This document shows, in pieces, positions 1 through 64,000 of a stretch of 64,000 nt of DNA. The notes beneath the pieces were generated by a model. It did no database searches, was not told the DNA's origin, and saw only the letters and a list, made by a program, of their open reading frames with translations. The DNA is from Candidatus Omnitrophota bacterium (GTDB lineage: Bacteria > Omnitrophota > Gorgyraeia > Tantalellales > Tantalellaceae), in NCBI GenBank assembly GCA_043813915.1, contig JBDRKO010000001.1, positions 64,835-128,834 on the forward strand. Reading direction: 5' to 3'. How positions within the stretch are numbered: position 1 is the first letter of the stretch; each line of letters opens with the position of its first letter. Made by a program: the position numbers and the translations under genes.

Positions 1-215
1 ATGAATTGTAGATGTTCATCAAATGGTTCTGTCCGACGCTTGCCGCGGCCTGCATGCCCGAAAGAGAGAGACCTTTTTTCTCAAGTCCCAGAAGCCCCAG
101 CCCGGACCCGACGGCGCCGGAAGATACCAATATCACTTCCATCCCGGCATCCTTCAGATCGGATATCTGGTTCGCAATGTTCTTAATTACCGCCTGATCG
201 ATCCGGTTGGCACTG

Positions 216-1229
216 TCAGTCAAGACCCGTGTACCGATCTTTATCGTGATCCTCTTTGTTCTTTTTGCTGACATTTTTTATTTCCTCGTAGATGGCCGCT
301 ATAAGCCCGTCAAGACCTTCGCCGCTAAGGGCCGATATGCCGTGCGCTTTTATCCCTATTTTTTTTCTGAACTCTTCGGCGGCCGCTGAGCCGTCCGTAA
401 TATCGATCTTGTTGAGAGCTATGACCCTCGGTTTATTATACACTTTCTCGTCATATAATTTAAGTTCTTCTTCAAGTTTTCTGAAATTATCCGCGGGGTC
501 GGAACCATCCGCGGGCGAGGCATCGACTATATGCACCAGAACGCTCGTCCTTTCTATATGCCTCAGAAATCTGTCACCCAGACCTTTCCCGCTGTGTGCC
601 CCTTCTATCAGCCCCGGCATATCAGCGACAACAAAAGTTTTATCATAAAAACTGACCACGCCTAGTTTAGGACTTTTTGTAGTGAACGGATACGGAGCTA
701 TCTTTGAATGTGACCTTGATATTCTGGAAACAAGAGTGGACTTACCCGCGTTGGGAAAACCTATGATACCCGCGTCGGCGACCATTTTCAGTTCCAACAG
801 CAGGGTCTTGGATTCTCCATCATCCCCTTCCGAAGCGGTCCGTCCTCCGGAATTACCCCTTCCTCCGGTACCTCCTTTAGCCGCTATCAGGGTATCGCCT
901 GCCCTGACAAAATCCCTAATAACAAGGCCGCTGGAGGAATCCGTGACTATCGTTCCCACAGGGACCCTTATAAGGCAATCTTTGCCTTTTTTGCCGATCT
1001 TCCTGTTGGATCCGCCGTTGATCCCTTTGTGCGCTTTGTGATGCTGATTGTATTTAAAGTCCAGAAGTGTGTTAAGGTTGGGATCGCTCTCGATGATGAT
1101 ATCGCCGCCGTCTCCGCCGTCGCCGCCGTCAGGGAAACCCCTGCGGTGAAAAATGTCCCTATATAGACTCTGACATCCCTTTCCGCCTCTGCCGCCCAAA
1201 ACGTAGATCTTAGCTTGATCTATAAGCAT
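216..1229 (-). CDS. obg: GTPase Obg/CgtA
   Basis: Glycine-rich Obg fold N-terminus (GGRGGKG, GGDGGDGG), G1 motif GFPNAGKST, G4 NKID; follows rplU-rpmA as in the conserved operon. Confidence 0.9.
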   Translation of the reverse strand: MLIDQAKIYVLGGRGGKGCQSLYRDIFHRRGFPDGGDGGDGGDIIIESDPNLNTLLDFKYNQHHKAHKGINGGSNRKIGKKGKDCLIRVPVGTIVTDSSSGLVIRDFVRAGDTLIAAKGGTGGRGNSGGRTASEGDDGESKTLLLELKMVADAGIIGFPNAGKSTLVSRISRSHSKIAPYPFTTKSPKLGVVSFYDKTFVVADMPGLIEGAHSGKGLGDRFLRHIERTSVLVHIVDASPADGSDPADNFRKLEEELKLYDEKVYNKPRVIALNKIDITDGSAAAEEFRKKIGIKAHGISALSGEGLDGLIAAIYEEIKNVSKKNKEDHDKDRYTGLD

Positions 1230-1230
1230 C

Positions 1231-1473
1231 TCATGCCGGAGTTACATTCACGACTTTTTTACCGGAAAAAGAGACCACCCCGTCGCATTTAGCGAACAAT
1301 GTATCGTCAGAGCCTATGCCCACGTTCATGCCGGGCTTGTACCTGGTCCCTCTCTGTCTGATGATTATACTGCCGCTGCTCACGGTTTCGCCTCCGAAAG
1401 TCTTCACTCCCAATCTTTGGGAGTTAGAATCTCTTCCGTTACGTGAAGAACCTTGTCCTTTTTTATGTGCCAT
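1231..1473 (-). CDS. rpmA: 50S ribosomal protein L27
   Basis: [16 protein letters not shown]...typical L27 N-terminus, 80 aa. Confidence 0.9.
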
Positions 1474-1547
1474 GACCTCTCCGTAAATTTGTTCTTATCA
1501 TTTATCCGCCCGCGCCTCTTGCTCTCCTGAACGCGTAAGGCTCAGTT

Positions 1548-1934
1548 CTATTTTTCGGTCTTTTTTGTTCCTGTTTTCTTAGCTTTAGGTGCTTCTTCTT
1601 TGTCCGCAGTTTTGGCGGTTCCCGGCAGATGCACGTCTTTCACTTTAAGCTGAGTAAGTTCCTGCCGATGCCCTTTCTTGGACTGCGAACTTTTTCTGTC
1701 CCTGTATTTGAAAGCGATCACTTTTTTACCCCGTTTATCGCATAAAATATCGCATTCCACATACGCCTCATCTATATAGGGCGTTCCTATAAGATATGAC
1801 GCTCCGCTTTTACCGAACAGCACTTTTTCGACCTTTATGCTTTTGGATCTCTGATCCTTAATGCGGTTCACTTCTATGACCAAATTCTTTTCCACGCGCA
1901 TCTGCGACCCTTGAAGTTCTATTATAGCGTACAT
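1548..1934 (-). CDS. rplU: 50S ribosomal protein L21 with Lys-rich C-terminal tail
   Basis: MYAIIELQGSQ... L21 signature; about 25-aa K/E/A-rich C-terminal extension. Confidence 0.85.
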   Translation of the reverse strand: MYAIIELQGSQMRVEKNLVIEVNRIKDQRSKSIKVEKVLFGKSGASYLIGTPYIDEAYVECDILCDKRGKKVIAFKYRDRKSSQSKKGHRQELTQLKVKDVHLPGTAKTADKEEAPKAKKTGTKKTEK

Positions 1935-2020
1935 CCTTGTTCTCCTATTGTTATATAACCCTTTTAGCAGTAAATGCTTATACAGAAAATCCGGGCGAAA
2001 CCCTTCCCGGATGCTTTATG

Positions 2021-2049
2021 ATATTATCAAATACAACGAGCATTGTCAA
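2021..2049 (-). promoter_or_regulatory. putative sigma70 promoter of rplU-rpmA-obg (TTGACA-N17-TAATAT on minus strand)
   Basis: Consensus -35 TTGACA with TG-extended A/T-rich -10 about 100 nt upstream of the rplU start; leader contains a small GC hairpin. Confidence 0.35.
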
Positions 2050-2136
2050 GCATTAACCTTTTCTTTCCTACGGGGTGCTATGGCAGGATCAAAAGCGTCC
2101 CCTTCCTTATTATCTATCTTCGCGCTGTCGTATAAA

Positions 2137-3042
2137 CTACATCTCTTTCCAGGATTCTATCGTGGGCGGCAATTCTCTCAGAGTGTCGAACGCGTCGTCT
2201 ATTATCTCCTCGCTGAACGTGACATCCGCTGTCCCGGTTATCGTAGTATCCACGGTGACACCGCTTTTTACAAAGATCGTCCCGTTTATCTCGGGGTTGC
2301 CGCTGATACTGAGGTCGCCTTCGACCCAGAGTACCCCGTTAAAGGTCCCGCCGGTAATATGGAAATCCCCGTTAACGATAAAAATGCCTTCACCTATCCA
2401 TTCGTTATCGCTTACCGTCGATTCGTCGCCGGAACCGTTCACCCATGTGACTTTGCTGGCCGAATCGCCGTTAGCGAACGCTCTGTCATAATATGTGTCC
2501 GGAAAATAATATTTGACGATATCCTCCATCTGTGTTTTCGGCATTCCGAACGCGTTCTCAAAAGATATAACGGCGTTCTCCTCCACATCGCCCGTAACAA
2601 CAACATTACCCTTGATGGACAATGTTCCTTCTGTGGCGATAGCGGAAATTATACTGCCGGGGGCGGGCGGGATAAGATCCTTCATTACCACCTCTATGGT
2701 CCTGGCGGCATTATCCACGCTACCGGAAGAACGGATCCTCAAAAGGTCAGCCGGCAAAGCTGCACCGCCGGCTTCGGTATTATATATGTTTGCGGTATAT
2801 GAACCCGCCCCGAGCGTTCCCGACACGTCGGCCGTATTCGCCCAATTAAGATTCAGCTGTGTACGGGCCTTTTCCAATCCGGATTCGGCCAGATAGAACG
2901 CGCCCACGGAATCGTCTTGATGTTTTCCGATGATCACCTCATTGTTCGAGACCGTAACTATGGCCACGATCGCCAACGTTATCACGGCGATCACTCCGAG
3001 CGCTAACATAAGAGCTATTCCCTTCTTGTCCAAAACGCTCAT
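2137..3042 (-). CDS. pilX: type IV pilus minor pilin/assembly protein PilX-like
   Basis: N-terminal hydrophobic PilX_N-like segment MSVLDKKGIALMLALGVIAVITLAIV; last gene of three consecutive prepilin-like genes. Confidence 0.55.
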   Translation of the reverse strand: MSVLDKKGIALMLALGVIAVITLAIVAIVTVSNNEVIIGKHQDDSVGAFYLAESGLEKARTQLNLNWANTADVSGTLGAGSYTANIYNTEAGGAALPADLLRIRSSGSVDNAARTIEVVMKDLIPPAPGSIISAIATEGTLSIKGNVVVTGDVEENAVISFENAFGMPKTQMEDIVKYYFPDTYYDRAFANGDSASKVTWVNGSGDESTVSDNEWIGEGIFIVNGDFHITGGTFNGVLWVEGDLSISGNPEINGTIFVKSGVTVDTTITGTADVTFSEEIIDDAFDTLRELPPTIESWKEM

Positions 3043-3057
3043 TTTTGACCCCTTTGA

Positions 3058-3555
3058 TCAATTCCTTAGATTCACTTTAGTGGATAACGCGGCGCCCAAC
3101 GTGCGGCCGGCTACCTGATCTTCCGTATATATCTCGATCGTAACGACGCTGCCGTTAAGCGCAAAGACAAGACCCGGGGGAGATGCCCTGACATCGTCCG
3201 CGATCTTGTATTCGTCCCCTCCTGATCCGGTATCCGGATCATAAAAAACATCGGTCCCGCTGAGATAAAAACTCCTTTCAACCGCGTCTATCCCGCTGAT
3301 ATACCGTATTGTTGAAGTATTCGGCAGAGAAACGCTCGAAGCCTCGCGTATTCCGTCTGTTCCGCCCGCACCTCTCACCATCACATCAAGGGCTATCCTG
3401 GCCTGTCTCTGTACATCCGCGCGAGTATTGCCGTCTTTCCATGTTTTCTGCCCCATGGTGTAAAAGGCCATCATCCCGCCAATGGCCATGGTCAGGATAA
3501 AAGCGGTTATGATCACTTCTGTCAGGGAAAACCCTTTTTCCTCCGATATTCTCAC
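3058..3555 (-). CDS. pilW: type IV minor pilin (PilW-like), prepilin N-terminal methylation motif
   Basis: Leader MRISEEKG|FSLTEVIIT with Glu+5 and hydrophobic helix. Confidence 0.6.
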   Translation of the reverse strand: MRISEEKGFSLTEVIITAFILTMAIGGMMAFYTMGQKTWKDGNTRADVQRQARIALDVMVRGAGGTDGIREASSVSLPNTSTIRYISGIDAVERSFYLSGTDVFYDPDTGSGGDEYKIADDVRASPPGLVFALNGSVVTIEIYTEDQVAGRTLGAALSTKVNLRN

Positions 3556-3571
3556 ACCCTCTCCTTCGTCA

Positions 3572-4036
3572 TTACTTATAACTTATAAGCGTAACCAATT
3601 CCAGGTCCGGATCGCCGACTGTCCCCTTGGTCATCGTGGTCCCCCATGCCGCTTTTTCCCAATTCAAGCATACGGTAACTATCAGGTTCCCATCGGAGTC
3701 CTGTGTTACGGTAGTGGTCCTAGTATCGTTGACGAGATCATCCCCGCCGAAAGCGCTGTCAACATCATTCTCCGCGGGTAACGGAACACTTATCCATCCC
3801 GCTATGACGAAGGGACTCTGCGATTTTACCCACTCCATTCTGTCCTGCAGCAAGTTCATGGCCTTTGCCCGGTTCTTCGTTCTCTTGATCTCCATATTTC
3901 CTACAATGAACGCCCCCATCATGCTTGTTATGACGACAACAAGTATAAGTATGGAAACAAGCGCTTCGACAAGGGTCATTCCCTTTTTATCGAAAACACG
4001 CTTTATTCCGCATGTCCTTTCGAAGAAAATAGCCAC
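3572..4036 (-). CDS. pilV: type IV minor pilin (PilV-like)
   Basis: KKG|MTLVEALVSILILVVV prepilin-type N-terminus; start may be the ORF start or slightly internal. Confidence 0.55.
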   Translation of the reverse strand: MAIFFERTCGIKRVFDKKGMTLVEALVSILILVVVITSMMGAFIVGNMEIKRTKNRAKAMNLLQDRMEWVKSQSPFVIAGWISVPLPAENDVDSAFGGDDLVNDTRTTTVTQDSDGNLIVTVCLNWEKAAWGTTMTKGTVGDPDLELVTLISYK

Positions 4037-4103
4037 GATAGGCTCCTTAATAGGTCTACTTATAGTTTACCTGATCCCCTCGATTAAACCAAAGTTCCTC
4101 TAC

Positions 4104-5651
4104 TCATTTTTCGTCTATCACAATATCCTCGATATGCAGGGATCTATCCGTCTTTATCTCTATATTGCAATGATACTTACGCTGCACATCGCTGAGCATG
4201 ATAGCCTGGTCGGACACAAGCGCCAGATTTATATCCGGATGCAGGCTTACCGTTAGCGTCTTCTTTCTGGTGGGGGTCTTCCCTAAGATGGCGTCCATCC
4301 TTCTCACTGCCTCTATCGCTATCGTCTCAACGCTTTTTATCATGCCTTTACCCGCGCAATACGGGCATTCCACCCGTGAAGAGCCCTCCAGGCTTTTTCT
4401 CATCCTTTGCCGCGTCATCTCGACTATCCCGAATTGAGAGATGGCGCGCAGGCTTATGCGTGCTTTGTCCGATTTGATCATCTGCTGCAGTTTGTTGAAC
4501 ACCTTGTCGCGGTGGTCCTTCGAATCCATGTCGATAAAATCTATTATAATGATCCCGCCTATATCCCTCAGCATAAGCTGACGCGGGATCACTTCGGCCG
4601 CTTCTATATTCGTCTTGAACGCCGTCTCTTCAAGACTCCTTTTCCCGACAAAACTGCCGGTATTAACGTCTATTACGACCACTCCTTCCGTTTGCTCAAT
4701 GATAAGGTAGCCGCCGCTGCTTAAAGACACTTTCCTCTCGAATATCTCGTCTATTCTCTTATCAAGGTTATTCTTCTGAAAAAGCGGTGTCCTTCCCTCA
4801 TACAATTTGACCTTTTTTCTCAACGCGGGCATGAACGCTTTAAGAAAACGCGTGATACGGCTATACTCTTCCCTGGAATCCACAATAAGCCGTTTGAAGT
4901 CTTCGGTAAAAGTGTCCCTTATCATACGCAACACTATACCGTATTCCTCATACACGGTGATAGGCGCGTTCTTTTTTTCCGCTCTCATTCTTATTTTTTC
5001 CCACAGGTTCATCAAATATCTCAATTCCCTTTTTAATTCCTGTTCGGATATGCCCTCGGCGACGGTCCGTACTATGCACCCGGTCTTTTTCATAAGTTCT
5101 TCCCCTCCGAGAAGGTCCCTGATGCGCTTACGTTCCGCTCTGTCCTCAATACGTCTGGATATACCTATGCCTTTGTCGAACGGCATAAGGACTAAGTATC
5201 TCCCCGGCAGGCTGATATGCGTCGTTAGCCGCGGCCCCTTTGTCCCCATAGACTCTTTAACGACCTGCACCATGATCTCCTGCCCTTTAGTGAGCAGGTT
5301 GTTTATCTTTACCGGGCCGCTTCTTTTCGGTTCTTTTATCTCCGGCTCATCCTCATCCGGCAGCATCATTTTAAGCGCCGCCGCCATATCTACTACATCG
5401 CTCACATGGAGGAATCCGTTCTTGTCCATACCGATATCCACAAAGGCCGCCTCGATACCGGGCAGGATAGAGTTGACCTTCCCTTTGTAAATGCTCCCCG
5501 CGCAATGTTCGAGACTCTTTCTTTCCATAAAAAAATCCGCCAGTTCGCCGTCATGAAGTATCGCTATGCGTTTTTCCACCGGACCGACATTGACCAGTAT
5601 CTCGTTACCCGTATTCTCATTCTCTTTTTTGTTCTTTCTCGCTGCCATCAT
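4104..5651 (-). CDS. rng: ribonuclease G/E family endoribonuclease
   Basis: S1 domain then RNase E/G catalytic core (DIGMDKNGFLHVSDV..., GGIIIIDFIDM, zinc-link CPYCAGKG). Confidence 0.85.
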   Translation of the reverse strand: MMAARKNKKENENTGNEILVNVGPVEKRIAILHDGELADFFMERKSLEHCAGSIYKGKVNSILPGIEAAFVDIGMDKNGFLHVSDVVDMAAALKMMLPDEDEPEIKEPKRSGPVKINNLLTKGQEIMVQVVKESMGTKGPRLTTHISLPGRYLVLMPFDKGIGISRRIEDRAERKRIRDLLGGEELMKKTGCIVRTVAEGISEQELKRELRYLMNLWEKIRMRAEKKNAPITVYEEYGIVLRMIRDTFTEDFKRLIVDSREEYSRITRFLKAFMPALRKKVKLYEGRTPLFQKNNLDKRIDEIFERKVSLSSGGYLIIEQTEGVVVIDVNTGSFVGKRSLEETAFKTNIEAAEVIPRQLMLRDIGGIIIIDFIDMDSKDHRDKVFNKLQQMIKSDKARISLRAISQFGIVEMTRQRMRKSLEGSSRVECPYCAGKGMIKSVETIAIEAVRRMDAILGKTPTRKKTLTVSLHPDINLALVSDQAIMLSDVQRKYHCNIEIKTDRSLHIEDIVIDEK

Positions 5652-5678
5652 TATTTCCTCCCTTAACCTCTCGCTCTG

Positions 5679-5984
5679 TTAAGCATGTTCTATTGTTATT
5701 TTCTCTATACCTATCCCTTCGGGCAGGCAGGCGTTCATTTCTTCCTTTATTTTTTCAACACTGACATGCTCTCCGAGCCAGATCGTCATCTCTTCTGTCA
5801 TGCTTTCGTTCCCGAGCTTAAGAGCTTTTGGAATGCTTATTTTTACCCGAGGAGTGAACCCTTCCGTAAGGACCAGGGGGAGCGATGTCCGGCGCATGGA
5901 CCTGCGTATGACCGTCATGAGGTCCAGATGAGAAATATACGCCATATTTCCCTTTTTATGGAATATCGCGCTAAACTTTATCAT
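5679..5984 (-). CDS. DUF2344 / TIGR03936 radical-SAM-linked protein (short, 101 aa)
   Basis: FSKKGNMAYISHLDLMTVIRRSMRRTSLPLVLTEGFTPRVKIS matches DUF2344 N-terminal consensus; sits directly upstream of rng as in many genomes. Confidence 0.6.
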   Translation of the reverse strand: MIKFSAIFHKKGNMAYISHLDLMTVIRRSMRRTSLPLVLTEGFTPRVKISIPKALKLGNESMTEEMTIWLGEHVSVEKIKEEMNACLPEGIGIEKITIEHA

Positions 5985-6124
5985 TATGTGCTCTTAAAAA
6001 ACGGCCGTTTCTCCGGGCATTTCGGCTTTGAGGACAGGACTTTCGGAGCATCTATGGATCTGATAAATAAACCCTTTGGTATCTATATTATCGTCCGTTC
6101 CTTTTCCTGACCGTGTAAATGTCG

Positions 6125-7786
6125 TTATTTTCTGAAATCAAAAAGCGCCTTCTTTTTGTCCCCCTCGGCGGAGGATGTTCTCCCATATACTTCCGCTTTT
6201 TCTTTTGAAACTTTTATTTTGCCCTTCTTCACTGCGCCGTTCTCGGCGCTCCCTTGCCCAGGATAATGCTTATCATACTGAGCCTTAGTGCCCGGGAAAT
6301 TCAGGGTATCCCTGCCGTCCCTTATGATATGCACCGTCACAAAGAAAACGACCTCGGTCTTTTCTTTGTTGTCCTGCTTATATTTAACTAACCCTCCTAC
6401 ATAGGGTATCCACCCCAGAACGTCCCCGAGTATCGGGAACTTATGATCTTCTTTCGACAAGGTTTCCGATATCAGCCCGCCGATAAATATCGTCTCCCCG
6501 TCCCTGACCATGACCTGCGTATCCGCTTCCCGGGACTGATACTGCATCGCCACCGTATTCTGCGAATTGCTCACTTCCAGTTCCGTGAACGCGAGATTAC
6601 TGGATACCTGCGGGTGCAGATCTACCGTGACCTCATTGTTGTCATTGACATGCGGAGTGACCTCCAATATTACCCCTACCTGACGGGGTACGCTCTCGAA
6701 CTCCACGGTCACCAGGGTCCCGGTATCACCTGTTGACTGGCTTTTCTGCAGGAACACATTGTTCACCACGCGTATCACCGCCGCCTGATTGTTGAGAGTG
6801 GTCACCCTGGGGCTCGATAATATCTCGGTATCATCCCGTTCGTCCAGCATTCTAAGAACAGCTGTAAATTGGCTAAAATCAAGCGTCCCGTAGGAAAAGA
6901 TCGAGTTCGCGACCGCGGCCGCCGTAACATCGATACCATCGTCATCACTGTTATAAACCTGCGGAAAATTCGTATCCGCTTGGCCTCTGTTGATCTCGGG
7001 ATAAAATTCGCGTTGCGTACCCGGGAGCCATTTAAATATCCCATTATTCGAGAACGGAAAAGTTACCGGCCTTCTCGCTCCGGCGGCGGAAACTACCGCG
7101 TTCCAATCGACCCCGAACTCATCGGTCTTGTCCAGGGTAACCTCTATGACCTTAGCCTCCAGCATGATCTGCGGTGTCTTTTTGTCTATTCTTCCTACCA
7201 TATCCTTTATACTGCTGATACGGGCGGGGATCGCCGTAACGACTATGGCGTTCGCGCTCGCGAGAAATGTCGCTTTTTCCCCGGCAACAGATACTATGAC
7301 CGAATTTATGGCGTCCAAAAGCTGCTTGATGCTCTGATCTTTTTCCGAAGAACCCTCCTGCACCATATAATTCAGCGGGATGACGACCGTTACCGGCTCT
7401 TCCGTCTGGAGCACATCCTTAGGCATTACCCGTATTATTCCTTCTTCGTCGTCACGGGAATACACATACCCGTAATTCCTGGTCACAATATCCAAAGCGA
7501 CCACCCAGGGTTTGTCTCGGAGCCTCATGGTCACTGCCCCCTCAACCCCCGGGGACGGCACTATATCCACTCCGCTTATTTCGGAAAGGTAATGAAGCAC
7601 CGTCTTAATATCCACATCCTTGAAATTGACGCTTATATTCCCGGACGAGGGAAGCTTTTGGATCATTCCTTCGGCCGCCCCGGGGTTATTCACATCGCCG
7701 AAAAGGTCCGCCGGAGCAAATACCGTAAGCGAGAAGATCACCGCTGTGATCACAGCTACCCCGCACATATTCTTTCTCAGAGTCAT
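6125..7786 (-). CDS. pilQ: type IV pilus secretin PilQ
   Basis: Signal peptide, N0/N1 region, C-terminal secretin domain (SSPRVTTLNNQAAVIRV, ETIFIGGLI, FPILGDVLGWIPYVG). Confidence 0.85.
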   Translation of the reverse strand: MTLRKNMCGVAVITAVIFSLTVFAPADLFGDVNNPGAAEGMIQKLPSSGNISVNFKDVDIKTVLHYLSEISGVDIVPSPGVEGAVTMRLRDKPWVVALDIVTRNYGYVYSRDDEEGIIRVMPKDVLQTEEPVTVVIPLNYMVQEGSSEKDQSIKQLLDAINSVIVSVAGEKATFLASANAIVVTAIPARISSIKDMVGRIDKKTPQIMLEAKVIEVTLDKTDEFGVDWNAVVSAAGARRPVTFPFSNNGIFKWLPGTQREFYPEINRGQADTNFPQVYNSDDDGIDVTAAAVANSIFSYGTLDFSQFTAVLRMLDERDDTEILSSPRVTTLNNQAAVIRVVNNVFLQKSQSTGDTGTLVTVEFESVPRQVGVILEVTPHVNDNNEVTVDLHPQVSSNLAFTELEVSNSQNTVAMQYQSREADTQVMVRDGETIFIGGLISETLSKEDHKFPILGDVLGWIPYVGGLVKYKQDNKEKTEVVFFVTVHIIRDGRDTLNFPGTKAQYDKHYPGQGSAENGAVKKGKIKVSKEKAEVYGRTSSAEGDKKKALFDFRK

Positions 7787-7803
7787 TAAGGTCCTCCTGT
7801 TTT

Positions 7804-8160
7804 CTATTCGTATAATTGTATCTCATGATCCTCTTCCCCGATGCCCATGACCACGGAATTATCCGATATTTTCTTTATGCGGAAATTCTGCGTACCGTAA
7901 CCCTCTTTCATCATCTCGCCGTTTATTATCGCGGTATAGGACCCGTCCGCTCCTTTGATTATTCCCTGCAGGGATACATCGCTAACCGAAAGGATCGCTC
8001 CGCCCTCTACCTGAACGTCAGCGCTCACTCCGACCAAGGGGACGAAAGGATCCCTTTTGACCGAAGCGGCGCGCTCCGCCGGGAACGCGTAAGCCGGAAC
8101 ACATACGGCCGCTAAGAATAATACAGTAAGCTTTATCTTCATGCTATTGACCTGAAACAT
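7804..8160 (-). CDS. pilP: pilus assembly protein PilP-like (secreted, or lipoprotein if the first C after the signal peptide is lipid-modified)
   Basis: Signal peptide MKIKLTVLFLAAVCVPAYA, small beta-rich protein between pilO and pilQ. Confidence 0.5.
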   Translation of the reverse strand: MFQVNSMKIKLTVLFLAAVCVPAYAFPAERAASVKRDPFVPLVGVSADVQVEGGAILSVSDVSLQGIIKGADGSYTAIINGEMMKEGYGTQNFRIKKISDNSVVMGIGEEDHEIQLYE

Positions 8161-8743
8161 ATGTCTTTAGTGTCATGCTAATATCGTGTTGCCTTGGGGA
8201 ACCCTCGTTATACTGTATACGCAAGTCCTCGATCGAAACGAACCTGCTTCCTTTCTCCAGATTGCTTATGAACTGCGCCAGTTGATGATATCCGCTCTTC
8301 GCGGATATCCGGATAGGCATTTCCGCGTAATATATTTTCCCGTCGCTCTCCTGGGCCGACCTAAGTTCCGAAGGTGTTATACTTATGATGTTGACCCCCG
8401 AAACTTTGGCTATCGAGGCCAGTCCCTCAAGGAATTCCGGAATATCTTTCTGACCGGGCAATCCTTCCGAATACCCTTCCAGTTCCGTTTTGATCTTGTC
8501 CAATGCTTCGGTCATCCCGTCAATACGGTTTACCCGTCCGCTGACCGACTCTATTTGCGTTCTCATCTCCGCCGCTTCTTTTCCGGTCTTCAAAAAAAAT
8601 AACGTCCCGGGTATGATGCATGTCATGGCGTAGACCATCCCGGCCAGCGCGATAGCGCCCGCGATGATATACCGCCTCATCCCTTCATCGCTGATAAGCT
8701 CTTTTATTTTCGCCGCGTTAAGGTCTTTTAACTCGATCATTTT
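8144..8743 (-). CDS. pilO: type IV pilus assembly protein PilO
   Basis: Single TM segment plus coiled coil and PilO-like C-terminus; likely start MIELKDLN overlapping pilN stop (ATGA). Confidence 0.7.
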   Translation of the reverse strand, partial: KMIELKDLNAAKIKELISDEGMRRYIIAGAIALAGMVYAMTCIIPGTLFFLKTGKEAAEMRTQIESVSGRVNRIDGMTEALDKIKTELEGYSEGLPGQKDIPEFLEGLASIAKVSGVNIISITPSELRSAQESDGKIYYAEMPIRISAKSGYHQLAQFISNLEKGSRFVSIEDLRIQYNEGSPRQHDISMTLKTYVSGQ

Positions 8744-9399
8744 TTCTTTTTCCCTTCGTCCTGAACACCGGCAGCCATTTCGGATACGTCCGGGGCCAAA
8801 CGGCATTCTAGCATGAATCTCATCGCCTCTTTTCCCGCCACTTCCTGCGCTCTCATATTGTGCAGTTCTATTTCCTTGAACGGTTCAGCAAAATCCGGGT
8901 TATTTTTAAGACTTGTAATGAAACGTGCTACTATGGATGTCGCTTCCTGAGAATTTCCCAATGCGTAACCCGTTATTCCCACGGAAACGGGGAGCTTTTC
9001 CTTTACTCCGCCCTTCGTGTCAGCGTTATCGAATTTGACCTCGAACTCCGAAAGCCACACCTTGGGTATCACAGCATCGTTAAGTCCTCTCAGAAGATCG
9101 CTCCAATCAAGCCCCAATTCGGCTATTCCGCGTATGACCTTTAACCGCTTTTCCGCTTCGCCAGTCTCTCTCGTAAGCTTCCCGATCAGATCTCTCTGCG
9201 GCTGCATCTGGCCCCATTCCAAAGTCAGAACGTCCAGTTCCCCTTTGCTTCTCCCGGACAACAGCACTATCGAAATATGTACTGCCAAAAGCAGCGCGAA
9301 CAGTGCTACGGCTATCCTTACTACGGGAATGTCCGACAGCTCCACTGATATTTTCCTGGTTTTCCTAAGTTCTTTCGGCAGCAGGTTAAGTTCGATCAT
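8737..9399 (-). CDS. pilN: type IV pilus assembly protein PilN
   Basis: MIELNLLPKELRKTRK... typical PilN N-terminus, one TM helix. Confidence 0.7.
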   Translation of the reverse strand: MIELNLLPKELRKTRKISVELSDIPVVRIAVALFALLLAVHISIVLLSGRSKGELDVLTLEWGQMQPQRDLIGKLTRETGEAEKRLKVIRGIAELGLDWSDLLRGLNDAVIPKVWLSEFEVKFDNADTKGGVKEKLPVSVGITGYALGNSQEATSIVARFITSLKNNPDFAEPFKEIELHNMRAQEVAGKEAMRFMLECRLAPDVSEMAAGVQDEGKKKK

Positions 9400-9453
9400 A
9401 GCACAGTAAGACCCTCCGATGAAAAACGTTCATCCTCCCGTATTCTCCGGACT

Positions 9454-10470
9454 TTATGTTCTTAAGGCCAGCCCTATAGCGACAGCCAGCTGCGGTGATA
9501 CCGAAAGTATTTCCTCTTCCGGTATCGTTTCGTCCAATTTTATCCGGCCTATGGGATCCCATCCCTTTATGTCCATTCCAAGTTCTTTGCCTATCAGCGC
9601 TATCTTATCCTTTTGAGATACGGCGCCTCCCGAACAATATATTTTGCTGACACGCTTATTATATCGGTTCTCGAAATACCCGAAAGATAAATGCAGTTCA
9701 TTCACGATCTCCTTGATCACCTGTATCTGGATAGCGCGCACATCGTCTCCCAGGCTTTCATCCGGGACAGATTTGGCCTTTTCCGCTTCATCCTCAGACA
9801 CGGAAAGTTCTCTGGATATCAGATCCGTTATGTTCTTTCCGCCTATCTGTATCTGTCTCATAAAACAGGGCATCCCGTCCGAGAACACCAATACATCGGT
9901 CTGAGAATGCCCGATATTGAGGAACGCGCTTACTTCTTCCGCGGGAAGCTCATGCGACCGGATGAACGCGTTGTACACGGCGAACGGAGCGATGTCCAGG
10001 ATATTGATGCCGATACCCAATTCGGAGAGCAGGCGGATACGCGCATCGACCAATTCCCTTTTCGCGGCCGCAAGCAGTACCTTCATCTGTCCATGTTCCT
10101 GGATCTCCCCGATTATTATGGAATCCAGCACCACCTCATTCACGCTGAACGGGATATATTTTTCCGCTTCATAGACCAAGGCGCTCTCAAGCTGATCTTT
10201 CTTCATTTTGGGAAGGTTCACGAACCTGACGATCACATCCGGCCCCGAAAGAGACAGATTTACCTCGGAGGGCGAAAGCTCCGCCCCCTTCAAAAGCTCC
10301 TTTATCGCTTTTTTAAGCTCGGTCTCTTTAATGTTCCAGGGAACACTCTTAATATTGTACGCACGGAGGGTCTGGGTCTCTGCTCTTTTTTCCAAAGACA
10401 CGACCTTGAGGGAATAGCTTCCTATATCCAGGCCTACGGTCTCATTGGTTATTCTTTTATTTTTTGCCAT
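9454..10470 (-). CDS. pilM: type IV pilus assembly ATPase-like protein PilM
   Basis: Actin-like fold, VGLDIGSYSLKVV N-terminus, length 338 aa. Confidence 0.85.
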   Translation of the reverse strand: MAKNKRITNETVGLDIGSYSLKVVSLEKRAETQTLRAYNIKSVPWNIKETELKKAIKELLKGAELSPSEVNLSLSGPDVIVRFVNLPKMKKDQLESALVYEAEKYIPFSVNEVVLDSIIIGEIQEHGQMKVLLAAAKRELVDARIRLLSELGIGINILDIAPFAVYNAFIRSHELPAEEVSAFLNIGHSQTDVLVFSDGMPCFMRQIQIGGKNITDLISRELSVSEDEAEKAKSVPDESLGDDVRAIQIQVIKEIVNELHLSFGYFENRYNKRVSKIYCSGGAVSQKDKIALIGKELGMDIKGWDPIGRIKLDETIPEEEILSVSPQLAVAIGLALRT

Positions 10471-10590
10471 TACATGGGAAAAGCCGGTGCACGTCCATTC
10501 TCTCCTGGACTCATCGTATTATTATAATATCTCTATAGGAGAGGTTATCATACACATTTCCTATTGTCAAGACATGCCGCGCCGGGACGG

Positions 10591-10917
10591 TCATTCCAGA
10601 CGATGCCCTTCTGCCGTGCAGGCAGGATATGATTCGGTATCCCCTATGCTGTAAGTCCCTCCCGCCGGACATGACGGCTGGCTTTGAAGATATGCCGGCA
10701 CAAGATCATCCCAGCCGGGAGCGCCTGTCGCGACGGTCCCGGACTCGATCGCCCAGATCTCTTTAGCGTTATCAATACCCTTGAGATTTGACAGACATGA
10801 GTATAAATGCGTCCTTTCCCTGGATCTCTTAAAATTGGGTATCGCGACCGCTAACATCACGCCGAGTATCGACACGACTATCATTATTTCTACTAGTGTA
10901 AACCCTTTTTTTCTCAA
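10591..10917 (-). CDS. type IV pilin / GspG-like pseudopilin (TTG start)
   Basis: MRKKG|FTLVEIMIVVSILGV prepilin motif; SCLSNLKGIDNA PVC-type motif; own TTGATT-N16-TATACT promoter and AGGAGG RBS. Confidence 0.7.
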   Translation of the reverse strand: MRKKGFTLVEIMIVVSILGVMLAVAIPNFKRSRERTHLYSCLSNLKGIDNAKEIWAIESGTVATGAPGWDDLVPAYLQSQPSCPAGGTYSIGDTESYPACTAEGHRLE

Positions 10918-11002
10918 GCACCCCTCCTAAGTTCTTTACCCTGAAGTATACATTGTTTTTACGAGTAATCAAACTCCCACATAAATAAAATAAAAAAATA
11001 AA

Positions 11003-11044
11003 AAAAAAATAAAAAAAAGGGAACGGCCGTTAACGACCGTTCCC
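11003..11044 (-). terminator. rho-independent terminator downstream of second pilin gene
   Basis: GGGAACGGCCGT-TAA-CGACCGTTCCC hairpin followed on the minus strand by a >15 nt U tract. Confidence 0.6.
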
Positions 11045-11067
11045 TTTTCAGCTCAAAACCGTACGTG

Positions 11068-11397
11068 TTACTGGAGCTTATGTCCGGCAGTGCTGCATGT
11101 AGGTCTCGTTCCTGAAATATCATATGTGCCCTTAGCCGGACATGCCGGAGTGGCTTTCAGATAATCCGGGGAAAGAGCTGCGAGCGTGGCGGGGTTAGCC
11201 CCCGTATCCAGGTTATAAAGCACCATCGCCCCTTCTATCTGCTTCAGGTTGGATATACATGCATTTTTTTGAGCACTTTCTCTGGCTTTCACAAAGTTCG
11301 GTATGGCTATAGCAGCCAATAAACCTATAATTGCGACTACGATCATAATTTCGACCAATGTGAAACCCTTTTTACCCAATAATTTCTGCATTTTCAT
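11068..11397 (-). CDS. pilA: type IV pilin / GspG-like pseudopilin, probable major pilin
   Basis: MKMQKLLGKKG|FTLVEIMIVVAIIGLLAAIAIPNF; ACISNLKQIEGA motif; strong SD AAGGAGGTG 7 nt upstream; own promoter and strong terminator. Confidence 0.75.
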   Translation of the reverse strand: MKMQKLLGKKGFTLVEIMIVVAIIGLLAAIAIPNFVKARESAQKNACISNLKQIEGAMVLYNLDTGANPATLAALSPDYLKATPACPAKGTYDISGTRPTCSTAGHKLQ

Positions 11398-11445
11398 TGT
11401 TCTCACCTCCTTTCTTTTTTTAAACACCTATAACCTGAGTATACC

Positions 11446-11474
11446 TTTGCCAAGAGCGAATTGCAAGTGAACGG
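11446..11474 (-). promoter_or_regulatory. putative sigma70 promoter of the pilin gene (TTGCAA-N17-TATACT)
   Basis: Read on the minus strand between pilC stop and pilin start. Confidence 0.35.
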
Positions 11475-11512
11475 CGTTTTTGCTCCGCCGGACACGTAAA
11501 GCGTCAAAATAT

Positions 11513-12730
11513 CTAGAAACTGACGCTAGAGCTCATCTTGAATATCGGCAGGAACATACATATGACTATACCGCCTATCACTATACCCAGAAAGGCTATA
11601 ACCAAGGGTTCGATAAGACTGGTAAGCCCGTCGACAGTTGAATCAACCTGTTCGTCATAGAAATCCGCTATTTTCTCCAGCATCATCTCCAGTTCACCGC
11701 TTTTTTCCCCTACCGCGATCATCCGGGTCACAAGAGGCGGGAAAATACCGCTTTTTTCCATAGGCAATGCGATACTCTCTCCTCCTCTTACGCTTTCTTT
11801 GACCTGATATACGGTTTTTTCCACCACTAAATTGCCGGAAGTCTTCGCCACGATATCGAGTGCTCCTAGTATGGGAACGCCGCTTTTTACCAAGGTGCCC
11901 AGCGTGCGGGTAAATTTACTTATCGCCACCTTGCTGAACAAAGTCCCGAATACGGGCAAACGAAGCTTTATCCCGTCTATCGCGTACTTTCCGTTCTCGG
12001 TCCTCATATACGCCTTTAACGCCACGACCGCCAAGGCGATCAGCACCATCAGCGTCACGAAATTGCTCCTGGTCCAGTTGCTCAGCGCTATAAGGAACTG
12101 CGTCGGCTTTGGAAGGTCCGCCCCTAGTCCCGAGAACATATCCTCGAACACCGGGATGACCTTGATTATCATAACGAGAGTTATCACGACCGCCATAGCG
12201 CTTACAACAGCCGGATATATCATTGCGGAACCCAATTTTTTCTGGAGAGCGCTTGTCTTTTCAAGATGCATCGCTACCCTATCAAGGACCTCTTCCAGCA
12301 TACCGCTGGATTCTCCTGCCTTTATCATGTTTATAAAGTAGGATGAGAACATCGCGGAATATTTCCCCATCGCTTCCGACAAACTGGCCCCGGTATTAAC
12401 GGCGCTGTACACATCCTTGAGCACTCTTTTCATCCGCGGATTATCCACTTGGGCCGCGAGCGTGTCAAGGGATTCTATTATCGTTATCCCGGCACCCGTC
12501 ATAGTTGCCATCTGCCTGGAAAATATCACCAGTTCTTCCAAAGGGACTTTTCCCGAGGTATTTTTAGAGGAAGGGAAAAAGGTTTTTTTTTCTTTTTTCT
12601 TCTCTATCTTAAGTACAAGCAGCTCTTTTCCTCGCAGCATTTCCAAAGCATGCGGCTGATCCAGCGCCTGGACCTCCCCGTTTACGGTCTGTCCGTCCTT
12701 GTTCTTTGCTGTATAGATAAAATCCGACAT
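11513..12730 (-). CDS. pilC: type IV pilus platform protein PilC (GspF family)
   Basis: Two GspF repeats, 405 aa, polytopic membrane protein. Confidence 0.85.
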   Translation of the reverse strand: MSDFIYTAKNKDGQTVNGEVQALDQPHALEMLRGKELLVLKIEKKKEKKTFFPSSKNTSGKVPLEELVIFSRQMATMTGAGITIIESLDTLAAQVDNPRMKRVLKDVYSAVNTGASLSEAMGKYSAMFSSYFINMIKAGESSGMLEEVLDRVAMHLEKTSALQKKLGSAMIYPAVVSAMAVVITLVMIIKVIPVFEDMFSGLGADLPKPTQFLIALSNWTRSNFVTLMVLIALAVVALKAYMRTENGKYAIDGIKLRLPVFGTLFSKVAISKFTRTLGTLVKSGVPILGALDIVAKTSGNLVVEKTVYQVKESVRGGESIALPMEKSGIFPPLVTRMIAVGEKSGELEMMLEKIADFYDEQVDSTVDGLTSLIEPLVIAFLGIVIGGIVICMFLPIFKMSSSVSF

Positions 12731-12743
12731 TTTTCCTTATCCG

Positions 12744-14456
12744 TTATGTTACCCTCATTACTTCCTCTAATGTGGTCCACCCCTTGATGAACTTTATCAT
12801 AGCGTTGTCCCTCAGTGTATTGACCTTCTTCTCCCTAAGATATTTTTTTATATTTTCCTCGGACTCCCTGCGGTTTATCATCGCCCGAATATCATCATCT
12901 ATGAGAAGCGTCTCCAGCGTCCCCAACCGCCCGCTATAACCTGTGCCGTTACACCTCTTACACCCCGTTGCGGCGAAAAACTCTTTTGTCTCCCGGGCTT
13001 CGGGGTATTTCTCCATGATCTCCTTCAAGAGTTTCTCCGGTATCTTGGTCTCCGTCTTGCAGCTCGGGCAGAGCTTCCTCAAAAGACGCTGAGCGCATGC
13101 CATGATAAGGCTTGAAGCGATAAGAAAAGGTTCTATACCCATATTTACCAGACGTGTTATCGCCCCCACAGAGTCATTGGTATGGAGCGTGCTTAGGACC
13201 AGCTGTCCCGTTAGAGAGGCCTTTGTCGCTATATCCGCGGTTTCAAGGTCCCGTATCTCACCGATCATTATCACGTCCGGGCTCTGCCTCAGTATCGCCC
13301 TCAACCCGCCTGTAAAATCCAGCCCGATCTCCGGGCGCGCGGCTATCTGAGTGATACCTCCGACCTGATATTCTACGGGATCCTCTACCGTAAGGATGTT
13401 CTTCTCCGGCGTATTCATCTCATTGAGTATGGAATACAATGTAGTTGATTTCCCGCTCCCCGTAGGTCCGGTAACGAGTATTATCCCGAACGGCTTTAAC
13501 AAGGCTTCCCTGAAATCAGCGAGCGGTCCGGGAAGGAACCCAAGGGTCTCAAGCCCCACGGAAAGATTGCTCCTGTCCAGAGCCCTGAGCACTATCTTAT
13601 TACCGAAACTCGTCGGCAGGGACGATACGCGGAAATCCACTTCCTTCTTGTCCGTCTTTATGCGGAACCTTCCGTCCTGAGGCACCCGGGTCTCCGTAAT
13701 ATCCAGATTGGACATTATCTTAAGACGCGCGAGTATAGCGTTCTGGTTCTTTTTAGGAAGATCGAACACATCCTGTAACTGCCCGTCCACTCGGTACCTT
13801 ATGCGCAGATTTTTTTCCTGCGGTTCGATATGTATGTCACTGGCCCGTTTTTTCAGCGCTTCAGAGATGATCAGGTCCACCATTTTTATTATGGGCGCCG
13901 CCTTGCTCTCTTTTGCTATTTCGTTCATGTCGGCGTCATCGCCGCGCGACAGGAACTCGACATCCGAATCGCCGCGTTCCTCCTCCTCGTCTATCATTTC
14001 GGTGAGATTATCCTCTTCTGACCTGTAAAAATTATTCAGGGCTTCCTGTATGTCTTTGCGGGTAGACAGAACGAGTTTCACATTGCAGCCGGAAATGGTC
14101 TTTATATCGTCGATCGCGAGAACATCCGCGGGATTAGCGACAACCAAAGTGATGTCGTTCCCTATTTTAGAAAGAGGCACAACCAGATGCCTCCTGAGAA
14201 GTTTTTCCGGTATAGAACCCACGATATCGGGATCCATTGACATTCTCGACACATCGATAAAAGGAACACCCATAACGCGGCTGACGACGGTCAAAAGTTC
14301 TTGGTCCGATATCATCCCGCTTTCCGTGAACATGTTTATAATGTCCCCGTCGGTCTCTTCCTGAAGGTTCTTAAGCATACCCTCGATGCGGTCCCTTTCG
14401 ACAAGACCGTTATCCAGAAGCTCTTTTAGTATCTTTTCCCTAAGGGATACTTCCAT
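12744..14456 (-). CDS. pilB: type IV pilus/T2SS assembly ATPase PilB/GspE paralogue 1
   Basis: GspE_N domain, Walker A GPTGSGKSTT, Asp/His boxes, tetracysteine CPSC...CKRC. Confidence 0.85.
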   Translation of the reverse strand: MEVSLREKILKELLDNGLVERDRIEGMLKNLQEETDGDIINMFTESGMISDQELLTVVSRVMGVPFIDVSRMSMDPDIVGSIPEKLLRRHLVVPLSKIGNDITLVVANPADVLAIDDIKTISGCNVKLVLSTRKDIQEALNNFYRSEEDNLTEMIDEEEERGDSDVEFLSRGDDADMNEIAKESKAAPIIKMVDLIISEALKKRASDIHIEPQEKNLRIRYRVDGQLQDVFDLPKKNQNAILARLKIMSNLDITETRVPQDGRFRIKTDKKEVDFRVSSLPTSFGNKIVLRALDRSNLSVGLETLGFLPGPLADFREALLKPFGIILVTGPTGSGKSTTLYSILNEMNTPEKNILTVEDPVEYQVGGITQIAARPEIGLDFTGGLRAILRQSPDVIMIGEIRDLETADIATKASLTGQLVLSTLHTNDSVGAITRLVNMGIEPFLIASSLIMACAQRLLRKLCPSCKTETKIPEKLLKEIMEKYPEARETKEFFAATGCKRCNGTGYSGRLGTLETLLIDDDIRAMINRRESEENIKKYLREKKVNTLRDNAMIKFIKGWTTLEEVMRVT

Positions 14457-14466
14457 CCCTCCCCCT

Positions 14467-16194
14467 TCACTGCGCTGTTTCCCTGTCCGCTGTCGTCACT
14501 CTCAATACTTCTTCCAACGATGTCTTTCCTTCCAACACGTTCTCTATCCCGTTCTCCCTCAGTGTTACCATGCCTTCTTTTCTCGCTACGCTCTCTATCT
14601 CGGCTTCTTGGGCCTTTTCAAAGATCAACTTTTTTATTTCCGGTGAAAGTTTCATACACTCTATTATCCCTATACGGCCAAGATATCCGGTATTAGAACA
14701 GCGTTTGCATCCTTTGGGCCGGCAGATTCTGACCTTCTTTCCGTCTTTACCGAAAAGCCTGAACTTCCCGGCAATATCATCCGTCGGCTCATATGCTTCT
14801 TTGCAGTCGCTGCAGAGTTGACGGATCAGCCTCTGCGCGGCCACCAGTTCTACGGAGGCCGCTATAAGGAATGGGTCGATCCCCATATTCGTCATCCTTA
14901 TTATGGAACCGGCGGCGGTATTGGTATGGAGCGTACTGAGCACCAAGTGCCCTGTAAGCGCCGATTTTATAGCGACATCAAGCGTGTCATAATCCCTTAT
15001 CTCCCCGACCATGATTATGTCGGGGTCCTGCCGCAAGATAGATCTTAACGTGCTGGCGAACGTAAGCCCCACTTCCTCGTTGACCGCTACTTGGTTCAGC
15101 CCTTTCATTTCGTATTCGACCGGATCCTCTACGGTTATTATGTTCTTTTTCGGATCGTCCACATGGCACATCGCGGCGTATAGAGTGGTCGTCTTTCCGC
15201 ACCCGGTAGGTCCGCAGATGAGGATCATACCGTGAGGTTTTTCGCTAGCTTCCTTTATCCTCGCGCTGTCCCGATCTTTCAAGCCCAGCCTATCGAGATC
15301 TATGACCGCCTGTTCTTTGTCCAGGATTCGCAAGGCGACCTTTTCCCCGAAACTGGACGGGACAGTAGATATACGAAAATCCACTTTCCTGTCCTCTATC
15401 TTTATCCGGAACCGTCCGTCCTGAGGCAAGCGTCTCTCGGTAATATCCAGACCGGACATGACCTTAAGCCGGGAAACTAACGCCTGGTGGAATTTGCGGG
15501 GGGGACTGTAACTTACGTGAAGCATACCGTCGACCCGGTATCTTATACGCGATTCGTTCTCCATGGGTTCGATGAGAATATCGCTTGCCCTTTCTTTGAC
15601 CGCCCGCCCGAGTATCATGTTGGTGAGCTTGACGACCGGCGCCTCTTCGGTTATGCGCAGAAGGTCTCCCGAAGAAAGGTTCTCATCTTCCTCTTTCACC
15701 ATCTCCATTTTCGCGCTCTCGATGTCATCTGCTATAGTAGATATCTCCTCATCCGCGGATCTTTCATGATATTTTCGTATGGCATCCTGCATATCGTCTT
15801 CCGCGACAATAACGGGACTTATGTGCATGTTCGTAACGGCCTTCAGGTCGTCCAAAGCCATTATGTTCAGAGGATCCACCATCGCCACGGTAAGCTGATC
15901 AGCCGTGTGCGATATCGGCAGTATTTGATACGCGATGGATATCTTTTTCGGAATGATCTTCAGGGTATCTTCATCGATATGGAAGCTTGAAAGTTTCATC
16001 GGGGGAAACCCGAGTTCCTCGCTTACGGAGGTCATTATGTCATCTTTTGAAATGAGGTTCATCCCAACGAGCGTTTCGCTGAGGCTCCCCCCCTTCTTGG
16101 AACATATCTCCCATGCTTTGCGGAGATCATTTTCGGTCACCAGTTTTTTTTTGACCAGGAATTCACAGATCCTCTTAGTAAGCGACAATGCCAT
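14467..16194 (-). CDS. PilB/GspE-family ATPase paralogue 2
   Basis: Same architecture, Walker A GPTGCGKTTT, CSDC...CKRC; N-terminal MshEN-like motifs degenerate. Confidence 0.85.
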   Translation of the reverse strand: MALSLTKRICEFLVKKKLVTENDLRKAWEICSKKGGSLSETLVGMNLISKDDIMTSVSEELGFPPMKLSSFHIDEDTLKIIPKKISIAYQILPISHTADQLTVAMVDPLNIMALDDLKAVTNMHISPVIVAEDDMQDAIRKYHERSADEEISTIADDIESAKMEMVKEEDENLSSGDLLRITEEAPVVKLTNMILGRAVKERASDILIEPMENESRIRYRVDGMLHVSYSPPRKFHQALVSRLKVMSGLDITERRLPQDGRFRIKIEDRKVDFRISTVPSSFGEKVALRILDKEQAVIDLDRLGLKDRDSARIKEASEKPHGMILICGPTGCGKTTTLYAAMCHVDDPKKNIITVEDPVEYEMKGLNQVAVNEEVGLTFASTLRSILRQDPDIIMVGEIRDYDTLDVAIKSALTGHLVLSTLHTNTAAGSIIRMTNMGIDPFLIAASVELVAAQRLIRQLCSDCKEAYEPTDDIAGKFRLFGKDGKKVRICRPKGCKRCSNTGYLGRIGIIECMKLSPEIKKLIFEKAQEAEIESVARKEGMVTLRENGIENVLEGKTSLEEVLRVTTADRETAQ

Positions 16195-16221
16195 TACCGA
16201 TCCTTCCAGACTTTAGAGTTA

Positions 16222-16683
16222 TTATTGATATAGCTTATTCAAAGCGTCCTGTATCGACGTAACCGTCGAAATAAAAACCTGGATCTTTTTCTTGGTTATC
16301 ATCTCTATGTCCTCAATAGCTTTGGTGTTCAGAGGGTTGGACATAGCAACGCTCAAGATGTTGCCCATTATATCCAGAGGGACTATGCTGTACTGCCGCG
16401 CCACATTTTCAGGCACTATCCTGACGATCTGCTTCTTCAGCTCGTAATTCTCCAACGGCAGATACGGGAACCCGTACTGTACGGTCAGCGCCTGCACAAT
16501 ATCCCGTTCTTTTACATATCCCAATTTGACCAGTATCTCCCCTATGAGACCTCCCTCTCTTGTTTGATAATCAAGAGCTCTCTGAAGCTGGTCTTCCGAA
16601 AGGACCCCCGTTGAGATAAGGATGTCCCCGAGCTTTTTCCTTTCTTTGGAACCGTCAAAATTCATATTGCCACCGTCTCCCAA
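16222..16683 (-). CDS. stand-alone GspE_N/MshEN-type domain protein, predicted c-di-GMP receptor
   Basis: Two consecutive 24-residue MshEN motifs KLGDILISTGVLSEDQLQRALDYQ-TREGG-LIGEILVKLGYVKERDIVQALTVQ; 153 aa, no ATPase domain. Confidence 0.7.
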   Translation of the reverse strand: MGDGGNMNFDGSKERKKLGDILISTGVLSEDQLQRALDYQTREGGLIGEILVKLGYVKERDIVQALTVQYGFPYLPLENYELKKQIVRIVPENVARQYSIVPLDIMGNILSVAMSNPLNTKAIEDIEMITKKKIQVFISTVTSIQDALNKLYQ

Positions 16684-16686
16684 TGA

Positions 16687-17748
16687 TCATGAAATAAGTT
16701 TGGACAGCTCTTCCACGTCCGACGATCTTCCTATGGCCTCTTCCGCGCTTATCTCGCCTTTTTCATAAAGCTCCGCTAAAGCCTGGTTCATGGTCTTCAT
16801 CCCGCTCTTCTGCGACGTCTGTATAACGGAATATATCTGATGCTCCTTACCGTCCCTTATCAGGCTGCGTATCGCCGGGTTAGCGACCAGTATCTCCGAA
16901 GCCAGGACTCTGCCTTTACCGTTCTTTCTTGGAACGAGCTGCTGCGATATGATTCCCGAAAGCACAAAAGACAGCTGTGCTCTGATCTGTTTCTGCTGAT
17001 GCGCCGGAAAAACATCCACTATACGGTTTATGGTCTGTGTACTGTCCGAAGTATGAAGCGTCCCCAGGACAAGATGCCCCGTATCCGCTATTATCATAGC
17101 CTGCTGAATGGTATCCACGTCCCTGAGCTCTCCTATCAGTATAACATCCGGGTCCTGCCTCAATACATGCACCAGCGCGTTCGTAAAAGAATGCGTATCC
17201 TCCAGCAGCTGGCGCTGGTCGACTATGGCCATATTGTTATCGTGAACGAACTCTATCGGGTCTTCGACGGTTACGATATGACAATCCCTTGTCCGGTTTA
17301 TCTCATCCACGATCGCCGCCAGTGTAGTGGATTTACCGCTTCCCGTCGCTCCCGTCACAAGAACGAGCCCTTTAAGCATTTCGCAGAATTTCCCGACAAC
17401 TTTTTCGGGCAAGCCGCATTCCGATATCCCTTTTATGGAAAGAGGTATAAGTCTTATCGCGCATCCTATTTCGCCCCGCTGCAGGAAGATATTTCCTCTG
17501 TACCTGGCTACCCCTTCTATGGAAAGCGAGAAATCCAGTTCTTTATCCTTCTCGAATCTCTCCAATTGTTCCGGCGTAAGAAGGCTGTGTATAATGTCTC
17601 TTGCTTCATCTCCCGACAGGGCCTTTCCTTCTATTTCCACCAGGCGTCCGTCAATACGATAGTGCATAGGGGAGTTCACCCCTATATGCATATCCGACGC
17701 GTCGTTCGCCGGCATCGCGGACAGCAGTTTGCGGATATCATCTCTCAT
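16687..17748 (-). CDS. pilT: twitching motility retraction ATPase PilT
   Basis: 353 aa, Walker A GATGSGKSTT, PilT-type Asp/His boxes. Confidence 0.85.
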   Translation of the reverse strand: MRDDIRKLLSAMPANDASDMHIGVNSPMHYRIDGRLVEIEGKALSGDEARDIIHSLLTPEQLERFEKDKELDFSLSIEGVARYRGNIFLQRGEIGCAIRLIPLSIKGISECGLPEKVVGKFCEMLKGLVLVTGATGSGKSTTLAAIVDEINRTRDCHIVTVEDPIEFVHDNNMAIVDQRQLLEDTHSFTNALVHVLRQDPDVILIGELRDVDTIQQAMIIADTGHLVLGTLHTSDSTQTINRIVDVFPAHQQKQIRAQLSFVLSGIISQQLVPRKNGKGRVLASEILVANPAIRSLIRDGKEHQIYSVIQTSQKSGMKTMNQALAELYEKGEISAEEAIGRSSDVEELSKLIS

Positions 17749-17778
17749 AGGGATCTATCCTTTCGGAGCTTATTGCCA

Positions 17779-18639
17779 TTATTCCCCGTTTACCCTGTTC
17801 TTGCCGCTCTTTTTAGCTTTGTCCAGATATCTCTTCGCGCTGAAAACCACCTCTTTGACATCCGACCCGTCTATCGGGTTCTCCCCTACACCGAGGCTCA
17901 CGGTGATACGGGTACCCGAAATATCCATCTGTTCCACGCGTTTCCGTATGTCCTCCGCGGTCTCCAACGCTTCGCGTTTATTCCTTTCGGGAAGCAACAT
18001 GCCGAATTCATCCGAAGATGTCCGCGCGAGCGTCCCTACGGGCGGAACTATACCGCTCAAGAGGTTCGCTACCGACTTAAGGGCCTTCTCTGCCATCTCC
18101 GGACCGTGAGTATTCGAATATTTTTTGCAGTCATCGATGTTCAGTATTATGAGAGAACACGGTCTCTGAAAATACTGCGCCCGTTTGAGTTCTTCTCCCA
18201 TACACTCCTCCATATGCGAAAAAGTATAAAGCCCGGTAAGCCTGTCTATAACGTCCTTGCTGCCTCTTTTTTCTTCTTGCATCCGTATCTTGGCTACCAT
18301 TTCGTTCACGCCGTTGGCTATATCTCCGAGTTCATCCTCGCGGCGCAGGGTTATATTCGCATCATACCTTCCCCCCGCTATTTTTTTTACTTCGTTCGCC
18401 ATATCCACAAGAGGCAGGACTATGGTCCTTGCCAGAAGATACCCCATCCAAGATACCCATAACGAGAATATGACTATTATGGACACTTGGAGCATTTCAC
18501 GTTCCATCTCGCGAAATATATAGTTCGTAACGAAATACGCCATGCTCAAGAGAGGGATTATGGACATCAGAGAGAACGCAATAAGCAGTTTCTGCTTTAC
18601 GCTTCTTCTTTCAAGCGACATATTTTTGGCTAAGCCCAT
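17779..18639 (-). CDS. membrane HAMP-GGDEF protein with degenerate active site (SSDEF)
   Basis: Two TM helices, HAMP, then GGDEF fold (DRLTGLYTF...NIDDCKKYSNTHG...RTSSDEFGMLL) with GG replaced by SS and no RxxD I-site. Confidence 0.75.
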   Translation of the reverse strand: MGLAKNMSLERRSVKQKLLIAFSLMSIIPLLSMAYFVTNYIFREMEREMLQVSIIVIFSLWVSWMGYLLARTIVLPLVDMANEVKKIAGGRYDANITLRREDELGDIANGVNEMVAKIRMQEEKRGSKDVIDRLTGLYTFSHMEECMGEELKRAQYFQRPCSLIILNIDDCKKYSNTHGPEMAEKALKSVANLLSGIVPPVGTLARTSSDEFGMLLPERNKREALETAEDIRKRVEQMDISGTRITVSLGVGENPIDGSDVKEVVFSAKRYLDKAKKSGKNRVNGE

Positions 18640-18749
18640 ACATGACCTCCGCTAGTATCTGCATATCTACACAGGTATCTCTACCGTTTTGACCCAACAA
18701 TAATACCTAACAACTCAGCAAAAGTCAAAAAACAAGGTTTCCTTTTTTT

Positions 18750-20498
18750 TTACATGTTGAACCCTGTTTCTTTGAACTCTTTAACCAGCCATTCTTTTTT
18801 CACGCCTATGTCTATATGGTCCCAAGGCAGTATATCGTCCGTTCTGAATCTCTTCTCGGCGCATCCCCTCATATCGAGGCCTTCCGACCGAAAGGCTTCA
18901 TCCCATATTCCGGCGTTAAAAAATTCCGTCCAACCGTCCATTTTAGCCCCGTTCTTCCACGCGGCGTGGATAACGCGGGAGGTCTTTCTGTTCCCCCTTG
19001 CCATGGCCGCTTCCAATATGGACTGCCGGATACCGCTGAACTCGACCTTTATTTTTCTGGTGTTTCCCCTCATAAGCTCTCTCCGGCTCTCTCCCAGGCT
19101 TTCTTCGTTCTTCATCCCGAGCCATTGCATAGCGGTATGCGCCTTGGGCACGAAGGCGTTCACGCTGACCTTTACCTCGGCGCTCGATGACGAGATATCC
19201 TTCTTTAGTCCCGATAGTGTTCTCGCCAATTCAAGTATTTTCCGGGCTTCGTCCGTTCCGCTCCCCGGAAAACCTACCATGAAATACAGTTTTATCTTCT
19301 GCCACCCGTGCCGGAAAGCTTCTTGGGCTGATCTGCAGAGAACGGTCGGATCTATCTCCTTGGCCAAAGCTCTGCGGATCTCGGGATCCGGAGATTCTAC
19401 GGCAAAGGTCAACCCGGCTTTTCTTACGGCGGCTATCATTTCCGGAATAGCGTAGAAGGCTTTGTCTATCCTTAGAGAGGGAATAGATAGACCCACGCCT
19501 TTTCCCTTGAACTCTTCCGCTAACATTTCCACTAATTCCGCTAAACGCGGGTAGTTCACGCTGGAAAGAGAAAGAAGCGCTATCCTCTCATACCCTGTAT
19601 TAGCGTAAGTCTTGCGGCAGATATCAACTATTTTTTTTGGAGAACGCAGACGTACGGGACGGTTTATTGTCGAGGCCTGGCAGAAACGGCAACTGTTAGG
19701 ACAGCCCCTCATTATTTCTACCGCCATTCTGTCATGCACGGTCTGTACCAGGGGCACCAGCTGTCTGACCGGATAATACGCGTTCTCCATGCTTTCTACA
19801 AAGCTCCGTTCTACTTCCCGAGGAACACCGCTCTCAACGGGCCTTACGCCTTTATATTCCGATCCGGCATATGTCTCTTCATAGAACCGCGGCACATATA
19901 CGCCCTTTATTTTGGAAAGATCTTTCAACACGTCCCGTCTTTTTTTCCCGGTTTTCTTTGCCTCGGCATAGGCTCTGATAAGTTCCGGCAGCGCCTCTTC
20001 TCCGTCACCGATGACCATCGCGTCAAGGAAAAGGCTCATCGGTTCGGGATTACTGCAGCACGCGCCGCCCGCGATAACTATAGGCTCATCCTCCCCTCGA
20101 TCGGAAGAAAGGATATTTATCCCTCCCAGATGGAGTATGTTAAGGACATTCGTATACGTAAGTTCATAAGACAGCGAGAACCCCACGATATCGAACTCAT
20201 TGGCGGGTCTTTTTGTTTCTAGGCTGAAAAGACGCATCCCGCCGGCCTTGAGTTCTTCTTCCATATCCGGCCATGGCGCGAACATTCTTTCGCATACGGC
20301 GCTCGCCATATCATTGACCAGATGATAAAGCACCTTCAGACCGAGATAGCTCATGCCCACTTCGTATGTGTCGGGATAAGAAAGCAGGACCGACGTCATC
20401 CCCGGGCCGTGTTCTTTCCGGACACTGTTCGTCTCGCATCCTATATACCTGCCGGGTTTCCGGACTCTGGTAAGCATGTCTTTCAGTTTGTCATTCAT
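18750..20498 (-). CDS. TIGR03960-family B12-binding-like radical SAM protein
   Basis: KPGRYIGCETNSV...PDTYEVGMSYLGLKVLY...GFSLSYELTYTNVLNIL...CPNSCRFCQ; true start MNDKLKD, upstream ORF extension runs into the repeat region. Confidence 0.8.
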   Translation of the reverse strand: MNDKLKDMLTRVRKPGRYIGCETNSVRKEHGPGMTSVLLSYPDTYEVGMSYLGLKVLYHLVNDMASAVCERMFAPWPDMEEELKAGGMRLFSLETKRPANEFDIVGFSLSYELTYTNVLNILHLGGINILSSDRGEDEPIVIAGGACCSNPEPMSLFLDAMVIGDGEEALPELIRAYAEAKKTGKKRRDVLKDLSKIKGVYVPRFYEETYAGSEYKGVRPVESGVPREVERSFVESMENAYYPVRQLVPLVQTVHDRMAVEIMRGCPNSCRFCQASTINRPVRLRSPKKIVDICRKTYANTGYERIALLSLSSVNYPRLAELVEMLAEEFKGKGVGLSIPSLRIDKAFYAIPEMIAAVRKAGLTFAVESPDPEIRRALAKEIDPTVLCRSAQEAFRHGWQKIKLYFMVGFPGSGTDEARKILELARTLSGLKKDISSSSAEVKVSVNAFVPKAHTAMQWLGMKNEESLGESRRELMRGNTRKIKVEFSGIRQSILEAAMARGNRKTSRVIHAAWKNGAKMDGWTEFFNAGIWDEAFRSEGLDMRGCAEKRFRTDDILPWDHIDIGVKKEWLVKEFKETGFNM

Positions 20499-20817
20499 GA
20501 GTTCCTTGTGGTGCTTGGTAATAAAAATAGCATAGGGCAAAGCGCATAGAGCACAGCATATAGGTTTGTCGGGTTTGTGGAGTTTGTAGAGTTTATTGGG
20601 TCGTATTGACCGATGCCCCATTCGTGACTCGTGATCCGTGATTCGTGATTCGTTCACTACTTTTTGACACTCTGACACTTTGACACTCTGACTCTTTCTC
20701 TACCCTCGCGCTTCTCCTTCCGCTACGAACTATTTAACCTTTAAAACTTTTTAACTTTTCAAACTGCTCTCTCTCTGACCTCTGTCTTCTGACTTCTGTC
20801 TTCTGATTTCTGATCCC
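20499..20817. repeat. modular interspersed intergenic repeat, copy A
   Basis: Modules GCATAGGGCA..GCATAGAGCACAG, GTATTGACCGATGC, (CGTGAYTCGTGA)n, (TGACACTY)n, CTACGAACTAT, (TCTGTCTTCTGACTTC)n are shared with 42060-42605, 45053-45163 and 57217-57536. Confidence 0.55.
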
Positions 20818-21912
20818 TCACCTATGCACTCTCCTGCTGATGCTCAGAAGCAGGCCTATGCCGAGAAAGGTGACTATGGTATTGGACCCTCCGTAGCTGA
20901 TCGCGGGCAGAGGGAGGCCCACAACAGGCATCAGCCCTATGGTCATAGAGACATTGACTATTACCTGAAACGCTATCAATGTAACGACCCCGACAGCTAT
21001 CGCTTTCCCGTAGATGTCAGGCACATCATGCGCGATCTTTATCCCTCTCCATATGATGACCGCGTAAAGGCCCAGAAGCATCATCGCTCCTATGAAACCC
21101 CATTCTTCACCGATCACGGAAAAGATGAAATCCGTATGGCGTTCGGGCAGGAACCTAAGATAATTCTGCGTACCATTGAGCCATCCTTTCCCGAAAATAC
21201 CGCCCGACCCTATGGCTATTTTGGACTGTATTATCGTATACCCGGCCCCCAAAGGATCAAGGTTCGGATTTATAAAAACAAGCAGACGGTTCTTTTGATA
21301 ATCCTTAAGCAGCAGCCAGAGTACCGGCAAACTGAAAAAACCTAAGGACATTACGGATACCAGATGTTTTACGCGGGCCCCGCAGGCGAATAACATAGCG
21401 CAGGCTATAGGCGCGAGCACTATCGCCGTTCCCAGGTCGGGCTGCATGAATATCAGTAATGCCGCCGGCAGGACCAAGAGAAGCGCTTTGATAAAAGTCC
21501 CCAGCGATCCTATCTTCTCCCTTCTTTCCCCTAAAAAATACGCCAGCGCCAAGATGACCGTTATCTTCACGAATTCCGAGGGTTGCAGAGATACCGGGCC
21601 CAAAGTGATCCATCTTCTCGCGCCGTACCTTTCCCCGCCAAAGAGAAGCAATAATATCAGCGCCGCGATATTCAGAGCGTATGCCGCATACCCGAGATCA
21701 AGTATTTTCAGATAATCCATTCTCGAGATCACGAGCAGTATGAACAGACCCGTTATCACCCACGCGGTCTGTTTTATGACAAGGGCGCTGATCCCCCCGC
21801 CGCCCGCAAGACTGCTGGTAGCGGAATATACGAACGCGATCCCAAGCACGGAAACCAGGACCGCCGCGCCGCATAATATTTTATCCATCCTGCCGAGTTT
21901 TTCTTTTTTCAT
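20818..21912 (-). CDS. rodA: peptidoglycan glycosyltransferase RodA (SEDS family)
   Basis: FtsW/RodA family, directly downstream of mrdA. Confidence 0.8.
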   Translation of the reverse strand: MKKEKLGRMDKILCGAAVLVSVLGIAFVYSATSSLAGGGGISALVIKQTAWVITGLFILLVISRMDYLKILDLGYAAYALNIAALILLLLFGGERYGARRWITLGPVSLQPSEFVKITVILALAYFLGERREKIGSLGTFIKALLLVLPAALLIFMQPDLGTAIVLAPIACAMLFACGARVKHLVSVMSLGFFSLPVLWLLLKDYQKNRLLVFINPNLDPLGAGYTIIQSKIAIGSGGIFGKGWLNGTQNYLRFLPERHTDFIFSVIGEEWGFIGAMMLLGLYAVIIWRGIKIAHDVPDIYGKAIAVGVVTLIAFQVIVNVSMTIGLMPVVGLPLPAISYGGSNTIVTFLGIGLLLSISRRVHR

Positions 21913-21927
21913 GTATATCCGTGTTCG

Positions 21928-23646
21928 TTAAAGCAGCCCTAATTCCGCCGCGCGCTGAAAAACCTTTCCCGCTGTCTCCGCGGCATAATATCCTCCGCGC
22001 CCTCCGTATTCATCAAAAACAACAATGGCCAGTTTAGGGTCTTCGGCGGGAGCAAAGCCGGAAAACCATCCGTGACTGCTTTTTCTGGATGTCTGCGCGG
22101 TCCCTGTTTTGCCCGCTACAGTGATCCCTTCGATCTTAGCTTTCATCCCGGTCCCATGAACATCATTAACGACTTTTCTCAAACCTTCCTTTACCGCATT
22201 AAGATTCTCCCGAGAAAACCCCAGATCCACGGATCTCTGCGCGTTGACCCTGACCCCGCCGATATCCTTCACAAGAAAAGGCGAGACAAGCTGACCCCCG
22301 TTAGCGAATACGGACATCATACGCACGACCTGCAGCGGAGAACATAAAAGATATCCCTGCCCTATGGAATAGTTCACCGTATCACCTTTATACCATTTTT
22401 GGTTCAGCTTCCTGCTTTTCCAAGCGGCCGACGGCACGGTCCCTTCCTTTTCTCCGGGGAGGTCTATGCCGGTCTTTTCCCCTAACCCTAATTTTTTCGA
22501 GAATACCGCTATCTTCTCTCCCCCCAGTAAAAGACCCGTCCTGAAAAAATACACATTGCACGAACCTTTTATTGCCTCAAGCAGAGATACCGTTCCATGT
22601 CCGTTCTTACGCCAGCAGTTGAATACCGCCTTCCCCAACGTCAGTTGCCCCGAACATGAAAATTCCGTTCCCGGAACGATGGTCCCTGTCTCCAGGGCCG
22701 CTATCGCCGTTACCGCTTTAAATACCGAACCCATCGGGTAAACCCCGGAAACGGCCCTGTTCAAAAGAGGATAATCCCGGGAGTTAAGCAGCTCCCTTAC
22801 GCTTTTTTCTCCGGAACGTTCTATGAACACATTGGGATCGTATCCCGGGGCGCTGGCCATGGCTATGACCTCTCCCGTATTGGGATCCATGACGATTATG
22901 ACCCCCTTTTTACCTTCAAGCAGTTTGTCGCAATACATCTGAAGGTCTATATCTATCGTAAGCCTTAGATCCTTTCCGGGCAAGGGTTCTCTGAATCCCA
23001 ACATATTCACTTCACGGCCCCGATGATCCACTTCTACCTGTTTTCCCCCGTGCCTTCCCCTAAGATAATCATCGTAGTATTTTTCGACTCCGTCCCTTCC
23101 CATTCGGTCGTTTATCTTATACCCGTAAGTCCTGAGTTTGTCGAATTCGTAGCGGTTGATATACCCGATATAACCCAAAACGGACGCGGCAGATCGCCCC
23201 TTAAGATACTCTCTTTTTGCCGACACTTCCACGAAAAGGCCGGGATATTCCCCGGACAATTCTTCTATCTGTATGGCTTTTTCCATTCCGACGTTCTGCG
23301 CGAGGCATGAAGTGACGTAAGGTTCTTTCCCTGCTTCCGCTAAAAGGGAAAGGATCTCTTCTTCGGGTATCGTCAAAGAAGAACTGAGAAATTCTGTCAG
23401 AGCCTCTTTGTTCTTTATCCTGCTGTATATTACGGAAATTTCAAAAGAAAGGATATCCTTGACCAGAGGTTTACCGTTTCGGTCGGAGATACTTCCTCTG
23501 GGGGCCATTAAAGGCACGACCTTAAGCCTGTTCTCTTCCGACATTACCCTGTATTTCTCGTGACGGAATACCTGTACATACGCGAGTCCCGCTGATAACG
23601 CCAGCATACAAACTCCCAGGACTAAAGAAAATATCCTGATCCTCAT
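21928..23646 (-). CDS. mrdA: penicillin-binding protein 2 (elongation transpeptidase)
   Basis: PBP dimerisation plus transpeptidase domains (SVFK, SCN, KTGTA). Confidence 0.85.
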   Translation of the reverse strand: MRIRIFSLVLGVCMLALSAGLAYVQVFRHEKYRVMSEENRLKVVPLMAPRGSISDRNGKPLVKDILSFEISVIYSRIKNKEALTEFLSSSLTIPEEEILSLLAEAGKEPYVTSCLAQNVGMEKAIQIEELSGEYPGLFVEVSAKREYLKGRSAASVLGYIGYINRYEFDKLRTYGYKINDRMGRDGVEKYYDDYLRGRHGGKQVEVDHRGREVNMLGFREPLPGKDLRLTIDIDLQMYCDKLLEGKKGVIIVMDPNTGEVIAMASAPGYDPNVFIERSGEKSVRELLNSRDYPLLNRAVSGVYPMGSVFKAVTAIAALETGTIVPGTEFSCSGQLTLGKAVFNCWRKNGHGTVSLLEAIKGSCNVYFFRTGLLLGGEKIAVFSKKLGLGEKTGIDLPGEKEGTVPSAAWKSRKLNQKWYKGDTVNYSIGQGYLLCSPLQVVRMMSVFANGGQLVSPFLVKDIGGVRVNAQRSVDLGFSRENLNAVKEGLRKVVNDVHGTGMKAKIEGITVAGKTGTAQTSRKSSHGWFSGFAPAEDPKLAIVVFDEYGGRGGYYAAETAGKVFQRAAELGLL

Positions 23647-23649
23647 GGA

Positions 23650-24141
23650 TTATAGACCCGCCCTTTTGTCTTCCAAACCCAGCTCTCTGCTCAATATGAA
23701 AAAGCATATCGGCGCGCACGCCACGGTTGCCGACAAAGTTCTCCAACTCATCAATAGCTCTTTCAGCACACTCGCGTCATTACCGTAAACTCTGTTAAAG
23801 ATAAGTATGTGCGCCGCCAGGACAACGCAGACGGCTATAGCTGTTACCATGGCCTGAGCTATGGGATTATACCTGTAGAATATCCGTCCCTCAAAAAAGC
23901 CCATTGCTCCTATCAAAGGAAAAATAAAAATATCCGTTCCGAGAGTCCCGAAAGAAAGGCTTCCGCGCATGAAAGCGGCGATAAAAGCGAATATCATGGC
24001 TTCCGCTACGCCCCGGAACATACCCGAGAAAACCACCAAGAGTATCATCAGGTCGGGCATCCAGGGAAACCCTTTGAAAAATGTTGTCTGCAATACCGCG
24101 GCGAGGACAAGAAGGACATATAGAGACACGGTCTTTTTCAT
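23650..24141 (-). CDS. mreD: rod shape-determining protein MreD
   Basis: 163-aa polytopic membrane protein between mreC and mrdA. Confidence 0.6.
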   Translation of the reverse strand: MKKTVSLYVLLVLAAVLQTTFFKGFPWMPDLMILLVVFSGMFRGVAEAMIFAFIAAFMRGSLSFGTLGTDIFIFPLIGAMGFFEGRIFYRYNPIAQAMVTAIAVCVVLAAHILIFNRVYGNDASVLKELLMSWRTLSATVACAPICFFILSRELGLEDKRAGL

Positions 24142-24175
24142 ATTGAAAAGCTAAAAGATGACAAACATTCCATTG

Positions 24176-24958
24176 TTAGTTCTCTTTGACGCACAGCACT
24201 TCTTCCTGAGCAAGCGGATCCGCGTAGGGCTCTATTCCCGCGCGTTTATACATGCCGGTCTTACTTCTCGTGACCTCGGTGACCCGTCCCATTATTATGC
24301 CTTTAGGGAATATACTGCTGTAATCCGATGTCAGGACGATGGCGCCCGTCCTCACTTCAGCGTCTACGGGAAGGTACAGCATATTCGCTTTTCCTTTACC
24401 CGCCCCGGTAACGATGCCGTTTATGCTCGTATTCTTTATCTTTCCTCCGGACTTAAAGGACGGATGGCTGATCAGCATGACCGAACTAGTGCTCTCCGAC
24501 ACCTCCGCGATCTTGCCAAGAAGCCCCTGAAAAGAACACACGGCGGAATCTTTCTTTATTCCATCCCTGCTTCCTTTGTCAATAACGAACGTTCCCACCC
24601 AATCGTTGGGATCTCTCGCGATTATCCCCGCGGAGACGGTATTCAGACCCGATGTCTTCTTGAACTCTAAAAGTTTTCTCAGACGCGTATTCTCTTCCCT
24701 AAGCTGTTTGAACTGAACCACCCTCAATGACATTTCCGCGAGATCTTTTCTCAGGACACGATTGTCCTCTTCCAGATCAGCTTTTCTGCGGAAATATACA
24801 CCGGCACCCCTCAAGAACCTTGACGGGGCGGAAACCATGGAGATCGTTGATCTTTTTATGAAAGTGTATACGGGCGGAAGAGAAAGGAATATCACTATCG
24901 CCGCGATAAGCAACGCGGCAAACATACGGGGCTTTTCTTTTTTATTGATCCTAGGCAC
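24176..24958 (-). CDS. mreC: rod shape-determining protein MreC
   Basis: N-terminal TM, coiled coil, MreC beta domains. Confidence 0.8.
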   Translation of the reverse strand: MPRINKKEKPRMFAALLIAAIVIFLSLPPVYTFIKRSTISMVSAPSRFLRGAGVYFRRKADLEEDNRVLRKDLAEMSLRVVQFKQLREENTRLRKLLEFKKTSGLNTVSAGIIARDPNDWVGTFVIDKGSRDGIKKDSAVCSFQGLLGKIAEVSESTSSVMLISHPSFKSGGKIKNTSINGIVTGAGKGKANMLYLPVDAEVRTGAIVLTSDYSSIFPKGIIMGRVTEVTRSKTGMYKRAGIEPYADPLAQEEVLCVKEN

Positions 24959-24975
24959 ATCGATTCATTCACGGA

Positions 24976-26037
24976 TCATTGCTGCAAACTGCGCGCAATG
25001 GTCAATCTTTTAAGATATTTGAGTTCGCTTAATACCTTTCCGGTTCCCAAGACTACCGCCGTCAAAGGATCATCCGCTATATGAACGGGAAGGCCGGTCT
25101 CTTCGGCCACAAGTTTATCTATTCCTCGGAGCAGCGCCCCGCCTCCGGCGAGTATCAGCCCTTTTTCTATAAGATCCGCCGAAAGTTCCGGAGGAGTGCG
25201 TTCCAGGGTTATCCTGACCGCCTCTATTATCTGAGCAATAGGTTCCGCCAGAGCCTCCCGGATCTCTTCGCTTGTTACCGTTATCTTTTTAGGAAGACCC
25301 GCGACAAGGTCGCGTCCCCGCACTTCCATAGTCATCTCTTCGTCCAGAGGATATCCCGATCCGATGGTGATCTTTATCTCTTCGGCCGTTCTCTCTCCTA
25401 TCATCAGATTATAGGTACGTTTCAGATAGTTGATTATAGCTTCGTCCATCTCGTCCCCGCCTATGCGGATAGATTTGGAGAACACAACCCCGGCCAGGGA
25501 TATGACGGCCATTTCTGTCGTTCCTCCGCCGATATCGATGATCATGTTGCCGGACGGCTCCTGTATCGGAAGGCCTACCCCGATCGAAGCGGCTACCGGC
25601 TCTTCCAGCATAAAGACCTCTCTCGCTCCCGCGTGAAGCGCCGAATCTTTAACGGCCCTTTTCTCCACTTCCGTTATCCCCGAAGGGATCGCTATGATCA
25701 CTCTCGGCCTCACTAACCTTCGCGAGTTATGCACCTTCTTTATGAAATATCTCAGCATACATTCGGTTATCTCAAAGTCCGCGATAACACCGTCTCTCAT
25801 CGGACGTATCGCTACGATATTTCCCGGGGTCCTTCCCAGCATGCGCTTAGCTTCTTCGCCCACGGCAAGCACGTTGGTCGTTCCCGCCTCGACGGCGACA
25901 ACGGAAGGTTCACACAGGACTATCCCCTCGTTCTTGATATATACCAAAGTCGAGGCTGTCCCCAGATCAATGCCCATGTCGCTCGAGAACATTCCGAGAA
26001 TATTGTCAAAAAAAGTCTCTAATCGCTTTCTTATCAT
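24976..26037 (-). CDS. mreB: rod shape-determining protein MreB
   Basis: [19 protein letters not shown]..., actin-like ATPase, 353 aa. Confidence 0.9.
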
Positions 26038-26115
26038 ATTGACCGTTCCTTTTTAAAAATAGATAGGATTATTTTCTTAATAGAAATAAACGGTGTTCTG
26101 TCGTGATTTACCAAG

Positions 26116-26144
26116 ATAGTATCAGATATCAAAATTAAAGTCAA
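26116..26144 (-). promoter_or_regulatory. putative sigma70 promoter for mreBCD-mrdA-rodA (TTGACT-N17-TACTAT)
   Basis: Found in the 196-bp AT-rich spacer upstream of mreB. Confidence 0.3.
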
Positions 26145-26233
26145 ACTTTTTTATTTTAATATGGGCTTTTTCTAAGACTGTCTCTTTGAAGTGTTTGCAG
26201 TTTTTAGTATATACTAAAAACTGTTTCCGCCCC

Positions 26234-27523
26234 CTAGCGCCCGCTGATCTTCATCAGATCCACGTAAAATCCGGGATAGGAGGTATTAACGCAGTCCACG
26301 TCCTCAACAGTCAGGCCTTTATCGGAAAAAAGTGACGCAACGGCCATTGTCATAGCTATCCGGTGATCTCCAAAACTCCTGACAACGGAAGGAACGATGC
26401 CCCTTTTCTTTCCCTCTATGACAATAACGTCTTTCTCTTCCGTTACGGCGATGCCGACGGCGCGGAGGTTCTCCTGCATGCTCTTTATACGGTCGCTCTC
26501 CTTGAATTTCAGCTCCGACGCGCCTTGTATCTCGGTCCGGCCTTCGGCCATACACGCCGCAAGCATTAGTATGGGAACTTCGTCTATCAATGATGGGATC
26601 TCCTCCGGGCGCACTCGGGTTCCCTTGAGCCCGGACGATACTATACGTATGTTCCCGCAGGGTTCAAGACCGTCCGTCATATTGAATACTTCTATCCGCG
26701 CGCCCATCCGCTTAAGTACCTCTAAAATACCCGTTCTCGTAGGGTTAAGCCCCACGTTCTTAAGCGTCACGTCGGATCCGTCCCTTAAAAGCGCGGCTAC
26801 TATAAAGAACGCCGCGCTGGATATGTCGCCCGGCACATCCACATCACGCGGGACCAACTCTCTCCCTCCTCCGATGGATACGGCCGGCCCTTTCCGCTCT
26901 ATATCCGCGGAAAAGAATTCAAGCATCCTTTCCGTATGGTCTCTGGAAAGAAATCTTTCCGTGACGGTGGTTCTTCCCTCGGCGTACATACCCGCTGAAA
27001 GTATACAGGACTTTACCTGAGCGCTGGCTATCGGCATGTCATATTGCATAGGAAGAAGAGGTCCTTTTTTGCCGTATATACAAAGAGGCGGATATCCTCC
27101 GCGTGAATCTATCTTCGCACCCATCCGGCCTAAAGGCCCCAAAATGCGTTCCATGGGCCGACCCGCGAGAGACGCGTCTCCTCTTAGACACACATCGAAA
27201 CCCTGTCCGGCCAATATCCCCGTGATTATTCTCATCGACGTCCCGGAATTCCCGAGGTAGAGGTCTTCTGAAGGCGCGCGCAACCCTTTCAGCCCTTTGC
27301 CCTTCACTATGACCGAAAGTTTTTCGCGCTTTATGTCTACCCCCATGGAAACGAACGCGTTGAGCGTAGACAGACAGTCCTCACCCGATAAGAAATTATT
27401 TATTTTGCATTCTCCCGACGCGATCGCTCCGAACATAACGGCCCTGTGAGATATGCTCTTATCGGGAGGAACAACGATCTCGCCTTTGAGGGCTTTACGA
27501 GACCCTCCTATTTTCCAATCCAT
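26234..27523 (-). CDS. aroA: 3-phosphoshikimate 1-carboxyvinyltransferase (EPSP synthase)
   Basis: PPDKSISHRAVMFGAIA, LGNSGTSMR motifs. Confidence 0.85.
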   Translation of the reverse strand: MDWKIGGSRKALKGEIVVPPDKSISHRAVMFGAIASGECKINNFLSGEDCLSTLNAFVSMGVDIKREKLSVIVKGKGLKGLRAPSEDLYLGNSGTSMRIITGILAGQGFDVCLRGDASLAGRPMERILGPLGRMGAKIDSRGGYPPLCIYGKKGPLLPMQYDMPIASAQVKSCILSAGMYAEGRTTVTERFLSRDHTERMLEFFSADIERKGPAVSIGGGRELVPRDVDVPGDISSAAFFIVAALLRDGSDVTLKNVGLNPTRTGILEVLKRMGARIEVFNMTDGLEPCGNIRIVSSGLKGTRVRPEEIPSLIDEVPILMLAACMAEGRTEIQGASELKFKESDRIKSMQENLRAVGIAVTEEKDVIVIEGKKRGIVPSVVRSFGDHRIAMTMAVASLFSDKGLTVEDVDCVNTSYPGFYVDLMKISGR

Positions 27524-27659
27524 TGAAGCTCCTTGGAGTTTGTTTTAGTATAGAATATAAGGTATATCGAGTAACGTTAAATGCTTCCCTTGCAAAGGGG
27601 ACACTTCCCTTCGGGAGGATGTCCCCATATCCTTGGCATGCGGAAGTTGGTTCTCCCAC

Positions 27660-28577
27660 TTAACCCTTAATTCTCTCTTCCTCGTCTCTTACCACCTTTT
27701 TCATGTCCTCGGGTACCGGCGCGGTAAACTCCATGGCCTTACCCGTGTCCGGATGAGAGAACCTCAGGCTCTCGGCATGCAATGCCTGCCGGGGCATACC
27801 TTGAGGGTATCCGTATTTCGCGTCACCAAGCAGCGGATGCCCGATATGCTTCATGTGCACTCTCAGCTGATGCGTCCTTCCCGTTTTAGGCTCTAACCTC
27901 AGGACCGTGAACTTCTCATACCGCTTGATCACATGATAAACGGTACAGGCTTCTTTACCCGATACCATGTCTATATCCATTTTTTTTCTGTCCATCACGC
28001 TTCTTGCCAGAGGAACGTCCACGATCCCGTTATCCAGCTCGACTTTTCCTTTGACTAAAGCGATATATGTCTTCTTCACCGTCCTGGCCAGGAACTGTTT
28101 AGAAATAGATCTTAAGGCGCGTTCTGTCTTGGCCGCGACTATTACCCCCGACGTATCTTTATCCAAACGATGAACTATACCCGGCCTCGTCTCATCTCCC
28201 GTATTTGCCATTTTTCCGCAATGAAAAAGAAGCGCGTTCACAAGCGTCCCTTTTTTGTTGCCTGAACCGGGGTGCACGACCATCCCCGCGGGTTTGTTCA
28301 ACACGATAAAACTTGCGTCCTCGTAAAGCACTTCCAAAGATATCTCTTCGGGCTCCGCGTAATGATCTTCCGCGGGAGAAAGCTCCATAACGACCCTATC
28401 CCCCGATGATACCGAATACCGGGGTTTGACCTTACTGTCATTGACGGTAACAAGACCTTTATCTATCATTTGTTTCGCATATGTACGGGAATACTCCGCT
28501 CCCAGCCGGACAGCCACGACCTTGTCTATGCGCTCATCGGCCATTTGCGGCTCAACTATGAACTCGATCTTTTCCAT
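27660..28577 (-). CDS. rluD: RluA-family 23S rRNA pseudouridine synthase (RluD-like)
   Basis: S4 domain N-terminus plus catalytic HRLDKDTSGVIV. Confidence 0.85.
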   Translation of the reverse strand: MEKIEFIVEPQMADERIDKVVAVRLGAEYSRTYAKQMIDKGLVTVNDSKVKPRYSVSSGDRVVMELSPAEDHYAEPEEISLEVLYEDASFIVLNKPAGMVVHPGSGNKKGTLVNALLFHCGKMANTGDETRPGIVHRLDKDTSGVIVAAKTERALRSISKQFLARTVKKTYIALVKGKVELDNGIVDVPLARSVMDRKKMDIDMVSGKEACTVYHVIKRYEKFTVLRLEPKTGRTHQLRVHMKHIGHPLLGDAKYGYPQGMPRQALHAESLRFSHPDTGKAMEFTAPVPEDMKKVVRDEEERIKG

Positions 28578-29322
28578 CTATATTTTCTGACGCTCCCTTT
28601 TTTAAAAAGTAATAACACCCCGCTCCGGCCGACAGTATAACAAGGCTCAATATCTGTGAAAGTTTCATCATGCCCAATACTCCCGGATTATCATCCCGCA
28701 TGAGATCCATAAAGAATCTAAGCGCCCCGTAGGACCTCAGGTATAAGGAAAATAAAAAACCCCGGAACCGCCTTTTTTTCCCGGCATACACTAGCAGCGC
28801 GAACAGACCGAATAAGAGCGCGCTTGAATAGAGCTGCGCAGGTATACGCTCCGTTCCATGTCCCGGAAAAAGCACCCTTATCCCGCTGTCCGACGGTATT
28901 CCGTAACAACAACCGTTAAAAAAACATCCGATACGGCCTATAGCCTGACCCAAAGCTATGTAAGGAGCGAAAACATCGGCCCCTTTCCAAAAAGGGATGT
29001 GCTTTGCCCTGGCGGCGAATAGTCCCCCGACAACAGCTCCCGCAAGCGCTCCCTGAAAGGCAAGTCCGCCTTCATGCAGCAGCAGTATCCTTCCCGGGAA
29101 CGAAAGATATTCTTTCCAGTTTATCGCGACAAAGAGCAGCCGGCCTCCCAGTACGCCGCTCAAAAGTATGATGACAACGCAATCCAGCATACTTCCCGGA
29201 TCCAGCCCTTCCTTTTTAGCGTCCTTCAAGATAAAAAGGACCGATATAACGAACGCAACGGCCAGGAACATACCGTATGTATACACCGTCAATGTCCCTA
29301 TTTGAAAAAGTATCCTATGCAT
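28552..29322 (-). CDS. lgt: prolipoprotein diacylglyceryl transferase
   Basis: Lgt signature membrane protein, 256 aa. Confidence 0.85.
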   Translation of the reverse strand: MHRILFQIGTLTVYTYGMFLAVAFVISVLFILKDAKKEGLDPGSMLDCVVIILLSGVLGGRLLFVAINWKEYLSFPGRILLLHEGGLAFQGALAGAVVGGLFAARAKHIPFWKGADVFAPYIALGQAIGRIGCFFNGCCYGIPSDSGIRVLFPGHGTERIPAQLYSSALLFGLFALLVYAGKKRRFRGFLFSLYLRSYGALRFFMDLMRDDNPGVLGMMKLSQILSLVILSAGAGCYYFLKKGASENIDGKDRVHS

Positions 29323-29337
29323 GCGTATCTCCGCCGT

Positions 29338-29853
29338 TCAACGGGCCGTCTTCTCCTCGTATTCGGGCCCCTTTTTCTCTCCTCTGACAATAGCTATCAT
29401 CAGAAGCACCGCTCCTATGCTGATAGCGCTGTCCGCGATATTAAAGACCGGCCAGACCCTGAAGTCGAAAAGATCTATTACATATCCCAAACGGACCCTG
29501 TCGATAAGATTTCCTACGGCTCCCCCGAGAATAAGGGCAAGCGCGGCGCGTTCCGTCGAGGTAAGTCTTTTTATTTTCGCCGTCAAAAGAAAGATAAGAA
29601 GTAGGATGGAAACGGCCGACACGGGAACGAATAGTCCCGGACTGCCGCTGAGCATGCCGAAAGCGGCGCCGGTATTCCGGACAAACGTTAAGTGGAACAT
29701 TCCTTTGATAAGAGGATAACTATCCCCCTGCCGCATGGTCTTTACGGCTAGATGTTTGGATACCTGATCCAGAACGCATATGGCCGACGCTGCCGTAAAA
29801 CAGCCGGTTATTTTTCTGAGGACCTTTCTTCCTTCTCCTGGCATTTGATACAA
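29338..29853 (-). CDS. lspA: lipoprotein signal peptidase II
   Basis: VRNTGAAFGM and NIADSAISIG motifs. Confidence 0.85.
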   Translation of the reverse strand: MYQMPGEGRKVLRKITGCFTAASAICVLDQVSKHLAVKTMRQGDSYPLIKGMFHLTFVRNTGAAFGMLSGSPGLFVPVSAVSILLLIFLLTAKIKRLTSTERAALALILGGAVGNLIDRVRLGYVIDLFDFRVWPVFNIADSAISIGAVLLMIAIVRGEKKGPEYEEKTAR

Positions 29854-30221
29854 TACTCCGCCTGTGGCATGGCTTTAAGACGCTGTTTTGATACGGCTCC
29901 GCCGCACGCGTCACATTTTCCGTAACTGCCGGCATCTATCCTTTTTATGGCCTCGTCGAGCGCGTACAGCCTTTCTCTTTCGGCTTCGGCGAGCTCCAAA
30001 GAGAACTCCCTGTCGTAAAGATCCGTTGCCATATCGGCCATATGAAAAGAATATCCCGACAGATCTCCCGAGGCGTCCTTTTGGGATTTGCTCAGGGATT
30101 CCCCTTTGATGCTGATCAGTTCCTGCAAGATCTGCGCCTTCTCTACTACCAGCCCCTTGCGTATATTTACAAGCTCCTGTTTTTTAAAGGGCTTTGAACC
30201 CGCGTTCTTTTTCTTATCCAT
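29808..30221 (-). CDS. DksA/TraR-family C4 zinc-finger protein
   Basis: C-terminal CDACGG...CIKCQ zinc finger with coiled-coil N-terminus; start taken at MDKKKNAG. Confidence 0.6.
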   Translation of the reverse strand: MDKKKNAGSKPFKKQELVNIRKGLVVEKAQILQELISIKGESLSKSQKDASGDLSGYSFHMADMATDLYDREFSLELAEAERERLYALDEAIKRIDAGSYGKCDACGGAVSKQRLKAMPQAEYCIKCQEKEERSSEK

Positions 30222-33015
30222 CTGCACCTCTCCTTTCTGACAGAACATTATAGCATCGTTCGCATAAATCATGAAAATCTTTATTCTCCCCGACGCTTAC
30301 ATCATAATTCCAACATCTCGAACATTTTTCTCCGTCGGCCTTAATGACCCCTATCTTAAGGCCCATATCCGGGATATCTGACATATTCTTATCGGCCGTG
30401 TCTTGTCCTCTGACCTGTGATACTTTGAATATTCCCGGGAGCAATCCGCTGTTCTCCTTGATGAACCCTTTCATTTCATCTTCTTCGGAAAAAAGCAGCA
30501 CCGCCGCCTCCAAAGAACTCCCGATAACACCTTTTTCCCTTTCTTTCTCCAGATGTTTCATCACCGCGTTCCGTATTTTCAGCATCCTCTCCCATTTCGC
30601 GTCCAGCACCGGGTCTTGATCTTCGGTCTGCGCGGGCCAGTCCGACATATGAACGCTCTCTTCTTTTCCTTTATATGTTATGTGTCCCCATGCTTCGTCA
30701 GCGGTAAACGGCATCATCGGCGCCATCAACCGGTCAAGGACATGGAATACCCGGAAGATCGCTGTTTGATGAGAACGTCTCTCGGCCGAATCAGGCTTCA
30801 ATATGTACAAAGTATCCTTAAGCACATCCATATAGAACGAGCTCACTTCATAAACGCAGAAATCGTAAACCGCCCTGTAGACCCTATGGAATTCCCACGT
30901 ATCATAATACGCCGTTACATCCTTTATAAGACCGGCCAATTGCGAAAGCATCCATCTGTCTATTTCCTTCATCCGCGCGCGTTCCAGAGAGTTCTTATCC
31001 GGATCGAAATCATACAGATTGCTCAAAAGGAACCTGAAAGTATTGCGCATTTTTCTATAACCGTCGGCAAGCCGTTCTAATATCTCTTCGGAAAGTTTTA
31101 TATCTACCTCGTAATCACTCGAAGCGACCCATAACCGTAAGATATCGGCCCCGTATTTACTGATTATCTCCTGCGGGCTTATGACATTGCCCGTTGATTT
31201 CGACATCTTTTTACCTTCACCGTCAACGACAAAACCGTGTGTCAGGACCTCGCGGTAAGGAGGTCTCCCCTCGGTCGCCATGGCCGTTATGAGCGACGAC
31301 TGGAACCATCCTCTGTGCTGGTCGGAACCTTCCAGATAAAGATCCGCGGGAAATGAAAGCTCCTCTCTGGCCCGGAGCACGGCTCTGTGGCTGACCCCCG
31401 AATCGAACCATACATCCAGGATATCATTTTCTCTGACAAATGTGTTCTTTCCGCAATGCCCGCATACTGTCCCTTCCGGGATAAGGTCCGCTATTCTCTT
31501 TTCGAACCACGCGTTAGAACCTTTTTCCCGGGTAAGCGCGGCCGCCTTTTTAATAACACCGGCATCCGTAAAGGTCTTCCCGCACGCCTCGCATTTAAAG
31601 GACGGAATAGGAACGCCCCAATACCTTTGCCGGGACAGGCACCAATCGGGCCGGCCTTCTACCATGGCCGCTATACGTTCTTCGCCCCGTTTCGGCGTCC
31701 ATTTCACATCTTCCCTGATAGCCCGGCTTATGTTCTCCCGGAGCCCTTCGTGGTCGACGTTCATGAACCACTGTTCGGTAGCGCGGAATATTATCGGGGA
31801 TCTACATCGCCAGCAATGGGGATAAGAATGACTGGTGTCTCCGGCATATATCATCGTGCCGCGTTCCTCCATAACCTTGATAATATCACCGTTCGCCTCT
31901 ATTACGTCGCGCCCCGCGAAAATACCAGCTTCCTTCTTGAATTTCCCTCTGTCATCGACCGGCATAATAACGGGAAGTCCGTATTTCTTACCGACAACAT
32001 GATCATCCTGTCCGTGTCCGGGAGCGATATGAACGCATCCGGTCCCGTCCTCCTTCGTGATATAATCCGCTTCTACGACAAGCGCCGCCCGGTCCAGGAA
32101 AGGATGTCTCAGTTCTTTATATTTCTCCGCGAGCGCCTTCCCCGAAAATTTTCCCGCTACCGAGTATTTTTCCGGACCCTTCTTATCCATAACGTTCTTT
32201 ACGAGGTCCTCGGCTATAACGAGAACCTCCGAGTCGGATTCGACCATGGAATAACTGAATTCGGAATGGACCGCTACCGCGGCATTCGCGAACAGCGTCC
32301 ACGGCGTGGTCGTCCATACGGCAAAATGCACCGGTTTCCCGTTCAGTTCGGCATCCGCCGAAAATCTTACGTATATCGACGGGGATACCTTGTCTTCATA
32401 CTCTACTTCGGCTTCCGCCAAAGCGGTCTCGCACTTACTGCACCAATTAACGGGTTTCAACCCCTTGTATATGTACCCTCTCTCATACAGGTCGGCCAAT
32501 GCGTCAAGAATACCGGCCTCGTACTCTTTGGTCAGAGTAAGATAAGGCGTGTCCCAATCCCCGAGTATCCCAAGCCGCTTGAACTCTTCGGCCTGTATCT
32601 TCACGAATTTCATCGCGTATGTGTAGGCTTTTTTCCTGAATTCCACCTGCCCGATATCGTCCTTTGTCATTTTCAGTTCTTTGAACAGCTGATGTTCGAC
32701 AGGCAGACCGTGACAGTCCCATCCGGGGACATACGGCGCGTAATACCCGCGCATTGTAAAATATTTTACGCACATATCCTTGAGTATTTTATTGAGCGCG
32801 TGCCCCAGATGGATATGTCCGTTGGCGTAAGGCGGACCGTCATGCAGAAGAAAACTTTTGCCCGAGTTCTTTCTTCTGCCGATAATTTCGCGGTAGAGTT
32901 CCTTCTCCTCCCATATCTTAAGCCTCTCCGGCTCCCTTTGAGGCAAATTGGCCTTCATTGAAAACCCGGTCTTAGGCAGGTTCAGCGTATCTTTATATCC
33001 GTTCTTCTCCGACAT
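30214..33015 (-). CDS. ileS: isoleucyl-tRNA synthetase
   Basis: HIGH (HLGHALN) and KMSKS motifs, 933 aa, C-terminal zinc motif. Confidence 0.95.
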   Translation of the reverse strand: MSEKNGYKDTLNLPKTGFSMKANLPQREPERLKIWEEKELYREIIGRRKNSGKSFLLHDGPPYANGHIHLGHALNKILKDMCVKYFTMRGYYAPYVPGWDCHGLPVEHQLFKELKMTKDDIGQVEFRKKAYTYAMKFVKIQAEEFKRLGILGDWDTPYLTLTKEYEAGILDALADLYERGYIYKGLKPVNWCSKCETALAEAEVEYEDKVSPSIYVRFSADAELNGKPVHFAVWTTTPWTLFANAAVAVHSEFSYSMVESDSEVLVIAEDLVKNVMDKKGPEKYSVAGKFSGKALAEKYKELRHPFLDRAALVVEADYITKEDGTGCVHIAPGHGQDDHVVGKKYGLPVIMPVDDRGKFKKEAGIFAGRDVIEANGDIIKVMEERGTMIYAGDTSHSYPHCWRCRSPIIFRATEQWFMNVDHEGLRENISRAIREDVKWTPKRGEERIAAMVEGRPDWCLSRQRYWGVPIPSFKCEACGKTFTDAGVIKKAAALTREKGSNAWFEKRIADLIPEGTVCGHCGKNTFVRENDILDVWFDSGVSHRAVLRAREELSFPADLYLEGSDQHRGWFQSSLITAMATEGRPPYREVLTHGFVVDGEGKKMSKSTGNVISPQEIISKYGADILRLWVASSDYEVDIKLSEEILERLADGYRKMRNTFRFLLSNLYDFDPDKNSLERARMKEIDRWMLSQLAGLIKDVTAYYDTWEFHRVYRAVYDFCVYEVSSFYMDVLKDTLYILKPDSAERRSHQTAIFRVFHVLDRLMAPMMPFTADEAWGHITYKGKEESVHMSDWPAQTEDQDPVLDAKWERMLKIRNAVMKHLEKEREKGVIGSSLEAAVLLFSEEDEMKGFIKENSGLLPGIFKVSQVRGQDTADKNMSDIPDMGLKIGVIKADGEKCSRCWNYDVSVGENKDFHDLCERCYNVLSERRGADG

Positions 33016-33037
33016 ATCGTCCTCTTATGGATATCAC

Positions 33038-33901
33038 TTAAATAAATCCGTCTATGATGGGCCTAAGCCTGTCTAATGTCGTCTGAGGCACGTGCTCTTT
33101 AGGTGTAAAGATCGCGTTCTCCAGCGCCCTGCCGCATACGCACGAACGCTTCTGGGGCATATGCTTTATGGTTGCCGACAATATCTTCTTGGCGGTATCT
33201 ATGTTCTTTGCCACAGTCCTGATTATCATCTCTATAGTAACGCTTTCCGCGTCTTTTCCGGTCCTCCAGCAGTCATAGTCCGTTATCATCGCGATCGTAG
33301 CGTAACACATCCCCGCTTCCCTTGCCAAGCGCGCTTCCTGCATATTCGTCATACCGATAACGTCCATACCCCAACTGCGGTAAAGCGCCGATTCGGCTCT
33401 GGTAGAAAAAGCGGGACCCTCCATGTTCAGATAGATCCCTCTTTCATGCACTTTCGCACCCGTCCCGCGGCTGTTATCCAGTATGCTCTGCCGCAATTCA
33501 CCGCATACGGGATCGGCCATAGACACATGGGCCACTATACCGTCACCGAAAAAGGTCGTCGGCCTTCCCTGGTTGGTCCGGTCCACGAACTGGTCCACAA
33601 GAAGAACGTCCGATGGACGTATCTCTTCTTTGAGACTTCCCACCGCGGATACCGATATCACCCTGTCAACACCGATCACTTTTAACGCGTAGATATTGGC
33701 GCGAAAATTTATCTCCGAAGGCGATATGCTGTGTGCTCTGCCGTGCCTGGGCAGGAACACGACCCCTTTATCCCCTAATTCCCCGAAAACGAGTTCATCG
33801 GACGGCTCCCCGAAAGGAGTGCTGACCTTTTTTTTCTCCAAGATCTTCATCCCCTTCATCTCATAAAGCGCGCTGCCGCCGATAATACCTATCTTATTCA
33901 T
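33038..33901 (-). CDS. mtnP: 5'-methylthioadenosine/purine nucleoside phosphorylase
   Basis: PNP/MTAP family (IGIIGGS..., FLPRHGRAH); start at MNKIGIIGGS. Confidence 0.8.
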   Translation of the reverse strand: MNKIGIIGGSALYEMKGMKILEKKKVSTPFGEPSDELVFGELGDKGVVFLPRHGRAHSISPSEINFRANIYALKVIGVDRVISVSAVGSLKEEIRPSDVLLVDQFVDRTNQGRPTTFFGDGIVAHVSMADPVCGELRQSILDNSRGTGAKVHERGIYLNMEGPAFSTRAESALYRSWGMDVIGMTNMQEARLAREAGMCYATIAMITDYDCWRTGKDAESVTIEMIIRTVAKNIDTAKKILSATIKHMPQKRSCVCGRALENAIFTPKEHVPQTTLDRLRPIIDGFI

Positions 33902-34007
33902 ATTTACACCTAATGTTACGCGATCCAAAAACCATATTAGACCATAGACCGTAGACAACAGCCTGCATATTTTAAATATCTTTTAAAGAAAGCGCCTAAG
34001 CTATGGT

Positions 34008-34229
34008 CTATCGCCCAACTATCTCTATTAACTTTTTCCGTGATGTCTTTCCTTTAACTATGATCACGTCCTTCTTTCTCACTCCGTACTCTTCCGCCAA
34101 AAGCGCTATAACAGCTTTGTTCGCCTTTCCTTTATCCGGGGCAGCATTGACATACACCCTCGTCTTCCCTTCCTTAATTACGATCTCTTCCCTGGAAGCT
34201 CCTGTCGTAACTCTTATCTCCAGCTTCAT
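34008..34229 (-). CDS. yggU: DUF167/YggU-family protein
   Basis: 73 aa, KGKANKAVIALLAE motif. Confidence 0.7.
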   Translation of the reverse strand: MKLEIRVTTGASREEIVIKEGKTRVYVNAAPDKGKANKAVIALLAEEYGVRKKDVIIVKGKTSRKKLIEIVGR

Positions 34230-34525
34230 CAGCCTAACCTTGCGGCCAAGTGGTAAAGGACATTGACTATAAAATTTTTTGCCACGCTGATCAGCAGGAA
34301 CGCTACGATAGGCGAAAAATCCATCATACCCGCCTGCAAAGGCAGTCTCTTCAGCGGCGCCAATATCGGATCGGTCACCCTATAGACAATGCTTACCATC
34401 TCGCTGTATGGATCCGCTCCCACCCAGGAAAGTATTATGCGTATGACCAGAAGAAAGTATACTATGTTAAAAATAAGAGAGATCAGAAGAGCAAAGCTTT
34501 TTATCATTTCGCCCAATATGAACAT
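34229..34525 (-). CDS. yggT: YggT/Ycf19-family membrane protein
   Basis: RIILSWVGADPY...VTDPILAPLKRL signature. Confidence 0.7.
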   Translation of the reverse strand: MFILGEMIKSFALLISLIFNIVYFLLVIRIILSWVGADPYSEMVSIVYRVTDPILAPLKRLPLQAGMMDFSPIVAFLLISVAKNFIVNVLYHLAARLG

Positions 34526-35320
34526 CTATTTCCCTCCCGAAAGTTCTTCCGAACGTTCTTTCGCTTTCAGAACAGCTTCTTTAACGGCGTCACGTATCCC
34601 GCGGTCACTGAATACCTTGAGCGCGGCTTCCGTGGTCCCTCCTTTCGAAGCTACCTTATCTATCATCACCTGGGGATCCGCGCCCGAGACAGCGAGCAGC
34701 TCGCCCGCTCCCGTCAGTGTTTCAGTGACCAGTTTCTTGACGGTTTCCGCATTCATACCCATATTTTTTCCGGCACTCTCCATAGCCTCGGCCAGATAAA
34801 AAAGATACGCGGGTCCCGAGCCGGAGAGCGCCGTAACAGCGTCCATTTCGTCCTCATTGACCTCAACGACAGTTCCTACGCTCTCGAATATGGTCATAAT
34901 AGCGTTTTTGTCCTGGACTTTGTCATTGAACGATATTCCCGTAACGCTCCTTTTGATGAACGCCGCCATGTTGGGCATAGCACGGGCCACCGGCACTTCT
35001 TTACCGATCTTTTCTGTTATAGAACCGGCTGTTACTCCGGCCATCACCGATACTATTGTCTGTCCCGAAAGATAAGACCGGATCTCCTCCAAAAGGCCAC
35101 CGGCATCCTGAGGTTTGACCGCAAGCAGCAGCACATCGCTCTTATCCGTGATCTCCCTGATACTCATCGCTTCGGCGCCTGTTTCCCGGGACAGAACTTG
35201 GGCTTTCCGGGGATCCTTATCGTTAAGCAGGACCTGTTCCTTGCGTAGGGTCCCCTTGTCGATCAACCCGCGTATTATCGCTCCGCCCATATTCCCGCAC
35301 CCGAATACTCCCAGCTTCAT
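34526..35320 (-). CDS. proC: pyrroline-5-carboxylate reductase
   Basis: MKLGVFGCGNMGGAI Rossmann N-terminus and ProC C-terminal domain; upstream extension of the ORF rejected. Confidence 0.8.
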   Translation of the reverse strand: MKLGVFGCGNMGGAIIRGLIDKGTLRKEQVLLNDKDPRKAQVLSRETGAEAMSIREITDKSDVLLLAVKPQDAGGLLEEIRSYLSGQTIVSVMAGVTAGSITEKIGKEVPVARAMPNMAAFIKRSVTGISFNDKVQDKNAIMTIFESVGTVVEVNEDEMDAVTALSGSGPAYLFYLAEAMESAGKNMGMNAETVKKLVTETLTGAGELLAVSGADPQVMIDKVASKGGTTEAALKVFSDRGIRDAVKEAVLKAKERSEELSGGK

Positions 35321-35561
35321 CACGGACCGCCTTGTTCTTTTTGAGTAAGCCCTGCTTAAACACCTATATATGCAGAAGTAATGGTTAAAAGTATCATAAT
35401 CTTCCTCTGATGTCAAATAGGATTATCCCGGGCCTTTCAAATCCCCGGGGACAGCAGAGGTCCGTTCGGATCTGACGGACCGAAAACGCGCTTAATGCGT
35501 TTAATAACCATTAGAAGGATCGTAACAAGGTGCAGTTTGAAGATGGGCTTGAGAACTTGGC

Positions 35562-35790
35562 AATATCCGTCAATTTACCGATACCCCGGGCTAAAGACCG
35601 GAGCTTGCTTGCCCTGAGCGAAGCCGAAGGGCTTGCCCTGAGCGAAGCCGAAGGGCTTGCCCTGCCTGCCCCGCCTGTCCCGAGCAAAGCCGAGGGGAGT
35701 TTGTCGAGGGGAGCGAACCCGAAGGGTTCCCTATCGACCCGGCACGGCAGTGTCCCGAGCAAAGCGAGGGGAGCACCGGCGAATGGGTGA
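35562..35790. repeat. intergenic repeat element copy 1, abutting ftsA stop, with internal 25-bp tandem expansion
   Basis: TGTCAATTTACCGATACCCCGGGCTAAAGACCGGAGCTTGCTTGCCCTGAGCGAAGCCGAAGGG ... GGCGAATGGGTGAA; about 2.5 tandem GCTTGCCCTGAGCGAAGCCGAAGGG units plus degenerate units; inverted copy at 53135-53262. Confidence 0.55.
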
Positions 35791-35792
35791 AC

Positions 35793-36860
35793 TTAGAAAT
35801 AACTGTCAATAAAATTGATGATCTTATCCGCGGCACCTTTAAAAAGATCCGTGTTCCTCCTATCCTTTAGGCGTTCGGAGTATAAGTAGTCCAGCATACC
35901 CAGACTGCCTACGTACCCAACCCTATCCTGCGGCAATTTCTCGAAAGGACGGACCGAACAGTTCCCGATCTTCACGGGAAGCTTGAACACATTTTCCGCC
36001 GCGTCTATAAATTCTTCCGTCATCGCGTCCTCAAAAAAGACAACGATCTTACGGACTTTATCCCATCCCTCTAAACTTTTGGTATCCGAATAAAGCGTCC
36101 GGAGCGCCTCTTCCTGTACACCCGCCTCTCCTGACATCATCTCCTCGGTTCCGCCGTGCGATACGCGTACTCCGCACAATATGCCGTCGTTGAACACGAG
36201 CGTTTCCTGAAGGTCCCTGCGGATAGCCAGAAAAATAGCTCCTTTCTGCATATCCTCTTCCGAAAGTATCCTATAAGCCGAAGCCAGTCCCGAAAAAATG
36301 AACCCCGCGGGAACGGATCCGGAATCCGCTATGACCCTTTGCATGTTCCTTATGACGGAAGAATTTACCGTTACGACGTTCACGTGGGCATCCAGCTTGA
36401 TCCCTTCAAGGTTGAATGGATCATGAATACCGTCTTCCCCGTCAACCGCGAACCCGGCCACTATGCGGTGGATGGGCTCCTTCTCTATAGGCATCTTTAC
36501 GATAGAGGCCATTTTGATACATCGCTTAATGTCAAAACGCGATATCTCCCTGCCGTACTTAGACACGAGTACGGTACCTATCCCTTTCGTGAGACCCAAG
36601 GAGGAAGAGCTTATACCCGCGTATACATCTCTTATCCCCTTGGTATCCAGCCGTCCTATGACCTCTCCGATCGTATCGGTCGCGGCTCCGGAGTCAGAGA
36701 CAGCTCCCCTGAGGAACCCTCTGGAAGGGACCCTGGAGAATTTCTCTATGGCATAATCACCGCTCCGGTTCCATCTGACCGAGACGGCCGTGACATTCGT
36801 GCTGCCGATGTTCACCGTCGCAAAATATTTACCCATCGAACGTCCTTGTTTTGTTACCAT
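35793..36860 (-). CDS. ftsA: cell division protein FtsA
   Basis: Actin-like fold, 355 aa, immediately after ftsQ. Confidence 0.85.
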   Translation of the reverse strand: MVTKQGRSMGKYFATVNIGSTNVTAVSVRWNRSGDYAIEKFSRVPSRGFLRGAVSDSGAATDTIGEVIGRLDTKGIRDVYAGISSSSLGLTKGIGTVLVSKYGREISRFDIKRCIKMASIVKMPIEKEPIHRIVAGFAVDGEDGIHDPFNLEGIKLDAHVNVVTVNSSVIRNMQRVIADSGSVPAGFIFSGLASAYRILSEEDMQKGAIFLAIRRDLQETLVFNDGILCGVRVSHGGTEEMMSGEAGVQEEALRTLYSDTKSLEGWDKVRKIVVFFEDAMTEEFIDAAENVFKLPVKIGNCSVRPFEKLPQDRVGYVGSLGMLDYLYSERLKDRRNTDLFKGAADKIINFIDSYF

Positions 36861-37642
36861 TATCTGGGGGATAATACGGCATCATCGAACCTGAGATCGA
36901 TATAGTTCATGTCGACTATGTCCATATCCGGATCCCGAATGATCTCCCTCAGTTTTTCAAGTTTAGAACGGAAATTGTCCGCGCCCATTTTGATCAAAAC
37001 GCCTTTCACGGAAAGAGTCGTGTTCCTGCTGTCCGAGACATCAATACTGTCTACCTCCGTCCTCGTTCCGCTGAAGATCTCGTCAACGGCTTTCAGCAGA
37101 ACAAGCGCCTTGTCCAAATTCCTATTGCTGATAATGCTTCCTTTAGCCGGCGACTTGAAAATAAAATTCACTCCTATGATCTTGGTAAGGTTCTTCGGCT
37201 CGTTCCCTATGTCCAGGACAAAACCTTCTCTGTCTATGATCACCCCTCCCAGAGAATCTATCACCGCTATAGGTTCTCTGGATATTATCTCCACATAAAG
37301 CGTATCGGGAAGTATCCTCCGGACTTCGACCCTTTTAAAATGCCCGAAATCATTCCGTATCAGGCCTTCCGTCTGTTTAAGGTCGATGCTGAAAATGTTC
37401 CGCCCCAAATACCGTTCCCGTATCTTCCCCTCGTCCTCATTGAACGAGTAGCCTTTTATATTATTGACGGTCACTTTTCTTATCTCAAAAGTCCCGCTGC
37501 TCAGAACCGTCCTTACGGCAGCCGATCCCATGCCTATCAGGAGAGCCGCGCCGATAACTAAGAACAGCACGCCCCTGTTCCTCCGGACCTTTTCAAAAAG
37601 ACCCGATGCCATTCCGTTTTTTTTGCTTTTTTTTCTCGCCAC
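36860..37642 (-). CDS. ftsQ: cell division protein FtsQ (POTRA)
   Basis: N-terminal TM then POTRA/FtsQ domain, between ddl and ftsA. Confidence 0.75.
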   Translation of the reverse strand: MARKKSKKNGMASGLFEKVRRNRGVLFLVIGAALLIGMGSAAVRTVLSSGTFEIRKVTVNNIKGYSFNEDEGKIRERYLGRNIFSIDLKQTEGLIRNDFGHFKRVEVRRILPDTLYVEIISREPIAVIDSLGGVIIDREGFVLDIGNEPKNLTKIIGVNFIFKSPAKGSIISNRNLDKALVLLKAVDEIFSGTRTEVDSIDVSDSRNTTLSVKGVLIKMGADNFRSKLEKLREIIRDPDMDIVDMNYIDLRFDDAVLSPR

Positions 37643-37691
37643 TCTTCCTCCTTGTCAGGATAATGTTACGGCTTATCCCGGGCTGCCGTGC

Positions 37692-38624
37692 TCATCCCGC
37701 GCTAAGAGCCGTAAGAAGCATTCTAACACATAGTTCGGAAAAATCTATACCCTCTTCCCTGGCCGCCATCGGAAGAAGACTTCTTTCGGTAAGCCCCGGT
37801 ATGGTATTGACCTCCAGAACGTACATATCTCCGTTCGCCGAAGCTATCATGTCCACTCTGGAGAACCCGGAACATCCGAGCACTTTGTGCGCCTTAAGCC
37901 CCGCATCCTGAGCCATCCCGTATGCTTCCTCGGTCAGCCCGGCGGGCACTATGTATTTTGTCCGGCTCGAGGTATATTTGGAATGAAAATCATACGTGCC
38001 GCATTCCGGTTCTATTTCTACGACGGGCAGGGCCTTTTCGTCAAGTATCCCTACCGTTATCTCTCGGCCCGATATATACCGTTCCGCGATAACGTCCGGC
38101 CCGAATTTCAACGCTTCGCGCACGGCCTCCTTTAACCCCTCCTCCGAGGGAACAAAGGACAGCCCTATGCTAGACCCCTCTTTCGCGGGCTTTATTACGC
38201 ACGGAAAACCGATCTCGCCGGAAACGATGTGTTCTTCTGACCGTACGATCTCATATTCGGGGATCTTTATCCCGGCGCTATGAAGTCTTTTTTTTGTCTC
38301 TATTTTATCGAAAGCTATGCGGGATGCTTCGGGACCCGACCCGCTATAAGGGATACCCTTCCCCTCCAGTATGGACTGGACGGTCCCGTCCTCCCCGTAT
38401 TTCCCGTGCATCGCTATGAAAGCTACGGTAACACCCGAAATTTCCTCATCCCTTATAGAACCGTTCTTTTCTACCTCTATCAATACCGTGTTGAGGCCAA
38501 GCTCTTGGAACGCGCCGAACACCGCGCGGGCGCTTTTAAGACTTATGTCCCTTTCGCTGGAAGGCCCTCCCGCCAGAACACCTATCCTGTGGCCTCGAAG
38601 CGCTTCCATCCCGTTATTTTTCAT
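37692..38624 (-). CDS. ddl: D-alanine--D-alanine ligase
   Basis: ATP-grasp fold, GVLAGGPSSERDISL N-terminus. Confidence 0.9.
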   Translation of the reverse strand: MKNNGMEALRGHRIGVLAGGPSSERDISLKSARAVFGAFQELGLNTVLIEVEKNGSIRDEEISGVTVAFIAMHGKYGEDGTVQSILEGKGIPYSGSGPEASRIAFDKIETKKRLHSAGIKIPEYEIVRSEEHIVSGEIGFPCVIKPAKEGSSIGLSFVPSEEGLKEAVREALKFGPDVIAERYISGREITVGILDEKALPVVEIEPECGTYDFHSKYTSSRTKYIVPAGLTEEAYGMAQDAGLKAHKVLGCSGFSRVDMIASANGDMYVLEVNTIPGLTERSLLPMAAREEGIDFSELCVRMLLTALSAG

Positions 38625-39549
38625 ATTCCGCGTCCTTCATTATCATGATCTCGGGGTAAAGCTCTACCGAGAACCTATTCTTTACTTCATTCTCTATCTT
38701 TTTCATGAGCTTTTTCACGTCAGAGGCCGTGGCGCTCCCTTCGTTGACGATGAAATTCGCGTGTTTTTCGGAGACCACCGCTCCGCCCGACCTCGAGCCT
38801 TTCATCCCGCTCAGTTCTATAAGTTCTCCGGCGGACCTATTATCGCCTTGAGGGTTCTTGAATATACATCCGAGCGTTCTCTCTAGTAAAGGCTGCTTTT
38901 CCATCTTTTCCGAAAAATACGCTTTCAGTCTCTCATCCGTTTCCTTTCTGGAACATCTCTCAAATTCGAATTCCGCTTTAAGGACAATATCCCCTTTTTC
39001 AAGGCCCGAACATCTATATCCGAATCCCATCTCTTTTTGCTCCAGCCATCTCTCTCCGCGCGTTTCGCTCCACACCAACACTTTTCTGACCATACTGCCG
39101 ATATCTCTTTTATATCCGGCGTTCGTTCTTACGGCACCGCCTACCGTGGCGGGGATACCTACCAGACCTTCAGCCCCACCCAGGCCTTCCGCACGGCACG
39201 CTGCTATCATGTATTCAAGCCTCACCCCCGCTCCCAGGACGAGGTGCTGTCCCCGGGCCGATATTTCAGAGAACACGCCTTCTCTTATGATCACCACGAC
39301 CGCATTGAACTCGTTGTCCGGGAAAAGGACATTACTGCCTCTGCCCAAGATCTCCGATCTTATGTTTCCGCGCCTAAGTATATCCGAAAGCTGTATCAGT
39401 TCTTCGGCGCAGGAAGGCAGGTATACCGCCGCGGCTTTTCCTCCTACTCTCATTGTACTGTAAAGCGACATGGGCCGGCCGAACAGCACTTTGCCGCCGT
39501 ATTTTCTGCTCAGTCTTTCTAATTGTCCGAAAAATGGTCTTTCTGTCAT
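38614..39549 (-). CDS. murB: UDP-N-acetylenolpyruvoylglucosamine reductase
   Basis: FAD-binding MurB domain, 311 aa. Confidence 0.85.
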   Translation of the reverse strand: MTERPFFGQLERLSRKYGGKVLFGRPMSLYSTMRVGGKAAAVYLPSCAEELIQLSDILRRGNIRSEILGRGSNVLFPDNEFNAVVVIIREGVFSEISARGQHLVLGAGVRLEYMIAACRAEGLGGAEGLVGIPATVGGAVRTNAGYKRDIGSMVRKVLVWSETRGERWLEQKEMGFGYRCSGLEKGDIVLKAEFEFERCSRKETDERLKAYFSEKMEKQPLLERTLGCIFKNPQGDNRSAGELIELSGMKGSRSGGAVVSEKHANFIVNEGSATASDVKKLMKKIENEVKNRFSVELYPEIMIMKDAEYEK

Positions 39550-39553
39550 TGTT

Positions 39554-40924
39554 CTACGCCTGCCCTCCGATGCTAGCGACTATTCCCGGACCGATCTCCC
39601 TGATATCCCCGGCACCGAGAATGAGGACCATATCCCCCGGCGAGGTAAGTCCCGGCATCGCTCCGGGAATATCCTCCTTACTCAGCATCTCCAGCACGGA
39701 GAACCTTCCCCTATCCATCCTGTCCAATATATCCTTGACCGATATTTTATTTAAAAGGCCTTCCTCGTCCGCGGAATATATATCCGTTAGTATCACATTG
39801 TCCGCCTCGTTAAAACAGCGGGTGAAATCCTCGGCTAGGTCAGCTGTTCTTGAATAGCGGTGAGGCTGAAAAACAACTGTCACTTTTCCCGGCGCGGCCT
39901 GTTTCGCGGCCCTTATGACAGCCTTGATCTCCGTCGGGTGATGCGCGTAATCTTCTATCACCCGGACACCCTTTACCTTGCCCACTTCTTCGAATCTTCT
40001 CTTTACTCCCTTAAAGGATCCCGCTCCCGAAACAATATCTTCCATACCCGCCCCCGCTTCCAGACAAACAGCCGACGCGTTCAAAAGGTTCATAAGATTA
40101 TGTCTTCCCAAAAGCGGGCAGATCACTCTTCCCATATTGCTTCCTTTCGCGATAAGATCGAACTCGATACTTTTGTCGAAGACCTCTCCGGAGCAGGTAA
40201 TATCGCATCCCTTTTTTATCCCGAACGAGACTTTCCTTACTTTTTCCGCGGCGGGCAGTATGTTCTTAATGGCCTCATCCTCTCCGCTGAAAACGAACGC
40301 CCCTCCTTCTGAAATATTGTTCAAAAACGATCTATACGCGTTCAAGAGGTCGTCCCATCCCTTGTAATTTTCCATATGTTCTCTTTCTATATTCGTAACG
40401 GACGCTATGTGTGACCGTATGTTCCGAAAATATCCGTCACTTTCATCGACCTCCGCAACGACCATATCCCCGGCACCTTTTTTCGCGTTACCTCCGATGG
40501 ATCCTATCTCCCCTCCGAGAATAACGGTAGGGTCCCATCCGGACGTCTCGAGTATATGAGCGATAAGCGCCGTTGTCGTGGTCTTGCCGTGAGTGCCTGT
40601 AACTGTCAGGGCGGACCCTGCTTCTTCCAGCATCCTTCCGAGAAATTCACTTCTCGGCAGGACGGTTATCCCTTTGTCCAAAGCCGCCATCAGCTCGGGG
40701 TTATCCTTTTTTATCGAAGACGAGACTATTACCATCTCAGTCCCTTCCGGGATATGAGAAGAGGCGTGCCCCTCGTACACCTTGGCGCCGCGTTCGCACA
40801 ATTCTTCTATCAGCGGGTTCGACCTTATATCCGAACCCGAGACCTTATCTCCGCCGGCTATACTTATCTTAGCCAGCGCGCTCATACCTATACCGCCTAC
40901 GCCTATAAAATGTATATGTTTCAC
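39554..40924 (-). CDS. murC: UDP-N-acetylmuramate--L-alanine ligase
   Basis: IHFIGVGGIGMSALA, Mur ligase domains. Confidence 0.9.
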   Translation of the reverse strand: MKHIHFIGVGGIGMSALAKISIAGGDKVSGSDIRSNPLIEELCERGAKVYEGHASSHIPEGTEMVIVSSSIKKDNPELMAALDKGITVLPRSEFLGRMLEEAGSALTVTGTHGKTTTTALIAHILETSGWDPTVILGGEIGSIGGNAKKGAGDMVVAEVDESDGYFRNIRSHIASVTNIEREHMENYKGWDDLLNAYRSFLNNISEGGAFVFSGEDEAIKNILPAAEKVRKVSFGIKKGCDITCSGEVFDKSIEFDLIAKGSNMGRVICPLLGRHNLMNLLNASAVCLEAGAGMEDIVSGAGSFKGVKRRFEEVGKVKGVRVIEDYAHHPTEIKAVIRAAKQAAPGKVTVVFQPHRYSRTADLAEDFTRCFNEADNVILTDIYSADEEGLLNKISVKDILDRMDRGRFSVLEMLSKEDIPGAMPGLTSPGDMVLILGAGDIREIGPGIVASIGGQA

Positions 40925-42051
40925 TTATTCCTCATTTTTCTTTTTTCCCGTTTTTTTTCAGCCTCGCCGATGACCGCGTCGGCCAGGTCAGGACCCGCTG
41001 ACGGTCTGGCCAGTCTCGCGGCGGAAAGGGCCATAACGCGCAGCTTTTCCTTGTCCCTCAAAAGTCCCAATATGTCCTCACCGAGGGACTCTCCGGTGAT
41101 ATCGGGCTCTTCTCTGTATACCGCGGCACCGGCCCCGAAAAAAACAGCGGCGTTCGATCTTTGATTGTTCTTCGGATGCGGATACGGGACCAGGATCATG
41201 GGTTTACCGTAATAAGCCAGTTCGAACACCGCGGCGGCCCCCGAACGCGAGATCGCCAGATCGCTCACAGAGTAAGCCCGGTCGATCCTTTCCATAAAAG
41301 AGAAAACTTTTCCCTCGACATCGTTGGAACGATAGAACTCCTTTATCCTGTCATGATCTTTTTTCCCCGTCAAGTGAAGGAACTGCACGCCTTCTCCGGC
41401 CGCGCGTTTAACGCAGAGGGCCGCTTCAGACGCGGCTTTATTCAGGAAGGAAGATCCCTGACTGCCCCCCATAACGAGGACCGTGAACTTACAGGGGTCC
41501 ATCCCCAGCTCCGCGGCGGCGGATCCTCTGTCATTTATGAGCATATCCACCCGCAGGGGGTTGCCCGTACATCGTACGCGTCCCGGTCGTCCTTTGAAAT
41601 ATTCTTTTGACCCTTCGAAACTCACGGCAATAACATCGGCGATACGTCCCAATATCCTGTTTGCCCGGCCGGGAGATAAATTCTGCTCGTGTATTATGAC
41701 GGGTATGCCCAGGACCTTCCCCGCGACAGCGGCCGCCCCGGAAGAATATCCGCCGAAACCTACCACCGCGTCAGGACGTTGCCGAAGAATAATAAAAAAT
41801 GATACCGCTATATCCAACATGAATTTCATCGCGAACACCAGTATACGCAGGGGATAAAACCCCAAAGGCATGGGGTTTATAGAAAGAAAAAAACTGGGGA
41901 ACCCGTATTCTTTCAGTATATTCTTATCCAGATCGCGTCTGCTGGAGACCAGAAGGATATCTTCCACTCCTTTTTTTCTTAGTTCCGAGGCCAGGACCAC
42001 CGCCGGGAAGATATGTCCGCCTGAACCTCCCGCCGCGATAATGATCTTCAT
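40921..42051 (-). CDS. murG: undecaprenyl-PP-MurNAc-pentapeptide GlcNAc transferase
   Basis: MKIIIAAGGSGGHIFPA, GT28 family. Confidence 0.9.
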   Translation of the reverse strand: MKIIIAAGGSGGHIFPAVVLASELRKKGVEDILLVSSRRDLDKNILKEYGFPSFFLSINPMPLGFYPLRILVFAMKFMLDIAVSFFIILRQRPDAVVGFGGYSSGAAAVAGKVLGIPVIIHEQNLSPGRANRILGRIADVIAVSFEGSKEYFKGRPGRVRCTGNPLRVDMLINDRGSAAAELGMDPCKFTVLVMGGSQGSSFLNKAASEAALCVKRAAGEGVQFLHLTGKKDHDRIKEFYRSNDVEGKVFSFMERIDRAYSVSDLAISRSGAAAVFELAYYGKPMILVPYPHPKNNQRSNAAVFFGAGAAVYREEPDITGESLGEDILGLLRDKEKLRVMALSAARLARPSAGPDLADAVIGEAEKKREKRKMRNK

Positions 42052-42605
42052 TAATATATCCTTGTGTATAAAAGTCTAAAGGTCTAAAGGTCTTTTAAGT
42101 AAATTGCCAGAAACCTGTTACCAGTTGCCAGACCAAAACAGTTTAAAAGTCTAAATGTCGAAAGTCCCAATAGACCATTGACTGTTGACCATGGACTATT
42201 GACCATTATGCGAATCCATCAATACTGACCTATTTGTCGCTAAAGACAATGGTCAATCGTCAATTGTCCATAGTCCAATATCGTCTCCGTCCTCTGACTT
42301 CTGTCTTCTGACTTCTAGCTCTCCGGAATACCCGCTCTTCTCAGTCCGCTTTAGCGGACTGGATGTCCAGTATCTTCCGAGCTCTTCCCCTCCATCCAAC
42401 GTATAGTCCTGGTCACGACAATAACTTCGTTACCTGATCGGGTGGGTATTCTAGGCGAGTTCCGCAACCCCGCTGCTTTGTTTTGCAAAGCAAAACAACG
42501 GGGTGAGGACTGTCTGAGCCCAGAATACCCGCCGATCGGGTAACCATTTTCACATCAGTCAATACAACCCGACAAACTCTACAAACGCAACAAACCCCAC
42601 AAACC
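42052..42605. repeat. 550-bp repeat-dense spacer between ftsW and murG with extended hairpin (about 42432-42542)
   Basis: GTCTAAAGGTCTAAAGGTC, TTGACCAT/TATTGACCAT repeats, TCTGACTTCTGTCTTCTGACTTC module, CAGTCCGCTTTAGCGGACTG hairpin, long imperfect inverted repeat GATCGGGTGGGTATTCTAGG...CCCAGAATACCCGCCGATCGGG around the internal hairpin CCCCGCTGCTTTGTTTTGCAAAGCAAAACAACGGGG, inverted copy of the TTTGTAGAGTTTGTCGGGTTGTATTGACTGATG module. Confidence 0.55.
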
Positions 42606-43691
42606 CTACTCCGCTTCCCGCGCCATGTTCAATATGAGCCCCACCGCGGCCATATGACATACAAGCGAACTTCCGCCGTAACTGATAAAAGGAAGCGGCA
42701 GACCTTTTGTCGGCAATATCCCGGACGATACCCCGATATTCACTATCACCTCGAACGCTATCATTGTCGCAAGCCCGAATACGGCGGATGACGCGAATCT
42801 TTCTTTTATCTTGAAAGATATCCTGAACGCGTACCACACCAGCACGGCAAAAAGAAATATCGTCGCGGCCGCTCCCATGAACCCCAGTTCTTCCCCGATT
42901 ATGGAAAAAATAAAATCCGTATGCGATTCGGGAAGGTAGAAAAGTTTTTGTTTAGACTCCCCCAACCCCACTCCGAGCAATCCTCCCGACCCCAAAGCTA
43001 TGAAAGACTGTATGAGCTGAAAACCCGCCCCTTGAGCATCTTTCCACGGGTTCACAACGGTCAGAATACGGCTTATCCTGTACGGTTTGCTCTTGACGGC
43101 CCATATCAGAGCCGGTATCATACCCAGGACTATTGGCAAAAGATGCCCGACCTTTATTCCCGCGGAGAACAGCATGACCGTTCCGATGAACAATATCGCG
43201 ACAAATGTCCCCATATCCGGCTCTAAAAGGACAAGACCTCCGATGAACCCCACGGCAAAAAAAGACGGGATGAACCCCTTGTAAACATCCTGTATAAGAT
43301 TTCCTTTACGGGCGATAAGATCTGACAGATACAGGACCATCACTATCTTGGCGACTTCCGACGGCTGGAACCCAAAACCAAATAACCGTATCCATCTGCG
43401 CGCTCCCCCGGCCATCGTTCCTACACCCGGGACCATCACTAATACCAGAAGCAGTATGACCGCTAGCATCGCGGGTCGAGCATATTCTCTTATAGCCCCG
43501 GGTTTTACGGACATAAGGAGCACCGCGACCCCCAGGCCTGAAAGAAGAAAGAACAAATGTCTTTTTACGAAGAATAAGCTGTCATGGTAACGCCCGTACG
43601 CATATATCCCGCTGGATGAATATATCATGACTATACCAAGCATCAAGAGCATCGAGGCCGAGAACAATATCATCTTGGAATCTTTTATCAT
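42606..43691 (-). CDS. ftsW: cell division peptidoglycan glycosyltransferase FtsW
   Basis: SEDS family, ATGA overlap with murD. Confidence 0.85.
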   Translation of the reverse strand: MIKDSKMILFSASMLLMLGIVMIYSSSGIYAYGRYHDSLFFVKRHLFFLLSGLGVAVLLMSVKPGAIREYARPAMLAVILLLVLVMVPGVGTMAGGARRWIRLFGFGFQPSEVAKIVMVLYLSDLIARKGNLIQDVYKGFIPSFFAVGFIGGLVLLEPDMGTFVAILFIGTVMLFSAGIKVGHLLPIVLGMIPALIWAVKSKPYRISRILTVVNPWKDAQGAGFQLIQSFIALGSGGLLGVGLGESKQKLFYLPESHTDFIFSIIGEELGFMGAAATIFLFAVLVWYAFRISFKIKERFASSAVFGLATMIAFEVIVNIGVSSGILPTKGLPLPFISYGGSSLVCHMAAVGLILNMAREAE

Positions 43692-45052
43692 GCGGACATG
43701 TCCTTACCTGCCTGTTTTTTTACCTCTCGCTGGAACACATCGCCCCGTTCCCTATACCCGGAAAACATATCAAAACTGGAACACATAGGTGAAAGCATAA
43801 TAATATCTCCCCTTGACGCTCTTTCCGCGGACACTCTTACCGCATCCGCCATATTCGCCGAACATATAACGGGGACCACACCGCCGAACGCCTCCTTAAT
43901 AAGTGTCTGCGCCTCTCCTATGACTATAACAGCCTTGACCTTCTCTTTTATCAGAGATGTAAGGGACCTGTAATCCCCTCCCTTATCCCGTCCCCCGGCT
44001 ATAAGTATTATTTTACCGTCAGTCGATTCTACCGCACGTCTCGTAGCGTCTATGTTGGTGGCCTTGGAATCGTCTATAAAACAGATCCCCTCATATACAC
44101 CCACCTTTTCCGTCCTATGTTTCAGCGGCCGGAAAGACGCGGCAGCGGAGACCAGCACCTCCGCGCTAATGCCCAGGATCCACCCTACTATAGCGGCGCA
44201 CGCCACATTTTCCATATTGTGTATCCCTGACAAAGACAGGTCTTTTTCTTTTATGGAAAAACAGTTCGCGCCGCTTTCATCGTTTATGCTTACTTCTTTC
44301 TGCGACACCTCCGCGCGATGCTTCCCTTTCCCGAAATAAACTATTCCGCTCTTGATCCTTCCTATCTCCTCATCGCCCTTGAAAGAAGCATTTATCACCG
44401 CCCAGTCATCGCCGTTTTGATTGGCGAATATTTTGAATTTTTCGGATCTATAGTCCTCGTATCCGCGGTGTCTGTCATAATGGTCCTCTGTTATATTGAG
44501 CAGGACCGCTATATGAGGCCTGAACGAGTCGATCGTTCCCAGCTGGAATGAACTCACTTCAACCACCGCGATATCCCGGGGAGAGAGCCCAGCCACTTCG
44601 CCTATCAAAGGATTACCTATATTCCCGCATACAACTGCCTTTCTACCGGACGCGTTGATCATATGCCCGATAAGTTCGGTAACGGTACTTTTTCCGTTGG
44701 TCCCTGTCACGGCGACAACAGTAGACACGCAGTACATATACCCGAGCTCCAATGTCCCTATGGCCGGCATGCCGACCGGGAGCACCCCCGCGTCATACAG
44801 CTCTTTCGTATGTACTCCGGGACTTATCACCGCAACGTCCGCTTTAGAACAGAACTCGCCGGTATGCCCTCGGGTTTCATATTCGAACTGACCATACCGT
44901 CCGAGCTCTTTTATCCTTCCTCCGATATCTTCTTCTCCGGCTTTTTCACTTACCTTAACGGAAAATCCTTTTTTCAGGAGGAATAACGCCGCCGCATAGC
45001 CGCTCACACCCAGCCCTAATATAAGTATTTTTTTATTTTTGAGATCTATCAT
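43688..45052 (-). CDS. murD: UDP-N-acetylmuramoylalanine--D-glutamate ligase
   Basis: MIDLKNKKILILGLGVSGYAAA start; upstream in-frame extension passes through a repeat and is rejected. Confidence 0.85.
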   Translation of the reverse strand: MIDLKNKKILILGLGVSGYAAALFLLKKGFSVKVSEKAGEEDIGGRIKELGRYGQFEYETRGHTGEFCSKADVAVISPGVHTKELYDAGVLPVGMPAIGTLELGYMYCVSTVVAVTGTNGKSTVTELIGHMINASGRKAVVCGNIGNPLIGEVAGLSPRDIAVVEVSSFQLGTIDSFRPHIAVLLNITEDHYDRHRGYEDYRSEKFKIFANQNGDDWAVINASFKGDEEIGRIKSGIVYFGKGKHRAEVSQKEVSINDESGANCFSIKEKDLSLSGIHNMENVACAAIVGWILGISAEVLVSAAASFRPLKHRTEKVGVYEGICFIDDSKATNIDATRRAVESTDGKIILIAGGRDKGGDYRSLTSLIKEKVKAVIVIGEAQTLIKEAFGGVVPVICSANMADAVRVSAERASRGDIIMLSPMCSSFDMFSGYRERGDVFQREVKKQAGKDMSA

Positions 45053-45163
45053 AATAGTGAACGGTGACTCGTAATTTGTAATTCGTGATTCGTGACTCGT
45101 GATTCGTAAGCAGTGAACAGTGAATCGTAGGGGCACGGCATGCCGTGCCCCTACCATCATCCG
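45053..45163. repeat. short intergenic repeat: (CGTGAYTCGTRA)n module plus perfect palindrome AGGGGCACGGCATGCCGTGCCCCT
   Basis: Directly downstream of the mraY stop; same CGTGATTCGTGA module as 20607-20640. Confidence 0.5.
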
Positions 45164-46252
45164 TCATCTCACCTTCAGCGTCATCAGGCTCGCCAGAGCC
45201 AAGATGGAGGCTATTATCCAGAAGCGTACCGTTATTTTCGACTCATGCATCCCTTTTATCTGAAAATGGTGATGCAGCGGTGACATCAGAAAAAGTCTTT
45301 TTCCGCGGATCTTGAAGGACAGGACCTGCAGTATGACCGAGCCCGCTTCCGCCACAAGAACACCCCCCGTTATAAGGAGCAATATCTCTTTCTTTATCAG
45401 TATGCTCACTATAGCAATAGCTCCCCCGAGCGCCAGCGATCCCGTATCCCCCATGAAAACCGTAGCGGGATGGCTGTTAAACCACAAAAACCCCAAGCTC
45501 GCTCCGGCCAACGCCGCGCAGAAAATGGTCAGTTCTCCCGCGCCCGGCAGATAGAATATCTGCAGGTACCGGCTTATCTCGGCGTGTCCCGTAAGATAGC
45601 TCACTGCCGCGAAGGTCAGCGCAACAAATACCATGCATCCGGTAGCCAAGCCGTCCAATCCGTCAGTCAGATTAAGCGCGTTGGAGGTTCCGGCTATGAC
45701 CAAAAACGAGAACAGCACATAGAAGATGCCCAGGTTACATACCGCATTCTTCATGAAAGGCAGATACAGGTCCCCTCCCAGCCCTTTCCCCTTAAAGACA
45801 AAAAGCCCCACTATCACCGCAAGGAACAACTGCCCCAGGATCTTGTTCAGCGCCCTTATTCCTTTTGCGCTCTTGTTCTTTATTTTAAGAAGGTCATCTA
45901 TGAACCCGATGGTCCCTAACCAGACCATACCCGCAAGTGAGAGAATTACATAATCGTTGTTAAGCCGTCCCCACATAACGGTTGACGCCACAACGGCCAT
46001 TATCAGCAGCAGGCCTCCCATAGTAGGGGTCCCTTCCTTATGCTTATGAAGGTCATACAGGCCCTCCACATGTTCTTTTCTTACGTACTGACCCGCTTTC
46101 ATTTTCTGCAGTACGCGTATCACCGCGGGAGCCATTATCACGCATATGATAAAGGACGTTACCGCGGCCATGCTCGCGCGGAACGTGATATACCGGAAAA
46201 CATTAAATCCGAACCATAGGTCTCTCAGCGGATAGAATATGTCATAAAACAT
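45164..46252 (-). CDS. mraY: phospho-N-acetylmuramoyl-pentapeptide transferase
   Basis: FNVFRYITFR N-terminus, 10 TM helices. Confidence 0.9.
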   Translation of the reverse strand: MFYDIFYPLRDLWFGFNVFRYITFRASMAAVTSFIICVIMAPAVIRVLQKMKAGQYVRKEHVEGLYDLHKHKEGTPTMGGLLLIMAVVASTVMWGRLNNDYVILSLAGMVWLGTIGFIDDLLKIKNKSAKGIRALNKILGQLFLAVIVGLFVFKGKGLGGDLYLPFMKNAVCNLGIFYVLFSFLVIAGTSNALNLTDGLDGLATGCMVFVALTFAAVSYLTGHAEISRYLQIFYLPGAGELTIFCAALAGASLGFLWFNSHPATVFMGDTGSLALGGAIAIVSILIKKEILLLITGGVLVAEAGSVILQVLSFKIRGKRLFLMSPLHHHFQIKGMHESKITVRFWIIASILALASLMTLKVR

Positions 46253-47601
46253 TTCAGTATGTCCTCCATCTTTGCCGCGCGCGACCCTTTCAGAAGCACA
46301 CAGGATCCTTCCGAGATCCTGTTCTTTATTATCTCTGCCGCATGGCCGTGATCCTTGGCCACGGTCACTCTGCCTTTATCCATACCCGCCGCTAAAGCGC
46401 CTTCGGCCGTAACATCCGACCATGTGCCGACCGCCACAAGCATATCCGCCCCGCTCTCGGCTATGCGTCTTCCCAATTCCCGGTGAACGGCTTCACTCTC
46501 CTCTCCCATTTCCATCATATCTCCGGCGACGACCACCCTGCCGCCCTTGCAGGCGTTTTCAGAAAGAACGTCCAGCGCGCACTTAAAAGAATCCGGATTG
46601 GCATTGTAAGAATCGTTTATGAAATCTATTCCTCCGGCCGTTACTCTCTCGAGCCGCATAGGCGGAAGCGCGACCGTCCGGACCCTCTCTTCTATGGACG
46701 GGCTCTCACCGACAAAATCCAGAGCAACGGCAATTGCCGCGGATACGTTATATACGTTATGGAGCCCGTCTTGCGGAAAAAAATAACTCTTTCCCTGTAA
46801 ACGGAACCGATACCCGCCGTCCCGGCGGGAAACATCCTCTATCCTCATATCGTTCCATCCGGACATCCCGAAAGATATCACGTCATCACGGCTATCCCCA
46901 AAATCCCGGAGAAGCGGATCGTCCCCGTTGACAAAGATCTTGCCGCCTTGGCGCAGGTATTTTGTCAAAGCTGTCTTCTCTTTCAGCACGCCTTCCTTGC
47001 TGCTAAAAAATTCCATATGCGCTCTGCCGATATTCGTTATGACTATTACGTCCGGACGGGCAATGCGCCCCAATACCGCCATCTCGCCGGGATGATTCGT
47101 CCCCAGTTCCAGCACTGCGGTCTCATGATACGGTTCCGCGTCGAACAATGTCAGGCTCAGCCCTATGATATTATTGAAAGACCTTTTACTGGCAAGCACC
47201 TTATCTTTTCCGGAAAGAAGCCACGACAGCATATCTTTTACCGTGGTCTTTCCGTTGGAGCCCGTCACGGCGATGACCTTGCCGTTCATCCTTTTCCTGA
47301 TCTCACCGGCTATGTCCGCAGCGGCAGGCGTAACCTCACCGACCTCCAGAACGGCCCCGCACATATCCATGATATCCCGCGGCATTTTGCGGGATACGAT
47401 GATGCCGGACGCTCCCCTATCCAACGCCTCTTTCACGAAATCATGCCCATCGAAATTCTTCCCTCTTACGGCCGCGAACATATCTCCATTTCTCACCGTC
47501 CGAGAATCGATAGATATACCTTTAACGCTTTGCTCCCCCGCTCCCCGGAGTATCCTGCCGCCCGCCGCGTCCGCCAGATCCTTCAATCTTAGGTCTATCA
47601 C
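46225..47601 (-). CDS. murF: UDP-MurNAc-tripeptide--D-alanyl-D-alanine ligase
   Basis: Mur ligase family, VIAVTGSNGKTT. Confidence 0.85.
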   Translation of the reverse strand: MIDLRLKDLADAAGGRILRGAGEQSVKGISIDSRTVRNGDMFAAVRGKNFDGHDFVKEALDRGASGIIVSRKMPRDIMDMCGAVLEVGEVTPAAADIAGEIRKRMNGKVIAVTGSNGKTTVKDMLSWLLSGKDKVLASKRSFNNIIGLSLTLFDAEPYHETAVLELGTNHPGEMAVLGRIARPDVIVITNIGRAHMEFFSSKEGVLKEKTALTKYLRQGGKIFVNGDDPLLRDFGDSRDDVISFGMSGWNDMRIEDVSRRDGGYRFRLQGKSYFFPQDGLHNVYNVSAAIAVALDFVGESPSIEERVRTVALPPMRLERVTAGGIDFINDSYNANPDSFKCALDVLSENACKGGRVVVAGDMMEMGEESEAVHRELGRRIAESGADMLVAVGTWSDVTAEGALAAGMDKGRVTVAKDHGHAAEIIKNRISEGSCVLLKGSRAAKMEDILKCFMTYSIR

Positions 47602-47633
47602 TTCCTGCGCCCCTATTCTTCCGAAGTTTCCTT

Positions 47634-49097
47634 CTACACCTTGACCGCGAAACCCATATTTTTCAATATACCTTTTACTATCTCAGCATCATCGAAAGGA
47701 AAACGCCTGTTCCCTATGATCTGGTAATTCTCGTGTCCTTTGCCCGCAACAATAACTATATCCCCTCTGCCCGCTTTCTCCAAGACCTTTTTAACGGCGT
47801 TCCCGCGGTCCTCTTCCACGGTATATACGCAGCCATCCGACATGCCGTCTGTTATCTGCCCTATGATATCAGAGGTCTTTTCGGTCCGGGAATTATCACT
47901 GGTCACTACCGCCTCATCTGCCATTGATGAAACGACCTTTCCCATAAGCGGCCTTTTTTGTTTATCCCTGTCTCCACCGCATCCGAACATACATATAAGT
48001 TTACCGGTAACGATATTTCTAAGCGCACCTAATACCTGCTCAAGAGCGACGGGGGTATGCGCGTAATCCACAAAGACCCTGAAGGGCGCGTCCGAAGATA
48101 TTTCCTGAAGCCTGCCGGGAACACCTTTAAAACTTTCCGCTCCCTTTTTGAACTCATCCAGGCTGATCCCGCTTTCAACGAGACATGCCGCGGCGCCCAT
48201 CACATTATATACATTATGCGCACCGAGCATGCTTATTTTCATAGGAACGCTGCCGTGTTTTCCGGCATTCAATATGAACCGCGTTCCCGTTTCGCTGTAT
48301 TCTATCGCTTCGGCCCTTATCTCGGCATCTTCTCCGATACCGAACGTAATACATCGGAAAAGATCTCTGCACCGGGCCGCTTTTTTTACGGCAACATCAT
48401 CCGCATTTATCACGCCTAACCCGCCGATCTTCAAATGGTCGAAGATCTTGGCCTTTTCCTCAAGATAGGGCCCCATACTGCCGTGATAATCCAGATGCTC
48501 GGGGGTGATGTTCGTAAATACGGCAATATCCAGTTTTATTTCCGCTGTCCTTTTCTGGCTCAACGCGTGACTGGATATCTCGATGACCGCGTGTGTCTTA
48601 CCCGAGCGCAGCATCGCCTCTAATTCTCTGTTGACCGATATCACATCGGGCGTTGTCATTTCGGATGGTTTCAGGGAATTGCCCCGGCTCTTGACCGCTA
48701 CGGTGCTCATGAACCCGCTGGCCCTGCCGGTCATATTAAGGATACTATCTATCAGATATACCGTTGTAGTCTTGCCGTTGGTCCCCGTTATCCCGTAGGT
48801 AACAAGATCCTTCGACGGGTCCCGGAACGCGATCCTGGCCAATTCACCGAGGGTCTCGCGGCTGTCCCTGACTACCTCTATCCTTTCATCTTGTCCGTCA
48901 TATATCGCGGCCCTCGACCGTTCGCATACAACGCACGCGGCTCCTCTGTCCAGAGCTTCGGATATGAACCTGTTGCCGTCAAGATGACAGCCTTTTATCG
49001 CGACAAAAACATCACCGGGCGAGACCAGACGCGAGTCTGTTCTTATCTCCCCCGCTGCGTCGTTCATTTTTTTTATGATCTTATCGGTCTCCGTCAT
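47634..49097 (-). CDS. murE: UDP-MurNAc-L-Ala-D-Glu--diamino-acid ligase
   Basis: Mur ligase, ITGTNGKTTT; start at MTETDKII five nt after ftsI stop, long upstream extension rejected. Confidence 0.85.
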   Translation of the reverse strand: MTETDKIIKKMNDAAGEIRTDSRLVSPGDVFVAIKGCHLDGNRFISEALDRGAACVVCERSRAAIYDGQDERIEVVRDSRETLGELARIAFRDPSKDLVTYGITGTNGKTTTVYLIDSILNMTGRASGFMSTVAVKSRGNSLKPSEMTTPDVISVNRELEAMLRSGKTHAVIEISSHALSQKRTAEIKLDIAVFTNITPEHLDYHGSMGPYLEEKAKIFDHLKIGGLGVINADDVAVKKAARCRDLFRCITFGIGEDAEIRAEAIEYSETGTRFILNAGKHGSVPMKISMLGAHNVYNVMGAAACLVESGISLDEFKKGAESFKGVPGRLQEISSDAPFRVFVDYAHTPVALEQVLGALRNIVTGKLICMFGCGGDRDKQKRPLMGKVVSSMADEAVVTSDNSRTEKTSDIIGQITDGMSDGCVYTVEEDRGNAVKKVLEKAGRGDIVIVAGKGHENYQIIGNRRFPFDDAEIVKGILKNMGFAVKV

Positions 49098-49102
49098 ATC
49101 GC

Positions 49103-50794
49103 TTATTGTATTCCTTCCGTTTCCGCAGTTCCGGGGTTTGACGCCAGATACTGAAGCGCTCTTTCGGCTATATTTTTGAACACCGGACCCGCAACGGTCC
49201 CACCGTAATGGGCTTTTTTGGGATACTTCGCGGTCACTATTATGCTGACAAGCGGTTTTTCCTTCGGCCCGAAACCGATAAAGGTCGAATTGTATCTGTC
49301 CGCGTAATATCCTCCCGCGGGATCTACCATCTGAGCTGTCCCGGTCTTTCCGCAAAGCCGGTATTTTTTTGACCGTGCCCGTTTTCCGGTCCCGTCGTTT
49401 ATGACCGCTTCCATAATGTCTTTCATTTTATCACAAGTTTCGCTATTTAGTACCCTTCGCTTAACATCCGTCCGGAACTCATTACTTATATCCCCTTCCC
49501 AGTTCACTATCTTATCGACGATACGGGGGGTCATTAAATATCCGCCGTTCGCGATAACGCTAACGGCGGAGACAAGCTGGATCGGAGTAACGGCGATCCC
49601 CTGGCCTATGGGAATGGTCGTCATATCACTTTTGCTCCATTTAGAAGGAGGCCGGCAGATACCCGAGGCTTCTCCGGGAAGGCCTATCCCCGTTAACTCT
49701 CCGAACCCGAATCTCTTTATGTAATCATATAAGGGCTTTTTCCCGAGTTTTTGCGCGGCCTTTACGGTCCCGATATTGCTTGATTTGGCTATGACCTCAA
49801 GAAAGGGCAGTTTCCCGTATTTATGCACATCGTGCAGGATCCGTCCTCCCACGGAATATACGCCGTTCTCGCAATATATTTCCTCGTCCAGACCGACCGC
49901 GTTCTCGTTAATGACGGCGCTGGCGGTCACTATCTTAAAGACGCTGCCGGGTTCGTACATATCCGCTACGGCCGTGTTCTTGATATGTTCTTTCGGGGCC
50001 CGTCCATGATCGTTAAGATCGTAATCGGGATAGCCGGCAAGGGCGAGTATGCGTCCTGTATCCGGTTCCATAACAATGACCGACGCGCTTTCGGGACGGT
50101 ATTTCTCCGCCATAACGGATAACTCCTCTTCCGCTATGAACTGGATAACGCTGTCTATGGTCAGGATGATGTCCGATCCGTTCTTAGGAGGAACCGATTC
50201 CTTTTCAATGTAAAAGACCGTACGCTGTCTAGCGTCGCGTAACGAACGGCGTTCGCCGGGGACGCCTTTAAGCTGCCCGTCGAACATAAGCTCCAGCCCT
50301 TCCAGTCCCGTATTATCCGTTCCCGCAAAACCTATGACGTGTGATGCCAGTTTCCCGCTGGGATAGTTCCTTCTGCTTTCCTGCACAATGTAAAGACCCT
50401 TGACACCCGTACCGACAACCGCCGCGGCTTCTTCTTCGGCGACCTTCCGCTCTATCCAGACAAAAGCCTTATCCCTGGAAAGCTTTTCGAAAAGTGTATC
50501 CTTATCTATTTCCAGTATCCCCGCAAGGATCCCGGCAGTGCCTTCCGGATCCGCGATCTCCCGTGAATTGCAGTAAATGCTCGGAGCGTCCAAGTTTATT
50601 GCCAATGGGTCCATATGACCGTCGAAGATCCCGCCGCGCCGGGGCTCTATCCGATGCGCCGATGAATGCTGTCCGTCGGCCAAGGCGATAAATCTGTCCT
50701 TAATTATGATCTGAAGATAAAAGAGACGCGCAAAAAGGGATACAAAAAGGGACATGATAAGAAGTACAACAAAATAACGGCGCGTTCTGAGCAT
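49103..50794 (-). CDS. ftsI: penicillin-binding protein 3 (division transpeptidase FtsI)
   Basis: N-terminal TM, dimerisation domain, SVFK / SSN / KTGTA. Confidence 0.85.
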   Translation of the reverse strand: MLRTRRYFVVLLIMSLFVSLFARLFYLQIIIKDRFIALADGQHSSAHRIEPRRGGIFDGHMDPLAINLDAPSIYCNSREIADPEGTAGILAGILEIDKDTLFEKLSRDKAFVWIERKVAEEEAAAVVGTGVKGLYIVQESRRNYPSGKLASHVIGFAGTDNTGLEGLELMFDGQLKGVPGERRSLRDARQRTVFYIEKESVPPKNGSDIILTIDSVIQFIAEEELSVMAEKYRPESASVIVMEPDTGRILALAGYPDYDLNDHGRAPKEHIKNTAVADMYEPGSVFKIVTASAVINENAVGLDEEIYCENGVYSVGGRILHDVHKYGKLPFLEVIAKSSNIGTVKAAQKLGKKPLYDYIKRFGFGELTGIGLPGEASGICRPPSKWSKSDMTTIPIGQGIAVTPIQLVSAVSVIANGGYLMTPRIVDKIVNWEGDISNEFRTDVKRRVLNSETCDKMKDIMEAVINDGTGKRARSKKYRLCGKTGTAQMVDPAGGYYADRYNSTFIGFGPKEKPLVSIIVTAKYPKKAHYGGTVAGPVFKNIAERALQYLASNPGTAETEGIQ

Positions 50795-50828
50795 ACCGGA
50801 TGTGCCTTGTTATAAATAATTGTTTTTT

Positions 50829-51188
50829 TTAGCGGGACTTAGCTTCGGCGATCGGAGTGAACGCGTCGAGCATTCTGCCGAAAACGTTCTTCTCCGTAAC
50901 GGCAACACCCGTCGACGCGAGAGCGAGCCTGTAGCTGCCCGTCTGGATGCTCCTATGCTTAGCGAAGATAATATCTTCCCCGTCCAGGGAAGTAAGCAAA
51001 TATCTGGGAGACTCCAATCTTGATAGATTATACATTAACTTGGAGTTACGGTCAATCAGTTGGGAGATACGCCGGATATTGTCCTGCATCATATATCCGG
51101 CCTTCAGCGTTTCCACGCGCTGATGGACATAGCATACGGAGAGTAAAGTGAATGCCAGACCTATTATGACCATTCTATGTGTTCTCAT
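50829..51188 (-). CDS. ftsL: FtsL-like cell division membrane protein
   Basis: Small bitopic protein with coiled coil in the canonical position between rsmH and ftsI. Confidence 0.5.
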   Translation of the reverse strand: MRTHRMVIIGLAFTLLSVCYVHQRVETLKAGYMMQDNIRRISQLIDRNSKLMYNLSRLESPRYLLTSLDGEDIIFAKHRSIQTGSYRLALASTGVAVTEKNVFGRMLDAFTPIAEAKSR

Positions 51189-52069
51189 TATACCCTTTCC
51201 GCTATTCTTAACTTCGCGCTTCTTGATCTGGGGTTCTGCCGTTTTTCTTCCTCGGAAGGCACTATCGGTCTTTTTGTCACGATCCTGACCTTCCCGGTCC
51301 TTTCCATATCCCTAAAAAGGTGTTTCGCTATACGATCCTCCAGGGAATGGAACGATATCACGCATATCCTGCCTTGCTTCTCGGTGTGATCGAATATCTC
51401 TGTCAGAGCTTCCCTCTCGGAATCAAGTTCATCGTTAACGAATATCCTCAGAGCCTGGAACGTCCTGCATGCGGGGTGCATCATTTGTCTCGTGTACCTT
51501 CTTCCTATGGCCCTGGTCACTAGATCCGAAAGTTCTTTTGTGGTTCGTATCCTTTTCTTTTGCCTTTCGGAGCAGATAATGTTCGCCAAGTGTCTGGCAT
51601 GCCTTTCTTCCCCGTAAGACCGGATAATATCCGCTATCTCATCCCTGCTGAAACGGTTCACGACGTCGCTTGCGGAAATGCCTTTATGGCGGTCATACCT
51701 CATGTCCAGCGGGCCGTCTTTGGAAAAGCTAAAACCTCTTTCCTCCTCATCGACCTGGAACGACGACATGCCCAGATCGAATACGGCACCGTTAACTTTT
51801 TTGATTCCGCTCTTTTCAATGATCGACCCTATATTCCTGAAATCCTCGTTAACGAAGATCATACTGCCGCTGACTTCCTTGAACTTGACCTTGCTCCTCT
51901 CTATGGCGTCCGGGTCCCTGTCTACCGCTATTATTTTACCGCCGGGGAGCACATGCTTAAGTATCTCCTGGGAATGTCCTCCTCCTCCCAGTGTCGCGTC
52001 CATTATCACATCCCCCGGTTTGAGCGAAAGATGCCCGATTATCTCCCTCACGAGTACCGGACAATGCAC
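51188..52069 (-). CDS. rsmH: 16S rRNA (cytosine1402-N4)-methyltransferase
   Basis: MraW family, DATLGGGGHS SAM motif. Confidence 0.9.
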   Translation of the reverse strand: MHCPVLVREIIGHLSLKPGDVIMDATLGGGGHSQEILKHVLPGGKIIAVDRDPDAIERSKVKFKEVSGSMIFVNEDFRNIGSIIEKSGIKKVNGAVFDLGMSSFQVDEEERGFSFSKDGPLDMRYDRHKGISASDVVNRFSRDEIADIIRSYGEERHARHLANIICSERQKKRIRTTKELSDLVTRAIGRRYTRQMMHPACRTFQALRIFVNDELDSEREALTEIFDHTEKQGRICVISFHSLEDRIAKHLFRDMERTGKVRIVTKRPIVPSEEEKRQNPRSRSAKLRIAERV

Positions 52070-52106
52070 GAATATACCCCTCTGTTCTTTTCGGATGCGC
52101 GGCGCA

Positions 52107-52301
52107 TCAATGACCGCCGCTAAGAGCCCTGCCTATTATGCCCACCTGACTCTTGTAAAAACGGCTATATTCGCCTATTAGGTCCTTTCCCTTTCCTTTA
52201 TGTCCGGGGACCGACCTGTTTTTGTCCGCGCCCGACCGGGTCCTGCCGTAAATGGACCCGCCCATATCACATGCCTGGATATATCTTTTTACAGGTTTCA
52301 T
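52107..52301 (-). CDS. small hypothetical ORF (about 64 aa), translationally coupled to the upstream ORF
   Basis: ATGA stop-start overlap with ORF 52298-52489; basic protein; no recognisable family. Confidence 0.2.
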   Translation of the reverse strand: MKPVKRYIQACDMGGSIYGRTRSGADKNRSVPGHKGKGKDLIGEYSRFYKSQVGIIGRALSGGH

Positions 52302-52489
52302 CCGCAATCCTTTATCGTAAGATACGACCTTTTCCCCAATCCGGAGGACGAAACAACAAACCTCTTTACGCCCAGATGCTCTATCCCCGCGGGAAGCGCC
52401 CTGGCTTTCTTGATCCTTTCCACCATGTTCACGCAGTTTATGAATTCCATCTGTTTTTTATGGAATTTTATAGCGTATCTTCTGTACAT
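52298..52489 (-). CDS. small hypothetical ORF (63 aa) inserted between mraZ and rsmH
   Basis: Starts 22 nt after the mraZ stop; no recognisable family. Confidence 0.2.
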   Translation of the reverse strand: MYRRYAIKFHKKQMEFINCVNMVERIKKARALPAGIEHLGVKRFVVSSSGLGKRSYLTIKDCG

Positions 52490-52511
52490 GTTGCCCTCCT
52501 TAGAATGATCT

Positions 52512-52964
52512 TTATATTTCCATCAAGCCTTCGGCTATCTCTTCATATTTCGGTTTGGAGGTATCGTAGAACTCCTTCCACTTATCTTTGGCCCATATCT
52601 CTATGCGGTTCGATACGCCTATTATCATGATGTCCTTTGACAGCTTGGCGTATTCCTTCAAATAGTCCGGCACCAATATTCTCCACTGCTTATCGGGGAC
52701 GGCTTCGAACGCTCCGGAAAAGAAAAGTCTTTTGAACTTGCGCACTTCCCCTTTGGTAAAAGACAGGCCTCTGAACTTGCTCTCCTGAGCATGCCATTCG
52801 CTTTCGGTGAAAACGAAAAGGCACTGGTCCAAACCTCGTGTCACATAAAGCTTTTCTTCCCCCGATTCTCTTATAGGAAGACGGAACTTAGCCGGGACAA
52901 TGAGCCGGTTCTTTTTATCAAGGCTGTGTTCGTATTCACCGTAAAACACTCCACTTACCTCCAC
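52512..52964 (-). CDS. mraZ: transcriptional regulator MraZ (GTG start)
   Basis: Duplicated DxxxR motifs (DKKNRLIVP, DKQWRILVP). Confidence 0.85.
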   Translation of the reverse strand: MEVSGVFYGEYEHSLDKKNRLIVPAKFRLPIRESGEEKLYVTRGLDQCLFVFTESEWHAQESKFRGLSFTKGEVRKFKRLFFSGAFEAVPDKQWRILVPDYLKEYAKLSKDIMIIGVSNRIEIWAKDKWKEFYDTSKPKYEEIAEGLMEI

Positions 52965-53134
52965 TTTAATCCACTAACAATAGAGAGTATACATAAAAGC
53001 AGGGATTTTGTCAAATAAGTAACTTTCTTGAGTTTTAAATTTTACGAGGAATTACACAGCATATAGCGGTTTTAATAATACAGACCACATTGTATGGTGG
53101 CTTGAAGTATTCGAAAAAACTTTATTTTTTTACC

Positions 53135-53262
53135 CATTCGCCCCAGCGAAACCCCGCGCACTGCAGGATCAATTGGGAACCCTTCGGCTTCGCTCAGGGC
53201 AAGCAAGCCCCGGTCTCTAAACCGGAGTATCGGTGAATTGACAGATAAAGCGGATACGTTTC
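53135..53262. repeat. intergenic repeat element copy 2 (inverted relative to copy 1), upstream of mraZ
   Basis: Reverse complement reads TGTCAATTCACCGATACTCCGGTTTAGAGACCGGGGCTTGCTTGCCCTGAGCGAAGCCGAAGGGTTCCC...GGGGCGAATGGGTAAA, matching 35562-35790 without the tandem expansion. Confidence 0.55.
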
Positions 53263-53314
53263 AGAAAGGATGTTTTTTACCGTGGTATGCTACATTACAG
53301 ATAGCTGTTCATTG

Positions 53315-53361
53315 AAAAAAAAAAAAAAAAGGGGTGAGACAGACCTTATCTATCTCACCCC
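53315..53361 (-). terminator. strong rho-independent terminator, hairpin structure is bidirectional
   Basis: GGGGTGAGAcagaccttatctaTCTCACCCC hairpin flanked by A16 on one side (U16 on the minus strand) and TTTTATCTT on the other. Confidence 0.6.
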
Positions 53362-53385
53362 TTTTATCTTCACATACATTACGCC

Positions 53386-53730
53386 TTAAGCGGCCTTTTC
53401 AGCCTGCGCCTTTTTCTGCTCTTCCTGGAGCTTCCTCTTGTAGCATTTCTTTGTGCAGTAAAAAGCGCCGTTCCTGTAATACCAAAGTTTTTTAAGCAAC
53501 GCTTTAGCGCATGCCGCACACTCCGTAGGTTTAGGCGGTTTCTTTGCCTTAGGCATCCGCGGATCACCTTTCTTAACTTCTTCCTTAGGCGCTTCTTCGG
53601 TTTTCTCTGCGGGCTTTTCCACCGCTTTTTCTTTTGCGGCAGGCGCCGCCTTTTCCTCGGTCACAGCTTCTTTTGTTTCCTCTGCGGTCTCCTGCGCGTC
53701 GTCTTTCTTCTCTTCTTCTGAGCTCATCAT
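53386..53730 (-). CDS. hypothetical protein: acidic/Lys-rich low-complexity N-terminus plus C-terminal Cys4 zinc-ribbon-like motif
   Basis: ECAACAKALLKKLWYYRNGAFYCTKKC; ATGA-coupled to the upstream PilZ gene. Confidence 0.45.
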   Translation of the reverse strand: MMSSEEEKKDDAQETAEETKEAVTEEKAAPAAKEKAVEKPAEKTEEAPKEEVKKGDPRMPKAKKPPKPTECAACAKALLKKLWYYRNGAFYCTKKCYKRKLQEEQKKAQAEKAA

Positions 53731-54098
53731 TCCTCCGTTTTTATGTCTACTCTACCTGTTTTTTTTGACGTTATCCATTTTTTATATATGTGCTCGAGTA
53801 TTCTTCCCCTATCCTCGCTATTGATCTTTTTGAATTTTATCCCGCTCGCGTGTCCGTCCCCTTCGCCGGTCATCCCTCCGGCCCAGGCTATCTGCCCCTC
53901 GAATATTATGGGGACATTATCCCCTGGGATCATGACCTCCATTTCAATATTCTCTCCCATGCCGAGAGGCTCATCGCTCAAAAGCCCCGCACCTTCCCTG
54001 CAGAAGTTGTTGACCTTGACCCTTTTTAAAGATCCTCTCCTGCGGCATATAGCATCCAATAAAACATCAAAACGCATGAACCTTCTCTGCTCCGACAT
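53727..54098 (-). CDS. PilZ-domain c-di-GMP-binding protein
   Basis: RRFMR (RxxxR) and NFCREGAGLL (D/NxSxxG) motifs, 123 aa. Confidence 0.65.
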   Translation of the reverse strand: MSEQRRFMRFDVLLDAICRRRGSLKRVKVNNFCREGAGLLSDEPLGMGENIEMEVMIPGDNVPIIFEGQIAWAGGMTGEGDGHASGIKFKKINSEDRGRILEHIYKKWITSKKTGRVDIKTEE

Positions 54099-54170
54099 CC
54101 ATCCTCCCGTTCAAAAAAAACACACATCCTCCCCATCGCGACACACCGCTCCAACCCCGGTAAGGACACT

Positions 54171-54202
54171 AAACAAAAAGGGAACGATGCGAGATCGTCC
54201 CC
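54171..54202 (-). terminator. rho-independent terminator after small secreted-protein gene
   Basis: GGGGACGATCTCGCATCGTTCCC hairpin followed by TTTTTGTTT on the minus strand. Confidence 0.45.
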
Positions 54203-54234
54203 TTCTTGTTAAACATTCACATCATCGATGCGAT

Positions 54235-54564
54235 CTATTCGCTAAATACAAATTCAGGCTCAATGACCGGCTGGTAATCTTCCGGTATTGGGAACGGGAA
54301 CGTTACAGCTTCATAAACACCTGCACCTGTTCTCACGATAGTCATACCGATACCTTTCGCCAGACCCATTGTAAGTCCGGAAAGCACGTTCTCTTCAACG
54401 CTGGTCTCATAGATGTTCTTGGGAAGTTCAACCCACCCTGTCAATATGTTAGCGATACCTCTGCCGAGTTTCTTGGCAGGATCCTGCGCATAACACTGAG
54501 TGGTCATACCTACCATAGCTATGACAACGCAACATACGAACAACACTTTTAATGTCTTCTGCAT
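54235..54564 (-). CDS. small secreted protein (signal peptide, about 85 aa mature), resembles exosortase-associated TIGR04073-type proteins
   Basis: MQKTLKVLFVCCVVIAMVGMTTQCYA signal peptide; KKLGRGIANILTGWVELPKNIYE motif; consensus promoter TTGACA-N17-TATACT, strong SD AAGAGGAGGTG, own terminator. Confidence 0.5.
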   Translation of the reverse strand: MQKTLKVLFVCCVVIAMVGMTTQCYAQDPAKKLGRGIANILTGWVELPKNIYETSVEENVLSGLTMGLAKGIGMTIVRTGAGVYEAVTFPFPIPEDYQPVIEPEFVFSE

Positions 54565-54611
54565 AATACTATTTCACCTCCTCTTTATATATACGAATTA
54601 AATTCTAGTGA

Positions 54612-54640
54612 AGTATATCACGCACTTTTTACTATGTCAA
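54612..54640 (-). promoter_or_regulatory. near-consensus sigma70 promoter (TTGACA-N17-TATACT) for the small secreted protein gene
   Basis: Read on the minus strand in the 72-bp gap upstream of 54564. Confidence 0.4.
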
Positions 54641-55005
54641 GTGCCGGGTCCCAATAGCCCGTTTATCAGGCCTTCTATTCTTTCCCTGTCCTTCCTGTCT
54701 AGGTCGGTAAATTCCACCCCTGTGTCATACGCGACCTCTCCCCCTACGGCCGACCCGTGTCCTTTTACCACCCAGACCACTTTCCCCTTACATTTTACGG
54801 GGGATCCTCCCTCTCCTAAAAACAGCTCCACACCGACCCTCTCGAACATACCTACATCATTCGGCAGTGAAACGCACACCCCGCCCTGGCCGATATTCTC
54901 GGTATTGGCGTCGAAGATCTTTTCTTCACCGTTCTTGCATATGAGTATACGGCATCTGTAATTCACCCTGGGGAATTTTCTGCCGTTCATTCCGTTCCAT
55001 GTCAT
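54637..55005 (-). CDS. PilZ-domain c-di-GMP-binding protein
   Basis: GRKFPRV (RxxxR) and NIGQGG (NxSxGG-like) motifs, 122 aa. Confidence 0.65.
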   Translation of the reverse strand: MTWNGMNGRKFPRVNYRCRILICKNGEEKIFDANTENIGQGGVCVSLPNDVGMFERVGVELFLGEGGSPVKCKGKVVWVVKGHGSAVGGEVAYDTGVEFTDLDRKDRERIEGLINGLLGPGT

Positions 55006-55045
55006 AGTGTTCTAAATATACACCAAGAATCCCGTCTAAACAAGC

Positions 55046-55606
55046 TTATCTTAATTTTAACTCGAATTCGATGCCTTCCGGAGAGCGCATGTCCACCTTA
55101 TCGGGAAAAACCCCGAGGATCATGAAACCGTCAACGATCTCCCCCGTTGACACCATCACATCGTTAATGATCGCTTTCGGACTTACCGGAGAATACATAA
55201 TACCATTGAGCGCGGGAAGCTTTGAGGGTCTTAGCTCTTTAGACAGGACCTTGTCGTCCTTTCTCTCTCTGCCATCCTTCTCTTTTTGTTCTATCTCTTT
55301 AGCCGGGCCGGATATTCTCTCGGGGACGGATATTACTTTTGAGGGGTCTCTCTTCACCTCGGCCCGGCCGCCGCTTCTCATCCAAAGCGCTCCTGAAATG
55401 ATCGCACAGACCACCAGGACAATACCCGTCGCGATAACAATAACGGTCCGGAGCGTTCTTTTCTTTCCCCGGACAAGCTTAGGTGCCTCGTATAGGTCGA
55501 AGGACGGTCCCTCTACGGTTTTGTTCTCTACCACCTCTTTTCCATAGGACTGTTTCTTAGACCTGTCCTCCTGCGCTTTTTTCAGGGCCTTGGTTATAAT
55601 GCTCAT
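55046..55606 (-). CDS. gspB: GspB-like (T2SS protein B family) bitopic protein
   Basis: N-terminus MSIITKALKKAQEDR, single TM, C-terminal LPALNGIMYSPVSPKAIINDVMVSTGEIVDGFMILGVFPDKVDM resembling GspB C-domain; downstream of exeA. Confidence 0.6.
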   Translation of the reverse strand: MSIITKALKKAQEDRSKKQSYGKEVVENKTVEGPSFDLYEAPKLVRGKKRTLRTVIVIATGIVLVVCAIISGALWMRSGGRAEVKRDPSKVISVPERISGPAKEIEQKEKDGRERKDDKVLSKELRPSKLPALNGIMYSPVSPKAIINDVMVSTGEIVDGFMILGVFPDKVDMRSPEGIEFELKLR

Positions 55607-55630
55607 CTAAAAACCTTTCCAAAGAGCCGT

Positions 55631-56461
55631 CTAAACGACGGTCTCTTGATAGTTAAATCGTCCTTCTGTCTCCTCAATGCTCCTGCGCACTACGTCCTCT
55701 TCTATCTCCCTTGTCTCCTCAACGAAACCCAGAAGCAAGGCCCTGTCACATACTATGTTGATGATCCGGGGGATCCCTTTGGAGTATACGTATATGCCCT
55801 CGACCGCTTTATCTGAAAATATCGGTTTTTCTTTCGCTCCGGCCACGAAAAGTCTGTGATCTATATACTGAGCAAGCTCTTCCTTTTCCAGAGCCCTCAC
55901 ATGGAACTTGACCCCTATACGCTGTCTGAGCTGTAACAGGTCCGGGGAATCCAATTTATCCTGCAGTTCGGGCTGTCCGACCAGCACTATCTGCAGAAGT
56001 TTCTCTTTTTCCGTCTCCAGGTTCGATAGCATACGGATAGTCTCCATCGTGGTCTTTCGGAGATTTTGCGCTTCGTCTATTATGAGGACCGCGTTATTAC
56101 CCAGACTTAGCTGTTCCAGCAGGAATTCGTTAAGCTGTTTGATAAAAGCTACTTTGCTTTTCCGTTCCGGTTCTATCCCGAAATCGCTCAAAACGGCTTC
56201 CAGCAGTTGGTTCTCGGGGAGGCTCGGGTTAAAGATCAGGGACGTTTTCGTCTTTGAGTCCAATTGATTGAGGAGCGCCCGGCATAGGGTCGTCTTGCCC
56301 GCGCCTACCTCACCGGTGATCTCCACAAATCCTTTCCTCTGCTCTATCCCGTAAGAAAGATGGGCCAACGCTTCTCTGTGCGTATGGCTGAGGTACAAAA
56401 AATTAGGATCGCTGGTTACATTGAACGGGTTTTCTTTTAGTCCGTAAAAGTCAAGATACAT
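55631..56461 (-). CDS. exeA: ExeA/GspA-family AAA ATPase
   Basis: MYLDFYGLKENPFNVTSDPNFLYLSHTHREA...GEVGAGKTTL; 276 aa, ATPase domain only. Confidence 0.8.
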   Translation of the reverse strand: MYLDFYGLKENPFNVTSDPNFLYLSHTHREALAHLSYGIEQRKGFVEITGEVGAGKTTLCRALLNQLDSKTKTSLIFNPSLPENQLLEAVLSDFGIEPERKSKVAFIKQLNEFLLEQLSLGNNAVLIIDEAQNLRKTTMETIRMLSNLETEKEKLLQIVLVGQPELQDKLDSPDLLQLRQRIGVKFHVRALEKEELAQYIDHRLFVAGAKEKPIFSDKAVEGIYVYSKGIPRIINIVCDRALLLGFVEETREIEEDVVRRSIEETEGRFNYQETVV

Positions 56462-56832
56462 ATATTCCGGTTCTCCTTGACAGCATTATACTATTAAAGA
56501 ATCAGGCAGTAAAGGTGTTTAGTAGATGGTGAATTGTATTGCGGGATATATCCGGCTACCCGGCATATTGGAACATCCTTCTTTGCCGAACTATTTTATA
56601 CTATTTGGCTTCGAAGGGATAGTTCCTGCGACAAAGTTCCTCCGAAGCCCAATAAGGCGAAGGAGAAAGCTTTAGCGAAACGAACATCCTCCCGAGAGGC
56701 GCTGAGAACGTAATCCGAGATGGATCGACACCGCGCTACACCCCAACATTACATTTACAGGGGCCCCGTAATAACATTAAATAGATGTAAGGAACCCTCC
56801 GCGTTTCGACAGAGGTGTCCGTTCAGCTTAGG

Positions 56833-57216
56833 TTACATGTCTCTAACTTTGGCGGGAATAGGAACAACCTTTCCGTTTTTATCTATGAACGCGTGATCAG
56901 TATATCCTGTCGAAGTAAGATCGCCATCTCTGGTAACTTCATATTCAAAAGTTATACGCGACCTTCTCATGTTAGATATTTTAGTTTTTATGTTTACGAC
57001 GTCATCATATTTTACAGGAATACGGTAACGGCACTGCGCTTCTGCTACAGGAAGAAAAAGACCCTCTTCCTCCAGGCTCTTATAACATATGCCCGCGGCC
57101 CTAAAAAGTTCCGTCCGGGCCATCTCGAACCAGACAAGATAGTTCGAATAATAAACAACTCCCATCTGGTCCGTCTCTTTATATGTCACCCTGTGTTCTA
57201 TTGTGTATTCTTTCAT
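56833..57216 (-). CDS. acyl-CoA thioesterase, 4HBT/YbgC family
   Basis: Hotdog fold, ETDQMGVVYYSNYLVWFEMAR motif. Confidence 0.8.
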   Translation of the reverse strand: MKEYTIEHRVTYKETDQMGVVYYSNYLVWFEMARTELFRAAGICYKSLEEEGLFLPVAEAQCRYRIPVKYDDVVNIKTKISNMRRSRITFEYEVTRDGDLTSTGYTDHAFIDKNGKVVPIPAKVRDM

Positions 57217-57536
57217 GAGAGAACCTTATTTATGGTAAATAATATTTGGTGAATTGTAAACCGTAACAATCGCATAGGGCACAGGGCATAGAGCACAGTG
57301 TTGTATTGACTGATGCTCTAGACACCCTAACCCATTTCCATTACACATAACACATCACACATTACACGGCGTCTCTGTCTTCTGACTTCCGATCTCCACC
57401 TCCGTCATTGCGAGGAGGCGCCGAGAACGCAATGTTCGAGGTGTGCCGAGATCTCTGGGCGAGACCCGCAGACCGACGAAACAATCTCGTTCTTAGCTAC
57501 GAACTATGAACTACCAACTACGAACTATTTTCTGCC
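57217..57536. repeat. modular interspersed intergenic repeat, copy B
   Basis: GCATAGGGCACAGGGCATAGAGCACAG, GTATTGACTGATGC, TCTGTCTTCTGACTTC and (CTACGAACTAT)x3 modules in the same order as copy A; also shares AGGCGCYGAGAACG with 56690-56730. Confidence 0.55.
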
Positions 57537-57947
57537 TCATCCCTCGATAACCTTCACATAAACCTTGCGCCTGCGCGGACCGTCAAATTCGCATAGGTAT
57601 ATCCCCTGCCAGGTTCCCAAGAGAAGCTCGCCGTTGTCGACAGGTAAGCTGGAAGAGTTCCCGAATATAGATGCTTTTATGTGAGCGGCGGAGTTGCCTT
57701 CGGCATGATCATATCCGATATCCTCGGGGACCATATGTCCCAGGCCTTTTATGATATCTTTTCGGACATCAGGATCGGCGTTCTCGTTTATGGTGACAGC
57801 CGCGGTCGTATGAGGCGTAAATATATGGCACACCCCGCTTCTTACCCCGCTTCCGCGGACAAGAGGAGCAACGCTATCGGTTATCTCCAGTAATTGGACC
57901 TTATCGGATGACGCGACATCTATGGTGAAAACGCTTTTATTCGACAT
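57537..57947 (-). CDS. YjbQ/UPF0047-family protein
   Basis: HTTAAVTINENADPDVRKDI...GTWQGIYLCEFDGPR signature. Confidence 0.8.
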   Translation of the reverse strand: MSNKSVFTIDVASSDKVQLLEITDSVAPLVRGSGVRSGVCHIFTPHTTAAVTINENADPDVRKDIIKGLGHMVPEDIGYDHAEGNSAAHIKASIFGNSSSLPVDNGELLLGTWQGIYLCEFDGPRRRKVYVKVIEG

Positions 57948-59028
57948 ATTCGCTCAGTGCGGACCTCACAGGAAGTTCAGGGATATCCTCCACCACTTCG
58001 ACCTTCCCTATCCGCCTTGGAAGAATGAGCCTGCTCGTCCCCGAGATGAATTTTTTGTCGTAAGAATACGCTTTCATCACCTCTTCTACCCCGATCTTTT
58101 GGATCTTTTCCGGCAAACCCATTTTTTTGAGAAGTTTTTTCACGCGCATAAAATCTTTTTCCTTTAACATATCGAACCTTAGAGCTATCTCGCACGCAAG
58201 GAGCATCCCTAAGGCCACCGACTCACCGTGATTATATTTCGAGGAATAATCCGCTGCCGCTTCTATGGCATGTCCTAAAGTATGCCCGAAGTTCAGATCT
58301 ATCCTGATGTCTTTCACGTCCAGTTCGTCCTTCTCGACTATAGCGGCTTTTATCCCCGCGCACTCGTAGATCACTTTCTCTATAACATTACTATCCATGG
58401 ACAATATTTTTCCCGCGTTCTTCTCGATGAAGGCGAAAAACTCTTTACTGGCAATTATCCCGTATTTAACGACCTCCGCCAGGCCGTTAGAGACCTGCCT
58501 GTGAGGCAAGGTCTTCAGAAAATCCGTGTCCATAAGCACCAGTTTCGGCTGATAAAAAGCGCCCACCAGGTTCTTTGCTTCCGGCAGGTCCACTCCCACT
58601 TTACCGCCCACGGACGAATCTACCTGCGCTAACAATGTGGTCGGAACTTGGATAAGAGGCACTCCCCTTCTATAGGTAGCCGCTACAAACCCGGCTAGGT
58701 CCCCCACGACCCCGCCTCCTATCGCCACCACAACAGGGCGATGCCTTTTTGTTCTCTTCGCTATTTTCTGGGCGGTATCACGAAAAACCTCTATCGATTT
58801 GGACCTTTCTGAGGGAGGAACGCATATACAGAAACTTCCCTCTGACATATGCTTCAATACAGGCTCAATCTTTTTCTTCGCCTTTTTCCAAACGGTATTA
58901 TCGGTTATCACCGCCACGGGACCTCTAAGCCCTAGATCCTTTATGACTTCAGGCAATAGGGAGAAAACCCCGGATCCTATGATAATGTCGTATGATCTTT
59001 CCTTTAGGTTTAGATGTATTTTCTTCAT
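57937..59028 (-). CDS. aroB: 3-dehydroquinate synthase
   Basis: VAIGGGVVGDLAGFVAATYRRGVPLIQVPTTLLAQVDSSVGGKVG; start at MKKIHLNL. Confidence 0.85.
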   Translation of the reverse strand: MKKIHLNLKERSYDIIIGSGVFSLLPEVIKDLGLRGPVAVITDNTVWKKAKKKIEPVLKHMSEGSFCICVPPSERSKSIEVFRDTAQKIAKRTKRHRPVVVAIGGGVVGDLAGFVAATYRRGVPLIQVPTTLLAQVDSSVGGKVGVDLPEAKNLVGAFYQPKLVLMDTDFLKTLPHRQVSNGLAEVVKYGIIASKEFFAFIEKNAGKILSMDSNVIEKVIYECAGIKAAIVEKDELDVKDIRIDLNFGHTLGHAIEAAADYSSKYNHGESVALGMLLACEIALRFDMLKEKDFMRVKKLLKKMGLPEKIQKIGVEEVMKAYSYDKKFISGTSRLILPRRIGKVEVVEDIPELPVRSALSEYVE

Positions 59029-59086
59029 AGTAAGTGAAATATAGCATATAACATGCAAAAAGGCAAAAATTTAGCCAATATGGCAT

Positions 59087-59752
59087 CTATTGGTATCTCT
59101 CCAATAACGACATAGGGAAGCCTATATTTTCGATCTGTACATCTCCCGTAAACTCTCTTCCGGAGCCGCAAAAGAACCCTTTTTTAGGTAATCCAAAAGT
59201 TATAGTCTTAAAGGCCTTGATACATCCCTTTGCGGCATAACCAGTTGTGGCATCCAGCCCGGAGGGGACATCCACCGCATAGACCTTGACCTTCCCGGCG
59301 GATATCCTGCTAAATACTTTACGGCAATCTTCGGACAGCTCCCCCTTGAAACCTGTCCCAAAAACCGCGTCTATTATGATACTGAACGCTTCCTTTTCGG
59401 GTTCACTCAGGAACCCGTCTATCCCCTCTATCTCAACTCCCGCTTCCCTTGCTTTATTATAATTGTCTTCAGCCGCCCCATGCGCCATATCTCCCTCAAA
59501 GACCTTGTAAACCTTCAACAGGCCCGGCTTTGAGCTCAAAAGATATCTCGCGGCCACAAGTCCGTCACCGCCGTTATTCCCCTTACCGCATAGAACAGCT
59601 ATCCTTTCGTCCTCGGGGGAAGATGTATCCGCAAGAACGGTACGCGCAATGGACTCCCCGGCATTCTCCATAAGCGTTGATTGCGGAATACCGAATTCTT
59701 CCTGCGCCTTTTTATCTATCTCCGCCATTATCAGAGCTGAAACCGGTCTCAT
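59087..59752 (-). CDS. nnrE: NAD(P)H-hydrate epimerase (YjeF N-terminal domain)
   Basis: GKGNNGGDGLVAARYL motif; start at MRPVSALIM. Confidence 0.75.
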   Translation of the reverse strand: MRPVSALIMAEIDKKAQEEFGIPQSTLMENAGESIARTVLADTSSPEDERIAVLCGKGNNGGDGLVAARYLLSSKPGLLKVYKVFEGDMAHGAAEDNYNKAREAGVEIEGIDGFLSEPEKEAFSIIIDAVFGTGFKGELSEDCRKVFSRISAGKVKVYAVDVPSGLDATTGYAAKGCIKAFKTITFGLPKKGFFCGSGREFTGDVQIENIGFPMSLLERYQ

Positions 59753-59850
59753 CTTGCCTGCCCTTTCTAAAACAATTGACCAGGCCCTTTGCGGTAACCT
59801 GGTCAATTTTAATTCCGTCCTGTCAGATCGGTCTACAAGAACTCTACATA

Positions 59851-60180
59851 TTATTTTACCTTAGCCCCGGCTTCAACATCGGATTCGGGGATCAGTACAA
59901 TTGGACCGTCCGTTCCTCCCGCGGCCAAGATCATACCGTTCGATTCTTCTCCCCTGATCACGGCCGTCTCCAGATTGTTCACTACTATGACCTTTTTGCC
60001 GATAAGCTCTTCTCTGGAATATCTTCCCCTTATGCCCGCGACTATCTGTTTCTTTTCCTCTCCCACTCGTATCTGAATTACGTACAGTCTATCCGCGTCG
60101 GGATGTTCCTTTACTTCCAGAACTTCCGCCACCCTCAGGTCTATTTCCTTAAAACTATCGAAACTTATCTTTCCGTCCAC
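59851..60180 (-). CDS. tRNA-binding domain protein (CsaA/Myf-like)
   Basis: DLRVAEVLEVKEHPDADRLYV...VNNLETAVIRGEESNGMILAA. Confidence 0.7.
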   Translation of the reverse strand: MDGKISFDSFKEIDLRVAEVLEVKEHPDADRLYVIQIRVGEEKKQIVAGIRGRYSREELIGKKVIVVNNLETAVIRGEESNGMILAAGGTDGPIVLIPESDVEAGAKVK

Positions 60181-60485
60181 TATTTCCCCGCCTCTTTCTT
60201 TCCGGATGCAGGTGCCTCTTTCTTTCCGGGTGCAGGCGCTGTTTTCTTTGCGGCATCGGGATTCGCCACGTCCGCGCCTTCTTTAGCCTCTTCCCCTTCA
60301 GCGGCGGCCTTGGTCTTTTTGACCTTGAACTTTATACGTCTTACTTTAGGGATCTTATAGATAGAGTTCTTTTCTTCGTCCCATTTTTCCTTTTCCGTTA
60401 AGTCTTTTACCTTCTCGAATCTCTTAAGGACGGAACGGAACTTTCCGCCTACTTTACTTCCTTTTAAACTCGGATGTTGCGTCAT
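60180..60485 (-). CDS. hypothetical basic Lys/Ala-rich protein
   Basis: 101 aa, start overlaps the stop of the downstream tRNA-binding gene; no family recognised. Confidence 0.35.
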   Translation of the reverse strand: MTQHPSLKGSKVGGKFRSVLKRFEKVKDLTEKEKWDEEKNSIYKIPKVRRIKFKVKKTKAAAEGEEAKEGADVANPDAAKKTAPAPGKKEAPASGKKEAGK

Positions 60486-60599
60486 TTTTTCTCCTTATCA
60501 AGTGTAACGTGTAACCCTCAGCATTCTCTTCCCGACCTGGCACCTAACCTGCCGAATGTTAGATTCTAAAGGAAAACCCGTCCCGGGTCAAGCACGAAT

Positions 60600-61253
60600 T
60601 TATCCGTTCATACGCTTTATATAAGAATCTTTATACTCGGAAGACAGCTCTTCCTGCGCCTTTTTGACCTCTTCAATAGACCCATACCCTTCAATAGAGA
60701 TCTGATACCAAGATCCATTCTTCGTCATTACAGCATTATAACCCTTATCTTTAAGCTTTTCTTTCTCCGCTTCGGCCGAATCGGCATTCTTAAAAGAAGC
60801 CAGCCTTAAGTCATAGGTCTTTTCTGATAAAGGCTTTATTTCAGCTTCGACAGCGGCGGGGGTGTGCGTTTCATTGTCTTCGTATGCTAGGGGAAAGTCC
60901 TCCCCGTATTCTGCGGACGATATTTCTTCCTCCACTGCTTGTCCCTCATAGGTCAATTCTTCGGGGGCTACCTTCTCCCGGATCACCGAGGCTTCACTAT
61001 AAACCTTCTCCTGCGTCCCGGGACGCGCCGGCTCTCTTTGCCTGAAGGTCTTACCCTTTTCTACTCCTACGGCATAAGAGATTATCAGGAGCATAAGGAC
61101 AGCTATGGCCGAGATGACCGTGTATTCCACCGGAACTTTTATAACGGGAAGGAATCTCTGCCTGGGGTAGTTCTTAAAACGCCGCGGGCGGACTCCCGCG
61201 TCTCCCGTGAAACTCCCGTCGAACAGATCTACTTGTATCTTTTCTTCCTTCAT
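60600..61253 (-). CDS. SPOR-domain membrane protein
   Basis: Single TM helix then C-terminal SPOR fold (YDLRLASFKNADSAEAEKEKLKDKGYNAVMTKNGSWYQISIEGYGS). Confidence 0.6.
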   Translation of the reverse strand: MKEEKIQVDLFDGSFTGDAGVRPRRFKNYPRQRFLPVIKVPVEYTVISAIAVLMLLIISYAVGVEKGKTFRQREPARPGTQEKVYSEASVIREKVAPEELTYEGQAVEEEISSAEYGEDFPLAYEDNETHTPAAVEAEIKPLSEKTYDLRLASFKNADSAEAEKEKLKDKGYNAVMTKNGSWYQISIEGYGSIEEVKKAQEELSSEYKDSYIKRMNG

Positions 61254-61268
61254 TTATTCTTTACCTTC

Positions 61269-61937
61269 TCATTTCCCGGTCAGCATAAAAAGCGCGTTAA
61301 GAAAAGTCGGATTACCTTTATAATCAAGTACCGTAGCATACCATCCGTCCTCATCAAGAGAAAGGATGTTGTCTTTGATGCTCGGTTCCAAGGGATCCGT
61401 TATCTTAGGGGAAAAAGACATATTGATATTCAACGCTATTTCATCCTTGCCCTTGAAGTACTCATAGCTCCCGCGCACTTTCACATCTTCAGAAACAGCG
61501 TAAAGATCATATATTTTCAGCATGCGGCCGTCATAGTATAGGTTAAAGCGCACTGCATACCGCATTTCCGGATCGAACGGGAGCATCATAAGGTTCCCGG
61601 ATGATATCGAACCGTTTTTCACGGCCTTACCGAAAGATACTGTAACGCCTTTCAGAGAACAGGAAACTTCTGTCTTTTTGAAAGCGAATATTTCCTTCCA
61701 GTTCACATCTATCGACGCGGCTTCGGCGTTGACGATAATATCTTTCTTCGGAAGCTCGGCATTAACACCCTCTAAAAAAATATTCCCGCAGGAGAAACGG
61801 ATCTTTTCGTAATGCACCTTGCACCCGGCGGCTCTATCGGCAAGGAATACCGCCGCATCGCCGGCAAAGAAAAAGATCAAAGCGGCAAAAGATATCATGA
61901 CAGCGCATATCGTTAGAAATGCGGGCTTTTTCCTCAT
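61269..61937 (-). CDS. hypothetical membrane-anchored protein
   Basis: N-terminal TM anchor, ATGA overlap with the HD-GYP gene stop. Confidence 0.4.
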   Translation of the reverse strand: MRKKPAFLTICAVMISFAALIFFFAGDAAVFLADRAAGCKVHYEKIRFSCGNIFLEGVNAELPKKDIIVNAEAASIDVNWKEIFAFKKTEVSCSLKGVTVSFGKAVKNGSISSGNLMMLPFDPEMRYAVRFNLYYDGRMLKIYDLYAVSEDVKVRGSYEYFKGKDEIALNINMSFSPKITDPLEPSIKDNILSLDEDGWYATVLDYKGNPTFLNALFMLTGK

Positions 61938-63475
61938 GCTACGCCGAGTTCCTTATCAAGCAGCTTTCTTACATCCTTTCTGTGAACGGCCTCGCAAAGA
62001 GCTTCCACTATCGACGGGTCGAATTGTTTTCCGGCGCCGTTCCTCAGTTCTTTTATAGCGGTATCTACGGGCCGAGCCTTGCGGTAGGGCTTCTCCGTGA
62101 TCATAACCTCAAAAACGCTTATCACCGCGAGCATCCGAGCGGCAAGCGGTATATCTTTGCCTTTAAGCCCCTTCGGATAACCTTTCCCGTCGAACCGTTC
62201 GTGATGATAAAGTATTATCGGCACTATGGGCTTTAACGGTTTGAACTTTGATAATATCTCCGCGCCGGTCATGGGATGTTTTTTTATTATGTCATATTCA
62301 CGCCCCGTTAACCCGCCCTTTTTCATGAGCACCTTTTCCGGCACACCTATCTGCCCCGCATCGTGAAGCATAGCGGCATACTGCAGCATTTGCGTCTCTC
62401 TCTCGTTCATGTTGAATTTCGGGGCGATTATACTTATGAGTTTCACGAAGGACGCCTCCGCTCTGTGGGCGCCGTGCGAACGGTTCTGCAGAAGCCCCGC
62501 GATGCATTTTATGCTGCTCAAGGTTATATCAGCCTGCTCCTTATAAAGCTGGGCGTTCTTTATTCCGATGGCGGCCTGTTCCGACAGCGTTTTCATTATT
62601 TCCTGATCCGCCTGCGTGAACTCCTTTCCCTCGAATTTATCATACAGCGTTATGACCCCGACAACATCCTCATCTATCATGGGAACCGCGAGATAGTTCT
62701 TAGAGCGCACGGGAATCCCTTTTTTGACGGCTCTGCCCGGAGCATACTTGCCTATACGTACCTTTTTTAATTTTGTCTTTTTTTCCCTGAGATCTATGGT
62801 CGCCTTCGGAAGAAGTACTTTCCTCTTCTTATCGACGAGTTTTATCGAGCACCTGTTGGCGCGTATTACCTGCATGGAAAGACGCGCTATCCTAGGGATC
62901 AGTTCGTTAATATCAAGAGTGGACGTCATAAGCCTATGGAGAGTATGCACCGTAGACAGCGCCACGGCCCTGGGCCGTATATTCTCGTTAACCTCTTCAA
63001 GCTCGAATTCTTTTCTCACCTCGCGTATGACCGCGTCGGTCAGGGCGGTAAATATACTGCCTAGGTCTTCCGGAAGCTTGTTCTTAAATCCGCACATCAG
63101 GATAAAACCGAAAATGCTCTGTCCGCTTATAAGCGGATACGCGGCCCCGTGACAGGCCTTACCGTAACAAAAAAGACGTAACGCCCTTTTATCCCGCGTG
63201 TGCTTAATTACGCTCAGCACCTTATATATTTCTCTACGCACATCCCCTTTCCCGCCGGAGGACCTTTTTAAGTGCTCCTCGAGTTTTGTCTTTTTAAGCA
63301 TGCCGTATGACATCACCGCCGACGCGGGTATGAATATCCATTCCGGTTCTTTGATATAACGGCTGAACGCCCTTATTTCTTTTCTTCCCTGCCAGTTGTT
63401 CTTCAGGGTCGTAAAAAGTCTTTCGTTTTCCATATAAGTTTTCCCTCTTTCCCTATACAGGCTTAGTTCTCTCAC
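61934..63475 (-). CDS. GAF-domain HD-GYP c-di-GMP phosphodiesterase
   Basis: HDAGQIGVP ... HHERFDGKGYP (HD-GYP signature) preceded by GAF-like regions, 513 aa. Confidence 0.8.
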   Translation of the reverse strand: MRELSLYRERGKTYMENERLFTTLKNNWQGRKEIRAFSRYIKEPEWIFIPASAVMSYGMLKKTKLEEHLKRSSGGKGDVRREIYKVLSVIKHTRDKRALRLFCYGKACHGAAYPLISGQSIFGFILMCGFKNKLPEDLGSIFTALTDAVIREVRKEFELEEVNENIRPRAVALSTVHTLHRLMTSTLDINELIPRIARLSMQVIRANRCSIKLVDKKRKVLLPKATIDLREKKTKLKKVRIGKYAPGRAVKKGIPVRSKNYLAVPMIDEDVVGVITLYDKFEGKEFTQADQEIMKTLSEQAAIGIKNAQLYKEQADITLSSIKCIAGLLQNRSHGAHRAEASFVKLISIIAPKFNMNERETQMLQYAAMLHDAGQIGVPEKVLMKKGGLTGREYDIIKKHPMTGAEILSKFKPLKPIVPIILYHHERFDGKGYPKGLKGKDIPLAARMLAVISVFEVMITEKPYRKARPVDTAIKELRNGAGKQFDPSIVEALCEAVHRKDVRKLLDKELGVA

Positions 63476-64000
63476 ACCCTTTCATAAGGTTCGAAGAATG
63501 TTTTGTACTGATCCAAAGCATACCTGTCGGTCATGCCTGCCATATAGTCGCATATCACCCTGAACTTGTCTTCCTTTCCGATGCGCGATGAATATTGCGG
63601 AGGCAGCTGATCCGGATTTTTAATATACTCCCCGAAGAGACTGGTAAGGAAGCGCGCGGCCTTTTTAGACATCCTGACCACACGATAATGATTGTATAGT
63701 TTTTCGTACAGGACCTTCTTTAGTCCTTCTCTTTCACGGCACATATCCCCGGAGAACGATATCAACCTTCCGCCGTCAGGCGGGATATCTTCCGTTCTGA
63801 CCGGTTTCAGTTCTTTGAGATTTGCCGAGGCATTCTCTATTACGTCAGAGACCTGTTTGTTGATAAGATATCTTACTATCTGCGCCCGCTTTATGCCGTT
63901 TTCATTGTCCAGCCGGCGGGTCCCTTCCGAGAAAGATACCGCTTCATCCCATAATGCCGCGCCCTTAAGATCTTCGCCTGACAAAAATCCGCTTTTAAGA
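63472..64000 (-). CDS. dgt: dGTPase-like HD-domain triphosphohydrolase, C-terminal part only (gene continues past the window end)
   Basis: RVICDYMAGMTDRYALDQY C-terminal motif; open reading frame continues beyond the window end. Confidence 0.65.
   Translation of the reverse strand, partial: LKSGFLSGEDLKGAALWDEAVSFSEGTRRLDNENGIKRAQIVRYLINKQVSDVIENASANLKELKPVRTEDIPPDGGRLISFSGDMCREREGLKKVLYEKLYNHYRVVRMSKKAARFLTSLFGEYIKNPDQLPPQYSSRIGKEDKFRVICDYMAGMTDRYALDQYKTFFEPYERV

Follow-up and report, generated by a model that had tools for sequence, protein, structure and literature searches.

On a modest balance of probability, the free-standing MshEN protein described here senses c-di-GMP for the type IVa pilus machine of Omnitrophota. 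Its gene lies in a window of 64 kb (the whole stretch of DNA that was analysed), in which the mechanically called ORF (16222-16683, minus strand) runs to a TTG at 16683 and gives the 153-aa protein of the first-pass annotation. That ORF exists, but the protein is probably 147 aa long and the gene confined to 16222..16665 on the same strand. The ATG at 16665 (MNFDG...) has a purine-rich stretch (GGGAG/GGTGG) upstream of it in the window sequence, and the homologues, with lengths of 145-150 aa, begin at the same point; this ATG is therefore a likelier start codon than the listed TTG.

The only Pfam family detected in the protein is MshEN (PF05157; E = 1.8e-19, 69.9 bits against a cut-off of 23.1), and the match spans residues 70-153 of the 153-aa form. 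Neither a T2SSE ATPase domain (PF00437) nor a PilZ domain (RxxxR, DxSxxG) was found in the Pfam scan, and the protein ends at residue 147, which agrees with its original description as a bare GspE_N/MshEN domain; its resemblance to PilZ-type single-domain adaptors is one of function only. Sequence matches in the PDB are the N-domains of MshE, PilF and PilB, with phmmer E-values of 2.4e-15 to 5HTL and 1.6e-26 to a PilB N-domain. A first AF2 run with 26 close homologues gave a pLDDT of 57, with the C-terminal half below 50, and was discarded; with 83 more diverse sequences, the pLDDT was 92.4 and the pTM 0.82. The model consists of four helices followed by a beta-alpha-beta subdomain, and its best Foldseek match is 5HTL, the structure of MshE with c-di-GMP (TM 0.82/0.86, rmsd 2.1 A, 139 columns), while 8PDK is matched at TM 0.75/0.79 (range about 0.75-0.80). 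The profile search and structure prediction proposed in the first-pass annotation thus both lead to MshEN. Within the model, the C-terminal subdomain (MshEN_C, T2SSE_N1 or N1E-like alpha/beta; 16225..16476, minus strand, from PF05157 and the AF2 model) has the strands and helices typical of N1E, and in Foldseek it matches the EpsE N1 domain of the EpsE-EpsL and GspE-GspL complexes 2BH1 and 4PHT. It contains the segments PENVARQY and MSNPLN, which are invariant or near-invariant across homologues, and is the probable protein-docking half.

[quoted passage not shown] The motifs were located with a regex scan and an ungapped alignment to MshE (R9-Q32 for motif I), the spacer was read from the sequence, and a relaxed MshEN motif has only these two matches in the six frames of the window. 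In the alignment, R9/L10/G11/G18/L25/L29/Q32 of MshE motif I correspond to K/L/G/G/L/L/Q, and L39/G40/G47/L54/L58/Q61 of motif II correspond to I/G/G/I/L/Q. As a correction to the first-pass annotation, motif II starts with Leu-Ile-Gly instead of the canonical Arg-Leu-Gly of Wang 2016; the deviations from the MshEN consensus are Lys (motif I) and Leu (motif II) at position 1, and Ile for Leu at positions 2 and 17 of motif II. [quoted passage not shown] For MshEN domains, KD values for c-di-GMP of about 14 nM to 0.5 uM have been reported, and in MshE the substitution G11L abolishes binding and G40I weakens it 72-fold (Wang 2016, PMC5013675).

A relative of the protein is encoded in 268 GTDB species genomes, and in the best 80 of these L2, G3, L6 and Q24 of motif I and G3, I17 and Q24 of motif II are invariant. 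In the same 80 of 268 species, L17 of motif I and L6 and L21 of motif II are kept in at least 78, G10 of motif II in 79 and the GG of the spacer in 78-79, so that Gly3, Gln24 and the hydrophobic cluster, c-di-GMP contacts of the kind that the first-pass annotation proposed to check, are invariant or near-invariant. Gly10 of motif I is variable (G in 45 of these 80), and position 1 of motif I, a Lys in the window protein, is mostly Gln in the family (43 of the 80); Gln at this position is allowed neither in the published relaxed set [RKPN] nor in the extended (R/K/L) consensus (PMC11731258). Conservation of the motifs is no proof of binding, since restoring the consensus in the GSPII-A domain of PilF did not restore binding, the pocket being blocked by an N-capped helix extension and inter-subdomain contacts (PMC12002112). 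In the present model, which as a static structure does not capture helix dynamics and is of low confidence at residues 1-6, helix 1 starts at residue 12 and there is no extended capped turn. G5-S6-K7-E8-R9-K10 depart from the N'-Ncap-N1-N4 rules, which call for a hydrophobic N' and an acidic or amide N3, in having Gly at N' and Arg at N3. Sequence and model together support a complete domain with a putatively intact ligand site, for which c-di-GMP binding is predicted.

Downstream of the stand-alone gene, co-oriented with it and a few bases apart, are two PilB extension-ATPase paralogues, PilB2 (575 aa; 14467..16194, minus strand) and PilB1 (570 aa; 12744..14456, minus strand), each with an MshEN domain and a T2SSE ATPase domain (PF05157 and PF00437) and each with degenerate motifs. 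The two are 40% identical to each other, and Walker A of PilB1 is intact. Aligned to the stand-alone protein, PilB2 has Cys and Ser in place of Gly3 of motifs I and II, Lys and Asn in place of Gly10, and Cys and Glu in place of Gln24; PilB1 has Leu and Ile in place of Gly3 and, in motif II, Val in place of Gln24. Among orthologues, position 3 of motif I is never Gly, either in PilB2 (n=66) or in PilB1 (n=61), where it is L/I/T/V, and position 3 of motif II is Ser in 54 of the 66 PilB2 sequences. Because Gly3 is absent from motif I and mostly lost from motif II, the N-domains of both paralogues are predicted not to bind c-di-GMP. The motif decay originally described for both PilB N-domains is borne out by these alignments and counts, including the loss of G3 in PilB1; the further statement that Q24 is missing from PilB1 is only partly right, as a Gln still follows motif I, off register by one residue.

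The same fold survives in the neighbouring PilBs without the ligand residues, so their conservation in the stand-alone protein is not a folding requirement; that Gly3 and Gln24 are invariant in this protein while the paralogous domains in the same genomes lose exactly these residues argues for selection on the ligand site. The stand-alone trait, the intact site and the degenerate PilB sites are all conserved across at least 80 Omnitrophota species.

The stand-alone MshEN gene is genuine, translated on its own and subject to strong purifying selection. The protein has 987 homologues, the best 120 of which are all single-domain proteins of 141-215 aa with 52-89% identity, and the mean identity to the window protein is 63% for the stand-alone MshEN, 60% for PilB2, 58% for PilB1 and 57% for PilC. 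The best 80 of the 268 species include the complete genome of Ca. Velamenicoccus archaeovorus and are labelled as Omnitrophota or else as Planctomycetia or Deltaproteobacteria, labels that we take to be naming or binning errors. Among ATPase-less representatives of at most 200 aa in a library of 1.84 billion proteins, only those with checked context were used, and not the raw counts; at least one such short representative (P0239, marked 'partial') is a contig-end fragment of GspE. Family members are labelled 'hypothetical protein' or, wrongly, 'PilB' (at JGI, 'type IV pilus assembly protein PilB').

Pfam assignments and coordinates agree with the placement originally given for the gene, between pilT and two full-length pilB paralogues. 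Immediately upstream is the PilT-type retraction ATPase (353 aa; 16687..17748, minus strand), which has PF00437 without an MshEN domain and whose stop codon is 21 nt before the MshEN ATG. Upstream of pilT, a membrane HAMP-GGDEF protein (17779..18639, minus strand) is encoded by the first gene of the conserved block GGDEF-(pilT)-mshEN-pilB-pilB-pilC. PilC, the platform protein (11513..12730, minus strand; two Pfam T2SSF domains), is part of the conserved synteny, and the rest of the type IVa pilus cluster (6125..11427, minus strand, from ORFs and Pfam) has the same order in related loci: two pilins (11068-11427 and 10591-10917), PilM (9454-10470), PilN (8737-9399), PilO (8144-8806), a small ORF between PilO and PilQ (7804-8160) and the PilQ secretin (6125-7786), all on the minus strand. 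No c-di-GMP riboswitch or other RNA was found in an Rfam scan of the window, and promoter and terminator counts in the window equal the shuffled expectation, the sole notable element being a hairpin after a pilin gene. One cluster elsewhere has a second stand-alone MshEN on the far side of the PilB pair.

Essentially every locus has the adjacency MshEN-PilB-PilB-PilC (median gap about 13 nt), which is retained even in a divergent class where the GGDEF and pilT neighbours are missing. Most Omnitrophota, though not all, have pilT in the cluster, and a whole subclade lacks it there. Because this subclade and the divergent class keep MshEN with no pilT in the cluster, PilT is unlikely to be an obligatory partner of the stand-alone protein, and PilB or the PilM/PilC platform is a plausible one. 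Rate covariation (mirror-tree) gives partial r values of 0.60 and 0.41 with the PilB N-domains and -0.21 with PilM; the signal towards PilB is a weak hint and may reflect homologous domains that evolve at similarly fast rates.

For the sensor we infer a trans-acting mechanism. The N-terminal four-helix bundle would bind one c-di-GMP, probably tightly because I-1 and II-1 are Lys and Leu, the pair found in PilF GSPII-B, which binds at 6 nM. Once loaded with ligand, the protein would join the motor non-covalently, via its N1E-like C-terminal subdomain and/or the helical bundle, with the N-terminal MshEN domains of PilB2 and PilB1 as the most likely contact. Through such a contact, the tandem array of GSPII domains present in cis in Thermus PilF would be reassembled in trans, and extension of the pilus would become coupled to the level of c-di-GMP, with one diffusible sensor serving two ligand-blind motors. 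In this coupling, c-di-GMP could either activate or inhibit extension.

A competing proposal, rather unlikely in our assessment, is that the free MshEN mimics the N-terminal docking domain of PilB and competes for its site on PilM, PilN or PilC, as GspE N1 sits on GspL, so that it inhibits extension or selects the ATPase that engages, with c-di-GMP setting its affinity. It would fit the homology of the C-subdomain to the EpsE/GspE N1 domains seen bound to EpsL/GspL (2BH1, 4PHT), the presence of PENVARQY and NP(L)N-type surface motifs in the PilB N-domains as well, and the position of the gene, in the window, between the retraction ATPase and the extension ATPases. However, the tight and probably translationally coupled place before pilB suggests co-production in fixed proportion and not a regulated antagonist, the rate covariation with PilM is negative (weak evidence), and none of the known small PilB inhibitors reviewed (CpiA, phage proteins) mimics the PilB N-domain.

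A more speculative version of the sensor reading, which we consider unlikely, is that the MshEN sensor was split off in evolution and that the diffusible, c-di-GMP-loaded N-domain acts as a selector. As such, it would permit either of the two ligand-blind PilBs to engage the PilC/PilM platform, or bridge both into a mixed motor, with the degenerate GGDEF membrane protein as an anchor at the pilus base. If this were true, the second-messenger level would set the choice between pilus functions, such as host or prey attachment as opposed to motility or uptake, in the largely host-dependent Omnitrophota.

The GGDEF neighbour was also considered as a local source of c-di-GMP in this lineage and was rejected because its active site is degenerate: the signature reads SSDEF, and alignment to the diguanylate cyclase 5EUH gives the changes GG to SS, D to N, ND to SN, GH to GP and GD to AE. 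Among 66 orthologues, seven have GGDEF, two AGDEF and one SGDEF, and the rest are degenerate. No other c-di-GMP enzyme was found in a Pfam scan of the other large ORFs of the 64-kb window, which are housekeeping genes only (dcw cluster, ileS, aroA and others), and no PilZ or EAL domain was found by Pfam in the pilus cluster.

It is nevertheless conceivable, if improbable, that the stand-alone MshEN works mainly with this HAMP-GGDEF protein as a membrane-tethered local module, ancestrally a cyclase-receptor pair like DgcJ-NfrB and in most lineages now a dead scaffold that places the sensor at the pilus base. A GGDEF gene stands in front of the block in the large majority of loci, the retention of GGDEF, AGDEF or SGDEF in about 10 of the 66 orthologues would fit such an ancestry, and direct contact between a diguanylate cyclase and an MshEN protein has a precedent in E. 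coli DgcJ-NfrB (PMC8669469); one relative has a HAMP-GAF-GGDEF protein and another a REC-HD-GYP protein beside the MshEN gene. However, the GGDEF gene is missing from the cluster both in the divergent class that keeps MshEN-PilB-PilB-PilC and in some other loci (L037, L038), and its product is less well conserved than any other member of the block (about 39% identity), with no RxxD I-site at the expected position.

It is very doubtful that the protein is a nucleotide-independent structural accessory of the PilB ring, or a sensor of another cyclic dinucleotide such as 3'3'-cGAMP. This reading could draw on the insufficiency of the motif for binding in PilF GSPII-A (PMC12002112), on the Gln at I-1 in most family members and, for another ligand, on the statement of Wang 2016 (PMC5013675) that MshEN can also bind cGAMP. 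Against it are the invariance of Gly3 and Gln24 in both motifs in the best 80 of 268 species, set beside their loss from paralogous domains of the same genomes, the Lys/Leu combination of a 6 nM c-di-GMP binder in the window protein, and the misfit of residues 5-10 to the N-cap motif. The probability that the ORF is only the N-terminal piece left from a pilB gene that was frame-shifted or split, which the first-pass annotation had already thought unlikely, or is joined to PilB2 by read-through, is negligible: the two are in the same frame in the window, 27 nt apart, and the JGI name of the homologues would suit a fragment, but both downstream PilBs are full length with MshEN domains of their own, only 26-27% identical to the stand-alone protein, its length of 145-150 aa, stop codon and position are conserved (length and stop in at least 80 species), and across 65 loci its reading frame bears a random relation to that of pilB2 (24/22/19).

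The MshEN/N1 domain of pilus extension ATPases was called poorly understood in a 2024 review, being badly resolved in full-length structures and having effects on ATPase activity that are inconsistent between species (PMC11656802). A binding copy of 147 aa that is separate from ligand-blind motors would make it possible to examine cleanly which partners c-di-GMP-bound MshEN contacts and what effect it has, with sensor and motor open to independent purification, mutation and titration. The type IVa pilus is present in nearly all Omnitrophota and is thought to mediate host or prey attachment (PMC10066038); the sensor proposed here would be the first concrete link of c-di-GMP signalling to it, and a correct family label would improve censuses of c-di-GMP receptors in uncultivated phyla.

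The first-pass annotation had called the arrangement uncharacterised for type IV pili. A literature search brought up no characterised stand-alone MshEN protein that serves the motor of a type IV pilus and nothing on MshEN in Omnitrophota, so the claim stands to that extent; however, c-di-GMP input in trans is known from FimX-PilZ-PilB, and an ATPase-less MshEN from Pseudomonas aeruginosa PA3740. Like the window protein, PA3740 has an MshEN module but no T2SSE ATPase domain (Wang 2016, Supplementary Table 4), and it is listed as experimentally characterised for c-di-GMP binding and implicated in swarming (Wang 2016, PMC5013675), but it has an extra, highly diverged T2SSE_N1 domain and is not described as part of a pil operon by Wang 2016. 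The other ATPase-less architectures in that listing have MshEN(_N) fused to REC, CheX, glycosyltransferase, HD-GYP and similar domains, and a plain MshEN beside ligand-blind PilBs is not among them. The 'MshEN-encoding pilB fragment' of Paenibacillus was rejected as an analogue, as it is a truncated remnant.

In E. coli NfrB-DgcJ (PMC8669469), an MshEN receptor is paired with a specific GGDEF protein, much as a GGDEF gene opens the block here, but the MshEN of NfrB is fused to a glycosyltransferase and DgcJ is active, whereas both the GGDEF protein of the window and most of its orthologues are degenerate. The FimX-PilZ-PilB system of Xanthomonas and Pseudomonas (PMC8389850) is similar in that a non-binding PilB N-domain is signalled by a separate receptor docked there, and this N-domain (7LKM/7LKO) is a structural neighbour of the window protein in Foldseek; it differs in that the degenerate EAL domain of FimX acts as the receptor, with a PilZ-family adaptor as the bridge and no MshEN-type site involved. 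Vibrio cholerae MshE (5HTL; PMC5013675) shares the two-subdomain fold and the tandem 24-residue motifs with a five-residue spacer, aligns without gaps, and has all of its hydrophobic-cluster, Gly and Gln ligand positions conserved in the window protein. However, overall identity is about 29%, motif II starts with Leu instead of Arg in the window protein, and MshEN is the N-terminus of a T2SSE ATPase in MshE and the whole protein here. Thermus thermophilus PilF (8PDK; PMC11731258) has in GSPII-B the same Lys at I-1 and Leu at II-1 (L196), with a motif II that is one residue shorter, and it is likewise a motor with both binding and non-binding GSPII domains. In PilF, however, the ATPase carries its three GSPII domains fused in cis, whereas here the copy predicted to be binding-competent is a separate polypeptide and the predicted non-binding copies are carried by two PilB paralogues.

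The stand-alone MshEN gene occupies an ORF on the minus strand (16222-16683) whose mechanical start, a TTG, gives 153 aa. The ORF proposed in the first-pass annotation is real, but its length is probably not: an ATG at 16665, six codons past the TTG, has a purine-rich GGGAGACGGTGG upstream, and since homologues are 145-150 aa long with starts equivalent to this position, the protein is most likely 147 aa, with the N-terminus MNFDGSKERKKLGD. The gene belongs to an operon-like minus-strand run that opens with a HAMP-GGDEF membrane protein (17779-18639) and continues with pilT (ending at 16687), mshEN, the PilB paralogues pilB2 (14467-16194, start at 16194) and pilB1 (12744-14456), pilC, two pilins and pilM/N/O/-/Q, in that order. 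No convincing terminators were found between the genes of the run in a consensus-level scan. The one strong hairpin in the pilus block (11014-11049, minus strand; 16 bp, GC-rich, with a T-run) directly follows the first pilin gene (11068-11427), which fits high pilin expression, terminated separately. Almost all large genes in the window lie on the minus strand (the dcw cluster, ileS, lgt, aroA, mreBCD-pbp2-rodA, the pilus block, RNase G, rplU and obg). A further prepilin-type protein with an N_methyl motif is encoded downstream of RNase G (3572-4036, minus strand), and two ORFs beside it (3058-3555 and 2137-3042, minus strand) have no Pfam match; these may encode minor pilins or proteins linked to the pilus, at a distance from the main cluster.

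The description of the protein as a bare MshEN domain is borne out by Pfam, in which PF05157 is the only family matched, well over threshold, with no ATPase domain. The best matches in a PDB sequence search are MshEN/GSPII domains, from Thermus PilF, full-length PilB chains (which we take to be Geobacter PilBs), a M. xanthus PilB model and V. cholerae MshE (5HTL, E 2.4e-15). The alignment to MshE residues 5-66 is gap-free. In motif I, K11/L12/G13, G20, L27, L31 and Q34 (numbered from the ATG) correspond to MshE R9/L10/G11, G18, L25, L29 and Q32, and in motif II, I41/G42, G49, I56, L60 and Q63 correspond to L39/G40, G47, L54, L58 and Q61. In MshE, these residues build two triangular hydrophobic clusters and hydrogen-bond the Hoogsteen edges of guanine through backbone amides, with the glutamines contacting ribose and phosphate (Wang 2016, PMC5013675). 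AF2 modelled the protein poorly from 26 close homologues but well from 83 more diverse sequences, with pLDDT 92.4 and pTM 0.82. In the PDB, the structure closest to this second model is MshE with c-di-GMP (TM 0.82/0.86, rmsd 2.1 A over 139 columns), followed by GSPII domains of PilF, the PilB N-domain of X. citri complexed with PilZ, and XpsE-N. Taken by itself, the C-terminal subdomain resembles the EpsE/GspE N1 domain, as in EpsL/GspL complexes. The HMM and structure comparison with MshEN suggested at first pass thus agrees in family, fold and c-di-GMP contact positions. A relaxed MshEN pattern, run over six frames of the 64-kb window, matches only the two motifs of this protein.

Both c-di-GMP motifs are present as originally described, except that motif II begins Leu-Ile-Gly instead of the canonical Arg-Leu-Gly, the sole deviation. 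The position-1 arginine of MshE only stacks on guanine, and its mutation changes affinity less than five-fold (Wang 2016, PMC5013675). Thermus PilF GSPII-B has the identical pair of Lys at I-1 and Leu at II-1 and a KD of 6 nM for c-di-GMP; its K167R mutant binds more weakly and K167L at 2 nM, and the consensus was widened to (R/K/L)LG (PMC11731258). By analogy, the deviation argues for tight c-di-GMP binding, not against it. Two caveats apply. Of 80 orthologues, 43 have Gln at position 1 of motif I, a residue outside this consensus. In PilF GSPII-A, moreover, a sound motif is obstructed by an N-capped helix 1 extension and inter-subdomain contacts (PMC12002112); here, residues 5-10 (G-S-K-E-R-K) depart from N-cap rules and helix 1 starts at residue 12 in the static AF2 model.

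The motifs in the two PilB N-domains are a different matter. In the window PilB2, Gly3 is replaced by Cys/Ser, Gly10 by Lys/Asn and Gln24 by Cys/Glu (motif I/II), and in PilB1, Gly3 is replaced by Leu/Ile and Gln24 of motif II by Val. The decay reported earlier therefore holds for PilB2 and for Gly3 of PilB1, but Q24 of PilB1 is not simply missing, as a Gln is retained one residue off register past motif I. Gly is found at motif I Gly3 in none of 66 PilB2 orthologues (C/T/Q/S and others) and none of 61 PilB1 orthologues (L/I/T/V), and 54 of the 66 PilB2 sequences have Ser at Gly3 of motif II. In MshE, G11L abolishes detectable binding and G40I causes a 72-fold loss, and XpsE, with comparable substitutions, does not bind (Wang 2016, PMC5013675). 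Both PilB N-domains are thus predicted to be ligand-blind throughout the phylum. The stand-alone protein never departs from Gly3 and Gln24 in either motif (n=80), and because the PilB N-domains still match PF05157, keeping the fold without these residues, such strict conservation is best explained by selection on the ligand site. The PilBs themselves are tandem and full-length, share 40% identity and each retain Walker A and tetracysteine motifs, and the pair (12744-16194, minus strand) is kept across the phylum.

A protein search returned 987 relatives, and the best 120 of these are all single-domain, 141-215 aa long and 52-89% identical. Those with a named source belong to Candidatus Omnitrophota or candidate genera filed there by the genome scan (e.g. 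Ca. Tantalella remota), and several others carry the wrong JGI label 'type IV pilus assembly protein PilB'. When GTDB was scanned with one genome per species, 268 genomes had a relative. The best 80 of these are all Omnitrophota, if the Planctomycetia or Deltaproteobacteria labels on some are taken as erroneous, and include the nearest, Ca. Aadella gelida (93%), and Ca. Velamenicoccus archaeovorus LiM, whose genome is complete. Mapping genes by BLAST in 86 loci gave the order (rodA-radical SAM-)GGDEF-(pilT)-mshEN-pilB2-pilB1-pilC nearly throughout, with an mshEN-pilB2 gap of usually 0-30 nt. Read-through or a recent frameshift is ruled out because the mshEN/pilB2 frame relation is random across loci (24/22/19). 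Mean identity is 63% for stand-alone MshEN, 65% for PilT, 60% for PilB2, 58% for PilB1 and 57% for PilC, so that its conservation is on par with the ATPases. Identity to the neighbouring PilB N-domains is just 26-27%, which points to an old, separate lineage of the domain; together with the random frame and the single-domain length kept in homologues, this upholds the view that the gene is not a pilB fragment.

Several loci depart from the common order. The block lacks pilT in a subclade including Ca. Velamenicoccus archaeovorus LiM (related loci L048, L049, L057-L062, L065, L069-L071, L074 and others), where the GGDEF gene is directly 5' of mshEN. In a divergent class whose versions are 182 aa long, the order is mshEN-pilB-pilB-pilC-pilS-pilR, with neither GGDEF nor pilT. 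On the contig of homologue P0197, two stand-alone MshEN genes flank the PilB pair, the second between pilB1 and pilC, and an Auribacterota contig (L090) has two in tandem (269-805 and 1308-1841). Six homologues of 204-215 aa (P0001, P0104, P0111, P0131, P0154, P0161) have an extra N-terminal four-helix MshEN_N module before the full MshEN, and would have two potential c-di-GMP sites per small protein. In an unclassified 'bacterium', the MshEN protein P0234 (L089, 8001-8465) is encoded apart from any pilus genes, with ndk on one side and, on the other, the gene of a protein that has the Rex-type Pfam domains Put_DNA-bind_N and CoA_binding; ATPase-less MshEN proteins therefore also exist outside pilus operons.

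The upstream HAMP-GGDEF protein has SSDEF as its active-site motif, and in an alignment to a solved cyclase domain several metal- and GTP-binding residues are also gone. Among 66 orthologues, GGDEF occurs in 7, AGDEF in 2 and SGDEF in 1, the others being highly variable there, and an RxxD I-site is absent from the expected position. Because of this degeneracy, it is not credible as a local c-di-GMP source in this lineage. At 286 aa, the window version is shortened at its N-terminus, most orthologues having about 470 aa; the short form is otherwise seen only in L007 and L030. Since the gene stays in place while its GG(D/E)EF positions drift, a non-catalytic role is suggested; the protein could serve as a scaffold or be left over from a local c-di-GMP module like DgcJ-NfrB (PMC8669469). 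A radical-SAM protein with a Radical_SAM_N2/B12-binding-like N-terminus (18750-20678, minus strand) lies between rodA and the GGDEF gene, as in most related loci, with no obvious tie to either. Relatives have other c-di-GMP links, HAMP-GAF-GGDEF and REC-HD-GYP; in one Omnitrophota locus (L088, 10001-11624), mshEN is followed by a REC-HD-GYP (phosphodiesterase-type) gene. The remainder of the window is housekeeping genes, and the whole 64 kb has zero Rfam matches at gathering threshold, and so no riboswitch of any described family.

The cluster combines a separate, conserved, intact MshEN module with two motors whose own modules are lost. The free protein would bind c-di-GMP and, through protein-protein interaction, relay its ligand state to the machinery that extends the pilus. 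The PilB N-domains are the favoured partner because a position next to the PilB pair is the one feature that never varies, because PilF and other (MshEN)2-4-T2SSE proteins carry tandem GSPII arrays in cis (Wang 2016, PMC5013675), and because a weak rate-covariation signal agrees. Two alternatives are live: tethering of free MshEN by the GGDEF protein, whose gene is retained in most loci and lacking in the divergent class, and a decoy role at the PilM/PilC platform. From the precedents of MshE and PilF, c-di-GMP might be expected to promote extension, adhesion and twitching.

MshEN is an established c-di-GMP receptor. The many architectures listed for it include PA3740, which lacks the ATPase, but none is a plain MshEN encoded within a pil operon (Wang 2016, PMC5013675). 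The main Omnitrophota genomics paper covers type IVa pili and does not discuss c-di-GMP, PilB or PilT (PMC10066038). The MshEN biochemistry is predictable; the split arrangement is a natural tool for studying PilB N-domain function, testable with recombinant proteins. The first-pass view that such an arrangement is uncharacterised for type IV pili stands insofar as a stand-alone MshEN partner is absent from the PilB cofactors in a 2024 review (PMC11656802), but c-di-GMP input in trans to a non-binding PilB N-domain is already established for FimX-PilZ-PilB (PMC8389850). The Omnitrophota system is thus a known sensor domain in a split arrangement, presumably acting in trans, that is a hallmark of the whole phylum.

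Follow-up and report, generated by a model that had tools for sequence, protein, structure and literature searches.

The window analysed here, a stretch of 64,000 nt of genomic DNA from an Omnitrophota bacterium, contains about eight true gaps of more than 100 nt between genes, four of which harbor short tandem arrays. Region 1 (20499–20817) is intergenic and extends from the stop codon of rodA (20818) to the start of a TIGR03960 radical-SAM gene (20498). Region 2 (42052–42605) is a gap of 554 nt flanked by ftsW and murG, region 3 (45053–45163) is a gap of 111 nt flanked by mraY and murD, and region 4 (57217–57536), also intergenic, is flanked by the genes for a UPF0047 protein and a thioesterase. 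All four regions are thus intergenic, as the initial annotation had proposed, and its coordinates match the gene ends, except that region 2 begins at 42052 rather than at 42060. It had taken regions 1 and 4 for the two longest, which is wrong, as the longest is region 2, and its list lacked a fifth gap (56462–56832), in which we found a second copy of AGGCGCYGAGAACG at 56697.

The claim that these gaps share interspersed modules, in varying combinations and orientations, proved to be genuine. The four regions have 44 distinct 11-mers in common, compared to a mean of 0.28 and a maximum of 6 in dinucleotide shuffles, and 17 common 14-mers, compared to 0.01 in the shuffles, so that the matches do exceed chance frequency. 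The longest shared block comprises 53 nt (20563–20615 versus 42553–42605, 87% identity, inverted), followed by blocks of 35 nt (89%) and 32 nt (91%). The 554 nt of region 2 are identical, with 0 SNPs and 0 indels, in GCA_018817765.1 and in JGI 3300014656, and since three independent assemblies agree, this sequence is no assembly artefact. Short tandem repeats frequently break or confuse assemblies and the contigs of GCA_018817765.1 are short; nonetheless, it is exceedingly improbable that an artefact of assembly or a chance likeness between low-complexity sequences is the explanation, which is already refuted by the shuffles, by the agreement of the assemblies and by the recurrence of the modules in other genomes. 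Because region 2 is invariant among the three assemblies, no ongoing slippage or mobility is visible, and slippage of the phase-variation type likewise finds no support.

Most of the modules are short degenerate tandem arrays with a period of 7, 8, 9 or 14 nt. The non-tandem pieces between them are a "punctuation" motif with the core GACYGATG (M2) and two kinds of hairpin element. The features are as follows (coordinates with an L-number refer to loci from other genomes):

20530–20557: M1, heptamer/14-mer array GCATAGG GCAAAGC GCATAGA GCACAG (TRF period 14), 89% over 35 nt to 57264–57298
20563–20602: nonamer array (GTTTGTNGR), four copies (TRF period 9); together with M2 it makes up the 53-nt block, 87% complementary to 42553–42605
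20603–20616, forward strand: M2, non-tandem motif GTATTGACCGATGC; copies at 57303 (forward) and 42565 (reverse)
20620–20653: heptamer array (ATTCGTG), 4.9 copies (TRF), common to 45060–45121 and L127:577–623
20663–20697: octamer array (TGACACTC), four copies (TRF period 8/16), in region 1 only, with no other copy in the window
20723–20765: single CTACGAACTAT unit, then an 8/17-mer array of the AACTTTTTAA type; the 18-nt AACCTTTAAAACTTTTTA is identical in L127:447–464
20774–20813: heptamer/14-mer array (TCTGACT/TCTGTCT), 5.7 copies (TRF), its end 5 nt away from the stop codon of rodA
42066–42164: two octamer arrays of the TAAAGGTC / TAAAAGTC type (TRF and window repeat comparison); related AAAGTYTAAAGG arrays in L127 and L130
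42168–42282: two heptamer arrays inverted relative to each other, GACCATT/GACTATT and AATGGTC/AATCGTC (TRF), which could form a long imperfect hairpin
42285–42316: heptamer array (TCTGACT/TCTGTCT) (TRF and window repeat comparison)
42429–42544, forward strand: type B hairpin element with a long outer stem and internal conserved GCGAGTTCCGCA and GAGGACTGTCTGAGC (fold z-score -6.4)
42553–42605, reverse strand: M2 and nonamer array, inverted, beginning directly at the ftsW stop codon
45056–45129: composite array (GTGAACN)(ATTCGTG/ACTCGTG)n(GTGAACA) (TRF periods 7, 14 and 28), with 10 nt between its end and the start codon of murD
56690–56730, forward strand: partial M7 copy (GAGGCGCTGAGAACGTAATCCGAG) in the fifth gap
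57272–57316, forward strand: M1 array GCATAGG GCACAGG GCATAGA GCACAG, then M2 (GTATTGACTGATGC) (TRF and window repeat comparison)
57339–57389: heptamer array (CATTACA), four copies, then TCTGTCTTCTGACTTC (TRF and window repeat comparison)
57404–57495, forward strand: type A frame GTCATTGCGAGGAG...GACGAAACAATCTCG around the M7 segment GAGGCGCCGAGAACGCAATGTTCGAGGTGTG
57497–57527: M5, heptamer array CTACGAA CTATGAA CTACCAA CTACGAA CTAT (TRF), adjoining the upstream gene at its stop codon

TRF reported periods of 7, 8, 9, 14, 16, 17 and 28, with period-7 units ATTCGTG, TCTGACT, CTACGAA, CATTACA, GACCATT, CAATCGT and GCAYAGR, period-8 units TGACACTC and TAAAGGTC, and the period-9 unit GTTTGTNGR, in arrays of 2–6 copies with 80–94% matches. 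All arrays of period 7–28 with a TRF score of at least 41 lie inside the four gaps, which occupy about 2% of the window, and region 1 alone contains six different arrays. Individual modules recur in more than one gap: GTATTGACYGATG at 20603 and 57303 (forward) and 42565 (reverse), CGTGAYTCGTGA at 20623, 20637, 45084 and 45091, CTACGAACTAT at 20723, 57497 and 57518, and TCTGTCTTCTGACTTC at 20781, 42300 and 57374. The TCTGACT/TCTGTCT array of region 1 has copies at 42285–42316 (91%) and 57373–57404 and a related array in an Omnitrophota MAG (L003:1077–1118). The paired GCATAGRGCA motifs described earlier with a spacer of 3–4 nt are present at 20530/20544 and 57272/57286, but the spacer is 4 nt in both, and TGACACTYTGACAC, previously listed as an interspersed module, occurs only as a local array in region 1. 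Likewise, the module order said to be common to regions 1 and 4 holds only for M1 and M2, which come first in both: region 1 continues with CTACGAACTAT and then TCTGTC..., while region 4 has these two swapped. The orientation of modules with respect to transcription goes either way. Although the genes at regions 1 and 2 have the same direction, the nonamer–M2 block has opposite orientations in the two, and the TCTGTCT array in L003 lies on the opposite strand relative to the genes.

The type B element of region 2 contains a second, small hairpin nested at approximately 42467–42503. Five other full copies, in L127, L130 and L133, were found (89% over 64 nt to L133:8376–8439), and the elements are 93–149 nt long, with long inverted arms whose sequences are unlike between copies. 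The paralogues keep their stems with different sequences (GTCC/GGAC versus GACC/GGTC; GGGGTGAGTATTC versus GGCGGGAGCATTGC), and the forward strand folds slightly better in 6/6 copies; this comparison comprises six copies, and the MAFFT alignment misplaces insertions. Nesting is a recurrent theme: the small hairpin stands alone at L127:15191 but lies inside type B in the window and in L133, and the M7 segment enclosed by the type A frame is 84–90% identical to extended type B copies (L127:16623–16666 and L133:9781–9811). The GTCATTGCGAG frames are present in several phyla. The perfect 24-nt palindrome reported after mraY is located exactly at 45129–45152, 11 nt past the mraY stop codon. It is unique in the window (expected by chance: 0), has no copy in the 143 loci compared and is not followed by a T-run. 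Rfam searches of the whole window at gathering thresholds, type B included, gave no match, and searches of the gaps at E<=1 gave only chance-level snoRNA matches (E 0.08–0.35). Inspection by eye led us to reject the ends of type B as integron attC core sites, as they do not fit GTTRRRY/RYYYAAC, and CUGAGGAC...GUCCGAGG as a hammerhead core, as it lacks the CUGAUGA/GAAA arrangement.

Some of the gaps are filled from edge to edge, with an array or the palindrome beginning 0–11 nt past the upstream stop codon in regions 1–4. As the initial annotation had recognized, the repeats also create false N-terminal extensions for the radical-SAM and murD ORFs; these measure 60 and 36 codons. The NCBI product of the radical-SAM gene, with 582 aa, corresponds to the start at 20498, and in the 454-aa MurD the MurD-like_N domain begins at residue 7, the MurD proteins of relatives being 431–463 aa long. 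In scans of the four regions for sigma-70 promoters and intrinsic terminators the counts were not above those in shuffled sequences. The nonamers were considered as DnaA boxes and rejected: by eye they match at 5–6/9 positions, and the GC skew is monotonic across the window.

Comparison with relatives that have a syntenic dcw cluster indicates that the gaps at two of these junctions are expansions, since several of these relatives are compact there: ftsW and murG are separated by 1, 14 and 63 nt or overlap by 4 nt in L125, L127, L123 and L131 (554 nt in the window), and mraY and murD are separated by 27, 14, 54 and 7 nt (111 nt in the window). The same junctions are expanded with different content in L130 (316 and 293 nt) and, at mraY–murD, in L132 (538 nt). 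The nearest genome available is about 65% identical at the protein level, and the compact junctions belong to more distant relatives. The modules are also present in two genomes of the deep clade to which the window belongs (clade A), at this protein identity of about 65% and at junctions that are not orthologous. BLAST searches yielded 17 matches of the modules in clade A loci (60 kb) and 0 in loci of the sister clade B (84 kb), compared to a mean of 0.16 with shuffled queries. Thus, "lineage-specific", the earlier description, is correct at the level of the clade but does not hold beyond it, as modules occur in two other Omnitrophota genomes and GCATAGG-type arrays in other phyla. Further examples of arrays are found in the clade relatives; the analysis covers the 64-kb window itself and about 60 kb from related genomes.

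Several of these matches preserve more than the repeat unit. M5 agrees with L135:4089–4114 in 25/26 bases, with the variant units in the same order (CTACGAACTATGAACTACCAACTACG) at a non-orthologous junction, and is 95% identical to L130:9969–9988. A 45-nt block of the composite array 45056–45129 is 84% identical to L127:577–621, where it too adjoins a start codon (rsmH). M2 copies of the GACTGATG/GACCGATG type stand between arrays in L127, L130 and L133, and units of the inverted heptamer pair 42168–42282 were also found at L127:534–570 and L130:16825–16847. Overall, the modules are 84–96% identical between genomes and 79–91% within this genome; identity as high between genomes as within one is no less compatible with a sequence constraint, whether from function or from a conserved template, than with selfish spread.

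Arrays of the (GCATAGG)n type are far more widespread. We found at least 120 loci in filamentous cyanobacteria and many other phyla, among them Desulfobacterota, Nitrospirota, Bacteroidota, Planctomycetota and Patescibacteria, and the unit is identical in Microcoleus, Nostoc, Tychonema, Rivularia and others. About 87% of these arrays are intergenic, and their period spectrum (7 >> 9 > 14 > 8) is that of the window. No strand rule with respect to the flanking genes is apparent in these loci (25 sense, 18 antisense, 19 convergent and 12 divergent). We found no support for the idea of a restricted universal heptamer vocabulary, as 372 arrays contain 133 distinct canonical units and recurrences are mostly within related genomes.

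The closest described counterparts are the heptamer arrays and small dispersed repeats of cyanobacteria, rather than REPs or MITEs. STRRs, short tandemly repeated repetitive heptanucleotide sequences, were originally defined in heterocystous or filamentous cyanobacteria. The "long simple sequence repeats", according to the summaries of Mrazek 2007 in PMC4679880 and PMC4692102, have units of 5–11 nt; the intergenic DNA of some bacteria is enriched in heptanucleotide repeats, slippage is a proposed cause of them, and mixed heptamer arrays are common to Beggiatoaceae, Cyanobacteria and Bacteroidetes, with close relatives that lack them at the same junction (PMC4679880; PMC4692102). The Omnitrophota arrays resemble these repeats in their mostly 7-nt tandem units, the presence of several units per gap, the almost exclusively intergenic location and the occurrence in either orientation; with STRRs they also share the identical unit GCATAGG and the period spectrum. 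They differ in being short (2–6 units), degenerate and organized into fixed composites whose unit order is kept across genomes, and in interrupting the normally tight dcw operon, and because the host belongs to the PVC group and is no cyanobacterium, the label STRR is descriptive and not taxonomic. The TAACTGA and mixed heptamers from Beggiatoaceae, Cyanobacteria and Bacteroidetes (MacGregor 2015, PMC4679880) provide a parallel for one heptamer scattered patchily across phyla as direct repeats, for gaps with assemblages of different heptamers, for contigs that break in repeats and for close relatives with a shorter, repeat-free gap at the same junction. Their units are different, and for the most part the repeats of "Maribeggiatoa" immediately precede a start codon and have a single orientation (PMC4679880), whereas the Omnitrophota modules follow no such rule.

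The nested organization finds its nearest match in the small dispersed repeats (SDR) of Nostoc punctiforme. These 21–27-nt elements, which Elhai et al. are said to have described in 2008, are reportedly non-coding, located in or beside heptamer arrays and nested within each other, some forming hairpins, and conserved among related genomes. Correspondingly, M2 stands beside different arrays, type B encloses a hairpin and the type A frame encloses M7, and the modules are conserved in clade A; the sequences are unrelated, though, and mobility in Omnitrophota would be deduced from non-orthologous positions only, instead of from filled versus empty orthologous sites. A REP unit, for its part, is an imperfect palindrome of 20–40 nt that forms a hairpin. 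REPs are arranged as inverted doublets, reach hundreds of copies per genome and are linked to a RAYT gene (Bertels & Rainey 2011, PMC3116915). The modules have in common with REPs and REPINs that they are short, extragenic, clade-conserved repeats across intergenic DNA, but they are built of units in direct tandem, and the 64-kb window showed no doublets and no RAYT. The earlier label "REP-like" is therefore not supported, the lone palindrome being a one-off in the window, and neither is "MITE-like", since no terminal inverted repeats, target-site duplication or sharp ends of the arrays were found.

The explanation that we prefer, with about an even chance of being correct, is that arrays akin to STRRs and long simple sequence repeats, together with small nested modules akin to SDRs, were spread by copy-paste at the DNA level. 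The content of the gaps would represent a collection of dispersed DNA modules, all of them very small: blocks of 15–50 nt with an internal tandem structure of 7, 8 or 9 nt, a short punctuation motif and hairpin elements of 90–150 nt. The period-7 to period-9 structure would have arisen by replication slippage or template switching, the latter fitting the inverted array pairs, and the blocks would then have been copied as units to other intergenic sites by DNA-level copy-paste or insertion. The modules may persist because intergenic DNA tolerates them, while units of a length not divisible by three would not survive inside genes; a regulatory role, though conceivable, would not be needed. The unit order shared with L135 (25/26), the 45-nt composite 84% identical to L127 and the 17 versus 0 BLAST matches argue for copy-paste and against local slippage. 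The inversion of the nonamer–M2 block, the strand of the L003 array and the GCATAGG arrays without a strand rule point to a process acting on DNA. What counts against copy-paste is that no mobilising enzyme, no terminal inverted repeats or target-site duplications and no empty-versus-filled polymorphism came to light in the 64 kb of the window and about 60 kb of relatives. The invariance of region 2, the module identity as high between genomes as within this one, and the possibly low copy number (see below) weigh on the same side. Purely in-place slippage at each site, with the likeness due to convergence on slippage-prone units and no dispersal, would account for the short-period tandem structure of all modules, for the dominance of heptamers, which other SSR-rich genomes show too (Mrazek 2007, summarised in PMC4679880), and for GCATAGG arrays in many unrelated phyla. 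We consider it improbable, and it is already disfavoured by the window repeat comparison and the cross-genome matches: non-identical units recur in the same order (CTACGAA-CTATGAA-CTAYCAA-CTACGRA and GCATAGG-GCAMAGS-GCATAGA-GCACAG), the non-tandem M2 and M7 and the 53-nt composite recur across sites and genomes, and the units are degenerate (80–92% matches), with a copy number that is constant between assemblies. More improbable still is a classical REP/REPIN or MITE family, non-autonomous and mobilised by a RAYT or an IS transposase whose gene lies at another place in the genome. The repeats do resemble REP families in being interspersed and intergenic, in having no fixed orientation and in their conservation within the clade, and type B has long inverted arms; M1–M6, however, are direct repeats without self-complementarity, and the single inverted heptamer-array pair (42168–42282) is not a repeated, REPIN-like doublet of a common unit. 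A transposase that recognizes the ends should keep them alike, so the dissimilar arms of type B speak against this explanation, and no target duplication is visible at the type B copies in region 2 (42429/42544) and L127 (16577/16718), the nearest genome for comparison being about 65% identical in protein. Moreover, a strict-pattern scan of JGI metagenomes with one composite, the nonamer–M2 sequence TTTRTYGGGTYGTATTGACYGATG, matched the orthologous contig alone, which suggests that its copy number may be low. Viral contigs, scanned for the core of type B and for the composite M5, gave no match.

The modules could be functional cis-acting elements, the heptamer blocks being serial sites bound by a conserved DNA- or RNA-binding protein, for post-transcriptional or translational control or operon punctuation, and the hairpins being structured RNAs or protein-binding hairpins in operon transcripts. 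Conservation of 84–96% at non-orthologous sites, at about 65% protein identity, is hard to understand without constraint, the (GTGAAC)(GAATCAC)n composite adjoins a start codon in the same orientation at murD in the window and at rsmH in L127, and the type B stems are kept through different sequences, with the slightly better fold on the forward strand; regulatory roles of heptamer repeats have also been speculated upon (PMC4679880; bioRxiv 10.1101/2022.06.06.494920). On the other hand, M2 with the nonamers, M5, TCTGTCT and type B do not keep their orientation relative to transcription, positions are not kept between relatives, the sister-clade genomes have no modules at the same junctions, there is neither an Rfam match nor an excess of promoters or terminators, and arm-to-arm correction can also maintain stems in palindromic DNA. 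On balance, we find a cis-acting function doubtful. A tentative possibility, which we would not call probable, is that the modules are the product of a hitherto undescribed, sequence-specific process by which a fixed vocabulary of minute elements is written into intergenic DNA or kept there. It would explain why the heptamer blocks with fixed unit order, GACYGATG and the nested hairpins are 84–96% identical at non-orthologous sites despite the low protein identity, and why GCATAGG arrays and GTCATTGCGAG...GAAGCAATC frames are found from cyanobacteria to Omnitrophota. If so, type B, in which a long co-varying stem encloses GCGAGTTCCGCA-hairpin-GAGGACTGTYTGAGC, could represent a novel structured RNA or else the hairpin that the mobilising enzyme recognizes.

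To our knowledge, neither the heptamer arrays, known in cyanobacteria as STRRs since 1990, nor the very small dispersed repeats, known since 2008, have an accepted origin or function. An STRR-like architecture is now found in a new phylum, Omnitrophota, including the inside of the conserved dcw operon. In practical terms, such gaps break short-read assemblies and give rise to false N-terminal extensions of ORFs, and long "intergenic" stretches in the operons of such MAGs should not be taken for missing genes. As the module vocabulary is conserved within one deep clade and missing from the sister clade, the comparison of clade A and clade B offers a clean system for phylogenetic profiling of the responsible genes.

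The four regions sharing repeat modules (R1-R4) are true gaps between co-directional genes, in a window whose genes lie on the minus strand in nearly all cases:

20499-20817 (R1), gap between rodA and the TIGR03960 radical-SAM gene
42052-42605 (R2), gap between ftsW and murG
45053-45163 (R3), gap between mraY and murD
57217-57536 (R4), gap between the UPF0047 gene and the thioesterase gene

Each motif listed in the initial annotation was found at or adjoining the position reported for it, and the 24-nt palindrome lies exactly at 45129-45152. R1-R4 have 44 distinct 11-mers in common, against 0.28 in dinucleotide shuffles; the longest shared block (53 nt, 87% identity) is inverted between R1 and R2, followed by blocks of 35 nt (89%, R1 vs R4) and 32 nt (91%, R1 vs R2). 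R2 is identical in two further assemblies of the same species, with no variation among the three, and therefore the sequence is real; an assembly artefact is excluded. Some details have to be corrected: the TGACACTY array, listed as an interspersed module, is confined to R1; a fifth gap holds the second copy of the segment AGGCGCYGAGAACG, at 56697; the order of the final two modules, described as shared, is reversed between R1 and R4; and the spacer of the GCATAGG-type array, given as 3-4 nt, measures 4 nt in both copies.

Tandem Repeats Finder resolved nearly all "modules" into short, degenerate tandem arrays, with super-periods of 14, 16, 17 and 28 nt. Arrays of this kind scoring at least 41 all fall within R1-R4 (about 2% of the window), where non-tandem pieces interleave with them:

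period-7 units: ATTCGTG, TCTGACT/TCTGTCT, CTACGAA, CATTACA, GACCATT, CAATCGT, GCAYAGR
period-8 units: TGACACTC, TAAAGGTC
period-9 unit: GTTTGTNGR
punctuation motif, non-tandem, between arrays: GTATTGACYGATG
42429-42544 (R2), type B hairpin of 116 nt with a smaller hairpin nested within
57404-57495 (R4), type A frame GTCATTGCGAGGAG...GACGAAACAATCTCG enclosing the AGGCGCYGAGAACG segment

The modules are nested and free in orientation, and two heptamer arrays of R2 form an inverted pair. Some gaps are occupied from end to end: in all four regions an array or palindrome begins 0-11 nt past the upstream stop codon, and in R3 the array terminus lies 10 nt ahead of the murD start. The initial view of the repeats as modular and interspersed, and of the ORF extensions as false, holds, while their assignment to a REP/MITE class is at odds with the tandem make-up of almost every module, and their supposed lineage-specific scope gives way to modules at the level of a clade and certain units that cross phyla.

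The window harbors other repeats as well. In a second family, the ftsA-proC gap (35564-35760) holds a perfect 24-nt tandem GCTTGCCCTGAGCGAAGCCGAAGG (x2.4) alongside degenerate relatives, and a 68-nt inverted copy (90%) lies upstream of mraZ (53162-53247); the two copies therefore bracket the whole division/cell-wall (dcw) cluster. Similar motifs, CCTGAGCGAAG(C/T)CGAAGG, are present in loci from Microcoleus (L022), Syntrophobacterales (L072) and Herpetosiphon (L111). The rodA and ftsW genes share a 67-nt stretch at 81% identity (21085-21151 vs 42870-42936). All nine mismatches between the window and a JGI contig (L002) cluster at the contig end (L002:26-108), beside this stretch, which suggests that the end is chimeric. 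Ordinary-looking hairpins between A-runs and T-runs, of the bidirectional terminator type, are found at 11019-11046 and 53322-53370, in gaps without modules. Module colonization is incomplete, some gaps of the genome being free.

We compared seven syntenic dcw loci, grouped into clades by five concatenated proteins. Clade A comprises the window, L127 and L130 (64-67% identity within the clade), and clade B comprises L123, L125, L131 and L132 (56-60% identity to the window).

Gap lengths at two dcw junctions, read from the gene tables of the loci
ftsW-murG: window 554 nt; L125 1 nt; L127 14 nt; L123 63 nt; L131 4-nt overlap; L130 316 nt; L132 1 nt
mraY-murD: window 111 nt; L125 27 nt; L127 14 nt; L123 54 nt; L131 7 nt; L130 293 nt; L132 538 nt

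Since several relatives are compact at these junctions, R2 and R3 are expansions. The mraY-murD expansion of L132 contains repeats quite unlike those of the window. The same dcw junctions of this clade B MAG carry a separate repertoire of their own (repeat gaps 6913-7452, 11113-11226, 14685-14794, 15591-15842 and 16894-17280), namely a ~55-nt hairpin GGGGACACGCCTGTTGTAGACGACACGTGGGGGCGCCCAGGCATGTCCCCGGAATATA in four gaps and a set of ~38-nt tandem repeats between mraY and murD. The cluster ends with ftsQ-ftsA, a long gap and proC-yggT in the window (35793-36860 and downstream) and five of the six relatives (L123, L125, L127, L130, L131), with no ftsZ after ftsA; L132 has a CTP_transf_like gene after ftsA, again not ftsZ. 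Two conserved small ORFs (~63 and 59-61 aa), without a Pfam match, lie upstream of rsmH in relatives (L123:28-458, L125:208-604, L131:262-687); in the two loci that extend to mraZ (L125, L131), they fall between that gene and rsmH. The window counterpart (52070-52511, 442 nt) has no ORF of at least 100 aa on the gene strand, a cut-off above the size of these ORFs.

The window's modules recur at other junctions in L127/L133, taken as one genome, and in L130/L135, both from GCA_043822885.1. L127 contains GTCAATA/GTCAATT arrays, AAAGTTTTAAAGG arrays, GACTGATG punctuation and, immediately upstream of rsmH, a composite TTCACCGTTTACTGTTCACGAGTCACGACTTACGAATCACGAATCA with 84% identity over 45 nt to R3, which itself lies directly upstream of murD. 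The ftsW-murG gap of L130 carries GTGAACA arrays, TTTAAAAG arrays, ATTGACCGATATGC, a type A hairpin and CTACGAACTAT arrays, while L135 has GCATAGG-type arrays and CTACGAACTATGAACTATCAACTACG, which matches R4 in 25 of 26 bases, the order of variant units included. With R1-R4 as BLAST queries, the clade A loci (60 kb) yielded 17 matches and the clade B loci (84 kb) yielded none (shuffled-query control: mean 0.16). Tight module sharing is a property of clade A.

Type B was found in six full copies of 93, 99, 116, 121, 142 and 149 nt:

window 42429-42544 (R2)
L127:16577-16718
L130:15330-15428
L133:2401-2493, 8348-8468 and 9716-9864

An outer stem of 20-25 bp, variable in sequence among copies with pairing kept, encloses GCGAGTTCCGCA, a variable inner hairpin and GAGGAC(GTAA)TGTYYGAGC; the R2 core is 89% identical to L133:8376-8439 over 64 nt. 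The seventh module of the initial list is a portion of the long form of type B, and in R4 it is enclosed by the type A frame. All six copies fold slightly better as the forward strand (14 vs 8 G-U pairs), which is weak evidence for a possible RNA role; with respect to neighboring genes, the copies lie in mixed orientations. Type B may represent a novel structured RNA or serve as a recognition hairpin. Type A, GTCATT[GC][CT]GAG...GAAG[CA]AATC with variable inserts, its frames often forming inverted pairs, occurs in the window (57404-57495), L130 (9809-9894 and 16572-16610) and L020, L037, L054, L062, L067 and L109. Beyond Omnitrophota, the frames are found in loci of cyanobacteria, a PVC MAG, an alphaproteobacterium and the unclassified MAG 'bacterium isolate STA_72', and in all of these, Omnitrophota included, they recur beside heptamer arrays. 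Neither element has a match in Rfam.

A scan for the pattern GCATAGRGCANNNNGCATAGRGCA in one genome per GTDB species found at least 120 stretches, with ~4 expected by chance under a uniform-composition estimate. Among the matches listed, most are (GCATAGG)n in Microcoleus, Nostoc, Tychonema, Rivularia and Oscillatoria; the others come from Desulfobacterales, Syntrophobacterales, Nitrospirota, Saprospiraceae, Planctomycetota, Omnitrophota, Patescibacteria and Herpetosiphon. In 840 kb of the listed loci, period 7 (330 arrays) far exceeds 9 (114), 14 (74) and 8 (61), the same spectrum as in the window; ~87% of the arrays are intergenic, and their strand shows no rule with respect to the genes on either side. 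The heptamer vocabulary is broad (133 canonical units in 372 arrays), and therefore these genomes are heptamer-rich without one small universal set. In Microcoleus and relatives (L006, L015, L018, L022, L023, L026, L030, L031, L042-L044, L049, L050 and others) the array is cargo of a larger dispersed element, a recurring MITE-like unit TATAGCCTTTCTCAG...ATGAGGTAC-(GCATAGG)n-TACCTCAC...GAGAACCGCTATA. GCATAGG-type arrays are also present on eight viral-classified contigs from IMG/VR (L136-L143).

How did these gaps acquire their content? The small dispersed repeats reportedly described by Elhai come closest to the punctuation motif and to the small hairpins that are nested. Our literature search found no published link between Omnitrophota and such repeats. 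In several bacteria, heptanucleotide repeats are the most frequent kind of long SSR, with slippage as their proposed origin (Mrazek 2007, as cited in PMC4679880). PMC4692102 describes three STRR heptamers in Calothrix and over-representation of heptamer SSRs between genes in Nostoc and Xanthomonas, and MacGregor (2015, PMC4679880) reports TAACTGA and mixed heptamer arrays with patchy occurrence among Beggiatoaceae, Cyanobacteria and Bacteroidetes, missing at the same junction in the closest relatives. Slippage purely in situ would account for tandem periodicity; however, unit order and non-tandem pieces are conserved at non-orthologous sites, so independent slippage is not the whole story, and we regard it as improbable. 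This conservation implies that blocks have been copied as units, or kept constant by selection.

We give roughly even chances to a combined scenario, in which slippage or template switching would generate the periodicity, a DNA-level copy-paste process would then spread the blocks, and these would be tolerated because they lie outside coding sequence. The main rival, in which the modules would function as binding arrays or structured RNAs, seems to us unlikely, though better fitting than slippage alone; the high identity between genomes and the composite adjoining a start codon are its best support. R1-R4 gave no promoter, terminator or Rfam signal. A preprint on Nostoc argues for regulatory effects and names no binding partner (bioRxiv 10.1101/2022.06.06.494920). 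A classical REP or MITE family would explain interspersed copies; with nearly all modules being tandem arrays, it also fits worse than copy-paste or function and is the least probable of these readings. The leads most worth pursuing are the contrast between clades A and B and the type B hairpin.

Follow-up and report, generated by a model that had tools for sequence, protein, structure and literature searches.

The dcw cluster in this stretch of Omnitrophota DNA ends with ftsA, which raises the question of what became of ftsZ, the gene that canonical dcw clusters carry next, and of how a cell with such a cluster divides. The FtsA and Ddl proteins encoded in the whole stretch of 64 kb (hereafter, the window) match NCBI entries assigned to Candidatus Omnitrophota bacterium at 100% identity (for FtsA, 'MAG: cell division protein FtsA [Candidatus Omnitrophota bacterium]'), and the close homologues all come from Omnitrophota MAGs. 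Pfam assignments, supplemented by ORF position for ftsL, bear out the initial annotation of a canonical and complete minus-strand cluster running from mraZ to ftsA, and the cluster and the genes beyond it are arranged as follows:

52512-52964, minus strand: mraZ (Pfam)
51188-52069, minus strand: rsmH (Pfam)
50829-51188, minus strand: 119-aa ORF at the ftsL position (no Pfam match)
49103-50794, minus strand: ftsI (Pfam)
47634-~49100, minus strand: murE (Pfam)
46225-47601, minus strand: murF (Pfam)
45164-46252, minus strand: mraY (Pfam)
43688-45160, minus strand: murD (Pfam)
42606-43691, minus strand: ftsW (Pfam)
40921-42051, minus strand: murG (Pfam)
39554-40924, minus strand: murC (Pfam)
38614-39549, minus strand: murB (Pfam)
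37692-38624, minus strand: ddl (Pfam)
36860-37642, minus strand: ftsQ, 260 aa (Pfam FtsQ_DivIB_C and POTRA_1)
35793-36836/36860, minus strand: ftsA, short, the last dcw gene (Pfam SHS2_FTSA only)
35321-35792, no strand: ftsA-proC spacer, 472 bp, where canonical dcw clusters carry ftsZ
34526-35320, minus strand: proC, pyrroline-5-carboxylate reductase, 264 aa (Pfam P5CR_dimer and F420_oxidored; translation)
34229-34525, minus strand: yggT/ylmG, 98 aa (Pfam YGGT)
34008-34229, minus strand: yggU, 73 aa (Pfam DUF167)
33038-33958, minus strand: PNP/MTAP-family phosphorylase (Pfam PNP_UDP_1)
30214-33015, minus strand: ileS (Pfam)

All families in the previously annotated order proC-yggT-yggU-mtnP-ileS were recovered with Pfam, the identity of mtnP being supported only to the level of the PNP_UDP_1 family. 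After ileS come a dksA/ylyA-like gene, lspA, lgt, rluD, murA and mreBCD-pbp2-rodA (20818-30272, Pfam). Elsewhere in the window, a pilT-like ATPase and a GGDEF protein are encoded by real minus-strand genes at 16840-18462, and a 540-aa plus-strand ORF spanning the same positions was rejected as spurious, the region being occupied by these two genes.

The window contains no ftsZ 3' of ftsA, in agreement with the initial annotation. Searches with the E. coli and B. subtilis FtsZ sequences returned no match anywhere in the 64 kb (tblastn, best E 0.62), and no Tubulin/FtsZ, SepF, DivIVA or YggS domain was detected among the scanned window ORFs (Pfam), so that the slot region lacks sepF, divIVA and yggS as well, as had been noted. 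The 472-bp spacer holds no ORF with a family match and no similarity to FtsZ, and no ftsZ pseudogene or remnant was found in it or in the spacers of relatives (tblastn, E up to 10).

What follows the spacer nonetheless resembles a familiar neighbourhood. The Firmicutes order, as in B. subtilis, is ftsA-ftsZ-ylmD-ylmE(yggS)-sepF-ylmG(yggT)-ylmH-divIVA-ileS-ylyA-lspA-rluD. The window shares with it yggT, ileS, the gene for a DksA/YlyA-like zinc-finger protein, lspA and rluD, in the same order after ftsA; it lacks ftsZ, ylmD, sepF, ylmH and divIVA, and has proC, yggU, the PNP-family gene and lgt interleaved. The proposal that the run from proC and yggT to ileS is a remnant of the ftsZ-ylm-ileS neighbourhood gained support from a divergent relative (locus L063), in which yggS is present between ftsA and proC. 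Among the loci compared, yggS was found at this position only in L063.

The region downstream of ftsA was compared in loci from 34 other species-representative Omnitrophota (516 kb, 10-kb flanks). In every locus reaching the end of ftsA the dcw cluster terminates with an FtsA of ~350 aa, 33-54% identical to the window protein, and ftsZ was found within 10 kb in none of the 34 species, whereas the same scan of a Bacilli locus used as positive control (L045) recovered ftsZ at E 2.6e-109. As a possible outgroup in the comparison of the ylm region, this Bacilli locus was set aside, its downstream genes being uninformative. The distance from ftsA to proC is below 700 bp in 21 loci, and the spacer measures 16-657 bp in the relatives, with the shortest examples (16-40 bp) in the most divergent loci. 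The arrangement shared across the phylum and the short ftsA are two points that the initial annotation did not contain.

The absence of ftsZ from Omnitrophota is already known. Supplementary Note 1 of Seymour et al. (2023, Nat Microbiol, PMC10066038) covers 421 Omnitrophota genomes and finds a genuine ftsZ in none, attributing the single ftsZ among them to an archaeal contaminant and placing OLB16, which has ftsZ, outside the Omnitrophota. In the survey of Pende et al. (2021, Nat Commun, PMC8178401), Omnitrophica are scored as having FtsA but neither FtsZ nor SepF. For the genome as a whole, absence is taken from these published surveys, which covered incomplete MAG and SAG genomes. Henriques et al. 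(2025) place Omnitrophota among phyla with 'highly conserved' dcw genes and do not single out ftsZ, and recent reviews still name planctomycetes as the sole free-living FtsZ-less bacteria (PMC12673574). Our locus matches the phylum-level picture of the first two papers (no ftsZ or sepF, FtsA present). The clean removal of ftsZ from the slot between ftsA and yggS or proC, the yggS-retaining intermediate and the remodelled FtsA are described here and in neither paper, to the extent of their portions available to us.

The FtsA protein itself is the less expected part of the locus. The ftsA ORF comprises 355 codons, with the start probably at M9, giving a protein of 347 aa (35793-36836) against ~420 aa for canonical FtsA, and its sole Pfam domain is SHS2_FTSA (E 5.5e-14). 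Profile comparison against PDB aligns residues 3-234 with E. coli FtsA 8-237 and residues 245-320 with 309-385, leaving E. coli ~238-308, which correspond to subdomain 2B, unmatched. In this comparison and in a MAFFT alignment with canonical FtsAs, ~25-35 residues are left at the site, about 60-70 residues of subdomain 2B being missing from Omnitrophota FtsA. In a library of 1.84 billion proteins, ~35 clusters with lengths of 343-361 aa fit the short-FtsA profile from end to end, whereas FtsAs of 400-440 aa match it only at 1-240 and over a second stretch, the split falling at the site of 2B. Of subdomain 2B, where FtsZ binds, Omnitrophota FtsA has thus retained very little: deletion of 2B abolishes the FtsA-FtsZ interaction, with subdomain 1C recruiting FtsQ and FtsN (PMC4281207), and in a T. 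maritima co-crystal the FtsZ peptide is bound at 2B (PMC5256927).

The nucleotide-binding motifs have changed as well. Across the short-FtsA alignment DIGGGT is replaced by xIxxDxTE and TGGxA by TGE/D or FFED, and the window protein reads VNIGST, LAIRRDLQE and VFFEDA at the phosphate-1, phosphate-2 and adenosine positions. The corresponding motifs (D/ExG, DxGGG and GGxA, respectively) are not found there, and their glycines are gone from the family consensus, which suggests that Omnitrophota FtsA would no longer bind ATP. Other canonical features persist. The AlphaFold2 model (pLDDT 86.8) has FtsA structures as its top Foldseek matches (7q6d, 7q6f and 4a2a, TMq 0.71-0.78; best, E. coli 7q6d at 0.76), and the 1C (SHS2) domain is retained within the actin-like fold (Pfam, Foldseek). 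In the alignment with canonical FtsAs, the conserved C-terminal ...FIDRYF lies opposite the E. coli membrane-targeting ...SWLRKEF, and a helix is predicted at 339-354, with low pLDDT there; the predicted amphipathic membrane helix has been kept. Omnitrophota FtsA accordingly shares with canonical FtsA (E. coli 7Q6D; T. maritima 1E4F/4A2A; S. aureus 3WQT) the actin-like fold, the 1C/SHS2 insertion, the slot after ftsQ and the C-terminal helix, and differs from it in the missing 2B, in the unconserved DIGGGT and TGGxA motifs and in an extra conserved CxxRPFExLPxxR segment. No description of this remodelling was found in the searchable literature.

We consider it likely that the empty position after ftsA marks an ancient ftsZ loss common to the Omnitrophota, accompanied by remodelling of FtsA and by FtsZ-independent division, a mode of division with which the missing FtsZ-binding subdomain is consistent. 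The best surviving alternative, though an unlikely one, is that a highly divergent FtsZ or other tubulin-superfamily protein, unseen by BLAST and Pfam, is encoded elsewhere. Divergent FtsZ-like families exist in other bacteria, several window ORFs have no Pfam match, and the sequence covered is a small part of the genome; however, nothing FtsZ-like was found in the window or in the 516 kb of related loci, and with the canonical dock gone from FtsA such a protein would need another membrane tether.

Very unlikely, in our assessment, is that the short 'FtsA' is a PilM-like or other actin-fold paralogue without a role in division, the true FtsA/FtsZ pair lying elsewhere. Such a reading could draw on SHS2_FTSA being the only domain to pass Pfam and on PilM structures also being significant in Foldseek, yet these score lower than FtsA structures (TMq 0.57 vs 0.76), and PilM proper has a gene of its own at 9454-10470. 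Moreover, in the window and in all related loci the short ftsA comes directly after ftsQ and closes the dcw cluster on its 3' side, and the C-terminal helix of its product aligns with the membrane-targeting sequence of E. coli FtsA.

The ftsA-proximal part of the spacer is occupied by a repeat, as the initial annotation had recognized, and this element bears on the possible relocation of ftsZ. The repeat features are:

35560-35792, minus strand: dispersed species-specific repeat, ~233 bp (alignments; absent from relatives' spacers)
35607-35664, no strand: perfect 24-nt tandem repeat GCTTGCCCTGAGCGAAGCCGAAGG, 2.4 copies (TRF score 116, 100% matches)
~53131-53250, plus strand: second, shorter, inverted copy of the repeat upstream of mraZ (alignment)

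The element is built of GC-rich modules of 24-45 nt followed by a conserved 3' core of ~70 nt ending in ...GGTATCGGTAAATTGACGG, and the motif CCYTYSGSTTYGCTCRGGRCA occurs in it four times, with 0 occurrences expected. Over 68 nt, the copy upstream of mraZ is 90% complementary to 35564-35631. The same population carries copies at four or more loci. Within this single species the repeat also differs from one assembly to another, including the copy upstream of mraZ. A 28-nt core of the repeat also appears in unrelated organisms, as a loop between variable inverted repeats. REP/MITE-like repeats are likewise short, GC-rich, intergenic and multi-copy, with copy number variable between strains; unlike them, the element here has no identified terminal inverted repeats, no fold signal (its RNA fold is no better than shuffles, z -0.5, with z +0.2 in a second fold test) and no Rfam family in the spacer or repeat at the gathering threshold (E-value mode returned only osmY, E 0.6).

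It had been suggested that ftsZ was relocated through this repeat, in which case an intact gene would lie elsewhere in the genome and the repeat would mark the site of excision or recombination. A dispersed element present at several loci could in principle mediate such a rearrangement, and the examined sequence amounts to 64 kb of a 133-kb contig. The repeat is, however, absent from the ftsA-proC spacer of relatives, and the same ftsZ-less junction is seen in 34 other species without it. Because the slot is ftsZ-less in these repeat-free species and the repeat varies within a species, the repeat is young and the loss of ftsZ old; being specific to the species, the repeat therefore did not remove ftsZ. 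The reported lack of a genuine ftsZ in the 421 genomes treated in Supplementary Note 1 of Seymour et al. (2023) also counts against relocation, as does the family-wide loss of the FtsZ-binding subdomain, which would be unexpected were FtsZ still in use, and we assign this explanation very little probability. A false join at the repeat, introduced during assembly or binning, might be suspected from a Logan contig of the same species that stops 123 bp into the repeat and from the differing mraZ-upstream copies, but has almost no probability given that an independent JGI contig (L047) spans the 3' end of ftsA, the repeat and the 5' end of proC identically and that >20 independent assemblies from other species have proC directly after ftsA with no repeat.

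The proC-proximal part of the spacer contains a single further feature:

35388-35416, minus strand: promoter-like site with an extended -10, TTGACA-N14-TGATACTTT then TAACCATT (comparative alignment)

This block, whose TGATACTTT box occupies 35388-35396, is invariant in the window and in L002, L004, L010, L013 and L020, and is the only part of the ftsA-proC spacer conserved among relatives. The pattern occurs five times in the window, always on the gene strand, against 0.59 expected. A basic search of the spacer for sigma-70 promoters and terminators returned nothing; having an extended, TGn-type -10, the block escaped this search and emerged only from the comparative alignment. We read it as a putative promoter of the operon beginning proC-yggT-yggU.

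Returning to the preferred reading of ancient loss, the ancestral order would have been ...ftsQ-ftsA-ftsZ-yggS-proC-yggT-yggU-PNP-ileS-dksA/ylyA-lspA-lgt-rluD..., from which ftsZ would have been cleanly removed first and yggS later lost in most lineages, with sepF and divIVA absent. The leftover ftsA-proC spacer is short and fast-evolving, holding in this species the young repeat and the presumed proC-operon promoter. FtsA would have been kept after the loss of FtsZ, shedding most of 2B (the dock for the FtsZ C-terminal peptide) and the glycine-rich ATP loops and retaining 1C, which recruits FtsQ and FtsN in model bacteria, and the predicted membrane helix. To judge from its sequence and model, the protein most likely acts in FtsZ-independent division as a membrane-bound, nucleotide-independent scaffold for the FtsQ/FtsL/FtsW/FtsI septal peptidoglycan machinery, and the MreBCD-PBP2-RodA system, whose genes lie 8 kb downstream, may contribute, by analogy with MreB in Chlamydiae. 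Of what the initial annotation had read into the locus, the old-neighbourhood remnant is supported, FtsZ-less division as in Planctomycetes and Chlamydiae agrees with the loss of 2B and with the relevant portions of Seymour et al. (2023) and Pende et al. (2021), and relocation through the repeat finds no support.

Planctomycetota and Chlamydiota, also of the PVC superphylum, have likewise lost ftsZ and kept many dcw and peptidoglycan genes. They have lost ftsA too, whereas here FtsA is kept in modified form, and the dcw cluster, fragmented in Planctomycetota, is complete and collinear here. A more specific and tentative proposal, which we hold to be possible though on balance doubtful, is an FtsA-based, FtsZ-free divisome in which the 2B-less, nucleotide-independent, helix-anchored FtsA would be what chiefly organises FtsQ/L/W/I at the membrane, perhaps partnered by MreB and an FtsN-like SPOR protein, representing an intermediate towards the division of Planctomycetota and Chlamydiota, which have neither FtsZ nor FtsA. 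A SPOR protein is encoded in the window at 60600-61253. We know of no imaging of dividing Omnitrophota cells.

The way in which bacteria lacking FtsZ divide has long been a question in PVC cell biology. The absence of ftsZ is not itself new; this locus displays the FtsZ-less state in a collinear, peptidoglycan-competent dcw cluster from which ftsZ is cleanly gone and in which FtsA is without its FtsZ-binding subdomain, making it a concrete candidate for a transitional stage on the way to losing the Z-ring and making Omnitrophota FtsA a natural variant with which the FtsZ-dependent functions of FtsA may be separated from the FtsZ-independent ones.

Pfam scans of the window recovered a complete and collinear dcw cluster, with all genes on the minus strand and in the canonical order described in the initial annotation (ftsL by position only). 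The locus reads as follows, all assignments being from Pfam except where indicated.

52512-52964, minus: mraZ
in order after mraZ, minus: rsmH, ftsI, murE, murF, mraY, murD, ftsW
between rsmH and ftsI, minus: 119-aa ORF in the ftsL position, no Pfam match
in order after ftsW, minus: murG, murC, murB, ddl
36860-37642, minus: ftsQ
35793-36860, minus: ftsA, likely start M9
35321-35792: non-coding ftsA-proC spacer, 472 bp
34526-35320, minus: proC, start position checked
in order after proC, minus: yggT, yggU, PNP_UDP_1-family phosphorylase, ileS
in order beyond ileS: dksA/ylyA-like zinc-finger gene, lspA, lgt, rluD, murA, mreB-mreC-mreD-pbp2-rodA

FtsZ of E. coli and of B. subtilis, used as tblastn queries against the whole 64 kb, returned nothing (best E 0.62), and Tubulin/FtsZ, SepF, DivIVA and YggS domains are absent from all of the about 65 ORFs scanned, which confirms that ftsZ is missing after ftsA and that sepF, divIVA and yggS are missing in the window. 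NCBI proteins of a 'Candidatus Omnitrophota bacterium' MAG, encoded on a 133-kb contig, match the window FtsA and Ddl at 100% identity, and the same species is also present in short contigs (GCA_018817765.1, JGI 3300014656, SRR10568895, ERZ27247128). The longest murD ORF (43688-45160) encodes 490 aa versus 428-460 in relatives; its N-terminal ~40 codons (45040-45160) overlap a 7/14/28-nt tandem repeat at 45056-45129, and its MurD N domain begins at residue 43. The true start probably lies downstream, the repeat then being intergenic.

Relatives identified through exact-protein look-ups (FtsA 43-50% and Ddl 54-58% identical), including Ca. Aadella gelida, GCA_014728045.1, Ca. Tantalella remota and a 527-kb JGI contig, all carry ftsQ and a ~350-aa FtsA and no ftsZ, with proC-yggT-yggU-PNP-ileS-dksA-lspA-lgt-rluD-murA-mreB as the usual order beyond the short FtsA. 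Scanning one genome per GTDB species with the FtsA alignment yielded 34 Omnitrophota loci (516 kb) and one Bacilli locus; tblastn found FtsZ matches in 0 of the 34, and in the Bacilli control ftsZ lies immediately after ftsA (E 2.6e-109). Four contigs stop at ftsA and are uninformative for the ftsA-proC interval, the canonical ftsZ slot. In 21 loci proC follows ftsA within 700 bp; the spacers reach 657 bp and are shortest, at 16 bp (L042) and 40 bp (L041), in the two loci whose FtsAs are most divergent. In about five loci the ORF that begins right behind ftsA is very large, with at least 726 to at least 3240 aa; in L024 a 2714-aa ORF (11524-19668) lies between ftsA and proC-yggT, and elsewhere the ORF is cut by the contig end:

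L035, from 11331
L030, from 9904
L022, from 6208
L033, from 7755
L064, from 7038

Giant genes seem to insert preferentially at the junction downstream of ftsA. The empty slot is common to the phylum, not a local event. Ten of the loci (L015, L018, L021, L023, L027, L030, L035, L039, L041, L043) come from records titled 'uncultured Planctomycetia bacterium'; their short FtsA is of the Omnitrophota type and their synteny matches that of the other loci, and the title is likely a placeholder or mislabel.

A profile search also identified a very divergent relative (L063, Logan SRR27676567) with a 344-aa FtsA and the order ftsQ-ftsA-100 bp-yggS-proC-yggT-yggU-PNP-ileS-..., in which yggS (10044-10703; 219 aa, Ala_racemase_N) sits between the short ftsA and proC. 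In this lineage only ftsZ is gone and ylmE/yggS is still there: the reduction of the ylm region is at an intermediate stage. Excision of ftsZ from an ancestral yggS-containing order would be expected to pass through such a stage; that order would have read ftsA-ftsZ-yggS-proC-yggT-...-ileS-ylyA-lspA-rluD, similar to the gene order of the B. subtilis region.

The initial annotation had alternatively proposed that ftsZ was relocated, possibly through the repeat adjoining ftsA, which is not supported: the ftsZ-less spacers of relatives lack the repeat and share with the window only the proC-adjoining block, and the repeat is a recent element that did not bring about the loss of ftsZ. The element spans 233 bp (35560-35792), comprising GC-rich modules and then a ~70-nt conserved core, and includes a perfect 24-nt tandem (x2.4) and a degenerate 21-nt motif (4 matches versus 0 expected). 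A second copy, shorter and in inverted orientation, precedes mraZ, and the same JGI sample has additional copies on further contigs (L054, L061). Another assembly (L052) shows a longer array of modules in the copy that precedes mraZ; the array is thus either variable within the species or hard to assemble. Neither repeat nor spacer matched an Rfam family, and their predicted RNA fold was no better than that of shuffled sequence.

An identical copy of the repeat's 28-nt core, CCTTCGGCTTCGCTCAGGGCAAGCAAGC, is present in unrelated, mostly high-GC metagenome contigs (among L046-L062, e.g. L050, L057, L058, L060, L062), placed as a loop with flanking inverted repeats that differ by contig (ggcagga...tcctgcc, ggcggga...tcccgcc); in two cases it apparently lies within putative coding sequence. 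In these contigs it looks like a widely dispersed hairpin repeat. Arrays of short tandem repeats with units of 7-17 nt (TCTGACT, GTTTGTAGA, ATTCGTG, GTGATTC, CATTACA, CTACGAA) also fill several intergenic regions of the window (42052-42605, 20530-20813, 45056-45129, 57272-57527), the first being the murG-ftsW spacer, which at 554 bp is unusual within the dcw cluster; its segment 42553-42605 is 87% complementary to 20563-20615.

Alignment of six species revealed an invariant block upstream of proC, ATTGACAT-N10-AtTaTGaTAmTTTTAACCaTT, which reads TTGACA-N14-TG-N-TACTTT, a predicted extended -10 promoter. The pattern TTGACA-N14-TGnTAnnnT occurs 5 times in the window versus 0.59 expected, always on the coding strand (2021-2049, 10542-10570, 26116-26144, 35388-35416, 54612-54640; all minus), and by position and gene map a gene begins just downstream of at least four of these sites (L21, pilM, mreB, proC). 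We infer a separate promoter for the proC-yggT... operon, with transcription independent of the dcw cluster.

The window FtsA is itself remodelled, with 347-355 aa versus about 420 in canonical proteins and SHS2_FTSA as its only detected Pfam domain. A profile built from 16 family members aligns with E. coli/Vibrio FtsA (7Q6D, 7Q6F, 7Q6G) over 8-237 and resumes at ~309, skipping E. coli residues ~238-308; MAFFT alignment with four canonical FtsAs, one of them from E. coli, gave the same two gaps. Published boundaries put subdomain 2B at roughly residues 230-300, and it is therefore 2B that is missing here. The phosphate-2 motif DIGGGT has become xIxxDxTE in the family (LAIRRDLQE in the window) and the adenosine motif TGGxA has become TGE/TGD/FFED; because these motifs are degenerate and the phosphate-1 aspartate is not conserved, ATP binding has probably been lost. 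Whereas canonical FtsA has 2B and the glycine ATP motifs, the short form lacks both and keeps the 1C domain and a C-terminal helix, ending FIDRYF, that aligns with the E. coli membrane-targeting sequence; it also has a family-specific invariant segment, CxxxPxExLPxxR. Searching 1.84 billion library proteins with the profile gave about 35 clusters (343-361 aa) that match over its full length, and canonical 400-440-aa FtsAs match only positions 1-240 and a second stretch, which sets the short form apart as a family of its own. Deletion of 2B abolishes the FtsA-FtsZ interaction (PMC4281207), and in a T. maritima co-crystal the FtsZ C-terminal peptide sits on 2B (PMC5256927).

The AlphaFold model of the window FtsA is confident (pLDDT 86.8), with FtsA as best structural match (TMq 0.76 versus 0.57 for PilM), and the window also encodes a separate PilM at 9454-10470. 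The latter belongs to a large type IV pilus/T2SS-like cluster (3572-18639) with three N_methyl pilins, secretin, PilO, PilM, PilC, a stand-alone MshEN protein, a PilT-like ATPase and two PilB paralogues, with 73% identity between 13596-13746 and 15340-15490; a GGDEF protein also lies in this region, and a PilZ protein at 54637-55005. In one stretch the longest ORF (16840-18462, plus, 540 aa) is spurious, lying antisense to the real genes, which are on the minus strand:

16687-17748, minus: pilT-like ATPase
17779-18639, minus: HAMP-GGDEF protein

Division without FtsZ, the other alternative initially proposed, is supported. We infer that FtsA would act as a nucleotide-independent membrane scaffold for FtsQ/L/W/I, possibly with help from MreB. 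[quoted passage not shown] It is a candidate for interaction with the 1C domain that FtsA retains.

Our ftsZ search of this genome covered the 64-kb window, genome-wide absence being taken from published surveys. In Seymour et al. (2023; 421 genomes, 276 species; PMC10066038), Omnitrophota lack ftsZ (Supplementary Note 1), the sole exception being one archaeal-type contaminant; ftsY and L30 are reported likewise, and OLB16, the 'Omnitrophica' genome with ftsZ, is not Omnitrophota. Pende et al. (2021; PMC8178401) list Omnitrophica without FtsZ alongside Planctomycetes and Chlamydiae, with FtsA present and SepF absent in their table. Rivas-Marin et al. (2016) did not settle the question, Henriques et al. 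(2025) grouped Omnitrophota with phyla having conserved dcw genes, and a 2025 review (PMC12673574) names planctomycetes as the only free-living FtsZ-less bacteria. The absence is already known, having been published and not widely absorbed; a 2B-less FtsA was not described in the literature searched. What this analysis adds is, at the locus level, a clean excision of ftsZ, an intermediate that keeps yggS and a slot later taking repeats or giant genes and, at the protein level, an FtsA without its FtsZ-binding subdomain and ATP motifs.
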